From Macrostomum lignano (lineage: Eukaryota): DNA of 64,000 bases. Position 1 is the stretch's first letter, and each line of letters opens with the position of its first letter. The position numbers and the translations under genes were made by a program. The DNA lies in NCBI GenBank assembly GCA_002269645.1, contig NIVC01000630.1, forward strand, positions 186,001 to 250,000, given 5' to 3'. Shown here in pieces: positions 1-64,000 of the stretch. The notes under the pieces were generated by a model that saw only the letters and a list, made by a program, of their open reading frames with translations, did no database searches and was not told where the DNA came from.

Positions 1-713
1 GTGCAGTCGCATTAAGTTGGAGCTAAATTGGGAATCCCGGCTTGACTCTGCTCGTGCAATTAACACCGTGAAGTGTACATGCCTAACGATAAATGCCGCT
101 GTACACTCCTGTGTGTGTGTGTGTGTGTGCTTGTGCGTATGACTGCGTAACAGAATGGGGAATGATGTCTCTCGCCAGTTGTGTCCCTCTTCTGCCACTA
201 ATAAAAAATAGCTACAGAAGGCTAGAGCCAAAGGAAAATAGTTGGTGCGTGTTCTATAAAATCTGGTTGTTTTTTAGAATGCATTTGCATCAACTGAGTT
301 TTTTTACATGAAGAAATATCCATTAAATAGGTAGGAAGTGCCTGTAACTTTAGTGGAATTTTCGCTCTGTTGCCAGAATCCAGTATAGTAATTCTCCAGA
401 AGAACGCCACTAGAAGGCAGCTAGTGCCACAGCTTCTGGTAAAGAGACCATGATTTTGTTGTCATGCGGTTGTTATGTCATGTCACAGCTATGAGGGCCA
501 GCCCCCCAAGACACAGAGTGTGTACATGCCTGACGATTAGAAAGTCAGGGCCGCTGTACACCCTGTGTGAGCGCGTGCCTCCGAGTCAGCGGAATGTGCA
601 GAACTGTCATCAACGCTGATGTTGTGGGACGATGTCGCAGAAGTCGTTGCGCCAGGTTGCCCAGAGCCCTTTTACAAATATTTCATTTCATAAATAATTT
701 ATCCTTCCTTCAG

Positions 714-2245
714 GCCTTCAGCAGCCTACTAGCCATTCAAGCCTTTCTTTGCACTCTGCAATTGCTGGAAGCAATGCTGCTGCATCAGAGGCTGGCCAAA
801 TTCTACTCAGTGGTTGGAAGAGTTGTTGGCAAACTTGCTGGGCTAGCTGCGGCCCTCTGCCTGCTGTGCCTCGCCACCTGTCTGTACCTGCTGGCTGCCC
901 TGGCCTCTGAGTTTGGACATGAACGTTGGTACAATTTCGCAACGCTGATGCAGAGCCTGATTGTTACTACACTTCGTAAGTCTGAGCTGGAGTATCTGCA
1001 ACAGTATTTAAGCATGCTAAGCTGCTAATTAGCAACAAGTATACGAAATTGTTAAATTACTGCAGAGCTGCTAAAGTACTCGATCATACTGTTGACTCTA
1101 CAACCATATTCAGCTGTATCCAATCACGATGAGCCTCACTAACAGTTTTTTTCCTAATTTTCTTCTGTGTCAGCCAATCAGAGATAAGCATCGCTGAATA
1201 AGTCATTAATTCTCTCCTATCTGCGTCAGCTAATCAGCGATAAGCATCGCTGGATGAGTCATTCGTTTTCATTTCAAAAATGTACCCTCAGGCGAGGCAA
1301 AGCACGCTCATTGGCGCGATCTTAACCACTGGCCGTTGGCGATCCTGCTATTGGCGGTTTTTGTGACGGCAATTGGCCTTCTTGTCGTACGGTTTCTTAG
1401 CGCCCTCGTCATTCAGTGCTACGCCGAGGAATCGGCGAAGCGTCGAAGTCGAGATGTCAATGATTTTGGCGATGTCGCTGACGAAGCAACGCCGGGACTG
1501 CTGAAGTCGATTTTGTGCTCACCGACTGTGCGGCTGCTGCGATGGCTGGCAACGGTGCTGAACATCGCCAATCCGAGACTCAAGTCTAGGCTGGACTACA
1601 TTCACAGTCACCAAGGTCAGTTTATAGTTTACAGCCAATAAGAGAACACCTAGCGTTCAATGGTTCACTTTTCTAATCCCTACTAACTGGCCCACGCCCG
1701 TTAGCCAATGAGAGAAGGGCCCTATGTTCGATGAGTCATTATTTCTCCTACCCCTGTTAGCCAATAAGAGAAGAGCCCGATGTTCGATGAGTCATTATTT
1801 CTCCTACCCCTGTTAGCCAATAAGAGAAGAGCCCGATGTTCGATGAGTCATTATTTCCCCTACCCCTGTTAGCCAATGAGAGAAGAGCCCGATGTTCGAT
1901 GAGTTACTAAATGTACATGTATTTCTCCTAACTTAAAAAAATTACAACAACTACATGTACGCAGAGAGCAAGGTGAGCTCGAACTTGCACAACATCCGCA
2001 TCGGACTACATCTGATCCAGCTGCGACTCATTAGACTTAGCCGGGTGGATCTTCAACAGCCCGCCTCCGCCGGTTCCGACGGCACCACCGCCACTACACA
2101 GCAGCAACGGCGGCAAAAGGAGCTGCAACAGGCGGCGGAGGAGATGGCCCTGAGCAAGCGCCAGTTCTGCCGAGCTGTCAGGCGAACGGTGTACCAATCT
2201 GATAATCCTCTGGAGTGGCCATTCTTTGAAGAGGAGCAGCTCTGA
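714..2245 (+). CDS. 3' exons of a polycystin-family (PKD1L/PKD2-like) channel protein; 5' exons not resolved
   Basis: Exons 714-975, 1292-1615 and 1965-2245 have GT-AG junctions in consistent phase (0/1/1). The product reads AFSSLLAIQAFLCTLQLLEAMLLHQRLAKFYSVVGRVVGKLAG...FGHERWYNFATLMQSLIVTTLR...WPLAILLLAVF...RFLSALVIQCYAEE, which resembles the S4-S5-pore-S6 region of polycystins. Family call is from motif recall, not a search. Confidence 0.6.
1697..1905. repeat. 56-bp tandem repeat, about 4 copies, in the polycystin intron
   Basis: Unit cccctgttagccaataagagaagagcccgatgttcgatgagtcattatttctccta starts at 1751, 1807 and 1863. Confidence 0.9.
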
Positions 2246-3390
2246 AAAGGGCACTGTTAGATTAGACGGGGACAAGATGTAATTTTAAAAGACTGGCTAT
2301 TTTTAGAACAAATTTAAGGAACGCTGTTACATAACACTCATCTCGGTTCCTATGTACGACTCACCTCGTACGTAGTTTCTTTTGACGCTTCTATTTAATG
2401 CTATTGATTTTCATTTCTTGTCAAATGAGGGTACGAATTCGTAGCTTAAGTAAAGTTCACACTGAACTTTTTTGGAACGCGAAAAGTTTTCACCGATTAA
2501 TTTTGGAAATATTGTTCACGTCAAAGCACTTTTGATAGACAAAAAAGCTATAAAATTCGCCTTCATTTTTTTGTTACAGTGCAACCTTTTCAAAGTTGTA
2601 GAACTATAAGCTAAGACTTCTTCTTTCAAACTTAAAAGTTTTGATTTTTTATAGCTGCTTTGAATAACTTTGCAAGAGCCGCCAATACTCCTAAAGGTGA
2701 CACGATCCTGACGCTCCTGTATGATAGTGATGGTATTTCTGACCCTCTTGACACTCCTGAAACATCCTGACACGCCTGACAAATGAGGAAACATATCCTG
2801 ACACTCCTGACAATCACGAAAAAATTGACACTATAAGGCCTTTAGCTTCACAATTTTAGCACAAGTGGTTTTAGCACCAGAGAATAAAGTGGTAATATAC
2901 GCTAGTACAATATGCGAGACATGTTCTAACTTCTAACTTCTATATAATTATATGTTACACGCATATGTGTACTTATTTTGCTGATTTCTTTAGCTTCTCA
3001 ATTTGTTAACAGTAATTACTGTTTAAACAGTTTTTCAGATAAAGAATCAATGGAATTGGGTCTGCAGGGGGATTTGATCAGCGTGCATATACATGATATT
3101 AAGTGCAGAATTCGAATTCACGCACTCCAGTCCTAAATCTCCAGCACAATTCTTTGCGTTCAAACATATATATATTCAGCAGATACAACTACAACTCTCT
3201 CAGTCTGCCACGGGGTCCTTTAAATATCAGGGGGGGGGGATAGAAAATCGTTAGCGATCGCGGTCTGTAGGTTTTGTCGTTTAGGTTTACTTCATGTACA
3301 TGAACATATATGTTCGCACGATCTTCAGACAACAGATCAGGTACATGAGGATTTAATGTTGACGTTAAACTAGTGAAGCTGCCACCATAC

Positions 3391-6331
3391 TGTAGCATGC
3401 GCTGGCAGGCAGTTCGGGTACCTAGTTTGCACTCCGTGACCCCCACCCAGCCTATCCACTTCCCTCTGCTCGAGCACATCCCAACGCGCACTCAACGAAC
3501 CGGAAATCTGTGTTCTACCAGACAATAAATATACAGGCACAGCCACATTCTATTTCTTCACCTTTTTGAGTGGCTAACTAACACTCGCAACAACCAGCTA
3601 GAGTTGCTCGCTACATTGGCGTCGCAAGCAGGATCCAATGGCGCTACTACAGCTACAGCCGCCATCCGCATTCAGCATTAGCGCGGACCCCCACACCGTC
3701 AGCAAGCGCTGGACAGAGTGGGCCACCACACTAAAGCGATTCTTGGCAGCATCAGGAATCTCGGACGACGCCCAGAAGCAGGAAATCCTCCTGTATACCG
3801 CGGGAAAAGAGGTTGCAGACATCTTTAAAGAGATCTCACAGACGCGTCCCGCCACTGACCAGCCGGAGCAGCAAACGCTTGACTCACTCATAGCGGCGCT
3901 AACTCAGCACTTTCAAGGACGCGACAATGTGGTGTTCACCCGGTACCAATTCCGCCAGTGCACGCAGCTAGACGGCGAAGGTATCGACAGCTGGTACAAC
4001 CGACTGTGCAACGCGGCTGAGGCCTGCCAGTTCGGAGAGCTGCGCCAGTCCCTCATCCGCGACCAGATCGTCGCCTGCTGCCGCAGTGAATCCCTCCGAA
4101 AGCGGCTGCTCAACGTGCCCAACATCAGCCTCCCCGAGGCCCTCCAGCTGGCGAGAACAAACGAAGCAGCCAGCCAGCAAGCGGCAATCATGGAGCGCTC
4201 GGCAGCCGGACCAGCTGAAGAAGTGCATGCGGCTCGCGACAAGCGCCCCACCAGGCGCCCGCCAGCCAGCCCGGCCGACAAATGCCTGCGGTGCGGAGAG
4301 CCCGGCCACCGCACTTGCAACCGGGCCCAAGGCAAGCGCTGCAGCAACTGCGGCAAGCTGCACCACCTGGCGAAGGCCTGCCTAAGCGGCCGCGCACGCA
4401 TCAACATGGCAGAGCCTGAGCCAGAGGAACCAGCAGCGGCGCACCTGGCGGAGGCGGTATTCTCCAACCTCGATCCCAGCCGCACAAGCGCCACCTTCAA
4501 AGCGGTCATCAACGGCGCGAACGTACCCGTCCTGATCGACAGCGGTGCGAGCTGCAACGTGCTCAGCCAGCGGACCCTTCATCTAACGGGAGCACCCGAG
4601 CGGGCGCTTCAGCCCACGCACACGAGGGTCTATCCTCTCGGAGCAGCGAGGCCCCTGACACCCGCTGGCCAGATCACTCTGCACACGAAGATCAACGGCA
4701 ACTCGGAGAGAGTGCGCTTCATCGTCATCAGAGAGGACTGCATCACCATCCTAGGCCGCGAGACAAGCACGCAGATGGGGATGCTGAGGGTCGGACCGCA
4801 GGCCGAGACAGCTCTCACCGCCGGACTGACACCAACGGTTAACGACCTGCACCTTCCGCAAGACTTGCGACTGTCATCGATCATGAAGGAGTTCAGCGAC
4901 AGGTTTCAAGGAATCGGCTGCATCAAGGGCGTCTCAGTCAGCATCCAGCTGAGGGAAGAAGCGGTGCCAGTCTGCCACCCTCCGTCTCGAGTTCCAGTGC
5001 ATCTTCGAACCGCCGTGGAAAAGGAGCTGAAGGGCCAGCTAGCAGCCGGCATCCTGGAGCGAGTGACGGGGCCCAGCGCTTGGAGTTCACGCATGGTGGT
5101 CGTTCCAAAGGCCTCGCCAGGCGAAATCCGCATCACGCAGGACCTGAGGGACGTCAATAAGTACGTCATTCCAGAAAAGCAGCCAATACCGACATTCGAA
5201 GAAGTCACCGACAACGGCCCGCCATTCTCGTCCGCAGAATTCAACGCCTTCCTGCGCAGCCAGGGCGTCCACCACCATCGGACTACGCCGCTGCATCCCC
5301 AAGCCAACGGACTCGTAGAGCGATGCAACCGAGGCCTCAATAAGGCAATCAGAGCGGCGATTCTGGAAGGCAGCGACTGGCAGGCGGCACTGGACGACTA
5401 CCTGGCTGCATACCGGCGAACACCGCACGCAGCAACCGGCATGGCCCCAGCCGACCTGCTATTCGGTCGACAGCTCAACGACACGATCCCCAGCTTGCTC
5501 CACTCCCGGCCGGTTGACGCCAGGCGACAGACCGTCCGCGACCACGACTCCAGGGCGAAGGAGCGGATGAAGGCCTTCGCCGACAGCAAGAGGGGCGCCA
5601 CAGACCACCAGATCACCGTAGGCGACCTCGTACTTCGCCGGCTCACCAACCGCAGCAAGACCGACCCCTTCTTCGAGGCCTCGCCATGGACCGTGACAGA
5701 AGTCCCCGGAAACACCCTGCAGCTCCAACGGGCCGGCCAGAGGTGCTCCAGGCACGCCAGCCACGTCAAGCGAGTCTCCCAGGCAGCCGACGAGTGGCCG
5801 GGTGACCCCGGAGAACGCGACAGCGGACAGGACAGCCGGCCGGATGAACCAACCGGCCCGTCCGAGCCAACCGGCAACCAGGACGTCCCTCTCGCCAACA
5901 GGCCGCACCCCCGACAGGCCAAGGAGACGCCGAAACGCTACGAAGAGGGCGACCGGCGAAAGGCTCTGGACATCTGACAGCTGGCGGAACAGCAGCAAGG
6001 ACTGATCATTGACTCTAATGACTGATACTGATTGCTCGATCGCACGTAACATGAACCCAACGTTGTACCCAACCCCACCCCGGGTTCCAATCCACCAGAC
6101 GAGGGATGTAGCATGCGCTGGCAGGCAGTTCGGGTACCTAGTTTGCACTCCGTGACCCCCACCCAGCCTATCCACTTCCCTCTGCTCGAGCACATCCCAA
6201 CGCGCACTCAACGAACCGGAAATCTGTGTTCTACCAGACAATAAATATACAGGCACAGCCACATTCTATTTCTTCACCTTTTTGAGTGGCTAACTAACAC
6301 TCGCAACAACCAGCTAGAGTTGCTCGCTACA
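3391..6331 (+). mobile_element. Ty3/Gypsy LTR retrotransposon, internally deleted, recently inserted
   Basis: 225-bp LTRs at 3391-3615 and 6107-6331 (TG...CA, identical by eye). 5-bp TSD catac at 3386-3390 and 6332-6336. PBS tggcgtcgcaagcaggat at 3617-3634. Purine tract agacgaggga at 6097-6106. Confidence 0.97.
3638..5977 (+). CDS. Gag-protease-truncated RT fused in frame to the integrase C-terminal half (779 aa)
   Basis: Gag with zinc knuckle CSNCGKLHHLAKAC, protease motif LIDSGAS, RT N-terminus (SAWSSRMVVVPK...QDLRDVNK...PIPTFEEVT), then directly integrase DNGPPF...PQANGLVERCNR. No YxDD, RNase H or HHCC motif. Confidence 0.93.
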   Translation: MALLQLQPPSAFSISADPHTVSKRWTEWATTLKRFLAASGISDDAQKQEILLYTAGKEVADIFKEISQTRPATDQPEQQTLDSLIAALTQHFQGRDNVVFTRYQFRQCTQLDGEGIDSWYNRLCNAAEACQFGELRQSLIRDQIVACCRSESLRKRLLNVPNISLPEALQLARTNEAASQQAAIMERSAAGPAEEVHAARDKRPTRRPPASPADKCLRCGEPGHRTCNRAQGKRCSNCGKLHHLAKACLSGRARINMAEPEPEEPAAAHLAEAVFSNLDPSRTSATFKAVINGANVPVLIDSGASCNVLSQRTLHLTGAPERALQPTHTRVYPLGAARPLTPAGQITLHTKINGNSERVRFIVIREDCITILGRETSTQMGMLRVGPQAETALTAGLTPTVNDLHLPQDLRLSSIMKEFSDRFQGIGCIKGVSVSIQLREEAVPVCHPPSRVPVHLRTAVEKELKGQLAAGILERVTGPSAWSSRMVVVPKASPGEIRITQDLRDVNKYVIPEKQPIPTFEEVTDNGPPFSSAEFNAFLRSQGVHHHRTTPLHPQANGLVERCNRGLNKAIRAAILEGSDWQAALDDYLAAYRRTPHAATGMAPADLLFGRQLNDTIPSLLHSRPVDARRQTVRDHDSRAKERMKAFADSKRGATDHQITVGDLVLRRLTNRSKTDPFFEASPWTVTEVPGNTLQLQRAGQRCSRHASHVKRVSQAADEWPGDPGERDSGQDSRPDEPTGPSEPTGNQDVPLANRPHPRQAKETPKRYEEGDRRKALDI

Positions 6332-7902
6332 CATACGTACTATCGTATATTTACCGTATACATGTAAATGCACGGACCAGAATTTCTTTGAGCCAGATAT
6401 ATACATGTATACGGAGTTACATGTATGACGGAGAGTTGAGGTCAATAAGTTTTAAACTGCTGTTGCCTGCCGTGTAAAGAACATTAAGACAAACTATAGT
6501 CCGGGTGCTTACAGTAATTCACAAGGTCGAATTTAACTGTCCTTCAAGCGTCGAAAACAAGGGCCAGACTTCATGGGGCCGATCAAATAACGAAATTCTT
6601 AACGCCAAAACTTCACGTACTGCATGATTTTTGTTTAAGCTTTCGACGTTTGTCAAATTCCGCGAGCTTGTGTGAAATTTCGACCTTGAAGTTGCGACCT
6701 TGTGCAGTGAAATGGCTGCTACAGTTGAGTTGTCGATGTTCTAAAATTTTGAACTTATGTTATGAAGGTGCTTTCGACGTTGTAAAATTCCGACCTTGTG
6801 ACCCCCCCCCCATAGTCATGGTCTGTTGATGGAACCATATTTTAATGATTGCTATCATTAGATTGGATTATTTTCGACTTCGAGACATCTTCTGCATGAT
6901 TAAGTGTTTCAGTGACAATAAAAAAAACAGTGCATAGTTTTCAAGTAGTTATTTCACACAACAATATTATATTATAATATTATAACAGTATTAGTTAATG
7001 CATTTAAATAGCTTTTCTTAATAATTAGTTTGTTTTATCTAATTATTTTGCTTTTCAAATGTGATTTCCAAGAAGCATTTGTTTGTGACGAATTTAATCT
7101 GGCAGTCCTTGGCAGAACAAGACCGAACAAGACCGAAGAAAAATGCAAGTATAGCGCAGTCCAATATTCAATTGAATTGATATCTTTTGCTTGCTTAGTT
7201 GGCCAAGTTTTTTTATTTGTTTTTGAGTAGCGACGAAAAACGAACAGTTAATATAAAACGATAGATGATACAGCGAATTGTAATTGGCTGAGAGTTACGA
7301 TGGGCGCTGGGCAAATTATTGATTTGTTAAAAATTCATCACTTGCTGACATATAAAAACCGATTCAATGAATGTACTCGTACACAGAATTCATACAAAAT
7401 ATGATACACTCACGTAGTAGTCTACTGATAGTAAAAACGATAGTAAAACAATGAAGTTTTCCACAAGTTCCCCGTCACATGTTTATTCCTCTGAAGACGC
7501 CGTTATAGACGTTATAAGACGCGCGACTGTCCAAATTAATTTCAAGCGATATTTTTTATAAATATATAATGTATATAATATAAATAATATAAATAATATA
7601 TATTTAAATATTTATTTATTTTTCACAAGATGCCCTACCAATAAAGTTGCTTCCTTTTTTGTTTGCAGACTTTTGAAATATTATGTAGTTGTCATAAAAT
7701 TTGTTGACATTGTTGAGAAGTTTATCGTTACTTTTTGTGTCAATTATCCAAGGATCAAGGTTCTTGGAGACAGAAAATATCATGCTTAAAAGTTGACTTA
7801 GCTTCTAACAATTCAAGTTTGGAAATCATCACAGAATATTTTATGGTATAAAGTCCTGTAATGGTTGTTCCTGATGGAGTTATTTCGTTGCAGTTATTTC
7901 GC

Positions 7903-8401
7903 AAAGGCAGTGCTTATCCCCACGGTACCGTAGGAATAATTTCTGTCTTATTCCAACGGTACCGTGGGGATAATTTTCTGCTTATCCGCACGGCACACTG
8001 ACGAGATAGCTGCCCATCTTCTACATATGCCGTGGGTTCATAATTTAGTTTAGTACTTACGGTTTGAGTGCAATATAACAACATAACTTTGCTTGGCTAT
8101 TATTTTGATAGAAGTAAAGATTTAATGGCCTTTTAACGCAAAAAAAACACTTTTTTGTACTTATGACGTATGATTTAAGATGAATTGCTCTAGTAATTGT
8201 TTACAATTTAAGAACTTTATTGCATTGCTTCAACAATTCACCCGTGCGGATAAGCAGAAAATTATTCCCACGGCATATGTAGAAGATGGGGCAGCTATCT
8301 CGTCAATGTGCCGTGCGGATAAGCAGAAAATTATCCCCACGGTACCGTTGGAATAAGACAGAAATTATTCCTACGGTACCGTGGGGATAAGCACTGCCTT
8401 T
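7903..8401. mobile_element. MITE/foldback element with about 134-bp terminal inverted repeats
   Basis: 7903-8036 is the reverse complement of 8267-8401, with one mismatch and one indel seen. The TIRs contain acggtaccgt palindromes. No clear TSD. Confidence 0.8.
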
Positions 8402-8736
8402 CGGGCATTTCGCAAAGGCAACAATGCAGTTATTTCGTCTGCCAACAAAATATGAAATACAACGTCAGTATTCATGTGTATAATACTAAAAGGAAATATC
8501 TGGATCTGGATTGTATATCTTAAAAATACTTAAAGTAAAGATAACATAGGCCTACTCATTTTTAAAAACCCAGATCCTATTTTAAATGTTGACTGACTTA
8601 TATACTAAATATTTGTTTATTACAAATAAACTTTGCAATAGGACAGCAAATGCATTATCATCATTAGCCAAAATAACACATGGGTAACAAATGTACAAAA
8701 TAAACTAAAAAATATTGATCTTGAGACACTATACAA

Positions 8737-8790
8737 CAGGGGTTGGCAACCTCCAGCCTGCAAAGACTTTCTATGCGGCCCGCGAACTTC
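8737..8790 (+). mobile_element. Isolated hAT-like transposon terminus
   Basis: caggggttggcaacc followed by cggcccgcg is typical of hAT ends. No partner end found. Confidence 0.4.
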
Positions 8791-8989
8791 CTTAATCCTT
8801 AATTAATCCTTCCTTAATTATTATAATCTGGTCCACAAAGAGTCTAGAGTTTATAAACTCTAAAAGATGGATAGCACATCAATTCAAACTTTTGAATAGA
8901 ATAGGCCTAGAAATAAGAGAACTGGCAGCAAAGGAAAGTGAGGTGGTGGTGGGCCAACAATGGGAGTAGGCCTACAAATGTGTAATTTA

Positions 8990-9235
8990 GTAAAGACCCA
9001 AAAGTGGATTCTAGAGGGTAAAGACCTAAGGGGCTGATTCTAAAAGGTAAAAAACCAGGGGAAAGGCAGATTCTGGAGGGTGAAGACCCAGAGGGCAGAT
9101 TCTAGAGGGTAAAGACCAAGTGGGGCAAATACTGGAAGGTAAAGACCCAGTAAGGCAGATACTAGAAGGTAAAGACCCAGGGGGCTGATTCTTAATAGTA
9201 AAAATGGAGGGCAGATTTTGGAAGATAAAGAAAGA
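8990..9235. repeat. Degenerate minisatellite of about 27 bp
   Basis: Recurring aaagaccc...gcagattctagagggt units. Confidence 0.6.
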
Positions 9236-10448
9236 TCTATTAGATAGGCCTAAGTTAAGTTAATTTATCATAGTTAACTTACTAGAATTTAGTAAGTTGG
9301 TATCAATCTCAAAACAGCATGTCAATTTGGCATTTGGGTTCTAAATCCAAGATGCCTAAATGAAAGTCAGGATACCATGGCATCCATATACTATAAAAAC
9401 ATTTAGAATCCAAATGTACATTTGTAAATGGCAACAAAGCTATTTGTTTAGCTTTATAATTTTGGCTTCTTTTTCTGCTGCTTCTGCTTCTAAGAAATTA
9501 ACAAGTTGTTAAGATAATAGCTTGTAACCTACTTGGAGCTCAGTAACAGCAGCTTCAATTATTGAAACAGATTTAGCTCATCCTTGCGTTGCATTCCCTT
9601 GTATCCTAAATTTTACTTACTTACGTTTTACCTATGCATTTAACTCTGTAGACAGGTCTTCCATTAAGATGTTTTATCCTAAACTTTGTTTCTTATTCAA
9701 GGACTTCATTGGAGTGCTATTGCTATTAGATCCATTAGATCCAAATAGTAGGATCTCCTAGTATCTTTAGTATGCTCCTTGTTAGACATAGAAGTCTTTG
9801 TTTAATCTAGCCAAAGGAGCAGAGGCACAAATTCTTTCAATACTTGGAAAGATGTAAGCATTGAGACTAACTTAGTTAGAGATTAGACTATCATTTTTAT
9901 GCACTTGCATAATTTCTAATTGGTTATATTTGCCTTGGTAAATATCACTATTATTAGTCTTATTGAGTCTCTATTCTAGAGCAATCTCTGTTTTGAAGGT
10001 TCATGCAATGAATTGAGTCTTCACAAATAAGGCTTTATTTTTGGCTATTAGCCAAAGAAGCAAAACAAAGCACACTCTTCCTAGAGAGACCAATAATTTT
10101 ATAATTTAATCAACAAATTAATTTTTCTAAATAAATAGGGTGGGTACTGCTAACCATATTACAAATGGGGGATGGGGCTAAAACATGTATACAAAAAATA
10201 ATGGTATGATGAACAGTACAGGTAGGTGAATCAATACAAATACATCTAAATGAAGCCCTCTCCTAAACAGTCTTAATAGCTCTAACTGTAGTACTAAAGT
10301 TAAATATATCTAGCTCTTATAAACTTAAGGTGGTCTCAAATATTTAGATAGAAATAAAAATCAAGTAATAAAATGCTTTTATTGTCATACTTATAGTTGA
10401 AGAATTCTTTGTTTTTATTAAAATATATATTGATTTATATTTATCTGA

Positions 10449-10830
10449 TAACAACAACAACAACAAAGTACGTGGCCCTGCAAGCAAAAGGTCATAGTTA
10501 GAGCAGAACATGTCAGATGGCGTGCCACAGAGCCTGGGAGCAAACAAAGTCTATTCTGTTGGCAGTGTCAGGTGCCCCAGCATCACACAGTAGGCAGTCT
10601 GTACATTGACAAGTTTGGGCCTGACCCTGCTTGAACGGACCCTGCAAGTTGAGCAGCAGGACGTCCTGAACAGGTTGGGGGCAGTAGCTCTTGGCCTGGA
10701 TCACATGGCCTGCCAGTTGAAGTTGCCGCCAGTGCAGGATGGTGGATGGGTGTTGCAGCTTGGCCCAATTGCACAGGGCTTTGGTCCCAATGCTCTTGTC
10801 CAGTTCAGTTGCTGCTCTAGTGTAGCCCCC
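10449..10830 (-). mobile_element. 5'-truncated, degraded RTE-clade LINE 3' end
   Basis: Minus strand translates ...HWRQLQLAGHVIQAKSYCPQPVQDVLLLNLQGPFKQGQ..., the RTE C-terminal R-x-x-L-A-G-H-V pattern, and ends in a (TTG)n tail at about 10449-10463. Confidence 0.65.
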
Positions 10831-11115
10831 TAATTATCCCACATATAAGTTAGACTGCTATTATTAAAAATATAAATCCATTTTAAAAGAATCCTGAACT
10901 AATTTTAATAAGTTAAGGCTTTTTTGAAATCATAAAATAATGGTAAGCGCTTTCTATATTAGATTTGTGAAAATTCATAATTTTGACATTTAAAAACCTT
11001 AATAAAGTCTACTTGCCTTTATGATTTGCAAATTATTGTCAGTTTTTTCAGACTTTTCTGACTAGTCAAGGTCTAAAATTGCATATAGCATAGTGGCGGG
11101 ACTGATAGTGGCAAT

Positions 11116-11419
11116 CATACATGCGCAACAGTCGGCCGAGTCGGCCGATCCGGCCGACCGATTTGGCAGCCAATCAAGGAAGTCGCAAAAATACCCACCC
11201 AAATCCCAAAAAAACCTAAGTAGTATTACTAAGTAGCTGACGAGCCATTTTGCCCTAATAAGACAGTTATAGTTACTCCTGCCGTTTACCCAAAGTTGCG
11301 TTAATTTTGCTTTACAGTTTTTATTACATGTAAGTCGCATTTTTGGCCAAAAACTACGTCGCATTTTTGTTAAAACTAAGTCGCATGGACAACCGAATTT
11401 TGGAGGTTGCGCATGTATG
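11116..11419. mobile_element. hAT-type MITE (304 bp)
   Basis: 14-bp TIRs catacatgcgcaac / gttgcgcatgtatg. Perfect 8-bp TSD gtggcaat at 11108-11115 and 11420-11427. Confidence 0.9.
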
Positions 11420-11757
11420 GTGGCAATGGTGAATCTGTTGTAGTGTGTATAGGTTAAGACAATATTTGCAATTAATTCTAGGCCTCATTGTGTATTATGG
11501 TTTCTAGGAATTTCATGTACTTGATTGACAATGTGTTTGTTCAACTTCAACTTCACAATTGGCCTTCTTTAATGTACTTTAAGAGTGATTTTTATTACTA
11601 GCTGATTAGAACATCATCCTATTTTGAAATATTTTTGTTGTTTATTATACCAATCAATCATTGGCTTTACAGTAGTATAATTATATTTTATGTTGAGATT
11701 CAAGCAAGAAGCTGCAATTTTCCATAATTAATAACTTAAATTAAAAGTCAAGTCAAC

Positions 11758-14569
11758 ATGCCCGGCAGTTGGTGGAAGCGCCTACCCCCAGTTCACATCC
11801 TGTTGATCTGGGGCTTTCTAGTTATTGGCCTGACTGTGAATTTTCTTCAACTGCTCACTCTGCTAGTTTGGCCATTTAGTCGCTGGCTTTATAGAAAGCT
11901 CAATTCATGGCTGGCCTTCCAACTCTGGTGCCAGTTTACTATGCTGTCGCAATGGTATGCTAACAGTAAAATTCGTATGTTTGTGCGGCCTGAGCAGGTG
12001 CCTCACCTGGGCACCGAGCACAGTATTGTGATTATGAATCATCGCTACGAGACGGACTGGATGCTCGGCTGGTGCGCTGTTGAACGCCTGGGAATGCTTG
12101 GGGTGAGCGAACTGGGCGCTGGTGCATGTGGCCAAAACTTTCTAATTCCAGTTGCTGAGCCAGCCTCCCAGATCCTCAGTTGCTGAGCCAGCCTCCCAGA
12201 TCCTCAGTTGCTGGGCCAGCCTCCCAGATCCTCAGTTGCTGAGCCAGCCTCCCAGATCCTCAGTTGCTGGGCCAGCCTCCCAGATCCTCAGTTGCTGAGC
12301 CAGCCTCTAGATCCTCTGTTGCTGGGCCAGCCTTTCAGATTCTCAGTTGCTGGGCCAGCCTCCCAGATCCTCAGTTGCTGAGCCAGCCTCCCAGATCCTC
12401 AGTTGCTGAGCCAGCCTCCCAGATCCTTAGTTGCTGAGCCAGCCTCCCAGATCCTCAGTTGCTAAGCCAGCCTCCCAGATCCTCAGTTGCTGAGCCAGCC
12501 TTTCAGATTCTCAGTTGCTGAGCCAGCCTCCCAGATCCTCAGTTGCTGAGCCAGCCTCCCAGATCCTCAGTTGCTGAGCCAGCCTCCCAGATCCTCAGTT
12601 GCTGGGCCAGCCTTTCAGATTCTCAGTTGCTGGGCCAGCCTCCCAGATCCCCAGTTGCTGGGCCAGCCTCCCAGATCCCCAGTTGCTGGGCCAGCCTCCC
12701 AGATCCTCAGTTGCTGAGCCAGCCTCCCAGATCCTCAGTTGCTGGGCCAGCCTTTCAGATTCTCAGTTGCTGGGCCAGCCTCCCAGATCCCCAGTTGCTG
12801 GACCAGCCTCCCAGATCCCCAGTTGCTGGACCAGCCTCCCAGATCCCCAGTTGCTGGGCCAGCCTCCCAGATCCTCAGTTGCTGAGCCAGCCTCCCAGAT
12901 CCCCAGTTGCTGGGCCAGCCTCATGAATTTCTGTTGCTGGCCAGCTCGACAGACAACCTCAAACAAGTCAAAAATTACTTAAATTTGATCTCCCCTTTTT
13001 CCCCCGCAGAGCTCCAAGATGGTGGGCAAGAAGGTGCTAAAGTTCATCCCCATCATCGGCTGGTCCTTCTACTTCACCGAGTGCATGTTCCTATCTAGAA
13101 ACCTCGATCACGACCGTCGAGTACTGGAGTACCACTCCAAGGAGATGATCTCCTACCCGAAGGAGCACCCGGTCAGCGTGCTGTTCTTCCCCGAGGGCAC
13201 CAGGTTCACCGAGGCCAAACTGGCCGCATGCAACGAAGTCGCCGCCGCCAAAGGCCTCTCTCCAATGCGGCACCTTCTGCTGCCGCGCACTCGCGGCTTC
13301 ATTCTGCTGTTGCAGTCTCTGAAAGGCCGCGCCTCCTGCATCTACGATATGACCCTGGCCGTGCCAGCAGGCGAGGATCCAACTATGATGGCTGCCTTGA
13401 ATGGCCGTCCCTGTCGGGCTGACTTCCTTTGCGAGCGAATCCCCCTGGACGATGTGCCCAGCGACGACGCGGAGTGCTCGAAATGGCTGTTCGATCTCTA
13501 TAAGAAAAAGGTCAGTAAAAAGTCTCCTGATTAGAAGTCACTTAATCTAACATTGGTCCATAATTAGAGATCTCTTCATCCCGGTATCAATCCCCAATTA
13601 GAATCCCTCTAGAAAATTTCAGTGTTGTGAAGAGACTCCCCTAGGCCTAGTAGGCAGTTTTTTCTTATATAAAAAACTAATTGCCGCCATGCCCCCACCC
13701 CAGGTATTCAAAGCTAATTACCGCCATTCCCCCACCCCAGGTATTCAAAGCTAATTACCGCCATTCCCCCACCCCAGGTATTCAAAGCTAATTACCGCCA
13801 TTCCCCCACCCCAGGTATTCAAAGCTAATTACCGCCATTCCCCCACCCAGGTATTCAAAGCTAATTACCGCCATGCCCCCATCCAGGTATTCAAAGCTAA
13901 TTACCGCCATGCCCCACCCCAGGTATTCAAAGCTAATTGCCGCTATTCCCCCACCTCAGGTATTCAAAGCTAATTGCCGCTATTCCCCCACCCCAGGTAT
14001 TCAAAGCTAATTGCCGCTATTCCCCCACCCCAGGTATTCAAAGCTATTCAAAGCTAATTACTGCCATGCCCCCACCCCAGCCCCAGGTATTCAAAGCTAA
14101 TTACCGCCATTCCTCCACCCCAGGTATTCAAAGTCAATTGCCGCCATTCCCCTAACACAAGTATTCAAATTCAAGCTTTGATGTTCACCGCCAGTTACCT
14201 AACTCTTATTTAATAATTAAATTTGTGATACTTCAGGACGACGCCCTGGATTACTACTTCAAGCACGGCCAGTTCCCAGACCCAGCGGCCACCGATATGC
14301 ATTTGGCTCGTCGTAACAAAGACATCACCGCCTATCTGATCTGGTTGGCCTGGTCCATTCTAGTGTTTGCAGTCTTCGTATTGCCTTACATTGTCCAGTC
14401 TAAGCTGAACTGCTGTCTATTTGTCCTGCTATTGGTTTTCATGTCCTACGGTGCCAGAAAGCTCATTGGCGTCACTGAAATTCGCAAGTCATCCAGCTAC
14501 GGTCTTGGCGGCGGAGCGTCCAGCGCCAGTCCTGAGGGCTCTAGTTCGAGTTCTAAGAAAGCTCGGTGA
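11758..14569 (+). CDS. AGPAT3: 1-acyl-sn-glycerol-3-phosphate acyltransferase gamma/delta (AGPAT3/4 family), 392 aa
   Basis: Exons 11758-12102, 13010-13510 and 14237-14569, all phase 0 with GT-AG junctions. Motifs NHRYETD (NHx4D), KFIPIIGWS, FPEGTRF and LLPRTRGF, plus C-terminal TM helices. AGPAT3 versus AGPAT4 cannot be resolved here. Confidence 0.93.
12148..12921. repeat. 28-bp minisatellite, about 27 copies (AGPAT intron 1)
   Basis: Unit gccagcctcccagatcctcagttgctg(a/g). Confidence 0.95.
13678..14150. repeat. 37-bp minisatellite, about 12 copies (AGPAT intron 2)
   Basis: Unit attcaaagctaattaccgccattcccccaccccaggt. Confidence 0.92.
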
Positions 14570-14769
14570 ATCTAGGAATCTAGAAACGTCTGGTTACATT
14601 TAATTTCGTTTCGCTGTGTGGGTCCAACAGTGTCTGCTTGTCTCTGTGTCTTGGCGCTTGTCTTTTTGTATTTGTTGTGCTGTCTGCGGGTCTTTTTTAT
14701 CATTCATTCTTAGTGTCAGTTTGCCTGTATTTAGGAACCTGTCTGGTCCTGTTATAGTGCCTACCTGCT

Positions 14770-14817
14770 TGTTTGTCTCTCTGTCTGCCTGTCTGTCTGT
14801 GTGTCTGTGTGTCTGTG

Positions 14818-14848
<31 letters not shown>

Positions 14849-14849
14849 G

Positions 14850-14888
<39 letters not shown>

Positions 14889-14913
14889 GTGTCTGTGTGT
14901 CTGTCTGTCTGTG

Positions 14914-14968
<55 letters not shown>

Positions 14969-14969
14969 G

Positions 14970-15037
<68 letters not shown>

Positions 15038-15039
15038 CA

Positions 15040-15078
<39 letters not shown>

Positions 15079-15080
15079 CA
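14770..15080. repeat. (TCTG)n / (TGTG) microsatellite
   Basis: Direct reading. Confidence 0.95.
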
Positions 15081-15448
15081 TCTTGGCGTCTTTCTGACTG
15101 ATTGACTGTCTGTCCCCACTGTATTTTCTTCAATTTGTCTTTGTGTCCAACTTAAATACCAGTACGTGCCTATTTCGCTAAATAATTGTTAATAAAAATC
15201 TTTGATTCACCTGCTGTAGTGCCACGCAGCTTTTTATAGCTTTTTAAACTCCTATTCTGTGTAGAATATATTCGCAGTTAAATAATTTATGTAGTCGGAT
15301 GTCAGACAGTACTAAGCCATTTTAGTAGTATAGCTATTGTTGAACTCGATCAAAGTACACATTTGTACCTTAGTTAAACATGTATTTTTCACTCATAGTT
15401 ATTAGTTTTAGTAGTAGTAGTAGTAATATATATATAAAACTAGTAATA

Positions 15449-15486
<38 letters not shown>

Positions 15487-15732
15487 CTGGACTAGTAATA
15501 TATATATATATTAATATATATATTTATATATATATTACTAGTCCAGTACTTAAGGCTTTAAAGATAGGCAGTTATTGTATTTAAATCACAATCACAATTT
15601 GCAAGACATCATGGTTGTGATTCATTTAGCTCTGCTCAAATAACCAATCTTGTGTTGTAGTTTTATTTCCTGCTAATTAACCCTTCTTTATTAAAGTTAG
15701 AGAAGATTAGAATAAACATTTCAAGTGCCAAG

Positions 15733-16204
15733 TTGCGACCACAGATACTAGAGTAACTGGATGGGCCACTCATTCAGATATACTTAGCAAAACAGCTTTC
15801 TACTTTCAGTTCAGTAGCAAATAAGAATATATAAGCTATTTTATAAGAATAAAAGCAGCTGAAATGACTTTGATAAGTTTAGAATCCCATACTTGCAGGT
15901 GTAAACAGCTTGCTAGTTGGTTCAGCAATAATGTACATTGGCCAGTCCACTGAAATGTACATGGCAGCTTTAGGCTAGGAAGTCCGAAAAAGGTAATAAA
16001 AATTGGGGCGGGGCGGTGGGTAGTTTGGAAAGACGCGGTTAGATGGTTTAATCTGGGGGGAAGAGTCATTAAAAGAGCCTTGGCTTTAAAAATACCTATT
16101 CAAATGCTTCCCTTCAACTTACTACTGAACTGAAAGTAGCTTACACGCAAATGTGCTGAGTGGCTGGCCCATCCAGTTGTTCTAGTATCCGTGGTTGTGA
16201 CAAT
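15733..16204. mobile_element. MITE family, copy 1
   Basis: Imperfect TIRs of about 40 bp (ttgcgaccacagatactagagtaactggatgggccactca and its reverse complement at about 16156-16204). The body is homologous to 62688-63030. Confidence 0.75.
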
Positions 16205-16572
16205 GTAAGCGTCAAGGCAATGTTTTTTTTACTTTAGAGTTTTTCATTCTAATTTGTTTGTAAGGCACATTTTATTGCTAGCTAGACCTTTTTAAAGCAC
16301 CTCAGCTTACGCAAGTGCAATCAAAATTTGGTCTGTAAATTTTATTTGATGACCTTTCTGGAAAGAACAATTCAACATATCATATTGCTCACAGACTTGT
16401 ATCTCTGACGGAGTGTTATTTTTAGCTAGAATTATTATACACGCCCTTAGTGCATTCCATTTAAATATTATTATCATATTATATTATTATATATCATACT
16501 ATTATTATCATTACTTGGACGCGCTTTGCACTTTTATTCTGAATTCATTTTGGGAATTGCATGGGGGGCATC

Positions 16573-16657
16573 ACAAACCCGAAAAATCACAACTCCGAAA
16601 GTTCTAGCAATGTTCAACACTATTTTGGTTTTCGGAGTTGTGATTTTTCGGGTTTGT
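16573..16657. repeat. 28-bp perfect inverted repeat (tiny MITE/hairpin)
   Basis: acaaacccgaaaaatcacaactccgaaa at 16573-16600 versus tttcggagttgtgatttttcgggtttgt at 16630-16657. Confidence 0.75.
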
Positions 16658-18897
16658 AATGGCGACCCATTGCATGTAATAGGAGACTAAGACAACAGAA
16701 ATAAATATTAATGCCTTAGTAACTAGAATCTGCCAATTTCTCGATGCTTATGTTATTTCTTTAATAACTTTGATTTGTAACTTTTTGTTAGATTAAGGTC
16801 TGCTATTTCCGTGTCGAAAAACAACAAGTGCCTTAATTATATATTGGACTTTTGAGTCTTGACTACTGCGTTGAGTGCTGATAAGAAGTAGAAGGTGCAG
16901 TGTAAAATGTGCCACTTTTTAGAATAAAATCCTTAATAGTTAAACGTAAAGTAAAGTATGCTACAGCTAACACGCATGCAGAAGTAGAAAAAATTAATAT
17001 ATCGAAGTGCTTCATCTTCTTGTGACTCTTGTGACTGATTTCAACTGAATTTCTCCTGATAACATTTTTTCTATGTAGCATCAAGTGCATGTCTGTGACT
17101 GGCTACTTATCAGTAGTATAGAAAGTAAATTTGTTGCACTTTGCATTGCGTTTTGTATATTATTTTAATCTATTTCATGCGTTTTATGTTCTATTAGCTT
17201 GCGTTTTTCTTAGAATATGGTAACAACTTATTAAGTAATATATAACATACGAGTAGTAAATAAATCTGTAGCTAGGACGGATTGTCTTTGTAGACATTTT
17301 GTCTGCAATCGAAAGCCATCAGTAAATTGCAGTGGAGAATTTATTTTGCTTCAAGATGAAACAGTGATAATCGAAATCATCTGTTGTACCAGACCAAAGT
17401 CAAGCCAAATTTTGTGAGAAGGTCCTCTTTGACTCGCCCATCTGTTCCTTAGCTACGACTGAGATAACTCTACTAACAGACTAGCAAGCCTACAATTACA
17501 TCAAAGTAAAAAAATGATCAAAATTAAATTTTTCCGACTCGGCTGTTAATAAATTTCATAATTTGATCAATCGATATACTCACAGGCGACTCTAGCATCG
17601 ACTCTTGTGACTTTTTACCGACTCAAACGACTGTAATGCGATGGAGAGGCAAATTTTGGATCCTGAACACATTACGTCCAAAAGTCGTGTTAGCGCTTAA
17701 CTTTCTACTAACTCAAGTAGACTAAACAAACAGTGTTTATAAATGCGAAATGCGATTCTTATTCATGAAGTGACGCAGATGCGCTTCAGACGCAACTCAG
17801 TGATTCTACAGCGACTGGCGCGCCTCAGATACGAATCTACACCCCCAGAGTCACTAAAATGACTTGTTATAGAAGCGTTCGGAGTCGTTTTAGAGTCGCT
17901 TCTTTCCTATTTACCTGCAACGTCTCTGGGACACTTCTTGGCCTAGGTACCGTTTTTGTCGGGAGAGTAGACCGTTTTTGGGTTGACTTTGCGGCCTTCG
18001 CGTCTTGGAAGTCTACGAATATAGTTTATCAATTTATTATAACATGATTGTGTATTTTACGTCGGTAGCTTTTAGTAGTCCATGGCACAACCTTACCTGT
18101 CTTTGAAGATTAAACCGTGCGTTATTTAATAGACATTCACAACCGAACGATCCTGTTCCATGCAGCGACAAATGAACGGCCATAAACTTCTTCAGGCGTC
18201 CTACCTATTGATCCCTTGCAGTCTTACGTTCCTGCTTGTCGCATTTCCTTCGATTTTTGTCACCATTTTTTCCAATTTAGCAAGCTAGTGTTTGATCACT
18301 TGGCAACTTCGCGAATAGCTCGTTCGCGAGATCAACTTTGGAACCGCCGACGCCCTCCTCCCGTCCCAATTCACCAACGCTTCCTTGATCCGTCTTTGAT
18401 CGGACAGACCCAGAGGCTACTTCCCAAAGAAAGTACTATACGTTCTAATCTAACTAATGAAATGAAAAAATTAAAATGAAAAAACGCTATATAACAAAGC
18501 ATGCAGTAGGGATTATTAATCCTAATTTGGCGGTTCTTTTCTTAAATCAAGCAATCTTTTTACCAATGATGTCAACAAAAAACTCCATGTACAGCATTCT
18601 TGAAACTGAGCGCAGATTTTCTTACATAGCTATAGATTATAGAAGGCGAAAAAATCGTCCAACCAGCTACAACAATAGTTTTAGTTGCTTGTTGTTCTGA
18701 TAAGAACAAAGACCCTTGAATAATTCTGTCTTTGCCAATATGTATTTTTTCGTACGGATGTACCTTTAGTCTTATTGCAAAGTAATTATATTAGTCAGCT
18801 AAAGCGTATAGTAGGACATTGGGTAGTTTGTTGCTTAACCGCGCTTAGAATGAGTCATTGGACAGGTGCTCCATCAGTTGCTGCTTACATGCGGCTT

Positions 18898-19502
18898 TTA
18901 ATCATTGCGTTCCTGGTTGTCCGTGGTATAGCTCTTCTTGTCAATCATGGGATCCCTGAGGATTCTCTTGTCGATCATGAGATCCCTGAGGATTCTCTTG
19001 TCGATCATGGGATCCCTGAGGATTCTCTTGTCAATCATGGGATCCCTGAGGATTCTCTTGTCAATCATGGGATCCCTGAGGATTCTCTTGTCAATCATGG
19101 GATCCCTGAGGATTCTCTTGTCGATCATGGGATCCCTGAGGATTCTCTTGTCGATCATGGGATCCCTGAGGATTCTCTTGTCAATCATGGGATCCCTGAG
19201 GATTCTCTTGTCAATCATGGGATCCCTGAGGATTCTCTTGTCAATCATGGGATCCCTGAGGATTCGCTTGTCATTCCTGAACTCTCCTTCGTTGCTGAAC
19301 TTGCTCGAGCTCCATTCGACCTCCGGGGCTCCAAAGCTGCCAGGCAGAATTGCAATTCCTGGAAAAGAAGCTTGATTATCAATTGTCTCGCAGGCAAAAA
19401 TTGCGTATTAAATTAATTAGCAAAATATATCGCCGCAAAACAGACTAACTTACCTGCAGCTATGCAGATCAAAGCGACCAGAAAATTAGTCTTCCAAATC
19501 AT
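18898..19502 (-). CDS. Neuropeptide/secreted peptide prohormone (169 aa) yielding 11 x ILRD(P/L)MID
   Basis: Exon 1 19502-19454 (MIWKTNFLVALICIAA, donor G|GTAAGT), a 95-nt intron with acceptor cttcttttccag, and exon 2 19358-18898 in matching phase 1. Signal-peptide-like N-terminus. KR dibasic sites between all 11 repeats; the last is followed by KK. Confidence 0.85.
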
Positions 19503-19623
19503 TTCCTACTTTTAACAACGTTGGACCTCTTAGTAATTGATTAGTTTTGGTGTTTTTAAATAAGATTTGAAACTAATTTACAAAATATGCTGCAATTTTC
19601 TGCTCGTCACTGCTTGTCCGCCA

Positions 19624-19667
19624 TTAAATATAAGATTCTGCGTTCTGTTTTCATTGGTCAGCCAATG
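19624..19667 (-). promoter_or_regulatory. Candidate core promoter of the prohormone gene
   Basis: On the minus strand, a CCAAT pair (cattggtcagccaatg, 19652-19667) and a TATA-like ttatatttaa (19633-19624), about 125 nt upstream of the ATG. Confidence 0.35.
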
Positions 19668-20029
19668 GAGATGTAGATGATGACTACAATTTCTTGTTGC
19701 GTGTATGTCAACACATTCTAAAAGTTTAACAGGCTTTCAATGTAAGCATTCACTGTAAAGCTAATATTTTCATGGCTGTTTGCTAGCACTTGAACGATAT
19801 CGTATATAAGCTCCGTTTTTCAAGTGCCTTACTCGAGTAGAACGGAAGTAAGTTGAGTGGGCTTCACGAACTGCATAGCTTCTTCTAAGAGTGAATTGAG
19901 AAAAGGAAAATCTAACTCAATGCTGATGTCTTAAAACATTAAAATTGAAAATAATCTGTGAAATACTTAAACTATTGTAGGATTTCTAACCGCAGCACTT
20001 TTACGCGAATTCTTTTTTGAGTAGGAATT

Positions 20030-20460
20030 AGCAGAGATCTAGAGAGAATCAGAACAGAGATCTAGAGGGAATCAGTGCAGAAATCTAAAAGAAATCACAG
20101 CAGAGATCTAGAGGGAATCAGGGCAGAGATCTAGGAGAAATCACTGCAGACATCTAAAAGAAATCACTGCAGAGATCTAGAGAGAATTAGAGCAGAGATC
20201 TAGAGTGAATCGGTGCAGAGATCTAAAAGAAATCACGGCAGAGATCTAGAGGGAATCAGGGCAGAGATCTAGGAGAAATCAGTGCAGAGATCTAGATTGA
20301 ATCAGAACAGAGATTTAGAGGGAATTAGAACGGAGATCTAAAAGAAATCACGGCAGATATCTAGAGGGAATCAGGGCAGAGATCTAGAGGGAATCAGGGC
20401 AGAGATCTAGAGGGAATCAGGGCAGAGATCTAGAGGGAGTCGGTGCAGCGATCTAGATAG
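20030..20460. repeat. Degenerate minisatellite of about 23 bp
   Basis: Unit gcagagatctagagggaatcagg and variants. Confidence 0.85.
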
Positions 20461-21799
20461 AGGAAATCCCTTCATAGATGTAGTTGAACCCATCTGTTTT
20501 TCTTGAGTCTTTAACTTTCTATTCAGCTTGAAAAAAATCTCATATATCTATCGTGTCTGATTGATCAATCCCAGATTCACTTTGACCTCATCGACTCCAA
20601 GGGCAGCTATTGACAGGATATCGGGTTCTGCGAGTGTATCGATTTAATATTTTCCCAAGGTAGAAGTGAGTAGCTATTATCCTTTCAATGCAGCGTCACG
20701 CAAACAGCGCGTGTAATACGTTCAATCGAAGTTTCCTAAAGAAGCCGGAATCAGTTGCGTGTAGCGCGCGTGGGTTGGCGAGCTGGGTGAAAGTGGATAC
20801 GAAATGGAGGTGTGTACAGTTTTGAGGTAATTCTAGAATCTGCATAGATCCATTTCTGTGGTATTGACATCGGCAAACTCAGCCTTTATAGGTTTCATTT
20901 AAATTTATAAGCAACCACTCACGCTTGCCAAAAAATACTTTCGCCACATTGATGTCGACTTTAAATTCGAAGATGAAGAATAATGCTCTACATGAAAGTA
21001 GCAAGGATCAAACACGACATAAAACTCGCGCGATATAAATCGTGTTCAATTTTAGGTCGATTTCCTGGAAAAATACACTGCGGAGATAGGGAATAATCAT
21101 TTTTTCATCACAAAATCAATGATTGAATTTGCACTGGGGCAGTGAAGATCACCATTCCTTTAAATTTAGCACGAGCGAGTTGTGTAGTGAAAGTTATATC
21201 TTCATATCGATTTTTTATTTCATAAGCCTCAGCCAAAGCTGTACATACGAATGAAATCTTTGTTTGGTTCCTTTTTGAATCAAGTATATTTGTAATAAAA
21301 TTGTTGCATTCAGGTACTCTTAAGCCATTATTGAAGGTAGTTCCATAATTTAAATACATATTAGTAGCTATTCGTAGTCTTTTCTAAGTAATTAAATGTA
21401 ATTGAAAGTTTACCAATATCATTTTTTATATTGTTGTTGACGCAGTGTTTAGAAAGCTATCAAGTTAAGTTAAGGCCCTGCTTAAGGCCAAGAGTAGCTA
21501 CCTGCATGCAAAAACTTTATTACAAATAATACCTTGATTCAGGAAATTACAAAACAAATATTTCACCCGTGAGTATACATGTACAGCTTTAAATTGGTTT
21601 GGGCATGAAATAAAAAACTATAAAAAATATAGCAGAGTAGCATGTTGTGCATGCTGAATTACGTGATGAATGAAATGATTAACTATTTCCTATCTCTGTC
21701 ATATTTTTCCAGGAAATTCTTGCTAAAATATACAGCATCCTTGAGGTTTACATCCCGTCATACTACAGAAGTGGTCCTTGATAAGTAGCTGTTGCATTG

Positions 21800-22350
21800 A
21801 AAATGAGAGTATTGGGGCTAGTCGCAATGGTGTGTTACATTAAGTGTGAGAGGGGTGGAGGCTAGTCGCAATGGTGTGTACATAAGGGTGAGAGGGGTGG
21901 GGGCTAGTCTCAATGATGTCTACATAAGGGTGAGAGGGGTGGGGGCTAGTCTCAATGGTGTGTACATTAAGGGTGAGAGGGTGGGGGCTAGTCTCAATTG
22001 TGTGTACATTGAGGGGGAGAGGTGTTGGAGCTAGCCTAGATGGTATTTACATTGAGGGGTGGGGGCTATAGTCTCAATGGTGGGTACATTAAGGGTTGGA
22101 AGGGTGGCCGGGAGCTAGCCTAGAGGGTTTGTACATTGGGGGTGACAGGGGTGGGGGCTAGTCTCAATGGTGTGTACATTAAGGGTTGGAAGGGTGGCCG
22201 GGAGCTAGCCTAGAGGGTTTGTACATTGGGGGTGAGAAGGGTGGGGGCTAGTCTCAATGGTGTGTACATTAAGGGTTGGAAGGGTGGCCGGGAGCTAGCC
22301 TACAGGGTTTGTAATTTGGGGGTGAGAGGGGTGGGGGCTCGCCTAGATAA
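21800..22350. repeat. G-rich minisatellite (about 42-48-bp units, later alternating as a dimer)
   Basis: gagaggggtgggggctagtctcaatggtgtgtacattaagggt alternates with tggaagggtggccgggagctagcctagagggtttgtacattgggggt. Confidence 0.85.
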
Positions 22351-22994
22351 GCGTGTCTAGACATGCCTATTCTGGCTCGAACACAGCTGCTAAACGGGAC
22401 AGAAAGAAGGACTCTAGACTTGACGGATTAAGCCCAATTCGCAATCTCAAACTTCTAAGCTGTCTGGCTAATTACTTTGGTAGAGCTGAGCGGCTGAGCT
22501 GGCAAGAAACAGGCAGGGAAGCTGCCAAAGACGGGGCACTAGTAGCTGAGAAGCAAATCAAAAAGGAAGTCAATTTTTCTTTCCCAACTGTAGCTACATT
22601 TCTAAGAATAGAAAAATCACTTCATTTTTTAACCCTTTCACCCTTGCAGATAGAAGTCGCTTCGCTTTTATTCTTGGCAAGCATTCATTAAATAGTTATG
22701 CCTAATTGCAGTGCTTCAGTTCTCTCTCCCATAATTCTATCTCTTCATTCCTCTCTCATTAAACCTCTGCTCCTAAAGGTATCTCGATTTTATGCAAAGC
22801 TGACAATCAAAATCTCATTATGAGCTGCAGCTTCAGTGCATGCGGCAGATTATAAAACTTGTTTTTTCCAAAAAAATAATTACAGTAATAATACTTATTT
22901 ATTTATAATTTCCATTCTTTAGCATCCGTCAGATAGCATTTTGTACACATACACGACTGTAGATTTAGGAAATACAGTCTCCCTCTTGCTTTCT

Positions 22995-24210
22995 TGCCCT
23001 CTCTTTCTCCCAGTCATCTTTCTCTCCATCTCCCCCTCTCCTTCTCTCCCTTTTCTCCTTCCCTCCTCCTTTTCTCCCCCTCTCCCCTCTTACTATCCTT
23101 CTTTCCCTCTCCTCCTCTCCCTCTCCTTCTCTCCCTCTCCTCCTCTCCCTCTCCTCCTCTCCCTCTTCTCCCTCTCCTCCTCTTCCTCTCCTTCTCTCCC
23201 TCTCCTCCTCTCCCTCTCCTCCTCTCCCTCTCCTCTCCCTCTCCTCCTCCCTCTTCTCCCTCTTCTCCCTCTCCCTCTTCTCCCTCTCCTCCTCTCCCTC
23301 TCCTCCTCTTCCTCTCCTCCTCTTCCTCTCCTTCTCTCCCTCTCCTCCTCTCCCTCTCCTCCTCTCCCTCTTCTCCCTCTCCTCCTCTCCCTCTTCTCCC
23401 TCTCCTCCTCTCCTCTCCTCTCCCTCCTCTCCCTCTTCCTCCCTCCTCCTCCTCTCCTCCTCTCCCTCTCCTCCTCTCCCTCTTCTCCCTCTCCTCCTCT
23501 CCTCCTCTCCCTCTCCTCCTCTCCCTCTCCTCCTCTCCCTCTCCTCCTCTCCCTCTCCTCCTCTCCCTCTCCTCCTCTCCCTCTCCTCCTCTCCCTCTCC
23601 TCTTCTCCCTCTCCTCCTCTCCCCCTCTCCTCTCCTCCTCTCCCTCTCCTCCTCTTCCTCTCCTCCTCTTCCTCTCCTTCTCTCTCCCTCTCCTCTCCTC
23701 CTCTCCCTCTTCTCCCTCTCCTCCTCTCCCTCTTCTCCCTCTCCTCCTCTCCCTCTCCTCCTCTCCCTCTTCTCCCTCTCCTCCTCTCCTCCTCTCCCTC
23801 TCCTCCTCTCCCTCTCCTCCTCTCCCTCTTCTCCCTCTCCTCCTCTCCTCCTCTCCCTCTCCTCCTCTCCCTCTCCTCCTCTCCCTCTCCTCCTCTCCCT
23901 CTCCTCCTCTCCCTCTCCTCCTCTCCCTCTCCTCCTCTCCCTCTCCTCTCCCTCTCTCCCTCTCCTCCTCTCCCCCTCTCCTCTCCTCCTCTCCCTCTCC
24001 TCCTCTCCCTCTCCTCCTCTCCCTCTCCTCCTCTCCCTCTCCTCCTCTCCCTCTCCTCCTCTCCCTCTCCTCCTCTCCCTCTCCTCCTCTCCCTCTTCTC
24101 CCTCTCCTCCTCTCCCTCTCCTTCTCTCACTCTCCTCTCACTCTCCTCCTTTCTCTCTCCTTTTCTCCTTTCTTTCGCCTCCCTCTCTTTTCCCTTCGAT
24201 CTTCCTCTAC

Positions 24211-24275
<65 letters not shown>
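22995..24275. repeat. About 1.3-kb polypyrimidine/polypurine low-complexity tract ending in (CT)n
   Basis: Almost exclusively C/T, with a ctctccctctcctc-type period. Confidence 0.95.
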
Positions 24276-24280
<5 letters not shown>

Positions 24281-25667
24281 CTCCTCTTTCCTGTCCTGCA
24301 GTTCCGCCTGTTGCACCCTGGGTGAGCAATAGCAAGCTGTATGATGATTAGAACCTAAAGTGGATCGCTATACGCATGCTAATGAGCATTTCTGCTTGTC
24401 TCCTCCGTCGCTGCGGGTCGACTGAGCTCGCCTTTGAACTGCCGCAGCAGACGGGGCAAAGCTAACTAAAAAACGGACACTTTCGAAATATTGAAAAACT
24501 GCAGTTATATACGAGGCTCGTATACTTAGAAACGTGCTGCAAAACTTCTTATTGCCTTATTCGAAAAATTGAAAAGTCTGTTTGAAACACTGAAAGTCGA
24601 GCGGTCCGATTTCTTGTTCCATCAAATCCTCTCTCTGAGAAACATAACTTGCACCCAGTAACCACGCTGAGGAAATTTTTAATTCTTGTTTCAGACGAAA
24701 ATGGTTTATAGTACAGCCGTGACAGCAAGGAGCACCTCCAGAGAGAGGCGCCAGCTACAGAGGGGCGCCAGCTACATTTTTTCTCATGCATAATGCTCAT
24801 TTCATATTAGGATTCGATATTGCATGTAATTATCTTTGACATCCTCAACCGTTCTTTGTTAGTGTTCGCACTTTCCAGCTACATCAACTTGATCGTTAAA
24901 TCGACCATGAAATGCATTAGCACGAGCTATGGGAATCTCGCTAACAGTTTATTGATTCGAGTGAGTTAGATGTACGCAACTTTTCTGTCCCAACCCAGGT
25001 CTCGTGATATTTATTTGTCTCGCTGTCAGAAGGTGATAGCTGGGAGGAAACAATATTGAAAAGAGATTAAAAAGTGAGGCTTAGACAGAAAGAGCCAATC
25101 TCATATCCGTCGTGAGATTAAATGCCGAAAGGAATGCCAGAAGGTCGGATATACTGATCGTGAGTATGATGAAAAAGCAAATTTAGAAGCCGTCAAGGAA
25201 ATTTGAGCAATCCGACTCGCGGGTGTTTCTAAATGATGCCCCTCCAGATCGAGTCAATTCCTGATAGATAGAATGACAGTTTGCGAATCTGAAAAATGTA
25301 TTCTGACTTAATGAGAGACTCGGTTTGGTACGGTGTCTTAGTTTTTAAAGCTGAATTAAAAAGTCGATCTCGAATTTAATGATTTTGCGTTCCGGCTTAT
25401 TGCTAGATTTAAAAAACGGACAAAAAATCTGTTTCAAAGAAATGATCATTAAGCGCAAAAATCACGCGCGATTAATAAGCATTGGCTGATGATGATTGCT
25501 GAGATTGTGTTGGAGATTTCACGTCGATGCTCTGCGTTCGCTTTTAGTACATCGGCACGAATGATTAATGAACCGTAATTAGGAGCAAAAGTTGCTAAAC
25601 TGGCGTTTATCAACTTTTCGTAGAAAATCTCATCTTATCCAGCACACTTAAATCTAGACGTGGAGAG

Positions 25668-25900
25668 CAATGTACATTTAGAATCTCGTTCCCGTCTGCT
25701 CGCGGGATAGACTGGTTGGATCAGGGAAACGATGTACATTTAGAATCTCGTCCCTGTCTGCTCGCGGGATAGACTGGTTGGATCAGGGAAGCGATGTACA
25801 TTTAGAATCTCGTCCCCGTCTGCTCGCGGGATAGACTGGTTGCCAGTGCATGGTTGGATCGGGGAAGCAATGTACATTTAGAATCTCGTGTCCGTTTATT
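25668..25900. repeat. Tandem repeat of about 61 bp, about 4 copies
   Basis: atgtacatttagaatctcgt(t/c)cccgtctgctcgcgggatagactggttggatcaggga. Confidence 0.85.
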
Positions 25901-26725
25901 CGCTGGATTGACTGGTTATCTCGGAGTTAGAGCAATGTACATTGTAAATTTATGAGTGAATCTTGGCCCCTAAAAATCGTAGAGGTTTGCACCCAACTAA
26001 TAATGACAAACTAAATTTTGAAAAATTAATAAAATTAAAGCTGGCTTCGTCCTGAAATGTGTCCAAAACAGGCTTTCATGTTTTGTCCTAATCGCTGGCC
26101 AAAAGGTGACCTTTAAGCTCGTAATTAAGCCCATGCATGGGTTTTTGATCGCTTGCCCAGAAGTGTTTTGATGTGTAGTCCAGAGGCCTAGTGTTTCAAG
26201 CGCAAAGCGCAGGCACTCATCTTTTTAGAGCAAGAAAAATAATAAGCGTCATCCCATAAACCTCTGCTCTCCGTGAAGAAATCGTACAGTATAATCCTTG
26301 CCAGAGGTGGCAATTATACCAGTGGAATTTTTTCTAGAACGGAAGGATTAAAAGATGCGTCAAAAAAAGATTAAGATCGAGCTTACAGCAGCTTAAAGAC
26401 GCGTAAATGGAACAGAAAAAAAGATTTATAATATAATTTCTACGAGCGTATTGTGATTTGAAGTGCACTCGTTACTAAATGTTCATCAGAGCTCGTCTTG
26501 TCAAATTTAAAAGTATCTCAGACGCTTCTTCGGTAAACAAATCAGAAAACTTGCGAGCAATTGCACTAGCTAACTCAGCTAATTTGTTGCTGGAAGAAAT
26601 TATTGCTAAATCCTGAAAAATTCTTCCATCTGTATCCACTTTTGGCTTTAATTGTTCTGTCGAGCGAGTTCAGTTTTATTAACTAACCAGCCTCATTAGT
26701 TCTTTAATTCTCCTTCCTTGCCCAG

Positions 26726-27225
26726 CAGTGTACATTGACTCCAATCGATACAATTATAAACCCCACTTAATAAGTCCATCCCTGCCCTCATTTAGCTCCT
26801 TCTTTCCTTCCCTCCCCTGCAGTGTACATTGACTCCAATCGATACAATTATAAACCCCACTTAATAAGTCCATCCCTGCCCTCATTTAGCTCCTTCTTTC
26901 CTTCCCTCCCCTGCAGTGTACATTGACTCCAATCGATACAATTATAAACCCCACTTAATAAGTCCATCCCTGCCCTCATTTAACTCCTTCTTTCCTTCCC
27001 TCCCCTGCAGTGTACATTGACTCCAATCGATACAATTATAAACCCCACTTAATAAGTCCATCCCTGCCCTCATTTAGCTCTTTCTTTCTTTCCCTCCCCT
27101 GCAGTCAGTGTACATTGACTCCAATCGATACAATTATAAACCCCACTTAATCAGTCCATGGCCCTGCCCTCCTTTAGCTCATTCCTTTCTTCCCTCCCTG
27201 AGTGTACATTGACTCCAATGGATAT
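26726..27225. repeat. 94-bp tandem repeat, about 5 copies
   Basis: cagtgtacattgactccaatcg... starts at 26726, 26820, 26914, 27008 and about 27106. Confidence 0.93.
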
Positions 27226-29150
27226 ACTACAGTGTACTGCCCGTGTAAAATAGTAGTAACATTCTTCCTGTCTTTGTAGACTTTTAAAAAATTGAACCTG
27301 ACATGTATTTTTGAAATTTTCCTTCAAAATATTCCAGTGAAACAGACAGTAGAAAAGAGTGAAAGACAACATCGAATATTTTATAAGTGTAAAATTCCTC
27401 AACTGCAAAAGTACATAACAATTTGACGCTGCATAATTACGATCGTATCGTATAAATTTACCAGACTGACGTCCTAACTGTGTGAAAACCTCTAATTTTC
27501 TGTATAAAGTAGCTATCACAAGACATCATCTTTAGAAATTAGCTAATTCTAGTTTCTGCGTATTCTACACAAAACTTTCGAAAACAAAACCGAATGTTCT
27601 ACTCAATGAAAGCTCATTACTGCAATTTTGAATCGAAACAAGTTTTCAAATGCAGCGAAAAATAAGGACACCAGTCCCCAATTAATGATTTTTTCGTTAA
27701 AAGGTTTTTATACCCCCGCCTTTAATTGATTCCCAAATGACACGCTTGCATGCTTGTTTACTGCAAATGTGGGCGGTTTCCTCGCTTTGGTAATAACAGG
27801 CACGCGCAGATTCGGGGCTTCTTCGTCTACAGCATCGTAGTTATTTCGTTACAATTTCTGTCAACACCAGAAAGTTCAGCTCAGTTCTACAGAAAATAAA
27901 AGAGAAGTTTTTGACTGTAGCGATGAACTCTCGGTGACGCAAAACATCTAGCTAAGGAGGAAACTGACACTGATCATGCTGAGCACTGTGTGGCTTCGAA
28001 CTTGATCTGCTTTTGCAGCGTGTTTGCATGTCAAAAGAACATAATCGTGGTGCTTATTTTCATGGCTAATAAGCAGAAAACAAATTACTTACATATTGTG
28101 TATTTATGATACAATTACGAGCGTAATAGCTTGATAAGTAAAAAGAGAATTTATGCCCGTTATATAACACAAAGCTAATTTTTATCTTTTTTTGACTCGT
28201 CACACACAAATAACAGTTGCAGCCAAGCTGCATGAGGTGGTTATACTGCTGGGCCCGGGGCCGGCTTGCTGACAAAAAGATGAAGCATGTATTGAATTAG
28301 CTCGTTAGAATACCTAAACATAGAGTGTAGCATTTAATTTGCAAAGACAATTTGTTCTGCCTAAAGCTGAATGCCTATTTACCATGTAAACCACACAATA
28401 GTAGTAGTTACATGCCCGGGCTGCCAAAAAACGTTCGTCCAACCAAAAGGATATTTGGGCAAAGTGAATAGTCGTATGGGCTGTTGAAAAAACGTTGGAA
28501 CAATGTGGGACATTCAACGAAGGAAAATATCGCACATTTGCGGCACATTTACTTTTAGTAGCATCATATGCATGTTTGTATACCTGTACAAAATAGACAA
28601 ATTTGTCGGAGATTTTTTGAAAAACTCTGTTCTGTTAATCGGGTAAACTAATCTGTTCCCGCTTGTATTAATTATGCAAAGCTTTTCGTACATGTAGCTC
28701 GAAGATAAGATGAAAAAATAAATTCGCTGGACGACAATACGGAAGCTGAAACTGTTTTTCTGCTACATGTACGAGTGTACATGCAGCTATAGCTGAGCTG
28801 ATGGCAATTACAATGAATCAGATATTTCTGTTATAAGCTACATTACACGTACAATTAATTAATGAGCTTATTAAATTTTCAGTTTGCTGAAGGCGCCGAG
28901 AATAACTTTATATTTTGATTTTGATTTTGATGGTCGGGTGAAAAACGTCTTCATACATGTATTAATATGGTTGCCCGTTAGTTAGCTACTACTGACAGTA
29001 AGGTCCTAAAGAGTATTCGTTTGAAAGCATCAATATAACCCACTGGAAAATCACACCCGATTACTCAGTTAGTTGTAGAATAAATGTTCAGTCGCGTATA
29101 CCGTCAAAAACTGATTCATTAGAAGTTTATATCAAGAGACTATTTGATGG

Positions 29151-29720
29151 GGTTTACCCCCGATTCGCCGATTCCTGATTCGCCGAATTCCTGACTCGCC
29201 GAATTCCTGACTCGCGAAATTCCTGATTTGCCGAATTCCTGACTCGCCGAACCTTCCAGTTTCTAACTGTACGACGCCACAGGTGGAAGTGGATGCATGC
29301 CAGGTGGGCCGGGTTGTGATTGGCCAGCTCTGGAGGCTCTCCTGCCTAGCCCTGTCCGCACGCTCGTATATAAGGGCCAGATTTCCAGTTGAGGCAGTCA
29401 CACTTTTATAAATACAACTCTCCACAGAACTTTCCACAGCTGTTGTCACCTACAGTAATAAAATACAAATAATACAATTTTAATACAATCCAAAATACAA
29501 TATTACAATAATATTACTACAATAATAATTGTCTCCAAGTCTGATCCCCGGAAGCACTTGTTCAGCTGATGGTGCGCCTGCAGTGTGTGTGCGTGTGTGA
29601 GTGGATGGTCAATGGGGTAATCGGCAAATCAGGAATTCGGCAAATCAGGAATTTCGGCGAGTCAGGAATTCGGCGAATCGGGAATCGGCGAATCGGGATT
29701 CGGCGAATCGGGGGTAAACC
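29151..29720. mobile_element. Mutator/Foldback-like non-autonomous element
   Basis: Termini ggtttacccccgattcgccg / cggcgaatcgggggtaaacc. TIRs of about 100 bp built from roughly 15-bp subrepeats (ttcggcgaatcagga). 9-bp flanks atttgatgg / aattgatgg match at 8 of 9. Confidence 0.75.
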
Positions 29721-32244
29721 AATTGATGGCATGCCGTGCTCAATGCTGAAGTTCATTCAGCAATTGTTCTTTGCTTTTTTGACTGAAACAACAATACAAA
29801 GAAGATATGAGGAGCTCATCTGAGCGGCTAATTTGCTATTGGATGAAGGTTGATCAGAATATACATGTAGCTGCGTACGTGGGTTTTATGGCCTCTTTGC
29901 ATTTGTTAATTCAATTCTGTTGTGTAATTAAGTTGTTAATTTGCTGATTATAAATTTTCACTGAATCACTGTAGTCTATAACTGAAGCTGTGCTATAAGC
30001 ATTTACAGTACATGCATCAGATAGCGGACATTTTAGTGACAGTTCTAGCGTATAGCTCAAAGTTAAACGGTACACGCATTTTAGTCCAAACGAGTTTCAA
30101 TCAGTTATAGTTTGAGTTAATTTTTGCATATATTAGCTAAATTTTAAGCAGTTAAGTTAACATAGAGTTTGCTGCTATTGAGTCTAAATAAGCTATTCAA
30201 GCTTCCCAATATTAATTTAGGGCTGGGACACTCATAGTCGTTATCGATAAACCCCACCAGATTCCAAACAATTAGGCTGCTCAGCACTAGATTAGCAAGG
30301 TTAGCTCCTGCCGCTGCATGGTCAGGTGAAAAAATTTAGGCAGTTCAATAGTTCAGATCCAGTATGGAAAAAAGAGGCGGGGTGAGAAGGTCACAACGAA
30401 GGCATGCGAAAAATCATCTTGAGAAACTATTAAAAAAAACCGGAAGCTGTAATTCAGTAACTCCAGCACTGCACCATGCTGAAAGAGTGCTGGAGGAGGT
30501 CGAAGATCAAATTTGTCACATGGCATCTCCATGTGCTTCACTACTGACGCAAGGAGAAAATCGACTAGACGAAGAAGAATCCACTTCTCGGGTACTACCA
30601 GGAGCCACTTCTCCTGATGCTCTGGAGACACCTAAGAACTGTAGAGGTTGATCATCGAGACTGCCTTCGTATTCCCCTATCGCAAGTCCAAGGTAAAAAC
30701 TTTCATTTTCTTTTATTAGAATTATATAATTGTTTGGGGGGGGGATTTATCGCCATATCCTGTTCAGTGTTCCGTTTGGGGGATTTACTGTCATCCTGTT
30801 CCTATAGGCTTTAATTTATACTAGACTTAAGACAATGAGTTTTTGGATGGCTTGAAATAGCCGAATTCATTGCAGGAAGCATGCTGTTGCTTTACCCTCA
30901 GGATCCGCTCCCTCAACAATTTTTTGGTTGCTGCTGTTGCGTCCCATTTACTTTGTGCTGCTGAGATTTCGATTTGCAGTTTGGGAACCACATAAGAAAA
31001 TTTTCCGTGGTCGAATCATCGAATTGATTATTTTTAGCCCTCTCGAGCGTATCATCATGTCATTAATAAATTGCAACGAACTTTTTCCCCATCAGTGACC
31101 TCAGTTAATGACCTAGCTTCTGAGGCGAATGCTAGAAATTCATCCCGAGCTTCCTGCTGACTATCGAAGTCTGATGCAGACACCTCGTGATCTTGTCGTT
31201 AGAAAGCGTGGAGCCTGGCAATTACTATCACTTCGGCGTTGTACACGGATTAAATTTTATTTTCTCCCATTGTACATTGCCAATGCATGGTGCAAATAAA
31301 GCTTCATCTATTTTTGGACGGAGCAAGGATTTACAAGGAACACAAATGTGGCCGATTCTGGTTACAGAATTGTGGTTACATCTATAAGCATTAATGTACG
31401 TGAAATTTATATATACATGCATACTACTAGCAGCGACTAGTACGTACTTATACGTAGGTATTGCATGCATGACGTGTTGTGAATTTTACATGTACAGGTT
31501 GTACACGCGGTACTGTACATGCAAATAATTAAACGGCCAATAATTGTGTTAATATTGATTTTGTGACAGCTCCGTACATTTATTAGTTGTTGATAAAATA
31601 AAGGCATACCGTGACAACTTTCGTTGCTTTTAGTCTAGAAAATAAAAAAAATATGTACTAGCTACTGTACATGTACATTAGACTCTACAACATGTACGTA
31701 CATGTATACGTCTGTACCATCTACATGTACATGTACAACATAGGGTAAATACTACCACAAAGACACGTGTTTTTGCTGCGATATTGAACGAAGGACTCGG
31801 ACACTTGTATTTTCATCTGAAGAATAGAGCTCTATGTGAACAGCTATGACATCTACTGGTACACGTACACTGTAACAACATCATCGATCAGTACGTATAA
31901 TTAAAGTATTTTAGGACGATGGGTATATGCGACGCCCAGTGAGAACGCATAAAAGACTAAATATAAGTAAGGTCTACTTAATTGGAAACGTCGGGTAATA
32001 CGGATCAGTTGATTGAGAGGTTTAATTGTCATTTGCATGACGCCCACATTGAAATGCATATAAATCCCAGTTAACCCTTGACGGGTTAACAAGAGTCGTA
32101 ATTTTGTATCACTATTATAACAAATTGTGTTAAAAAGACTCTTTAGATATGTACAACGTTATGTAAAAATGTATTATTTTAAAAAAAAATAATTTTAAGC
32201 AAAAACAATTTTTGCTTAAAACCTTTATATACAAAAGTTTGAGA

Positions 32245-32254
32245 CCTAGGTAAC
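32245..32254 (+). promoter_or_regulatory. Partial RFX X-box upstream of CCDC81
   Basis: cctaggtaac lies about 110 bp before the ATG. It matches only the right half of the X-box consensus. Confidence 0.3.
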
Positions 32255-32362
32255 CGTGCCGGGTACCACTGTTTAATTTTTAAACAGATTTGTCATTTTA
32301 TTGATATCCGATTTTTTTGCATTACTGTACATTATGCGCTGAAAAGCTGCATTACAGCAAAG

Positions 32363-35300
32363 ATGGCAGATGGAAACCAACAAACATCGCGAAATCAACT
32401 GAGCAGCAGGCTTGATCTTTCTGCTACCTCAGTATCAGAGGAAGGTAGGTCGATCCAGCGTTTTTTCATGTTTACGTATCTTGAAGCTGGATGATTTCGT
32501 TGCATCTGATACATAATTACGTTGAAATGAAATATATTAAAGGCACTAAAAGCCGATAAGTTATGTAAAATTAAAGACTATAAATGATTTGTAGTTGTTA
32601 TAATGTTGAGTTGAGTTATAATTAGGGAAATATAAAAAACATTAAAGATTCTGTATTATTCTTTAGATTTATAGTGTATGGTTATTAATACAGTGGCGAG
32701 AAATCTTGGACTTAAATAAAGTTAATTAAATATGACACATAGAAAGAGTATTTTAATTTATCGAAACGATAGACAAATTTAATATGTTTAAATGTTTTCA
32801 CAAACCCAACAGAACTTTCTGTTCCACTTTAGTTTTCAAAGACTTATAAAGACATTTTAGTACTAATAGACCACCATTGTATCCATCAAAAATTAGGGTC
32901 GTATACTTTATTTAGTTTTCAACTTTTTTAACTAAAAATTTCTAGTATAATTTTATTTTCATATAAGTATTTTCCTATTCTTTACAGGTAAACTATGCAG
33001 GTAATAAAATGCAAACGAACTAAAATTAAACATATTATGCCGATGCCGAATATCATATATAAATGAAAATTGGATGCAGTCACTTTCTCAATCCACATCG
33101 TTCTTTTGTTATAAAAATACTGGGATTCTGAAAATTATGTAAAACTATCCTTTAAGCTAATATTTATAGTAATAGAGTTAGAGACTTTTTATGCAAAATA
33201 TGATTATAACTTATTTCATTTTTAATAAACAACAAAGTATCGTTTACTCGTACAAAAATTACTTTTTGTATATATATTTAAAAACAGAACGAAAAAAGCA
33301 AAATGATATTTGTTGCTACTATTTTAGATCTATTTCACATCTGGGAGGCGGTCTCCAGATTTATCGAGAAGAATTTGCAAAATCAAAAGGTGAGTTATTT
33401 GTGTCATTCTAATCTAGTTCTTCTATTCGAACAACAGCTTAGCTTATCTGCCCATGTTCCGTCAATCTTCCAGGGTGTACACATTCCCAACTTCGGTACA
33501 TTCTCGTTCGTCCAAAAGAAGCTGGACGTTGGCAATGCCAAGTACCTGCTCATCCAGCGGCCAGTGTTTCAGCTATTCGAGCGCATCTGTCAGACGCACG
33601 GCCTCGCCCAGACTAAGTATCACGTGACCGGTTCGGTGCCCGTGGTGCAGCTCAACTATGCCGCTCTGTCCGTTGAATCTTCTGGACATTTCGATCGCGA
33701 CAAAATTGAGACTTGCGTTCGCGAGACTCTCGGCGCTCTGAACAGGTCCATCGCTATGCAGCGCAACGTTGAGCTGGTCTTCTGTGGAGTTGGCCGCCTG
33801 CAGATCCGTTGCGGCGGAGTGAAGTTCAAATTCTATAAAGACTTTGTTAATAGCTTGGATCGAAGCGGCACTGTTGTTCGGGCGCTGCAGCAGGTGCGAA
33901 ACACATTTTTATACCCAAGTTGAATTAATAGCTTAAAATCACGGTAGCTTTTGTGCCTCCTTACGGTAACTTTGGCGTCCCCTCACGGTAGCTTTGGCGC
34001 CCCCTCTCACTAGCTATTGCGCCCCCTCACGCTAGCTTTGGCGCCTCCTCACGCTAGCTTTGGCGCCCCCTCAAGGTAGCTTTGGTGCCCCCTCAAGCTA
34101 GCTTTGGCGCCCCCTCACGGTAGCTTTGGTGCCCCCTCAAGCTAGCTTTGGCGCCCCCTCACGGTAGCTTTGGTGCCCCTTCAAGCTAGCTTTGGCGCCC
34201 CGTCACGGTAGCTTTGGCGCCTCCTCACAGTAGCTTTGGCGCCCCCCTCAAGGTAGCTTTGGTGCCTCCTCAAGGTAGCTTTGGCGCCTCCTCACGGTAA
34301 CTTTGGCGCCCCCTCAAGGTAGCTTTGGCGCCTCCTCACAGTAGCTTTGGCGCCTCCTCAAGGTAGCTTTGGCGCCTCCTCACAGTAGCTTTGGCGCCTC
34401 CTCACGGTAACTTTGGCGCCCCCTCAAGGTAGCTTTGGCGCCTCCTCACAGTAGCTTTGGCGCCTCCTCACAGTAGCTTTGGCGCCTCCTCACGGTAGCT
34501 TTGGCGCCCCCTCAAGGTAGCTTTGGCGCCCCCTCAAGGTAGCTTTGGCGCCTCCTCACAGTAGCTTTGGCGCCCCCTCAAGCTAGCTTTGGCGCCCCCT
34601 CAAGATAGATTTGGCGCCCCCTCAAGGTAGCTTTGGCGCCCCCTCAAGGTAGCTTTGGCGCCTCCTCACGGTAGATTTGGCGCCCCCTCAAGGTAGCTTT
34701 GGCGCCTCCTCAAGGTAGCTTTGGCGCCTCCTCACAGTAGCTTTGGCGCCTCCTCAAGCTAGCTTTGGCGCCCCCTCAAGGTAGCTTTGGTGCCCCTCAA
34801 GGTAGCTTTGGCGCCTCCTCAAGGCAGCTTTGGTGCCCCTCAAGGTAGCTTTGGCGCCTCCTCACGGTAGCTTTGGCGCGACCCCTCAACGTAGCTTTTG
34901 TGCCCTCCTAACAACAGCTTTGCTGCTGGTTCTGGCGCCGTCTGATATATGCCCCCCTTCATCGCAGCGGTTATTTTAGTTCCACACAAGCCTTGAATAA
35001 ATTGAATGGCATAACCATTTGAATCTGATCTTTTCAGAGACCCGGCACGGCGGACTCCGTCATGTCCGATCGACCAGCCTCCAGGGCCTTCAGCGTCGCC
35101 CTGCCAAAGTGAGTATTAGTTGATTGATGACTCAAAATCAATCCTTTAATAATTGAGAACATTTATGTATATGAAAAGTAGTTTCCTAAGTGTGTTACTT
35201 ATCAGTAGTATCTACGAAAAAATGTATCTTAATATTTAATTTTACGTCGAAATTTTCTCAGTCCTCTGTTCTTCAGAGAAAAAAGCATTTTGGATGCGAG

Positions 35301-35806
35301 CTTAGATTTTCAATGGCTGCCTCGATTCGTGAGTTGACTCAAGGAGCGGCTTATAGATAATACTGTTATGGCAAATTCACAACTGTGTCAGGCACTTATC
35401 TTTGCGTTTATTCGGCTTTCAAAGTTATCGCACAATCAATCCGAACCCATGACTTGTATAAAATTTTTGCTTCACTTTGATCGGAATTTCTGTGATGATA
35501 TTGAGAGTTTCTTATTTATACAATACTATCCATTACGAGTATTGCTTGTGGTTTGCCATGTTATTGTCTCACTAGTGCGTCACTGCAGTACATCTGCTGC
35601 TATGCTTATGTTACCCTTAAAGATATGTGAATAGATAGATAGATAGATAGATAGGTAGGTAGGTAGGTAGGTACGTAGATAGATAGATAGATCGATGCAT
35701 ACATACATACATACATACATACATACATACATACATACATACATACATACATACATACATACATACATACATACATACAACGTACATACATACATAGACA
35801 GACACT

Positions 35807-35864
<58 letters not shown>

Positions 35865-38800
35865 TACAGACAGACAGACACTAAGACACTAAGACACTAA
35901 GACACTAAGACAGACGGAGTACTCACCACTGCCCACGCCCGCAGGCTGCCAAGCCGCGGTCCCAACGGCCTGGCCCCAATCAATGAGGACGAATTCGTGC
36001 CAGGCGAGTGTGCGGGAGTCCATACTGACAGGCGGGACGGCTTGGATCCCGGTGAGTACATATAGGCTCCAAGAGATCCGATCCTTCGCTGACTTTTCCG
36101 CTCTCAGCCAATTCATTCAACTTTCTAAAGAGTCCGTTCTCCCGAATCATGTCTGTGGCTACTTTCACGTTGAATAATTTATCAAAATTTGGATACCGCC
36201 GTGCGCGCGCGCGGGTGCGGCGAGTGCGTTGCTATTGGCAACCGGATTTCAGCGACGAAACTCAGGCTTGCTGATTCATTCATATACAATACGGGACTAT
36301 ATAATAGTGAAGAATTCCTTACTAGACGATAGTTCTGCGATAGACAAAAGTGGTAAGACCGATTCCACAGAGAATGCTACCATCAGCGAACTCCACCAGC
36401 CGTGGTGTTGGCCATACAGCAGCGAAGAGATCAGTGCGGCCGTTGGGATTCGCAATGATTCGCGACCACAACGGGCGCCAGTTTCACGTGCCCGCGGAGT
36501 TGCTGCATCGGCAACCGCAGGCACAGCAAAAGCAACACCACAGAATATTCTGTGAGCAACACCGGGAGCAACCGATGCAGCAGCAGCAGCCGCAGCTTCT
36601 TCGATTGTCAACGCCTAAAGTGGCGAAATGTTGCGACGAAGTCAGCTTTGAAGCGGCGGCGGCTGCTTCTGCCGGTCGCTCGTCGATTGCATCGCTTCAA
36701 CGACCAGCTGAGCGTCAAAAGCTGCCGCTGATGAAGCAGAAGCAGCAGCTGCAGCAGAAGCAGAAATTGAAACAATCGTTGCTGCCTAAATTGCCAAGTC
36801 GATTGGCAACGGCGTTGCAGAAGAGAGCTTTGGCCGGTGAGATAAGACAGACTCTGGGAGAAGAGACGAGGGGAGAAACGGTCATTCCTCAATATTGCTA
36901 TCATCGAGCAACCAATAAAGAGCTCATTGATCATATCAAAAATTGAATTAATCAACTTTCATGTTTAGTTTTGATCATAAATCGATGCATCAGTCAATCA
37001 ACCCAACCAATCAAACAGAGTCCCTCGGCTTCGATGACTCGGCCCCTGAGGCGGATCAGCGACCTCGAACCGAGCGCCTATCAACCGGACGCCAATCGGC
37101 TCTGCCAGTCGCCATGGCAACCGATTTTACCTACGACCCGGTGACAGTAACAGCCAGACGGACTGCCGACCGTCTGGACCTTCGATACGGCGACGCCGAG
37201 GTCGAGGCCGAAGCTGCCGACGCTGCCGCCGCCGCAGCGGCTGTCGCTGACGCGGACGCCGAAGCCGACAAGGAGAACAAAAACGGCGGTAGGGAATTCG
37301 AAGTCGAAGAGGCCGACTTCAAGAGGCCCGAACCACCCGGTTCATCGTTGCCGCCGCCGACACCTCCGCAGAGGCAGCTACCGCCGCCAAGGCCGCCATC
37401 CACAACCCGCCTGCAGCAGCAGCAGGAGCTGCTGCAGCAGTCTCAGAGGCCGCCGAGCACTGCTTCATCGTGCGGTCACGCAGGAGCTGGTCAGGAGCTC
37501 TGCTATGTGTGCCACCAACGAGCCAGGTAAGAGAACTTATAGTCTAAGGGATCTTAGGGCATGCTTACCATTGCCTCGTTTGAATCAGTTCAAAGTTCAA
37601 AACGTTATCAGATCAGGCCGCCACTCCCAGGTCTGGGGGGATTCACACCCTCATGAGGCCCAACCCCAGAGGCACACAGAGACTGTACGTCGCTTTGAAT
37701 TTCGTGTCCATGACAAGCAAATGTAAAACTCTTTCTTTCCCGTTGCAGGCGCAATATCCCCGTCTCGTTTGCCGAGGAATTGAAACGACGCGAGAAGGAA
37801 GAAGACCAGCTGCTGCACGCTTATAATGAGATGCGTGACAAGGAGCGCATTCTCAAAGAGCAGGTCAGCAACTATCTGCACTTTTCCCACCTCCTTGTAC
37901 TTTTACGTCTCTCCCTGATTTCTTACAAATCACCCTAAACTCTTTTCAACAAGTCATTCTCTACGGATGATTCCTAATTTATTTCCCAAACTTCAACTGA
38001 TGCTTTCATATTCCCTAAGGATTCCTTCAAAATACCCAAATTAACGTGCAACCTGATTTCTTTTCACGTCTTTTCCACCAGGAGTCGCTCTTGGCCAAAC
38101 GACACGACGCCCAGAAAGTGTCGGCCTTCAACTTGGGCATCGCCGAGGCGCAGAAGGACAGCCGCGGTCAGCGCGATCCCGACAACCGGCCGTCGTACAT
38201 ATTTCAGGCCAGGCCACTGACTCCTCCGCGTCGGATTAAACAGATGGCGCTAAACGCCGAGTTGGAGCGTCAGGTGACGGACAAGAAGTCGACGCACGAT
38301 CGAGTGAGGGCTGATGAAGCCTTCCTTGAGCGGCTGGAGCAGGTGCAGCTGGCTGAGGACCTTGCCGCCCAGAGGGAACAGTTCTTGAAGGATCGCGAGG
38401 AGCAGAAAGAGATGTACAAGAGGGCTTTGTCTGCTCAGGTAAGAATTTTTCTGCATGGACTGATACGAGCTGGTATTTACGAGTACAGTAACGAGTTGTT
38501 GAGAACTTTTGTAGTTTGGATAGTTTCCGTCACTTTGGAGTTTATTTGGTCTCTCTGGTTTTTGTAATAGCTTTGACCGTTGTTAAGGCTGTTGGTTTTG
38601 CCAGTGTTGTTTGAGGTTGGTTCTGTCTTCTGTAGGGATTGCAAATCCCGGTTTTTTGCGATCCCGGGATCAGAAAAATACAGATTTTTAAGCTTCTGGG
38701 TTAAAATTTTTAGGCAAAATATGCGCTAAACCTTTTTTGCTTCCATTTTTGATTGTTATAGAGTTAATGATCTATTTGTAGATGAAAAAAAAGAATTTTC

Positions 38801-40178
38801 TTGTGACGTATTTAAGTCAGTAGTAATAAAAGATACTAATTAGTAGTAAAAAAGCAAATCAAATATCAAAATTCACATTGGAATAAATTTCACATTTAAA
38901 TCCATGATGCGGGGTTTAAAAAGGCGCCACGCGACGTGAGGCAATTAACGGAAATTAGCGCAGTATAATAAAACTAGTCGTGGGCCCAATTACGTTCATA
39001 TTACAACACTTGTAAAATAATAACAAAAATTTGTCCCGGGATTCGGCACTCCCGATCCCGGGATTTCCGATCCCGGGATTTCCAATCCCGGGATTTGGGC
39101 CCAATCCAGGGATTTCGGGATCCCGGGATCCCGGGATTGCAATCCCTAGTCTTTTGTCAGTGACGTTGATCTGTTTGATTTAAGGTAAATTTTTGCAAGT
39201 TTTGAGGTTAAGCCTTTGAATTTGTCTGCAGCTTGAGACAACGATTCGCCAGTAAAAGTGTTTCGAAAAATAAAGCTGTTGAAAATCAGTGAAATCACTT
39301 GAATCGAACACTTCAGCTGCGCTACAAGCCGGTGCCGCTGCCGCCACGTGAGCCCGACTCGTCCGAGCCGGTGTTCGGCCGCAACGACGTCACCGAAGAG
39401 AAACTGCTGGAACGCCGACGACGCGCCAAGGAGGTGGCAGTCTCCCAGCTTGACGACGTCAACGCTAAGAAACGAGAAGAATTGCTACGCCGGTTGCAGG
39501 AGCAGAAATACGAGGAGGAGGTGCTGCGTAGGACTCGAGAAGAGTAAGTGCTCATTAGTATTATCTGCTTGGTTTAGCAGCTCATACCTCAGCCGCCCCC
39601 CTGCGCAGCTATGCCAAGACAGTCAGTCAGCGGCAGCAGGTTTTGGTGGGCGATGACGCAAACCAAGGTGGCAGTCGACTCGTAGCCGGTGACGATTTAG
39701 TAGTACATAAGTCTTATATAGTTGTTTATGCGTATGCTCATTCTGCTGATCCCTGAATGAGTATAGATGGCACGCATGCACTCACACGGGGTTGGCCCTC
39801 GTGGGTGTGAAATTTGCGACGTGCTCAAGTGTCCAATTTCCATTACACTATCATATTAATTTATCAAAGAAACCAAAGGCTGTCATTCCATCCCAAAAAT
39901 ATCACCATCGCAGTCTCGTGCGCGATCGAGCCTGGCGATTCGACCGGATGCAGCGCAACCGGAAGGGTCTGGAGGACGACTGGAGCCAGGCTGCGCAGAT
40001 CAAGCGCGACAGGGAGCTAGCAGAGAAGATGCGCGCCTCATCGCCAGGCGGCCTAATTCACGAGCAGTGCGACAACCACAGGCGCTGCAAGCAATGTAAA
40101 AGGCGGTTGAATAACAGCGGCGAAACTAACGTCTGGTGCGAGAGCTACTACGTGCCTGGCAGCCGCTACCTCACGTGA
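32363..40178 (+). CDS. CCDC81: Coiled-coil domain-containing protein 81 (ciliary/centrosomal, N-terminal HU-like domains)
   Basis: Phase-consistent exons 32363-32444, 33328-33389, 33474-33893, 35038-35108, 35945-36051, 37019-37526, 37749-37863, 38082-38438, 39317-39543 and 39914-40178. Recognisable segments: GVHIPNFGTFSFVQKKLDVGNAKYLLIQRPVF, RPGTADSV, AGQELCYVCHQRA, RLEQVQLAEDLAAQR, REPDSSEPVFG and RRCKQCKRR...PGSRYL. Confidence 0.92.
33945..34910. repeat. 22-bp minisatellite, about 43 copies (CCDC81 intron 3)
   Basis: Unit gctttggcgcc(c/t)cctca(a/c)(g/a)gta. Confidence 0.95.
35630..35910. repeat. Compound microsatellite (TAGA, TAGG, CATA, CAGA, GACACTAA)
   Basis: Direct reading. Confidence 0.95.
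36228..36242. promoter_or_regulatory. RFX X-box-like motif inside a CCDC81 intron
   Basis: gttgctattggcaac fits GTNRCY-N(0-3)-RGYAAC and is preceded by a gcgcgcgcgc tract. Confidence 0.45.
38633..39148. mobile_element. hAT-type MITE in a CCDC81 intron
   Basis: TIRs tagggattgca / tgcaatcccta. 8-bp TSD gtcttctg / gtcttttg (7 of 8). Subterminal atcccggga palindromic repeats. Confidence 0.85.
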
Positions 40179-41310
40179 TTGCCAAGGTCGCTTGACTGCG
40201 ATAAATTCGTCAGTCTGGCTAGATCACGTGACTAGATTTAAAAAACATTTTCTCGACCGCATAGATGTCTATAGAAGATGGCTGACAATATTTTATTTAC
40301 CTGGACCACCAAAATTTTGATAAAACATGTTGACGACTTTGATCAATTACTTACTGTGACAACGTACCTAAAAATATTCAATTAAAATAATCAGCTGTAT
40401 TTAATATTTAGCGTCCGTTAACTGTGGCTACTCATCTGGTTAATGTAAATATTAAATTAAAATTTCTTACAGCAACCAGTGGCCACTTTTAACCTGCTGC
40501 TAAATATATATACCAATACCAACTGTCATGTCCTTATGGTCCGAATATTAAGCCATTTTGACCAGCAACCTTTAAATTAATACGACCAAATAAAGTTTGA
40601 AAACACACGCTTATTGAAAAGTACGAGTAGCTAGTTGGGTTGGAGATCGCTGAAATAAAACTCTAAATCGCACAACTTTAGCCGTCCAACAATGGAACAC
40701 CTAATCACTGTTCAACCCACTTTCTTGCTATCTGGGTGTCACAGAACTTTTAGCACGATCATGTGACCTTGCTTTATCGGCTTATCGATTTTTTGACTGG
40801 CCCCAGTCGCTCCCTTACCCCGATTTCTACCCCAGGTATTGACGCCGCGTGTTATCGATTTTCTGTGTGCCCTTGCGGCTCTGCCCACACCCCTCATCCA
40901 TACCCTACCCTACCCTCCTGGTTTATCGGCGCCGAGGCTCGTATTTGGGGTGGTTGTAGGTTATCGATTTTTCGCTCAACCTCACTCGTCTGCCCCATAC
41001 CATAGCTGGCCGCTTGATTTAGATAACATACGCTCGTATGTGTATTTTTGTTCCCTGATAAACAAAACATAGTAAAAGTTTTTCATGACATGGTGTGTGT
41101 GTACTTTCAAATCTAGCATTGAATTAAGACAGGAGATTTAGATTGTAACTAAGTAAGCTAAACTGTTTTCCTTGTTTTCTCCATTTTTACTCTGACTGAA
41201 TTTAGACCCGCATATCTTTCCGTCCGGTTTCGCCGTGCACTGGAACATGTATTGATAGAGTTTAGTGATAGCGAAAGGCTTCGTGATATTTATTTATTAG
41301 TAAATGCTGG

Positions 41311-42844
41311 ATTAAACCCCAAAAGACTAACGCAGAGTAAAAGCAAGTGGCACAAAAGACCGGCAGACGCGGCCCAGAAAGGGAAAACGAACCCCTTAAG
41401 CGACGAAATATATTGATTTTGTAATTTAAAAGAAAAAAATATTTTGCCAAAATTACGCCGACTCAGCGGCCGCGACGCGTGACTAAATAGCACAGAGCGG
41501 GGGGAGGCTGCCCTAAGCCCTGCACGCACGCAGAGCACCAGCACCCCACCAACCCACCAAAGCGAGGCCGGGCCGGCGCGGGGGGGTTTAAAACCAGTTA
41601 GAGTCAGATACCTGCCTCAAACTGACGTATTAAACCCCAAAAGACTAACGCAGAGTAAAAGCAAGTGGCACAAAAGACCGGCAGACGCGGCCCAGAAAGG
41701 GAAAACGAACCCCAACACCAACAGAAAGAGGGAGAAGGAGACAAGCGTGTAAAATCAAATCAACGAGCCGCAGAAAAAATTAAACCAAGCCAAAAAAGCC
41801 AGGTCCAAGCAATAGCTCTAAGACTCGTACCTGAGCTCGGGATCTGCTTCAGCCGTCGCAACTCGCTCCGCTCGAGAACTGCGCCAGAGACCGGGGCTCA
41901 GCGCGAGCGACGCCTGCTCAAGCAACCGGGCCGCCGTTGACTCATTGAGGCAGGCCCTGCGCAGATCTTCCGGCTGCGCCTTGGCCCGGCCGAAGTAGCG
42001 CAGCAGAAACAGCAGCATGTGGCGGGGATGCGTCAGGCAGCGCGACAGCGGGTCGCTCAGCAGCTGCCAGGACCCCGGCATATGGTGAGCTCGAAACTGA
42101 AAGTCGTGCCTCAGCGCTGCCAGAGTGGCCGTTTTGAGCAGGGTCATGACGATCGGGTTGCTGGAGGCACCGCGGTTGATGGTGCCGACCGCCGCGCTGC
42201 TGTCGACGTAGCAGGCCACCTTGCCGCCGGCCAGCTGCTCCTGGAACAGAATGATGGCGAGCAGCGGCAGTACCGTCTCCTTGGCGTTGATGTGCTCGCT
42301 CAGGAAGATGCCACCGGCGTCACTGCAGAAGTCGACGAGGCGGAACTCGCGCTGGCCATCAGAGGTGCTCAGGATCATGCCACCGGCACTGACGCAGGCG
42401 TCCGTCTCGACCGCTGCCAGCACTCGTGCACGCCGCCACAGCTTGTCGGTCGGGAACACTGGGATTGCATGCTGCCAGAACTGCAACTGGGCCAGTAGCT
42501 CGCCGCGCACCGGTACTCGATGATGCTGCTCAGGAATAGCGATGGTTATCTCCAGGAGCGCGCGAAGCAGGGCCTTTGCAGGTTTGGCCACTTTGCAGAA
42601 CCAGTTCAGTTTGCCGACTAGGTGCTGAAGGCGACGTTTTTGCAGGCTCTTCGAGTTGGCGCAGTCCTGGAGAAGTTCTCGAAGGCCGTCCATCTTCTTA
42701 TGACGCACGCATTGATGACGCACGTATATTTTTTATACGCACGCAGAGCACCAGCACCCCACCAACCCACCAAAGCGAGGCCGGGCCGGCGCGGGGGGGG
42801 TTTAAAACCAGTTAGAGTCAGATACCTGCCTCAAACTGACGTAT
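41311..42844 (-). mobile_element. Non-autonomous tyrosine-recombinase (DIRS-order, Ngaro/PAT-type) retroelement with split direct repeats
   Basis: In element orientation: A1 (42844-42737), ORF, B1 (41713-41629), A2 (41630-41524), spacer, B2 (41395-41311). The B copies are identical (85 bp); the A copies differ by one G. Confidence 0.85.
41818..42723 (-). CDS. DIRS-type RT thumb/connection plus RNase H (301 aa); RT core, gag and recombinase absent
   Basis: LQHLVGKLNW..., ETDAC, HINAKE, VDSSAA and HHMPG...SDPLSR follow the D-E-D-D pattern of DIRS1-type RNase H. Confidence 0.85.
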   Translation of the reverse strand: MRHQCVRHKKMDGLRELLQDCANSKSLQKRRLQHLVGKLNWFCKVAKPAKALLRALLEITIAIPEQHHRVPVRGELLAQLQFWQHAIPVFPTDKLWRRARVLAAVETDACVSAGGMILSTSDGQREFRLVDFCSDAGGIFLSEHINAKETVLPLLAIILFQEQLAGGKVACYVDSSAAVGTINRGASSNPIVMTLLKTATLAALRHDFQFRAHHMPGSWQLLSDPLSRCLTHPRHMLLFLLRYFGRAKAQPEDLRRACLNESTAARLLEQASLALSPGLWRSSRAERVATAEADPELRYES

Positions 42845-44536
42845 AAAAAATAACATATAGAATAGCCTGCATCAAATATCAACAGAATATTGTCTCTCTG
42901 CTTTGCTTTCTTCGATATTTTTTTGCTTTCGAATATCGTATAATTCCTGTAAAGGAATGATTTTCAAACTTTAAATTTTGTGCCGCCGAAACAATCTAGA
43001 CCGCTCGATTTTTGTTATTTGTCGAAACTTTCGATGGACTTTCCGTTGAGCTATGTGGTAGTTCTGCTCTATATTTGAACAGGTTGTCTCAATAGTTGCA
43101 GACACACTACTACTCTGACGAATTGACGAGTAGCATCTAACGTATCGTATTTAGGGTGCATGCAGAAATATGACTGAATACGTTTTTAAACAAGACAAAG
43201 ACAAGAGAAACTTTTGTATTTTCGACTCCGCTCTCTTGCAGATCATTCAATTGTTTTGTTGCACTCGTTCTGCTCAGTTCGTGGCTTCGTCTAGAGAATA
43301 TGCTGCTGATTTTGTTAATACACTCTGTTACTGCTGAATCATGAAAGTCTATATTTTGCTATTTTTCTAACCTTTGGCTTCGTCCCTACACTCCACCTTC
43401 AAACTTTTAGCAGTCGACTTTCTGCATACGTGTCTGCGCTTTGGTATTGAAAATTTAATAAGAAATATACAGGTTTGCCCTGCATTGAATTGAAACGAAT
43501 AATAAATACGCCAAAATTTCGGGCATTATAATAAATTATAATGGCTCTTACTTCTCCAAAGTGTGGTCGGACTACTTATAAATAATCCATAAGGGCTGCA
43601 AGCCTCATTACCGCGCTCTCCCAGTCAAGTCCAGGCTTCTATTTGAAATGATTTACAACTTGACCCTTCTGTTAAGGAATTTTCCCAATTCTCGTGCATG
43701 GAATTTCTAGGCATCAAAATGAGACACCCTCTCATTTTTATTCAGTCGCGAGACTTTTAGCTATTCAATCTGCAGATTCTTCAGAAAAGTTTTCAATACC
43801 CCCCCCCAGTAATTATTTAGTTATGGAAGCAGGTATTTTCCTGACAGAAGTAGCTTTTTCTTAATAAGGATTTCCACAGTAGGCAGGCGAGAGCCATTTT
43901 CATGAAATATTTGTAGCCCTGCGCAGCGCAGGTGTTGAAGTAAAAAAAACTGCAATTATCCTTCTAAATAGGACCCTGCCGCTGCTCTGGAACATCTGTA
44001 ATCATTTCTTCCCTTCCCTAATTTAGATAATAAGGGCTTGTTTAAAACTTTTTACTCCCTGCATTGTCTCCTTTTGTGAAGAAAAAAAAACAAAATTTTT
44101 GCCATACAAATTTGGCAAGAGATAATTCTGGGCTACATTCAGTTGAATGACCATCCTAGTACTGGCAGTAAAGTACTGCCAAAGTGTACTGTTTGCGAGT
44201 TGATAGCTTTCTAGACATTAGGTCAGCAAAATATGAAAAATGATATTGGTAAACACCTTCAATAATAGCTTAAGAGTGTACCTGCACGCGACAATTTTAT
44301 TACAGATATACTTTATAGCAAAATGAACTAAACAAATATTTTTCTTGTGGGTATTTACAGCTTTATTTACAACGTGCTAAATTTAAAGGAATGGTAATCT
44401 TCATTGACCCCAGATCAAATGCAATCATTGATTTTGTGATGAATAAAGAATTTTTCCTATCTCCGCAGTGTGCTTTTTCCCAGGAAATTAGCCTTCAAAA
44501 ATACACAATCATTGAGTTTTACGTCCTGTTGTACTA

Positions 44537-46115
44537 CACCTTTTCATGTTCAATTTTGATCAAAGTCCAGTTCTAAAAAACTAGCGGAAATTCAATTCAG
44601 ACAATTAAAACTGGGGCAACGCTTACGGAAAATCAATAGAAACAAACCCCTGTTCAAAACATTCTGCCACCGAAGCAAGATTTAGCCATAGACAAAATTG
44701 TCCCCAGTCTGCATTGTCTGAATTCTACACCTTCTTCTTTCCATTCTATTTTGGCAAACGTGCAATCAAATTCAAAATCTTTTCATTCAATTCAGACAGT
44801 TTATGGTAGTTCTTGGCCGGACGTGCATTCAATTCCGACAAATGTGCTTTCAAAAGCGACAATTTTCAAACAAAGCAAACAAGCTACCACGAGAAGCCGA
44901 CACTTTGCAATCAATTCAAACAATTTGCAATCAATTTCGACAGTTGGCTATGAATTGGCTTTTTCTGTCCTCCTATCTATGGCTCATACTGCGAAATTTC
45001 CAATCAATTCCGACAAATTTCAATCTATTTAGACAAGCCATTAGAGTACATACTACATGTACTGTACATTTACAGTATACTTCAAAATGCAACAGGACAA
45101 CTAAAACTGAAACATTCAGCAGAGCTCATGAGGTTCATAAAGATTCAGCAGTCAGATTTTAGCCATCAATCGGCACTTCCGCAATGCAGCGCGGTACATA
45201 AGTCAGACAATGGTTGTACCAAGCCGTGCAGTTGGCTCCGGTGACGACGTTTACACAGTACTATTCGTTACTCCCTCAAGCATATCGCGCCGATATGCTG
45301 CTTTGGTTCGTCCAGCAAGAGCTTGCTGGTCGGGGTTCAGAAAGGCGTCGATGTTTGTGGCTAGCTGGACTTTAATCGCAGCCTTCCAAGCCGATATCGC
45401 ATTCTCGACGGGTGTCAAGCGACAAGCGTATTCTTGAGGTCTTCTTCTGTACAATACAATTCGATTTAAAAAGCTACAGTAGCTCCTACATGTATGCTTC
45501 GTTCTGTCAAATGAAATGGTACCCATACTTAAATTTCAAATTTTTCTCTTCATGATGTGTCTATGGCATTGAGTCATGGCCCCATCTAGCCTCAATAGTT
45601 GGAAAAAACTTTCGTTTCTGTTCGTTGCAAAAGTACAGAAGTATATGTGCAAGGCTAAATCTATGGGTGTTCCGAATCTCCAAGTTTCTCTCCATGATGT
45701 GTCAATGGCATTTAGCCCTGGCCCCACCCAAAGTAAAAAGTAGCTTGTCTCACCCAAAGGAATTGATTGGAAATTTTGCAGTATGAGCCATAGATAGGAG
45801 GACAGAAAAAGCCAATTCATAGCCAACTGTCGAAATTGATTGCAAATTGTTTGAATTGATTGCAAAGTGTCGGCTTCTCGTGGTAGCTTGTTTGCTTTGT
45901 TTGAAAATTGTCGCTTTTGAAAGCACATTTGTCGGAATTGAATGCACGTCCGGCCAAGAACTACCATAAACTGTCTGAATTGAATGAAAAGATTTTGACT
46001 TTGATTGCACGTTTGCCAAAATAGAATGGAAAAAGGTGTAGTCTAGGAAATACTAGTGTATTTCCACTAGTTTTTTTAGAACTGGACTTTGATCAAAATT
46101 GAACGTAAAAAGGTG
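44537..46115 (-). mobile_element. Tc1/IS630-like DNA transposon remnant with long IR/DR-type inverted repeats
   Basis: TA flanks at 44535-36 and 46116-17. Outer IR of about 55 bp. Inner IR of about 280 bp at 44728-45011 / 45759-46038. Internal transposase C-terminal remnant. Confidence 0.75.
45158..45420 (-). pseudogene. Frameshifted C-terminus of a Tc1/IS630 (DDE_3-like) transposase
   Basis: LTPVENAISAWKAAIK (an L-N-P-I-E-N-type motif), then after a frameshift NVVTGANCTAWYNHCLTYVPRCIAEVPIDG*. Confidence 0.7.
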
Positions 46116-49100
46116 TACAGTACTCGAACGTGGTCCTTCAATCTTCAATCTTCAATCGATAGAGATCTGAGATATAGCACCTACATTGGATAGCACGTAT
46201 CGAAGACACGTTCTGAACGTATAGAACCTCATTCTACATTTATGAATGAAAGATATTTCCACTATCTAAATATAGACTTATTAAACAAGCAAAATCTATA
46301 CAATGCCCTTGGCAAGTAACCCTTGGCAGATTCTTGCATTCCTGCAGTGTACGACCCACTCGTATCACAAAAGTTTCTGTAGTTCTTTTTTGTACTAAAA
46401 TTAGCTACAGGTTCTCTTTTCCAAATTCACAGATTAAAGATAACTGCGTGACAGAGCCGGAGATGATCAGGAAAATACAGCATCTCCGTCGCATAATCTA
46501 TCCCCTATCCGACAGTTGATAGCGAATAGAGCTAGCTAAATCACGATACGGCGCAGCAGCTGTCAAAGCTGCTCAAACTAAAGCTCTCCGATTCAATCTC
46601 CCAGCAGGTGAAGCCGGAGCAGCCGCTAATGGAGTAGATGCATAGAGAAAAAAAACTATCGAGAACTATTCGACAGCTGCAGACTGTATTTGCGCCTCTT
46701 GCCGAAAAACAAACTTCCCATCGGGTCTGTTTCCCAACCAAAGATACACAGGCAGTCATATTTTAAAGATGCTCGTCAATAAAAAAGTGGACCTAAGGAC
46801 GGTCTTTAAAAGAAGAGTCACGAATCCAGTTAACTTTGGCCTTTATTAGTTCTTTCATCCAATTCCGAGGGGTCTAGAATGAATGGATTAGAATCATCTG
46901 TCAAGAGTCGCTGTTGCGTGCTAATTTACTCGAAAATTATCGCTGATTACAGGAGAGGGCTGTCTGATATCATATCTCCGAAAATGGAGCAGACAAGAGG
47001 TTTTTTTCGGCGCTCAATTCAGTTGCAGCTGCATATTTGTCTGTGCAATTATCTGCGAAATTGTCCGTTAGGCGACTGTCTTCGTTATCATTGCTGTGAC
47101 CTTGTCGATGGTTGATGTGTAATCTTGTCGGATGAACGTTTTTTGCCGTTATCGTCGCTAGCGAATTCAGAGCTCTGGAGAACGCATATGGGGTTTTGCC
47201 ATAGACAATTACAAACAACCTTGTACGCTATACTCCGTGAGCCCTTCAAGCAGTTCACCAAGAACCAATCTGGCCTGGAAGTATCATAGAAGCACAATCC
47301 GAGAAAGTTCTACCGAGAAAGCATATGCCCCATGCACATAGTATATTTCAGATGTCCTGGAGAAAACAGACGTGACGACACAATCAGAAAAAGCTAAGTA
47401 TTAAACACTATGCTAGTCACGTTGTTCTGCACTCAATGCAGTGGTCAGGTATGCTAAGCCTGAGAATGAATCTGCCGTGCGAAGTGTTGTCTTACTCGAT
47501 TCGTATCCCCTCGGACTCCAGATCCCGGACATTGCCGGAGGCAGGTTGCGTCAAAGCCTCTGCAGTTGCGAGAATCCGAACACTCCGAAAAACGAGTCGG
47601 CAGGGTATGTCGACAAAGGTAGAGTAAGGTTAGTTTTTGTTCATCTGCTTGTGCTGCCCGCCCCCCGCGGCAAAAATTCTCAGTAGCTACAAGCGAAAAA
47701 TACTCGAAAGCGAAGCACTATACGTTTATATACTTCTTCATGCACTTGTACAACTTCTTCTGCTAAAGATCTCCATGATCTTTGACATGCATGCACCAAA
47801 GTTAAAGCATAATTCGTTTCTTTGACGCAAAGAGAAAATTTGCAAAAAGCAGTTGTATAACTATATAACTAGACTTGTAGCCACTGAAATCTAGCAAGAA
47901 ATTTCAGGAAAAAAAACAGTTTGAAAATGAAACAATCGAGCTCGCTGATTACAACCGAATTGGGATTTGCAATTAATTGAAATCGCAAAAAAGACTCCTC
48001 TCTGCTAGCTCAGTTAATCTAGACAGAGAGCGAGAAGACTCTGGCTTTTCAGTCCGGCGAGTTACTCACTCACGAGTTACTCACTTTTGTCAGTTTTAGG
48101 ACTTCCTTCGACACCCGCCTTCTGCGCCGCTATCAAAGCGAAGAACGCATGGGGGACTGCGAAATCAAAGGAGATTGCAGATATAGCTACAGTTCGTCTC
48201 ACTTTACAATTTTCTGCTGTTGAAAGATTTGCTTTGAGGTCAACGCCAATTGCTGTTGTAGGCTAAGCCCAAAAATAACCAATCCCTTTTTATGATTGTT
48301 TTCAATCTTTTCATAAAGCTCAACGCCTTTACAAAAAACGTAAACAATGCTGCAGTGCGAAATACGAGTACAAGAGGGCTTGTCCCAAAAGTAGTTTTAC
48401 TTTTAATCATTTCTCTCGTTCTGATAGTCCAAATAACGTGATTTCATATTAATTTGAACATATTTTTATGTAGACAATTTAAACAAAAGTGAACGAAAAT
48501 AGACTTGCAGCTGTAAGTCAGCAAGCCAGTGGAAAAGTAGCGAGAGTACTTTTTGGAATGGTCTCAGATTTATTTTTTTGGCTGCTGTGACACAGAGATG
48601 TCTATGGTAGAAACATGAAACTTTTTAAGAAGTAGAAGACAAGACTCTTTGAACAATTAATGCTATTGTGAATGAGCCGTTTCTGCTGCGTGAGTCTAGT
48701 AGGACTGATCAGATCAATATAGTGAATTTAGTAATTATAAAAACAGAAGGCGCTTAGCATTACACCAGGCCAAATCACTGTGAGCCTCCATATTCTAGAC
48801 TTAAGTTCAACTTGGTTCATTTTTAGCTAACCTTCCATGCCAACATGGTTCTTAATTATTGCATTTGTACTTAACGACCACAGCAAGGAAAACCTATTGA
48901 ATAAACTAGTCACGAAATTTTTCAGCTGTCTGCTTGCTTTTGTTCCTGTCACGAACTGACAAATATCTTGCTCCAGTTAATGAATTGCATTGGATGCAAA
49001 GTATGTTATTTTGCTTGAATCGCTAAATTGTAAATTATTCAAGTCGACTTTCGAATTGATTCTGGTTCTGACGTTGTTTGCAAAATAATTAGTGGCAGAG

Positions 49101-50649
49101 TCAGAACTTCCTTAGCAGTTTTATTTAACAGACAGAAAAATATCATTCGATCGTGACTTCACATATGGGGATTAAAACGCTTAAAACATGAAAATACGTC
49201 TAAAAAGCATGTGCAAAAACAGAACTATTTACGATTAACTTTAAAAATATTTTAAAAACAGAATTTACTGGCGCAACTCAGCAAAGCGAATGCACAACAT
49301 CAATTAATGCAAATTTATGACTTATCAACGAGGACAAAACACAGTAAAAGCTCTGACTTGTTTACAACTCGATTTTTTTATCACAGCCTCAAAAATAACT
49401 AAAGAAATTGTCGAGTTAAACAAGAAAACTATTGATGAAACTGCTTACTGTTACGAGTCTATCGACTCTTATTTTAGAGTTGACTCACGAACTATACTCA
49501 AGTGTAAGGACAATTGGAGTGTTCTCGAAACAGATTCCCTATCTCCATAATAGACGATTTTCGGGCGGAAATGACGCCTGCCTCAAGTGACGCTTTGCAC
49601 TATCGAGGACTTTCCTTCCATTTGAGCAAGTCCTCTTGAGTCGATGCATTGCTGTGCAGTATAGAAACGCAACAACAACAACAACAACAACAGCAACAAC
49701 AACCTTTTAGGGCAAAGACAAGACAGGACAATACAAGGTTACAATCGCTGATTGATATTTCGCTAAAATATGCAGTAGCTATAAATAGATTACAATTTAT
49801 GCAAGAATTACAACAAGACGATAATAAAAGTCAAGAAATTGGACGTAGCTTTGACATTAAACAGCATACTTTTTGGTAGGTGTATTTGATTGACAAAAAC
49901 GGTATTCGAGTAACAACAAAATGCGAACGGGAATGAACCATTATAAAATTCGATGCAGCTTGGATGAAGACCGAACAGATGGTCAATTGGGGTCGCGATA
50001 ATGTCCGGGCGTGGAGGTTGAAACGAGTCCTAATTTCAAGGTTTATTTTTTCTCTGCAGAAATCCTGAGACAGACGACTCAGCGCGGTGGAGCATAGGTA
50101 GCGGAGTTGAAATGGCAATAATGACGTTTGAGTTAGCCAATTATAAACATTATAGATTGATGAAAAACAGCGTTTTACATGTACTAAAGACAACAAGAAA
50201 AACATTTTAACGAACGCGAATAGTCCACCGCCTTTAGTCCATCTTGTTTATGTCAATTAAGTAAGTAGGACAGGAAGTCGATAAAACCTAGCGCTTTCAA
50301 AGTTCCGTTTAAACAAAAGCGGCGTCACCCACCTCACGCCCCGGCTAGGACTGGCCATCAATTCCTTTCTTTCCTTCCCCGGGCATGTACATGGGCTACT
50401 GTCTCGTACATTGGATTGAACAGAGTCCGCGCTCCCTCCCTTGCACTAAACCCATTCCAAGTGTTCATTTCGATCAATAGCATTATCTCTAACAGTTCTT
50501 ATCTGCTATTACCTATAACTAGTTCAAGTCACCAGCAAACAAGACCACACAGTTGTAAAAAAAATTGTTATGCAAATTCGATGGCCTGTTTGATAAGTGG
50601 TGCAAACAAACCTTAATTTCGTACTACGACATTCTTTAACAACTTTTTA

Positions 50650-53182
50650 TCACTCTTTAAATCTCAACTGCTGACTGTCTTTTCTAAGCGTGGTCGACGA
50701 ATCGCTATCGATGAACTCCAAGTCGCTTGACAGCCTACGGCGCAGCGTCAAGTCGATGGGCGGCTGGCAGCCATCGGGCAGCTCGTTGCCACCGTAATTT
50801 CCGTGGCTGTACAGCAGCGGAGACAGCATCGCGTCGAACTCGTCTTCGTTGGCGTCTTCAGCCTCTTCCACAAGTGCCGGCGCGTCTCGTATTTCGTTGC
50901 TACCTGCCGCCGCTGCCGCTGCCGCCGCCGCCGCTGCTGCTCCGTGCTGGTTAGAGCGACGCTCGCTTTGAGCACCCGCTGTTGAACAATAGCCATTAGC
51001 TGTAAGTTGTTCGAGTCAGTTTGTTAGCTAGTTAATGGGCAGAATCAAGGCAGAACCCCTGAGCACGAGCACACACACAGATAGGCACGCATACACAGGT
51101 TCTCGCGGGATTTACAGCGGCCCTGACTTTATTATCTGACTTGACTAAATGGCTCACACAGAAGCCGGTTTCTAAAGGCATATGGAACCACGATTACTAC
51201 TTTGTCCTGGAATTAAAATGTGTCAGAGGTGCCAAGTAGGTGTCAGATGCGTCAGAGCGCATAGTCCAGGATATAAGCTGCATGAACCTTTGAATAACAA
51301 CCCCACGCTTTTGCAGACCAAGAACTTGGCTCACCAGACAGATTTCGAAGCTTCTTTCTGCCGCAGGTCATCAAATAAATAGCGTGCGCTCTGAAGTGCT
51401 TGTTCAAGCCGAAGTAGATAAAAAAGTTGCAACTGTAGCACAGCAGGTTGGGCAGATTGGCCACCAGACGGTACAGCCGGTAAACCAGGCACTGGTCTAG
51501 GCCGCAGCCGCACAGGTACCGAAGAGGGAACAGGTTGTGAAACGCGAACGTCCACGGAATCTGGCCCAGCAGCACCAGGCAGATGACCACAATTAGCATG
51601 GCTGTTAGTCGTCGCTGAGCCATCTGGCGTCGAACGCTGACGCTTGGACGCTTTATCGGCGTTGTCAACGTTGCCGACATTGACGTGCTGCTGTCCTCGC
51701 CGGCGCCCCAGCGGCTGCGATTTCCGGTTCCGGCGCCTCCGCCGCCGCCGGAACTAGTGGAATATTTCTTCATCCGCCTAGACTGCCTTCGCAGCACCCA
51801 TATTAGGCAGAGATTAGCCACGGCCAGAAAGATTAGCGAGACGAATTGGCTGACAATGGCACGCGACCAGGTGGCCACCTCGTACCAGGGGCTGTAGAAG
51901 AATTCCAGTCGTTCGGCCTCTACGTAGCTTCGATTTTTACTCTCGTCGTACCCGTAACGAGCTCGGAAGCCGAAAAATGAGTACAGGTTAATAACAGTCG
52001 ATGCTCCGACGATTCCGACTGTGATTAGAATGGCGTTGAACGAGGTGCAACGAGTCTTAGAGATGTTATAGTGACTCATCGAGATGTATCTTTCTAAGGC
52101 TAGGCACACAGTTAGCCAAATGCTGGCGGTCTCCGTGATACTGTTCAACGGGCTGAGTCCGTTGGCCAACAGGAAGTACATGAGCAGCTTGGTCTGGCGG
52201 ATCGCTTCAGAGCCCCGAGGCTTCCTGGAATGTTGATGCGTTGAGTCAGAAAAATAAGGGAGAGATTATATATTAGGACTAATATTTACATTAGGGAGAT
52301 TATTCGGACTAATATTTACATTAGGGAGATTATTCGGACTAATATTTACATTAGGAAAATTATTAGGACTGTACTGGTCATTGGGGAAATTCGAAGTGAC
52401 AAGCATGCAACTTTGAATGCAATCATTGACGCCCAACCTAATTGAGCTTGTTTGACCCAGCAATTTAGTACACGACTTTTAAGCTTTAGGTTCTTTTAGA
52501 GTAAACAATTTGATTTATTTAGTCAAAAGAATTACAAAAAAACTCTTGTTAAAAGCACTTTGAGAAAGCTTTTTGAGTTAATTTAGTCAGGAAACATTAA
52601 GCTCACAATGCATTCATTTAGGCTCAACATGGATTTAGCGACTCAAAGGTCAGCTATTGATACTCTTGAAAATTGCCAAGACTGTTATTTGAGACCGCGC
52701 TGAGTTCGACGACTCTAATTAACGGACGGGTCAGCTTTGAGTAGCCGAAAGGGGTGTGTCTCCCAATTAAGTAAAAGCACGACTAGCGTGTCTTATGGAG
52801 AGTGGGTTCGGTAATATGGGATTAGATAGAGTGGGATTAGGTAATAGTGGGATTAGTAATGGGATTAATGCGGTCTTACCGAGAAAAATCAATAACGCCA
52901 TAGAAACAAAAGTGCTCACTTTCTCACTGCCTGAACGAAGCACTCTGGAGCCTTAAGCAGCAAAGTGAGAATGTCAAACAAGGCCAGGGCTGTCATGAAC
53001 ACGAACGGCGCCCCTTTGAACTCTTTGCCAGCAAAAAATACCGCCATGGTGATTGCGTTCAAACCCAGGCCGGCAAAACAGATGGCGAGTTGGGTGAGAT
53101 AGGCTGGGTGCTCCACCGTGATGGAGAAGAGCTCGACTGAATCGCATGAGATGTTGTTTGTAGCGGACTCATTGGCTTGCAT
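50650..53182 (-). CDS. Class A (rhodopsin-like) peptide-receptor-type GPCR, about 500 aa
   Basis: Exons 53182-52920, 52224-51335 and 50999-50650 are phase-consistent (2/1). N-terminal sequons NES and NIS, seven hydrophobic segments, ERY after TM3 and NFFIY in TM7. This signature is typical of FMRFamide/myosuppressin/sex-peptide-receptor-like families. Confidence 0.88.
52268..52370. repeat. 30-bp tandem repeat, 3 copies (GPCR intron)
   Basis: aatatttacattagggagattattcggact. Confidence 0.85.
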
Positions 53183-53366
53183 CTTTGCTTCGAGGCTGTT
53201 GAAATTCCTGCCGCTGTGAGGAATGCTCTTCTGCTGAAAGGTCAATTAATGATTAGCTTATGATATGATTTATTTATTGGGATTATATTCTGATTTCCAC
53301 TTTGGAGTCATATCTGATTTCTACTTTGTCGCTCTATCGGAGTTTTACTTTGGAATTCTATCTGAT

Positions 53367-53831
53367 CATTAGAGCTGGAACGGTGTCTCATTAGAGCTGG
53401 AACAGTGTCTCATTAGAGCTGGAACGGTGTCTCATTAGAGCTGGAACAGTGTCTCATTAGAGCTGGAACGGTGTCTCATTAGAGCTGGAACAGTGTCTCA
53501 TTAGAGCTGGAACAGTGTCTCATTAGAGCTGGAACAGTGTCTCATTAGAGCTGGAACAGTGTCTCATTAGAGCTGGAACAGTGTCTCATTAGAGCTGGAA
53601 CAGTGTCTCATTAGAGCTGGAACAGTGTCTCATTAGAGCTGGAACAGTGTCTCATTAGAGCTGGAACAGTGTCTCATTAGAGCTGGAACAGTGTCTCATT
53701 AGAGCTGGAACAGTGTCTCATTAGAGCTGGAACAGTGTCTCATTAGAGCTGGAACAGTGTCTCATTAGAGCTGGAACAGTGTCTCATTAGAGCTGGAACA
53801 GTGTCTCATTAGAGCTGGAACAGTGTCTCAT
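53367..53831. repeat. 22-bp minisatellite, about 21 nearly identical copies
   Basis: cattagagctggaacagtgtct. Confidence 0.97.
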
Positions 53832-54424
53832 TTAACGAGCCCTAGTGCTCTTCACATTTTGCATTTGCACTTTCGTTTTAACCAACTACAGAGGTTGATT
53901 CCGAATCGCAGACGCCCATACAATTAATAACTCAGTGGCTTTATTATTTTATTACCCTTGAACGAACCAAAATGCCGAGCATCAGCTCCAACTTCATCCC
54001 TTCATTTCCTGATACGAAACGACTCCCTCGATCCCCGTCCCCCGGTTCAATCGTCGGGCCAATTCTTCTGCAATCTCTCCATATTTCTTAAAAATGAATT
54101 ATTTATAATGCTGGCCGTTGGCCCGAGGGCACACATTTGTCCCTACTCCTGTCCACGAGACCCTCGCTATAATCCGTCTCTATCGTTCGACGAGTATTTC
54201 TTCCATTTTCTTCTCAAGTTTGGGGAACACAGGGCTAGAAATATGCTAGCAGAGGCTATCAAAGTTTTTTGTTAAGAACTAACACTGCAAGCAAGAGTGT
54301 ATTTTTTTACGTGCGAGTACTTTAAGCGGTAAAGTTTCGTATTGAGAGTCTGAGCACATATAGTATGCTAATGTAAGCCTGAGTCTTTTGAAAAGTTAAT
54401 AAACTTTGTCAGTTGAGGAAAATG

Positions 54425-54650
54425 CGCGAGTGGATGAGAGGGATCGTGGAGAGAGATGTTGGAGTGGAAGGAGGAAGAGAGGAGAAAGGAGAGAGCAGAA
54501 GGGAGAGAGGAGAAGAGGAGAGAGAAGAGAGGAGAGGAGAGATGAGGGAGGAGTGAGAAGAGGAGAGAGAAGAGAGGAGTCGAGAGAGGAGAGAAAGGAG
54601 AAAGGAGAGAGGAGGCGATGCAGTAGGGCACACAGGGGAGGAGACGAAAG
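54425..54650. repeat. GA-rich low-complexity tract
   Basis: Direct reading. Confidence 0.85.
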
Positions 54651-55165
54651 ATAGCAAAAGGTAAATAGGAGAAATCATATCAAAATCCTAATTGCTTCAA
54701 ACTCTATCTAGCCAAACTCTGACTGAGGCCGGATTCAAGCCAAAAATAAAACAGCAGACACTTCTCATGTCACCCTTAGTCAAACAAGTCTTAACGGGTA
54801 GGCAGCTTCATTTGTTAATTGGCAATTTTCTTTTGTAAACCGAGCCCCTGCTACACTTTTCCACTCTTCAGAGTCCTGGCGCATTTTGCAGCTGCTGCGA
54901 GCTGAAGCGTCGATGAGACATGGGCATGTCACGTTTTTGATGGAACAAATCACAGCTGGAGTGAGGAGTAACTCGAGAGGGAGGAAAGAAGCTGATGCAA
55001 TCCCAGATAACTCTTGAAGGAGATATTGAAATCGAGATATAGACTGGATTTGTGCGCCTCTAGCCCATCCAGCAAGCGCTGTTTTAGTGATAGCCCTTTG
55101 CAGTATTATTTGGGGGAAATATTTTAGAAACTGGCACGATCGACGACTGCAGTCGTCGAGGCGCA

Positions 55166-55712
55166 CAGACACACAGATGCTAAAGTAGACGAACAGTCAG
55201 ACAAACAGATGCTAAAGTAGACGGACAGTCAGACAAACAGATGCTAAAGTAGACGGACAGTCAGACAAACAGATGCTAAAGTAGACGGACAGTCAGACAA
55301 ACAGATGCTAAAGTAGACGGACAGTCAGACAAACAGATGCTAAAGTAGACGGACAGTCAGACAAACAGATGCTAAAGTAGACGGACAGTCAGACAAACAG
55401 ATGCTAAAGTAGACGGACAGTCAGACAAACAGATGCTAAAGTAGACGGACAGTCAGACACACAGATGCTAAAGTAGACGGACAGTCAGACACACAAATGC
55501 TAAAATAGACGGACAGTCAGACACACAGATGCTAAAGTAGACGGACAGTCAGACACACAGATGCTAAAGTAGACGGACAGTCAGACACACAGATGCTAAA
55601 GTAGACGGACAGTCAGACACACAGATGCTAAAATAGACGGACAGTCAGACACACAGATGCTAAAATAGACGGACAGTCAGACACACAGATGCTAAAATAG
55701 ACGGACAGTCAG
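55166..55712. repeat. 32-bp minisatellite, about 17 copies
   Basis: cagatgctaaagtagacggacagtcagaca(a/c)a. Confidence 0.95.
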
Positions 55713-55772
55713 CCTAGTGGCGTGAGCAGGAACTTTAATTGGAGGCGCTGCAACCGTTGCGGTGGGTCTTGG

Positions 55773-56210
55773 TAGGCGCCCCTGTCTCTTGTTGGGCGCC
55801 CCTGTCTCTTGGTATTCGCCCATGTCTCTTGTTGGGCGCCCCTGTCTCTTGTTGGGCACCCCTGTCTCTTGGTATTCGCCCATGTCTCTTGTTGGGCGCC
55901 CCTGTCTCTTGTTGGGCGCCCCTGTCTCTTGGTATTCGCCCATGTCTCTTGTTGGGCGCCCCTGTCTCTTGGTAGGCGCCCCTGTCTCTTGGTATTCGCC
56001 CCCGTCTCTTGGTAGGCGCCCCTGTCTCTTGGTATTCGCCCCTGTCTCTTGGTAGGCGCCCCTGTCTCTTGGTATTCGCCGCTGTCTCTTGGTATTCGCC
56101 CCTGTCTCTTGGTATTCGCCCCTGTCTCTTGGTAGGCGCCCCTGTCTCTTGGTAGGCGCCCCTGTCTCTTGGTAGGCGCCCCTGTCTCTTGGTAGGCGCC
56201 CCTGTCTCTT
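55773..56210. repeat. 20-bp minisatellite with partial 60-bp higher-order period
   Basis: (gg/tt)cgcccctgtctcttg(gta/ttg). Confidence 0.92.
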
Positions 56211-56269
56211 GATGGCTATAGAGACAGAAGCTAAGCTTCTGTCATTCGACGAGCTTGATTACCTCCTTA

Positions 56270-56335
56270 ATTCGTTAATCGAACCCCCGACCTTCCAGTC
56301 GTAAGTCCGACGCCCTAACCACTAGACTGTAATGT
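56270..56335 (-). mobile_element. tRNA-derived SINE head or tRNA pseudogene
   Basis: Minus strand reads cagtctagtggttagggcgtcggacttacgactggaaggtcgggggttcgatt, with an A-box (tagtggtta) and B-box (ggttcgatt). No acceptor stem could be closed. Confidence 0.55.
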
Positions 56336-57871
56336 TGTACGGTATAAGTACAATTGCGGCAGTACAATCGGAGCACAAGTGCATAACACTGAAACCGCCC
56401 CTCGTTCCCCTCGGTCTTGTCACTCGCACCCTCTCTAAGTCGCCATGCCGGCTCTACTTCTCATTTCTTCTGAGAACAGCTTCTATAAAATAGAAGAGAG
56501 ATATTCTGGGTAGAAAAGGGAAGTCACGTGCTACTACTCGCTCGCCGTCTCTTTGCTTCAGGCTTCTGACGACTGTCTACTTGGGAGACTCGCTCGTCTC
56601 TACCTGAAGTGTTCGCACAGGGTTGGTTGATGGTCTTACAGAAATAAGAGAGTCAGATATATGGGGAAACAGAAGCGTTAGAACTTCTTCGGTGTATAAA
56701 ACTTACTGTCTCACTATATTCGAATCCTGAGCTCTGCTCTCGACATATCGTATACCGACTCTGGACCCGTCAATAAGTTTAATATATAGTATTTTTTCGA
56801 TGATATGAGGGCTTTTTTGAGTAAGCTCACTTTGGAGCAGTTTCTGCGATAGGAATTGTGGGTTAGGAGAGAGAGAGAGACACGGATGTTTGTCCAGGCG
56901 GCGCTGGGAGCGGGGATCATCAAACGGGGCTTGATGATTCGAGTGTTTCAGAGCAGCAGAAAAACAGTAGCGGCTGTTGGATGAGCCAATCTAAAGTCAA
57001 CACCGACTGGTCAGCGCTGCTCAGATAACTATCTGCAGGGGATGTTCGGAGCCTTCAGCTGGCCTATATTGGAAGGATACGTGAATTAGAACCATCCGTT
57101 TGTCATAGACTGGTACCATGGGCAACTGAAGTTTTGATAGAAGGGCGCTAAACTCGATTTTTTTTAAATGAGCTAAAGTCAGGTTTGGAACACGCAGCTC
57201 TTATTCGTCTTATCCGCTGATGCATTTAGTTACTAGTATGCCCTCGAGAAGTCGGATTTTTCTCGACAATACGGCAATTAAATATACGTACCGACGTATC
57301 GACTCACTTCTACGAGCGTAAGAAATTCGAGGTTTAGCGGCCTTCTACTTCAGAAATACATTGATGGTATATCGTGGACTGTCTCTCTGATTCATTTTTA
57401 GTATATAGGACTAGCAATCTGCGCCCCCCTCTGGGGAGGCAACAAAGAAAAGAATAAATTTTTTTCAATCAATCAAGGTTTCGAAACTTTACAGTCACTA
57501 TTGTTGATATCTTAAGTAAAATGATGTTACAAGTTAAAAAGCATCAGCCAGCTATATATAAAGTCTAAGATATCAGCATCCCCTGTGTGTTTTGTCCGAG
57601 GTGCACTCACGAGAAGTTGAGACATTGCGAGCTTCAGTTGTCCGGCGACACATGCCGCACTTTTATATAGTCGTACTTCTATAAGGACGAATCGTTTAAT
57701 ATAAAGTTCAGATTCCTCCAATGAACTACTTTGTTGAGTTTTCTGGCATCTTCTTGCTAATAAATTAGATTAGGTCAAAATTGCCTCGAAGATGAGCTTC
57801 TTCATTATGAAATTGCATTTGACCCATCGGTTTGAGCTGTTGATATTTATACGAGCTAGACTTTTCTGTCT

Positions 57872-58406
57872 GGTAGAGGCGGATCCTTGACAGACACACA
57901 GGTCTAGTAGAGGCGGATCCTTGACAGACACACAGGTCTAGTAGAGGCGGATCCTTGACAGACACACAGGTCTAGTAGAGGCGGATTCTTGACAGACACA
58001 CAGGTCTAGTAGAGGCGGATCCTTAACAGACACAGGTCTAGTAGAGGCGGATCCTTGACAGACACATAGGTCTGTTGGAGGCGGATCCTTGACAGACACA
58101 CAGGTCTAGTAGAGGTGGATTCTTGACAGACACACAGGTCTAGTAGAGGCGGATCCTTGACAGACACATAGGTCTGTTGGAGGCGGATCCTTGACAGACA
58201 CACAGGTCTAGTAGAGGTGGATTCTTGACAGACACACAGGTCTAGTAGAGGTGGATTCTTGACAGACACACAGGTCTAGTAGAGGCGGATTCTTAACAGA
58301 CACACAGGTCTAGTAGAGGCGGATCCTTAACAGACACACAGTTCTGTTAGAGGCAGATCCTTGACAGACACACAGTTCTGTTAGAGGCGGATCCTTAACA
58401 GACACG
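57872..58406. repeat. 34-bp minisatellite, about 16 copies
   Basis: tctagtagaggcggatccttgacagacacacagg. Confidence 0.93.
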
Positions 58407-58956
58407 GAGCTTACGAAAAGGAAACCATATAGCGTTTAATTAATAACTGTTCAGCAATATTTCATCGAAAATCCAGCATTTCAGAAAGTCGGCGGCACCT
58501 TCCTTATCTTTCACTTGCACTGGAAGATGCAGCAGATTTCTTCTTTATTCCTAACCCCGCGATTTTTCACCTGCAGCTTGCTTAGCTACCTTGGCCAATC
58601 TCTGCATTATGTACGAAGAAATTAGAAAAAAAATCAATAGCTTCGTGTTCCCGGTTTCCAGTTGCGCGCAGCTTAACGTGGGCCGCACGTGCAAAATGGG
58701 GCAACTATGAAGCAAAAAATAACAGTTTTGAAGATATATAACGATTCACTAGCAGACTAATCTGTCATAGCTAATATGTACGAAATCCTTCTTCAGTCTG
58801 TTGCCTCTGCAAGGGCTGACAGCCATCCTAGTATGCGGAGACAGTGACAGATCACTTACTACTGCCAATAAGTATGTGCCCGTTAAGTGCCTTAGCAACT
58901 ATGCGAAATTCTTCTGCATCTGGGCTCTGTGGCTTTGTTGTAACTGTGTTTTAGTA

Positions 58957-60220
58957 ACTCAGTGTGACATTGTTCTCTATCGCCTCTATCCTCAGTGTGA
59001 CCTTGTTCTCTATCGTCTCTATCCTCAGTGTGACCTTGTTCTCTATCGCCTCTATCCTCAGTGTGACATTGTTCTCTATCGCCTCTATCCTCAGTGTGAC
59101 CTTGTTCTCTATCGCCTCTAACTTCAGTGTGACATTGTTCTCTATCGCCTCTAACTTCAGTGTGACATTGTTCTCTATCGCCTCTATCCTCAGTGTGACC
59201 TTGTTCTCTATCGCCTCTATCCTCAGTGTGACCTTGTTCTCTATCGCCTCTATCCTCAGTGTGACATTGTTCTCTATCGCCTCTATCCTCAGTGTGACCT
59301 TGTTCTCTATCGCCTCTATCCTCAGTGTGACATTGTTCTCTATCGCCTCTATCCTCAGTGTGACCTTGCTCTCTATCGTCTCTATCCTCAGTGTGACCTT
59401 GCTCTCTATCGCCTCTATCCTCAGTGTGACCTTGTTCTCTATCGCCTCTATCCTCAGTGTGACCTTGTTCTCTATCGCCTCTATCCTCAGTGTGACCTTG
59501 TTCTCTATCGCCTCTATCCTCAGTGTGACATTGTTCTCTATCGCCTCTATCCTCAGTGTGACCTTGCTCTCTATCGCCTCTATCCTCAGTGTGACATTGT
59601 TCTCTATCGCCTCTATCCTCAGTGTGACCTTGTTCTCTATCGCCTCTATCCTCAGTGTGACCTTGCTCTCTATCGCCTCTATCCTCAGTGTGACCTTGCT
59701 CTCTATCGCCTCTATCCTCAGTGTGACATTGTTCTCTATCGCCTCTATCCTCAGTGTGACCTTGCTCTCTATCGCCTCTATCCTCAGTGTGACCTTGCTC
59801 TCTATCGCCTCTATCCTCAGTGTGACATTGTTCTCTATCGCCTCTATCCTCAGTGTGACCTTGCTCTCTATCGCCTCTATCCTCAGTGTGACCTTGCTCT
59901 CTATCGCCTCTATCCTCAGTGTGACCTTGCTCTCTATCGCCTCTATCCTCAGTGTGACATTGTTCTCTATCGCCTCTATCCTCAGTGTGACCTTGCTCTC
60001 TATCGCCTCTATCCTCAGTGTGACATTGTTCTCTATCGCCTCTATCCTCAGTGTGACCTTGCTCTCTATCGCCTCTATCCTCAGTGTGACATTGTTCTCT
60101 ATCGCCTCTATCCTCAGTGTGACCTTGTTCTCTATCGCCTCTATCCTCAGTGTGACATTGTTCTCTATCGCCTCTATCCTCAGTGTGACCTTGTTCTCTA
60201 TCGCCTCTAACTTCAGTGTG
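58957..60220. repeat. 33-bp minisatellite, about 38 copies
   Basis: cctcagtgtgac(c/a)ttg(t/c)tctctatcgcctctat. Confidence 0.97.
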
Positions 60221-60791
60221 ACTTGGATGCCTATGGACTCTATCTTAAATCGTAAACAGCTCGCTTACCTATAAATTTCTGCAACCAAAACTGCAGGATT
60301 TGATCAGAACTATACCTTGATAATTTGGCTTCTAGTTGATAATGGATCGTAACTTGAGCTGTACGCTCGTAAGCCAAAACTGATGCAGATTATTTGGTCC
60401 CTCCCATTGTGCAAAATCTTTTCGATGCTTTTTTATTTGCACTTGCTGAATTATAAACGCTTACGCGTAAAGTTCATTCAGTCACTGACTAGCTTGCGGC
60501 CTAGTTGTAAAATTTGCTATTTTGGCCTGGACCCGGACGCTCTGTGAGAGAGGTTTTATCGGCCGGGCAAGCCTAACCAAGCAGAGGCTAACGATCTTGT
60601 ATGAACCGCTCGTTTTCTTTCTATCTGGCGGCGTCTCATGAGCGCGCGCGAGCGGCCTTTGGACAGAAAATTTATGGCTTTGGTACTGAAAGCCCCCCAT
60701 TGCTGGTAGTCAGGGGCACTTCTGGGAAAGTCAATAAATAGCTTAAATAAGGATACGGGTTGTGGTCAGATCGAGGGGCTGCACTGTTCCC

Positions 60792-61365
<574 letters not shown>

Positions 61366-61819
61366 GTGTATAAAAATGGATCATGAAATATCATCTCCTC
61401 AGACTTACTGTATGTATTAGAAGTGTTGAAGGGTTCGAACAGCGTTCCGCTTACTGAGACGCGAAAACTTCAAGAAGAACTGAAATGCAACTTGCAGTAT
61501 GGGTCCTGCTGCTTCAGTGGCCAGACTTTTATATTTCCTGCATTCTTTTCTAAGCGGCCAGCTCAGAATTTTGTGTGGCTTCCTGCAAAGCTGCCGTCAT
61601 TGGCTGGGCGGCGTCAAGCAATACCCAATGTGCTTCTTTAGCTAAGGCCAGAAATTTTGACTGCTAATGCGAATGCGACTTTTCGGATTGTAAAACTCTG
61701 CAGCATTTCTGTTGTCAGCATTAGTCGGTTTTAAGCTGAGTGCTTTTAATTTATGTTAGCAAAATCAAATCAAAATCAAAAATAAAAGATAAACGATTGA
61801 GGTTTTAAAAACTCATGAT

Positions 61820-61988
61820 TAGCACCAGGGGCTTTAGGACCAGGGGCTTTAGCACCAGGGGCTTTAGCAGCAGGGGTGCCAGCACCAGCACCAGGGGCGC
61901 CAGCATCAGGGGCGCCAGCACCAGGGGCGCCAGCACCAGGGGTGCCAGCACCAGCACCAGGGGCGCCAGCATCAGGGGCGCCAGCATC
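61820..61988. repeat. GC-rich repeat of about 15 bp
   Basis: agcaccaggggc(gcc/ttt). Confidence 0.8.
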
Positions 61989-62687
61989 CCGTACCAAGGT
62001 ACTCGTACTAAGTCCGCCAGTAACCTTAAGAACCAATGTCAATTGCATATAGGCAGTTAAGGCCTACATTAAGATTTTCCGGTTAGTAGGCCTATTGCTG
62101 AGGCCAATTACAATACAAACGTTTATTTTATCAGGACAAACTGCGCGAGTAATGCAACCTCATGGAATTTTTCTGCGCTTGGATCAGCTTGAAGTACAAT
62201 CGCCGAGAAACGTGTTTGAGTAAGTTTCAAGCTCGTTGAAAACTTTTTTACGACCAGTTGGAGAAAAATAATTGCGTCAATTCAGAAAACAATTTTCAAC
62301 AGCCGGCATTTACAGAGAACTATGGTTGCAGATTCAGTCAGTTGGGATTTAATTGTACTTGTTAAAGAAGCAAAAGCAGGGGGAAATGATGCTTCAAGAT
62401 AGATCATTTCCGTTCAAGAATATAGCATAGGAAAAAGTCAAAACTTTAATATTCGACAGACATGTACTACTCACAGTAGGGACATATCGAGTTTTTAGAT
62501 AGATTTAAGTGTACAAAAATGGATATGCAATGAAGAAATGGAGCACAAATTGAAAAATTAATTCTTGCACAATAAAACAAATATAAAACAGTCAGCATGA
62601 CAATTGAGGGCAAAATAACAAAAAATGCGCTTTTAAGAAATTGTAGATCCTATATTCTTAAATTTGGTAATCTTCAATATTTTTTAG

Positions 62688-63030
62688 TTGCCAACACAGA
62701 TACTAAAATATCTAGATGGGGCCACTCAGGCATACATGTATATACTTAGTAAAGCAGCTTTCTACTGTCTGTTCTGTAGCAAAGAAGAATGCATAAGCTA
62801 TTTTATATAAATAAAGGCAGATGAAATGACTGATAAGTTTAGAAGCCCAACCTTGCAGGCGTAAACGGCTTGCTAATTGGTTCAGCAATACCAGCTATGT
62901 ACATTGGCAAGTCCACTGAAATACGTTAAAATGCTTCTGTTTAACTTACTACTGAACTGAAAGTAGCTTACACGCAAATATGCTGAGTGGCCCATCTAGT
63001 TATTCTACGAGTAGTATCTGTGGTTGCCAA
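62688..63030. mobile_element. MITE family, copy 2 (shorter than 15733-16204)
   Basis: Same TIR and same internal blocks (aaagcagctttctact..., aacttactactgaactgaaagtagcttacacgcaaat) as copy 1. Confidence 0.75.
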
Positions 63031-63426
63031 TAACGCAATTATTGCGGAGCTGTTACACGAGAGACATGTAAGAACAACAAAGTACAATTGCCTAAATAAG
63101 AATACGAACATTAATAATTTATTGAATTAATTTCGATTGTTAACATTTTTATACGCTTCTTTGTAGTTAGAAATAATTAGTGTATAAGTCTAATTGTTTC
63201 TGGCCTCTTTGATGGTAAAAGATTGATTAACCTTCCGAACTTGTAAGATCTTTTCGTATTACTGCTTCCGGAATCGTTAAGAGTTTTCTCAGTTGACACG
63301 ACTATATTACGGTCTTTGAGTGCTTCTTGCTCCCCCACTGGGGGGTATTATGGCTAGTCTACCAATACTAAATCTCTAATATAATGCAATTGTAATATAC
63401 AATCCACTAATTATTACTGAAAGTAT

Positions 63427-63832
63427 TCACCTAAGACTACCCATCAGTGCGAAGCTAGCTACCGATAGAAACGCTACCGCAACAACAACGGTCGTATCAA
63501 TGCATCTCCTGTTGCCATGGCAACCGTTGCCAACGTTGCCCCCGGCTGCGGCCGAATAGGCGGGCGACGGCGCGCCGACTTGTCTGGGCGAGGCGTCCTC
63601 GCTGGAAGCGGCTCCGGCCTGCTGCACGCGCTGGTCGGCCATCAGGTCCGCCAGCGGCTCGTAGGACCTCCGCCGACACCAGTCGGGCATGAGCTGGCTG
63701 TAGTACTTCACCACCAGCATCACGATGGGATTGGGGCAGCGAAGTCGGTCGCGAAGCAGCTCGCGTTCTACGCAGTTCAGAAACTGCAGACGATCGCTGG
63801 GTGATGAAGGAGTGTCGGGGCATTGAGGGTAA
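63427..63832 (-). CDS. Last exon of an unidentified Cys-containing protein with a C-terminal hydrophobic (GPI/TM) tail
   Basis: GC-rich open frame ...DRLQFLNCVERELLRDRLRCPNPIVMLVVKYYSQLMPDWC...DTTVVVAVAFLSVASFALMGSLR*. Candidate acceptors give exon starts at 63832 or 63796. Upstream exons lie outside the window. Confidence 0.6.
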
Positions 63833-64000
63833 CTGAGGTTAAATAAGATAAAGTTTTGCTGTAAATGTACTGGTTGTAAATTTTGCGGTTTTAGGGAAAA
63901 TTAGAACTGGTTGGCTAAAGGAGCATGGGATCAGTTGCTAAGGGAACCTAGAATTTGTCTTTAGGGACGCAAAGAGTCGGTTGTCAAGGCCAAAATCGTT

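Follow-up and report, generated by a model that had tools for sequence, protein, structure and literature searches.

A minisatellite in Macrostomum lignano lies within a spliced gene that probably encodes a secreted multi-copy peptide precursor

We report that a 30-bp tandem repeat in the flatworm Macrostomum lignano is best explained as the coding body of a two-exon gene for a secreted multi-copy peptide precursor, which is probably convertase-cut, species-restricted and neuropeptide-like. The array lies in a 64-kb stretch of contig NIVC01000630.1, to which all "window" coordinates refer. That this is a real, spliced protein-coding gene we consider very likely; that the precursor is cut at its KR sites into short peptides is a reasonable expectation, and that it is made in neurons is a tentative suggestion. 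Most likely the product serves in signalling, as a secreted peptide of the 'multicopy peptide', neuropeptide-like type, and judged from the sequence features the label 'neuropeptide prohormone' is plausible for the putative product. The gene is already present in GenBank in a truncated form, and the class of precursor is a recognised one.

Splicing and translation of the minus strand (window 19502-18898) gave a 510-nt CDS and a protein of 169 aa. The features of the gene are as follows (a slash marks an exon boundary or a cleavage site).

19624..19657, minus strand: possible core promoter, with CCAAT at 19657-19653 and the TATA-like TATATTTAA at 19632-19624
19454..19502, minus strand: exon 1, 49 nt, ATG and MIWKTNFLVALICIAA(G), with the phase-1 donor CAG/GTAAGT
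19359..19453, minus strand: intron, 95 nt, GTAAGT...TTCTTTTCCAG
18898..19358, minus strand: exon 2, 461 nt (stop counted), covering the rest of the signal peptide, the spacer, the 11 units, the tail and TAA
19502-19454 plus 19358-19330, minus strand: whole predicted signal peptide, 26 aa
19330..19358, minus strand: exon-2 share of the 26-aa predicted signal peptide, ..GIAILPGSFG
19264..19329, minus strand: acidic spacer APEVEWSSSKFSNEGEFRND of 20 aa, then the first KR
18934..19263, minus strand: eleven in-frame 30-nt units, 9 x ILRDPMID-KR, ILRDLMID-KR and ILRDPMID-KK
18933-18901, minus strand: C-terminal tail SYTTDNQERND, 11 aa
18900-18898, minus strand: TAA stop

An earlier sequence-only reading of the window had placed the ATG at 19502, the G/GTAAGT donor at the end of exon 1, the acceptor at 19358 and a 95-nt intron between the two, all of which proved exact to the base, and the 169-aa sequence that it gave was matched letter for letter on re-splicing. 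The 3' end of the intron reads TTTTCCAG and is followed by the G that opens exon 2. Exon 1 supplies the n-region of the predicted signal peptide along with the greater part of its hydrophobic core; phase-1 introns within the region coding for the signal peptide are common among secreted-protein genes. The signal peptide was called by rule, with the (-3,-1) rule applied by eye, and shows a basic start (MIWK), a hydrophobic core of 15-17 residues (maximum KD 3.15 over 10 residues), a Pro-Gly break and a predicted cleavage site SFG/AP, at which positions -3 and -1 carry small residues and position -5 a Pro.

Twelve K[RK] sites bound the 11 octapeptides, KK being found only after the last unit, and all of these sites are retained at two related loci with 10 and 12 units (see below). 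In addition, each unit carries R-I-L-R/D, an RxxR furin-type motif. The octapeptides are acidic (pI about 4.5) and predicted to be non-amidated, as there is no amidation Gly. Searching the 169-aa protein against Pfam gave no family above cut-off, all matches being sub-threshold noise; the protein is therefore composed of signal, spacer and repeats and nothing else, i.e., it is a small precursor without other domains. The architecture that had been claimed for it, a signal peptide and an acidic spacer followed by KR-flanked repeats, is thus real, and it is also seen at the 10- and 12-unit loci.

Upstream of the ATG, CCAAT and the TATA-like TATATTTAA are present at 155 and 130 nt, respectively, as weak matches to the consensus. 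Within 600 nt past the stop no canonical AATAAA or ATTAAA was found, the hexamers present there being AATATA, AATAAG and AATACA. A separate array of 23-bp units with a 69-bp super-period is located about 530 nt upstream of the ATG (window 20030-20461) and has stops in all frames.

Window positions 13898-24502 correspond to the locus that we refer to as L005 of NIVC01000630.1 (100% identity over 10,605 nt), on which an annotated CDS spans positions 5001-5605, equal to window 19502-18898. This is the GenBank gene BOX15_Mlig009070, the product of which is given as "hypothetical protein" of 99 aa (P0159; PAA77719.1/PAA79507.1, BOX15_Mlig009070g1/g2) and is encoded both on NIVC01000725.1 (locus L004) and on NIVC01000630.1 (L005) in assembly GCA_002269645.1. 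Its cluster mate (P0010; PAA84435.1, BOX15_Mlig021643g1) is likewise a "hypothetical protein", of 89 aa, and the exon 1/exon 2 junction ..CIAAG/IAILPGSFG.. is present in both. Hence the gene is not 'hidden', as the sequence-only reading had it, though the annotated product is cut to 99 aa. The Mlig_3_7 annotation was generated from transcripts only, using StringTie/TACO on STAR-mapped RNA-seq, BLAT-mapped MLRNA150904 and TransDecoder (PMC5730564), and consequently the first intron, like the strand and the fact of transcription, is supported by RNA data, indirectly, through the method of annotation. Since the transcript-derived models have the same ATG, stop and junction as the structure given above, the locus is transcribed and spliced, and the exon structure and strand proposed from the letters are borne out by BOX15_Mlig009070. 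The same annotation is without a gene on the other strand at this locus.

The GenBank models carry just 3-4 peptide units, and the 99-aa model skips the following stretch as a second 'intron'.

19071..19280, minus strand: 210 nt with TC..TC ends, seven units removed

Deriving the 99-aa protein from the genome requires that exactly positions 5223-5432 of L005 (window 19280-19071) are deleted, and this solution is unique; at the 12-unit locus the identical 99-aa product needs a deletion of 240 nt. A gap whose length follows the number of genomic copies, and whose ends are non-canonical, points to a repeat-collapsed short-read transcript that was mapped back to the genome. We conclude that the 210-nt 'intron' is an artefact and that the colinear 169-aa product is real, while the 99-aa entry is not. 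The annotated lengths are accordingly 99 aa against 169 aa (L005) and 179 aa (L004), and 89 aa against 159 aa at a third locus, L003. Other repeat-encoded proteins in the Mlig_3_7 annotation are probably shortened likewise. Transcript-based annotation of this repeat-rich genome shrinks repeat-encoded secreted proteins (here from 169 to 99 aa and from 159 to 89 aa), and surveys of peptide precursors that use shortened models or repeat-masked sequence would undercount copies or miss genes.

The window holds another faulty gene model. A gene for a CCDC81 HU-domain protein is located at 32363-33923 on the plus strand (ORF at 33303-33923), and the corresponding UniRef model from M. lignano (P0007, 113 aa) is a mosaic of segments that are 100% identical to the window and that skips genuine coding stretches. 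The intron of this gene at 33390-33473 (84 nt, GTGAGT..CCAG) is comparable to the 95-nt intron of the precursor gene.

In the assembly the precursor gene is represented by three loci.

L005 (window): 11 units, 169 aa
L004: 12 units, 179 aa
L003: 10 units, 159 aa

The ATG, the splice sites, the 95-nt intron, the frame, every KR/KK and the stop are kept at all three (3/3). The sequence-only reading had named the loss of the frame or of the KR sites at orthologous loci as a finding that would speak against it; the 10- and 12-unit copies keep both. L004 is identical to the window across 1,500 nt on either side, which makes it either an allele or a duplicate of very recent origin. Between L003 and the window the divergence is 1.2% in the upstream non-coding sequence and about 1.1% in the non-repeat coding part, in line with what the partly duplicated DV1 genome leads one to expect (PMC5730564). 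An acyltransferase gene (PF01553/PF16076; window 13898-14569, plus strand, L005 9934-10605) is the next annotated neighbour, about 4.3 kb past the stop of the precursor gene and on the opposite strand, and since it is common to all three loci the duplication spans at least that block.

Variant sites across the three loci amount to about 2 synonymous versus 5 non-synonymous. The changes that alter the protein are W3G, a Y>F substitution in the tail and, in one unit each, L>R and P>L; ATT/ATC and CGA/AGA are the synonymous sites. No signal of purifying selection was detected in the three-locus comparison, the coding divergence being about the same as that upstream; with the L004 flanks identical and L003 diverged by only about 1%, the comparison is uninformative on selection. 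Within the window, the array is a single one (18936-19273) with period 30, 11.3 copies, 97% matches and no indels according to Tandem Repeats Finder. The variants between its units are as the sequence-only reading described them: the ATT/ATC difference occurs in 4 of the 11 units, CCC>CTC in one unit, and the first KR has CGA instead of AGA. The argument for the minus-strand frame that had been built on the synonymous variants is not significant, given the 2 synonymous versus 5 non-synonymous sites and the equal coding and upstream divergence; moreover, gain or loss of whole units keeps the frame automatically.

To find relatives, the 169-aa protein was used as query against 5.8 billion protein clusters in a word-index search, where nothing scored; with the 89-aa GenBank protein as query its own cluster alone was returned. 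An exhaustive HMMER search of 1.84 billion representatives gave 689 hits, among which the 89-aa protein was 97% identical and aligned from residue 1, and the other hits that were inspected were discarded as unrelated proteins sharing a 10-residue period. Hence, relatives outside M. lignano were found neither among the 5.8 billion clusters nor among the 1.84 billion representatives, in which the coverage of other Macrostomum species is uncertain. The back-translated unit had 0 hits in the JGI metagenomes. Text searches of the literature for the peptide, its sub-strings and the ids Mlig009070 and Mlig021643 returned nothing relevant, and neither a neuropeptide catalogue nor a single-cell atlas for M. 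lignano was found there. A transcript fragment from a marine eukaryote (P0095; Tara Oceans MERC, ERR1712130_690379) encodes a KR-bounded decapeptide, [YLRDDTIEKR]x8, the unit of which is identical to ILRDPMIDKR at 6 of 10 positions. It was dropped as a homologue, being 5'-truncated, with neither taxon nor contig on record, and the match is within reach of chance.

These data bear on what kind of secreted protein the gene encodes. Restriction to one species together with a lack of purifying selection is what is typically seen for reproductive or gland products that evolve fast, and the protein might instead be a secreted repetitive protein of a non-neural gland (prostate/seminal fluid, adhesive, pharyngeal or epidermal), with its KR sites uncut or cut in the furin manner, that acts outside the body in mating, mucus or defence. 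Such a product fits the same gene structure and signal peptide, the restriction to one species in all searches and the lack of a purifying-selection signal, as well as the RILR/D furin-type motif in every unit and the acidic, non-amidated peptide. We nevertheless consider it unlikely, if the most serious of the alternatives, because a KR after every 8 residues in a small precursor with an acidic spacer is the standard signature of convertase processing and nothing links the gene to a gland.

The genomic surroundings of the array call for caution of another kind. In M. lignano, 15% of the genome consists of tandem repeats (PMC5730564), and the window is itself rich in minisatellites, with >25 other arrays in 64 kb, several of them with open frames. 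Three of the six frames are open through the array described here and, considering the other arrays with open frames, an open frame is by itself not evidence of coding. Two arrays were used as controls: the one at 58958-60222 has a 33-bp unit in 38 copies and a 436-aa ORF, (LSVTLFSIASI)n, while the one at 55767-56211 has a 20-bp unit, is open in three minus frames and encodes KR. Neither of these two has a signal exon or splice features. By contrast, the 128 kb that the two strands of the window add up to contain a single CAGGTAAGT, located at the donor of exon 1. We also scanned the whole window for mini-exons that combine an ATG and a GTRAGT donor with a basic start and a hydrophobic stretch (KD at least 2.5). 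The only candidate was exon 1 at 19502-19454, i.e., a signal exon positioned 95 nt upstream of the array ORF on the correct strand and in the correct phase, for which a rough estimate of the chance probability is about 4e-4. Exon 1 and its splice sites are thus unlikely to sit beside the array by chance. A second copy of the 169-aa protein is absent from the window according to tblastn.

Codon usage was scored as log-odds trained on 507 codons from two other genes in the window. The minus-strand frame scored +0.21 bits/codon compared to -0.17 for the plus-strand ORF, and for the training genes the values were about +0.3 in sense and about -0.24 to 0 in antisense; the support for the minus frame is weak but consistent. 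Given the signal exon, the splice sites, the gene model and the coding-like codon usage, the array does not qualify as a non-coding minisatellite. It resembles the ordinary minisatellites of M. lignano in its 30-bp unit, its 97% identity and its copy number, which varies by locus (10, 11, 12), and it differs from them in being part of an ORF that is transcribed and spliced and has a signal exon.

If the array had expanded in or near a weak transcript, TransDecoder could have taken the longest ORF and the protein would be absent or without a role. The abundance of arrays in the genome and in the window is in keeping with such a young, functionless ORF, as are the lack of homologues outside M. 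lignano in our searches, the neutral appearance of the substitutions and the 97% identity between units, which indicates a recent expansion. It demands, however, that five features coincide: a signal peptide, a phase-1 intron with perfect consensus sites, a spacer and a tail that are in frame and free of repeats, dibasic sites in all units and coding-like codons; the rough estimate of about 4e-4 for the sole signal-exon-like element in 128 kb, 95 nt upstream and in the right phase, likewise speaks against it. We therefore regard this as improbable, and more so than a gland product.

Coding on the opposite strand is more improbable by far. An unspliced plus-strand ORF with its ATG at 18850 or 18889 and its stop at 19416 (M..RLLIIAFLVVRGIALLV-[NHGIPEDSLV]x11-...) is open for 213 codons and has ATG starts and a hydrophobic N-terminus (KD 2.9). 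The hydrophobic residues at its start are to be expected as a by-product, being read codon for codon from the antisense of the hydrophilic minus-strand tail. In the transcript-based annotation the plus strand is without a gene here, the codon log-odds of -0.17 is like that of the antisense controls, and exon 1 with its perfect splice sites is located outside the ORF and would be left unexplained. On these four grounds we reject the plus-strand ORF.

For the secreted multi-copy precursor that we favour, processing could proceed as follows. The preproprotein would enter the ER and lose its signal peptide at SFG/AP, a subtilisin-like proprotein convertase would cleave after each KR/KK, and the basic residues would be trimmed by an enzyme of the carboxypeptidase E/D type. 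The expected yield is about 10 copies of ILRDPMID (about 972 Da), non-amidated and acidic, together with one ILRDLMID. Because each unit carries an RxxR motif, DPMID is an alternative and would be the end product if R-I-L-R/D were also cleaved. Ile follows directly after every KR, which counts against efficient cleavage; at dibasic sites a beta-branched residue in P1' is less favourable. A processing enzyme of the kind needed is known from the animal, as the in situ pattern of the M. lignano PC2 homologue RNA815_2403.2 is that of the nervous system and RNAi against it is lethal (PMC4490696). Counted against the favoured interpretation are the lack of a purifying-selection signal, of an amidation signal, of a canonical poly(A) hexamer and, in the databases searched, of an orthologue outside M. 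lignano, and the fact that the genome is packed with minisatellites.

Several known systems share parts of this architecture. In proenkephalin and the molluscan FMRFamide precursors convertases cut after KR, KK or RR, carboxypeptidase trims the products, and copy number sets the dose. The same processing logic is proposed here, while there is no sequence relationship to these precursors and the amidation Gly is lacking; the 97% DNA identity among units also indicates an expansion much younger than in either of them. Yeast alpha-factor and the fungal Kex2-processed repeat proteins comprise a signal, a pro-region and KR-bounded tandem peptides that a protease of the Kex2/furin family cuts in the secretory pathway, and their products have effects outside the cell. 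The architecture is the same, although these proteins belong to another kingdom and show no homology, and their EA/DA spacer dipeptides are absent in the Macrostomum gene. Pedal peptide/orcokinin precursors are, like the one described here, multi-copy, non-amidated and acidic, and their peptides comprise about 12-20 residues with conserved motifs such as xFDxID..GF. ILRDPMID has 8 residues and lacks the motif, which places it outside this family, and a resemblance to pedal peptides, raised as speculation in the sequence-only reading, found no support in the sequence or in the Pfam and protein-database searches.

The closest parallels are precursors that have been defined by architecture. The multicopy peptide (MCP) precursors of xenacoelomorphs are a recognised class, many members of which occur in a single species without orthologues (PMC6188537), and the planarian 'secreted peptide prohormone' (spp) genes were identified with the same combination of signal peptide and dibasic sites (PMC2953531). 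The Macrostomum gene is like these in having a signal peptide, a small size and many near-identical peptides ('paracopies') placed evenly between dibasic sites; some MCP/spp precursors are also non-amidated and many lack orthologues beyond one species or clade, just as our searches found none for this gene. In contrast to them, ILRDPMID matches no motif named in PMC6188537 or PMC2953531 or found by text search.

If the peptides are made, they would add an undescribed lineage-specific signal to a transgenic flatworm model, in which the availability of RNAi makes their function directly testable. Furthermore, the loci with 10, 11 and 12 units show how unequal exchange can alter the dose of a peptide. 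A bolder proposal, to which we give little credence at present, is that this is a very young, Macrostomum-restricted signalling-peptide gene in which slippage of the minisatellite drives the evolution of peptide dose, a single inbred line having 10, 11 and 12 copies at its three homeologous or allelic loci, with ILRDPMID/DPMID as a new class of bioactive peptide, e.g. a neuropeptide, or an allohormone or pheromone in a sexually conflicted hermaphrodite. Were it true, the gene would provide a live example of the birth and expansion of multicopy neuropeptide genes.

Among the other features of the window is an ORF for a rhodopsin-family GPCR (309 aa, 51252-52181, minus strand; Pfam 7tm_1 1e-10, Srw-type 4e-9). 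It is of a kind that is often peptide-binding and lies about 32 kb from the precursor gene, with no evidence of any link between the two. An array of 15-bp units at 61821-61986 is Gly/Ala/Pro-rich (GAPGA-like) in several frames. Finally, a fragment of an LTR retroelement (3638-5977, plus strand) contains a 779-aa ORF with matches to a gag zinc knuckle, an aspartyl protease and an integrase, and its G+C content is 64% compared to about 40% in the surrounding sequence.
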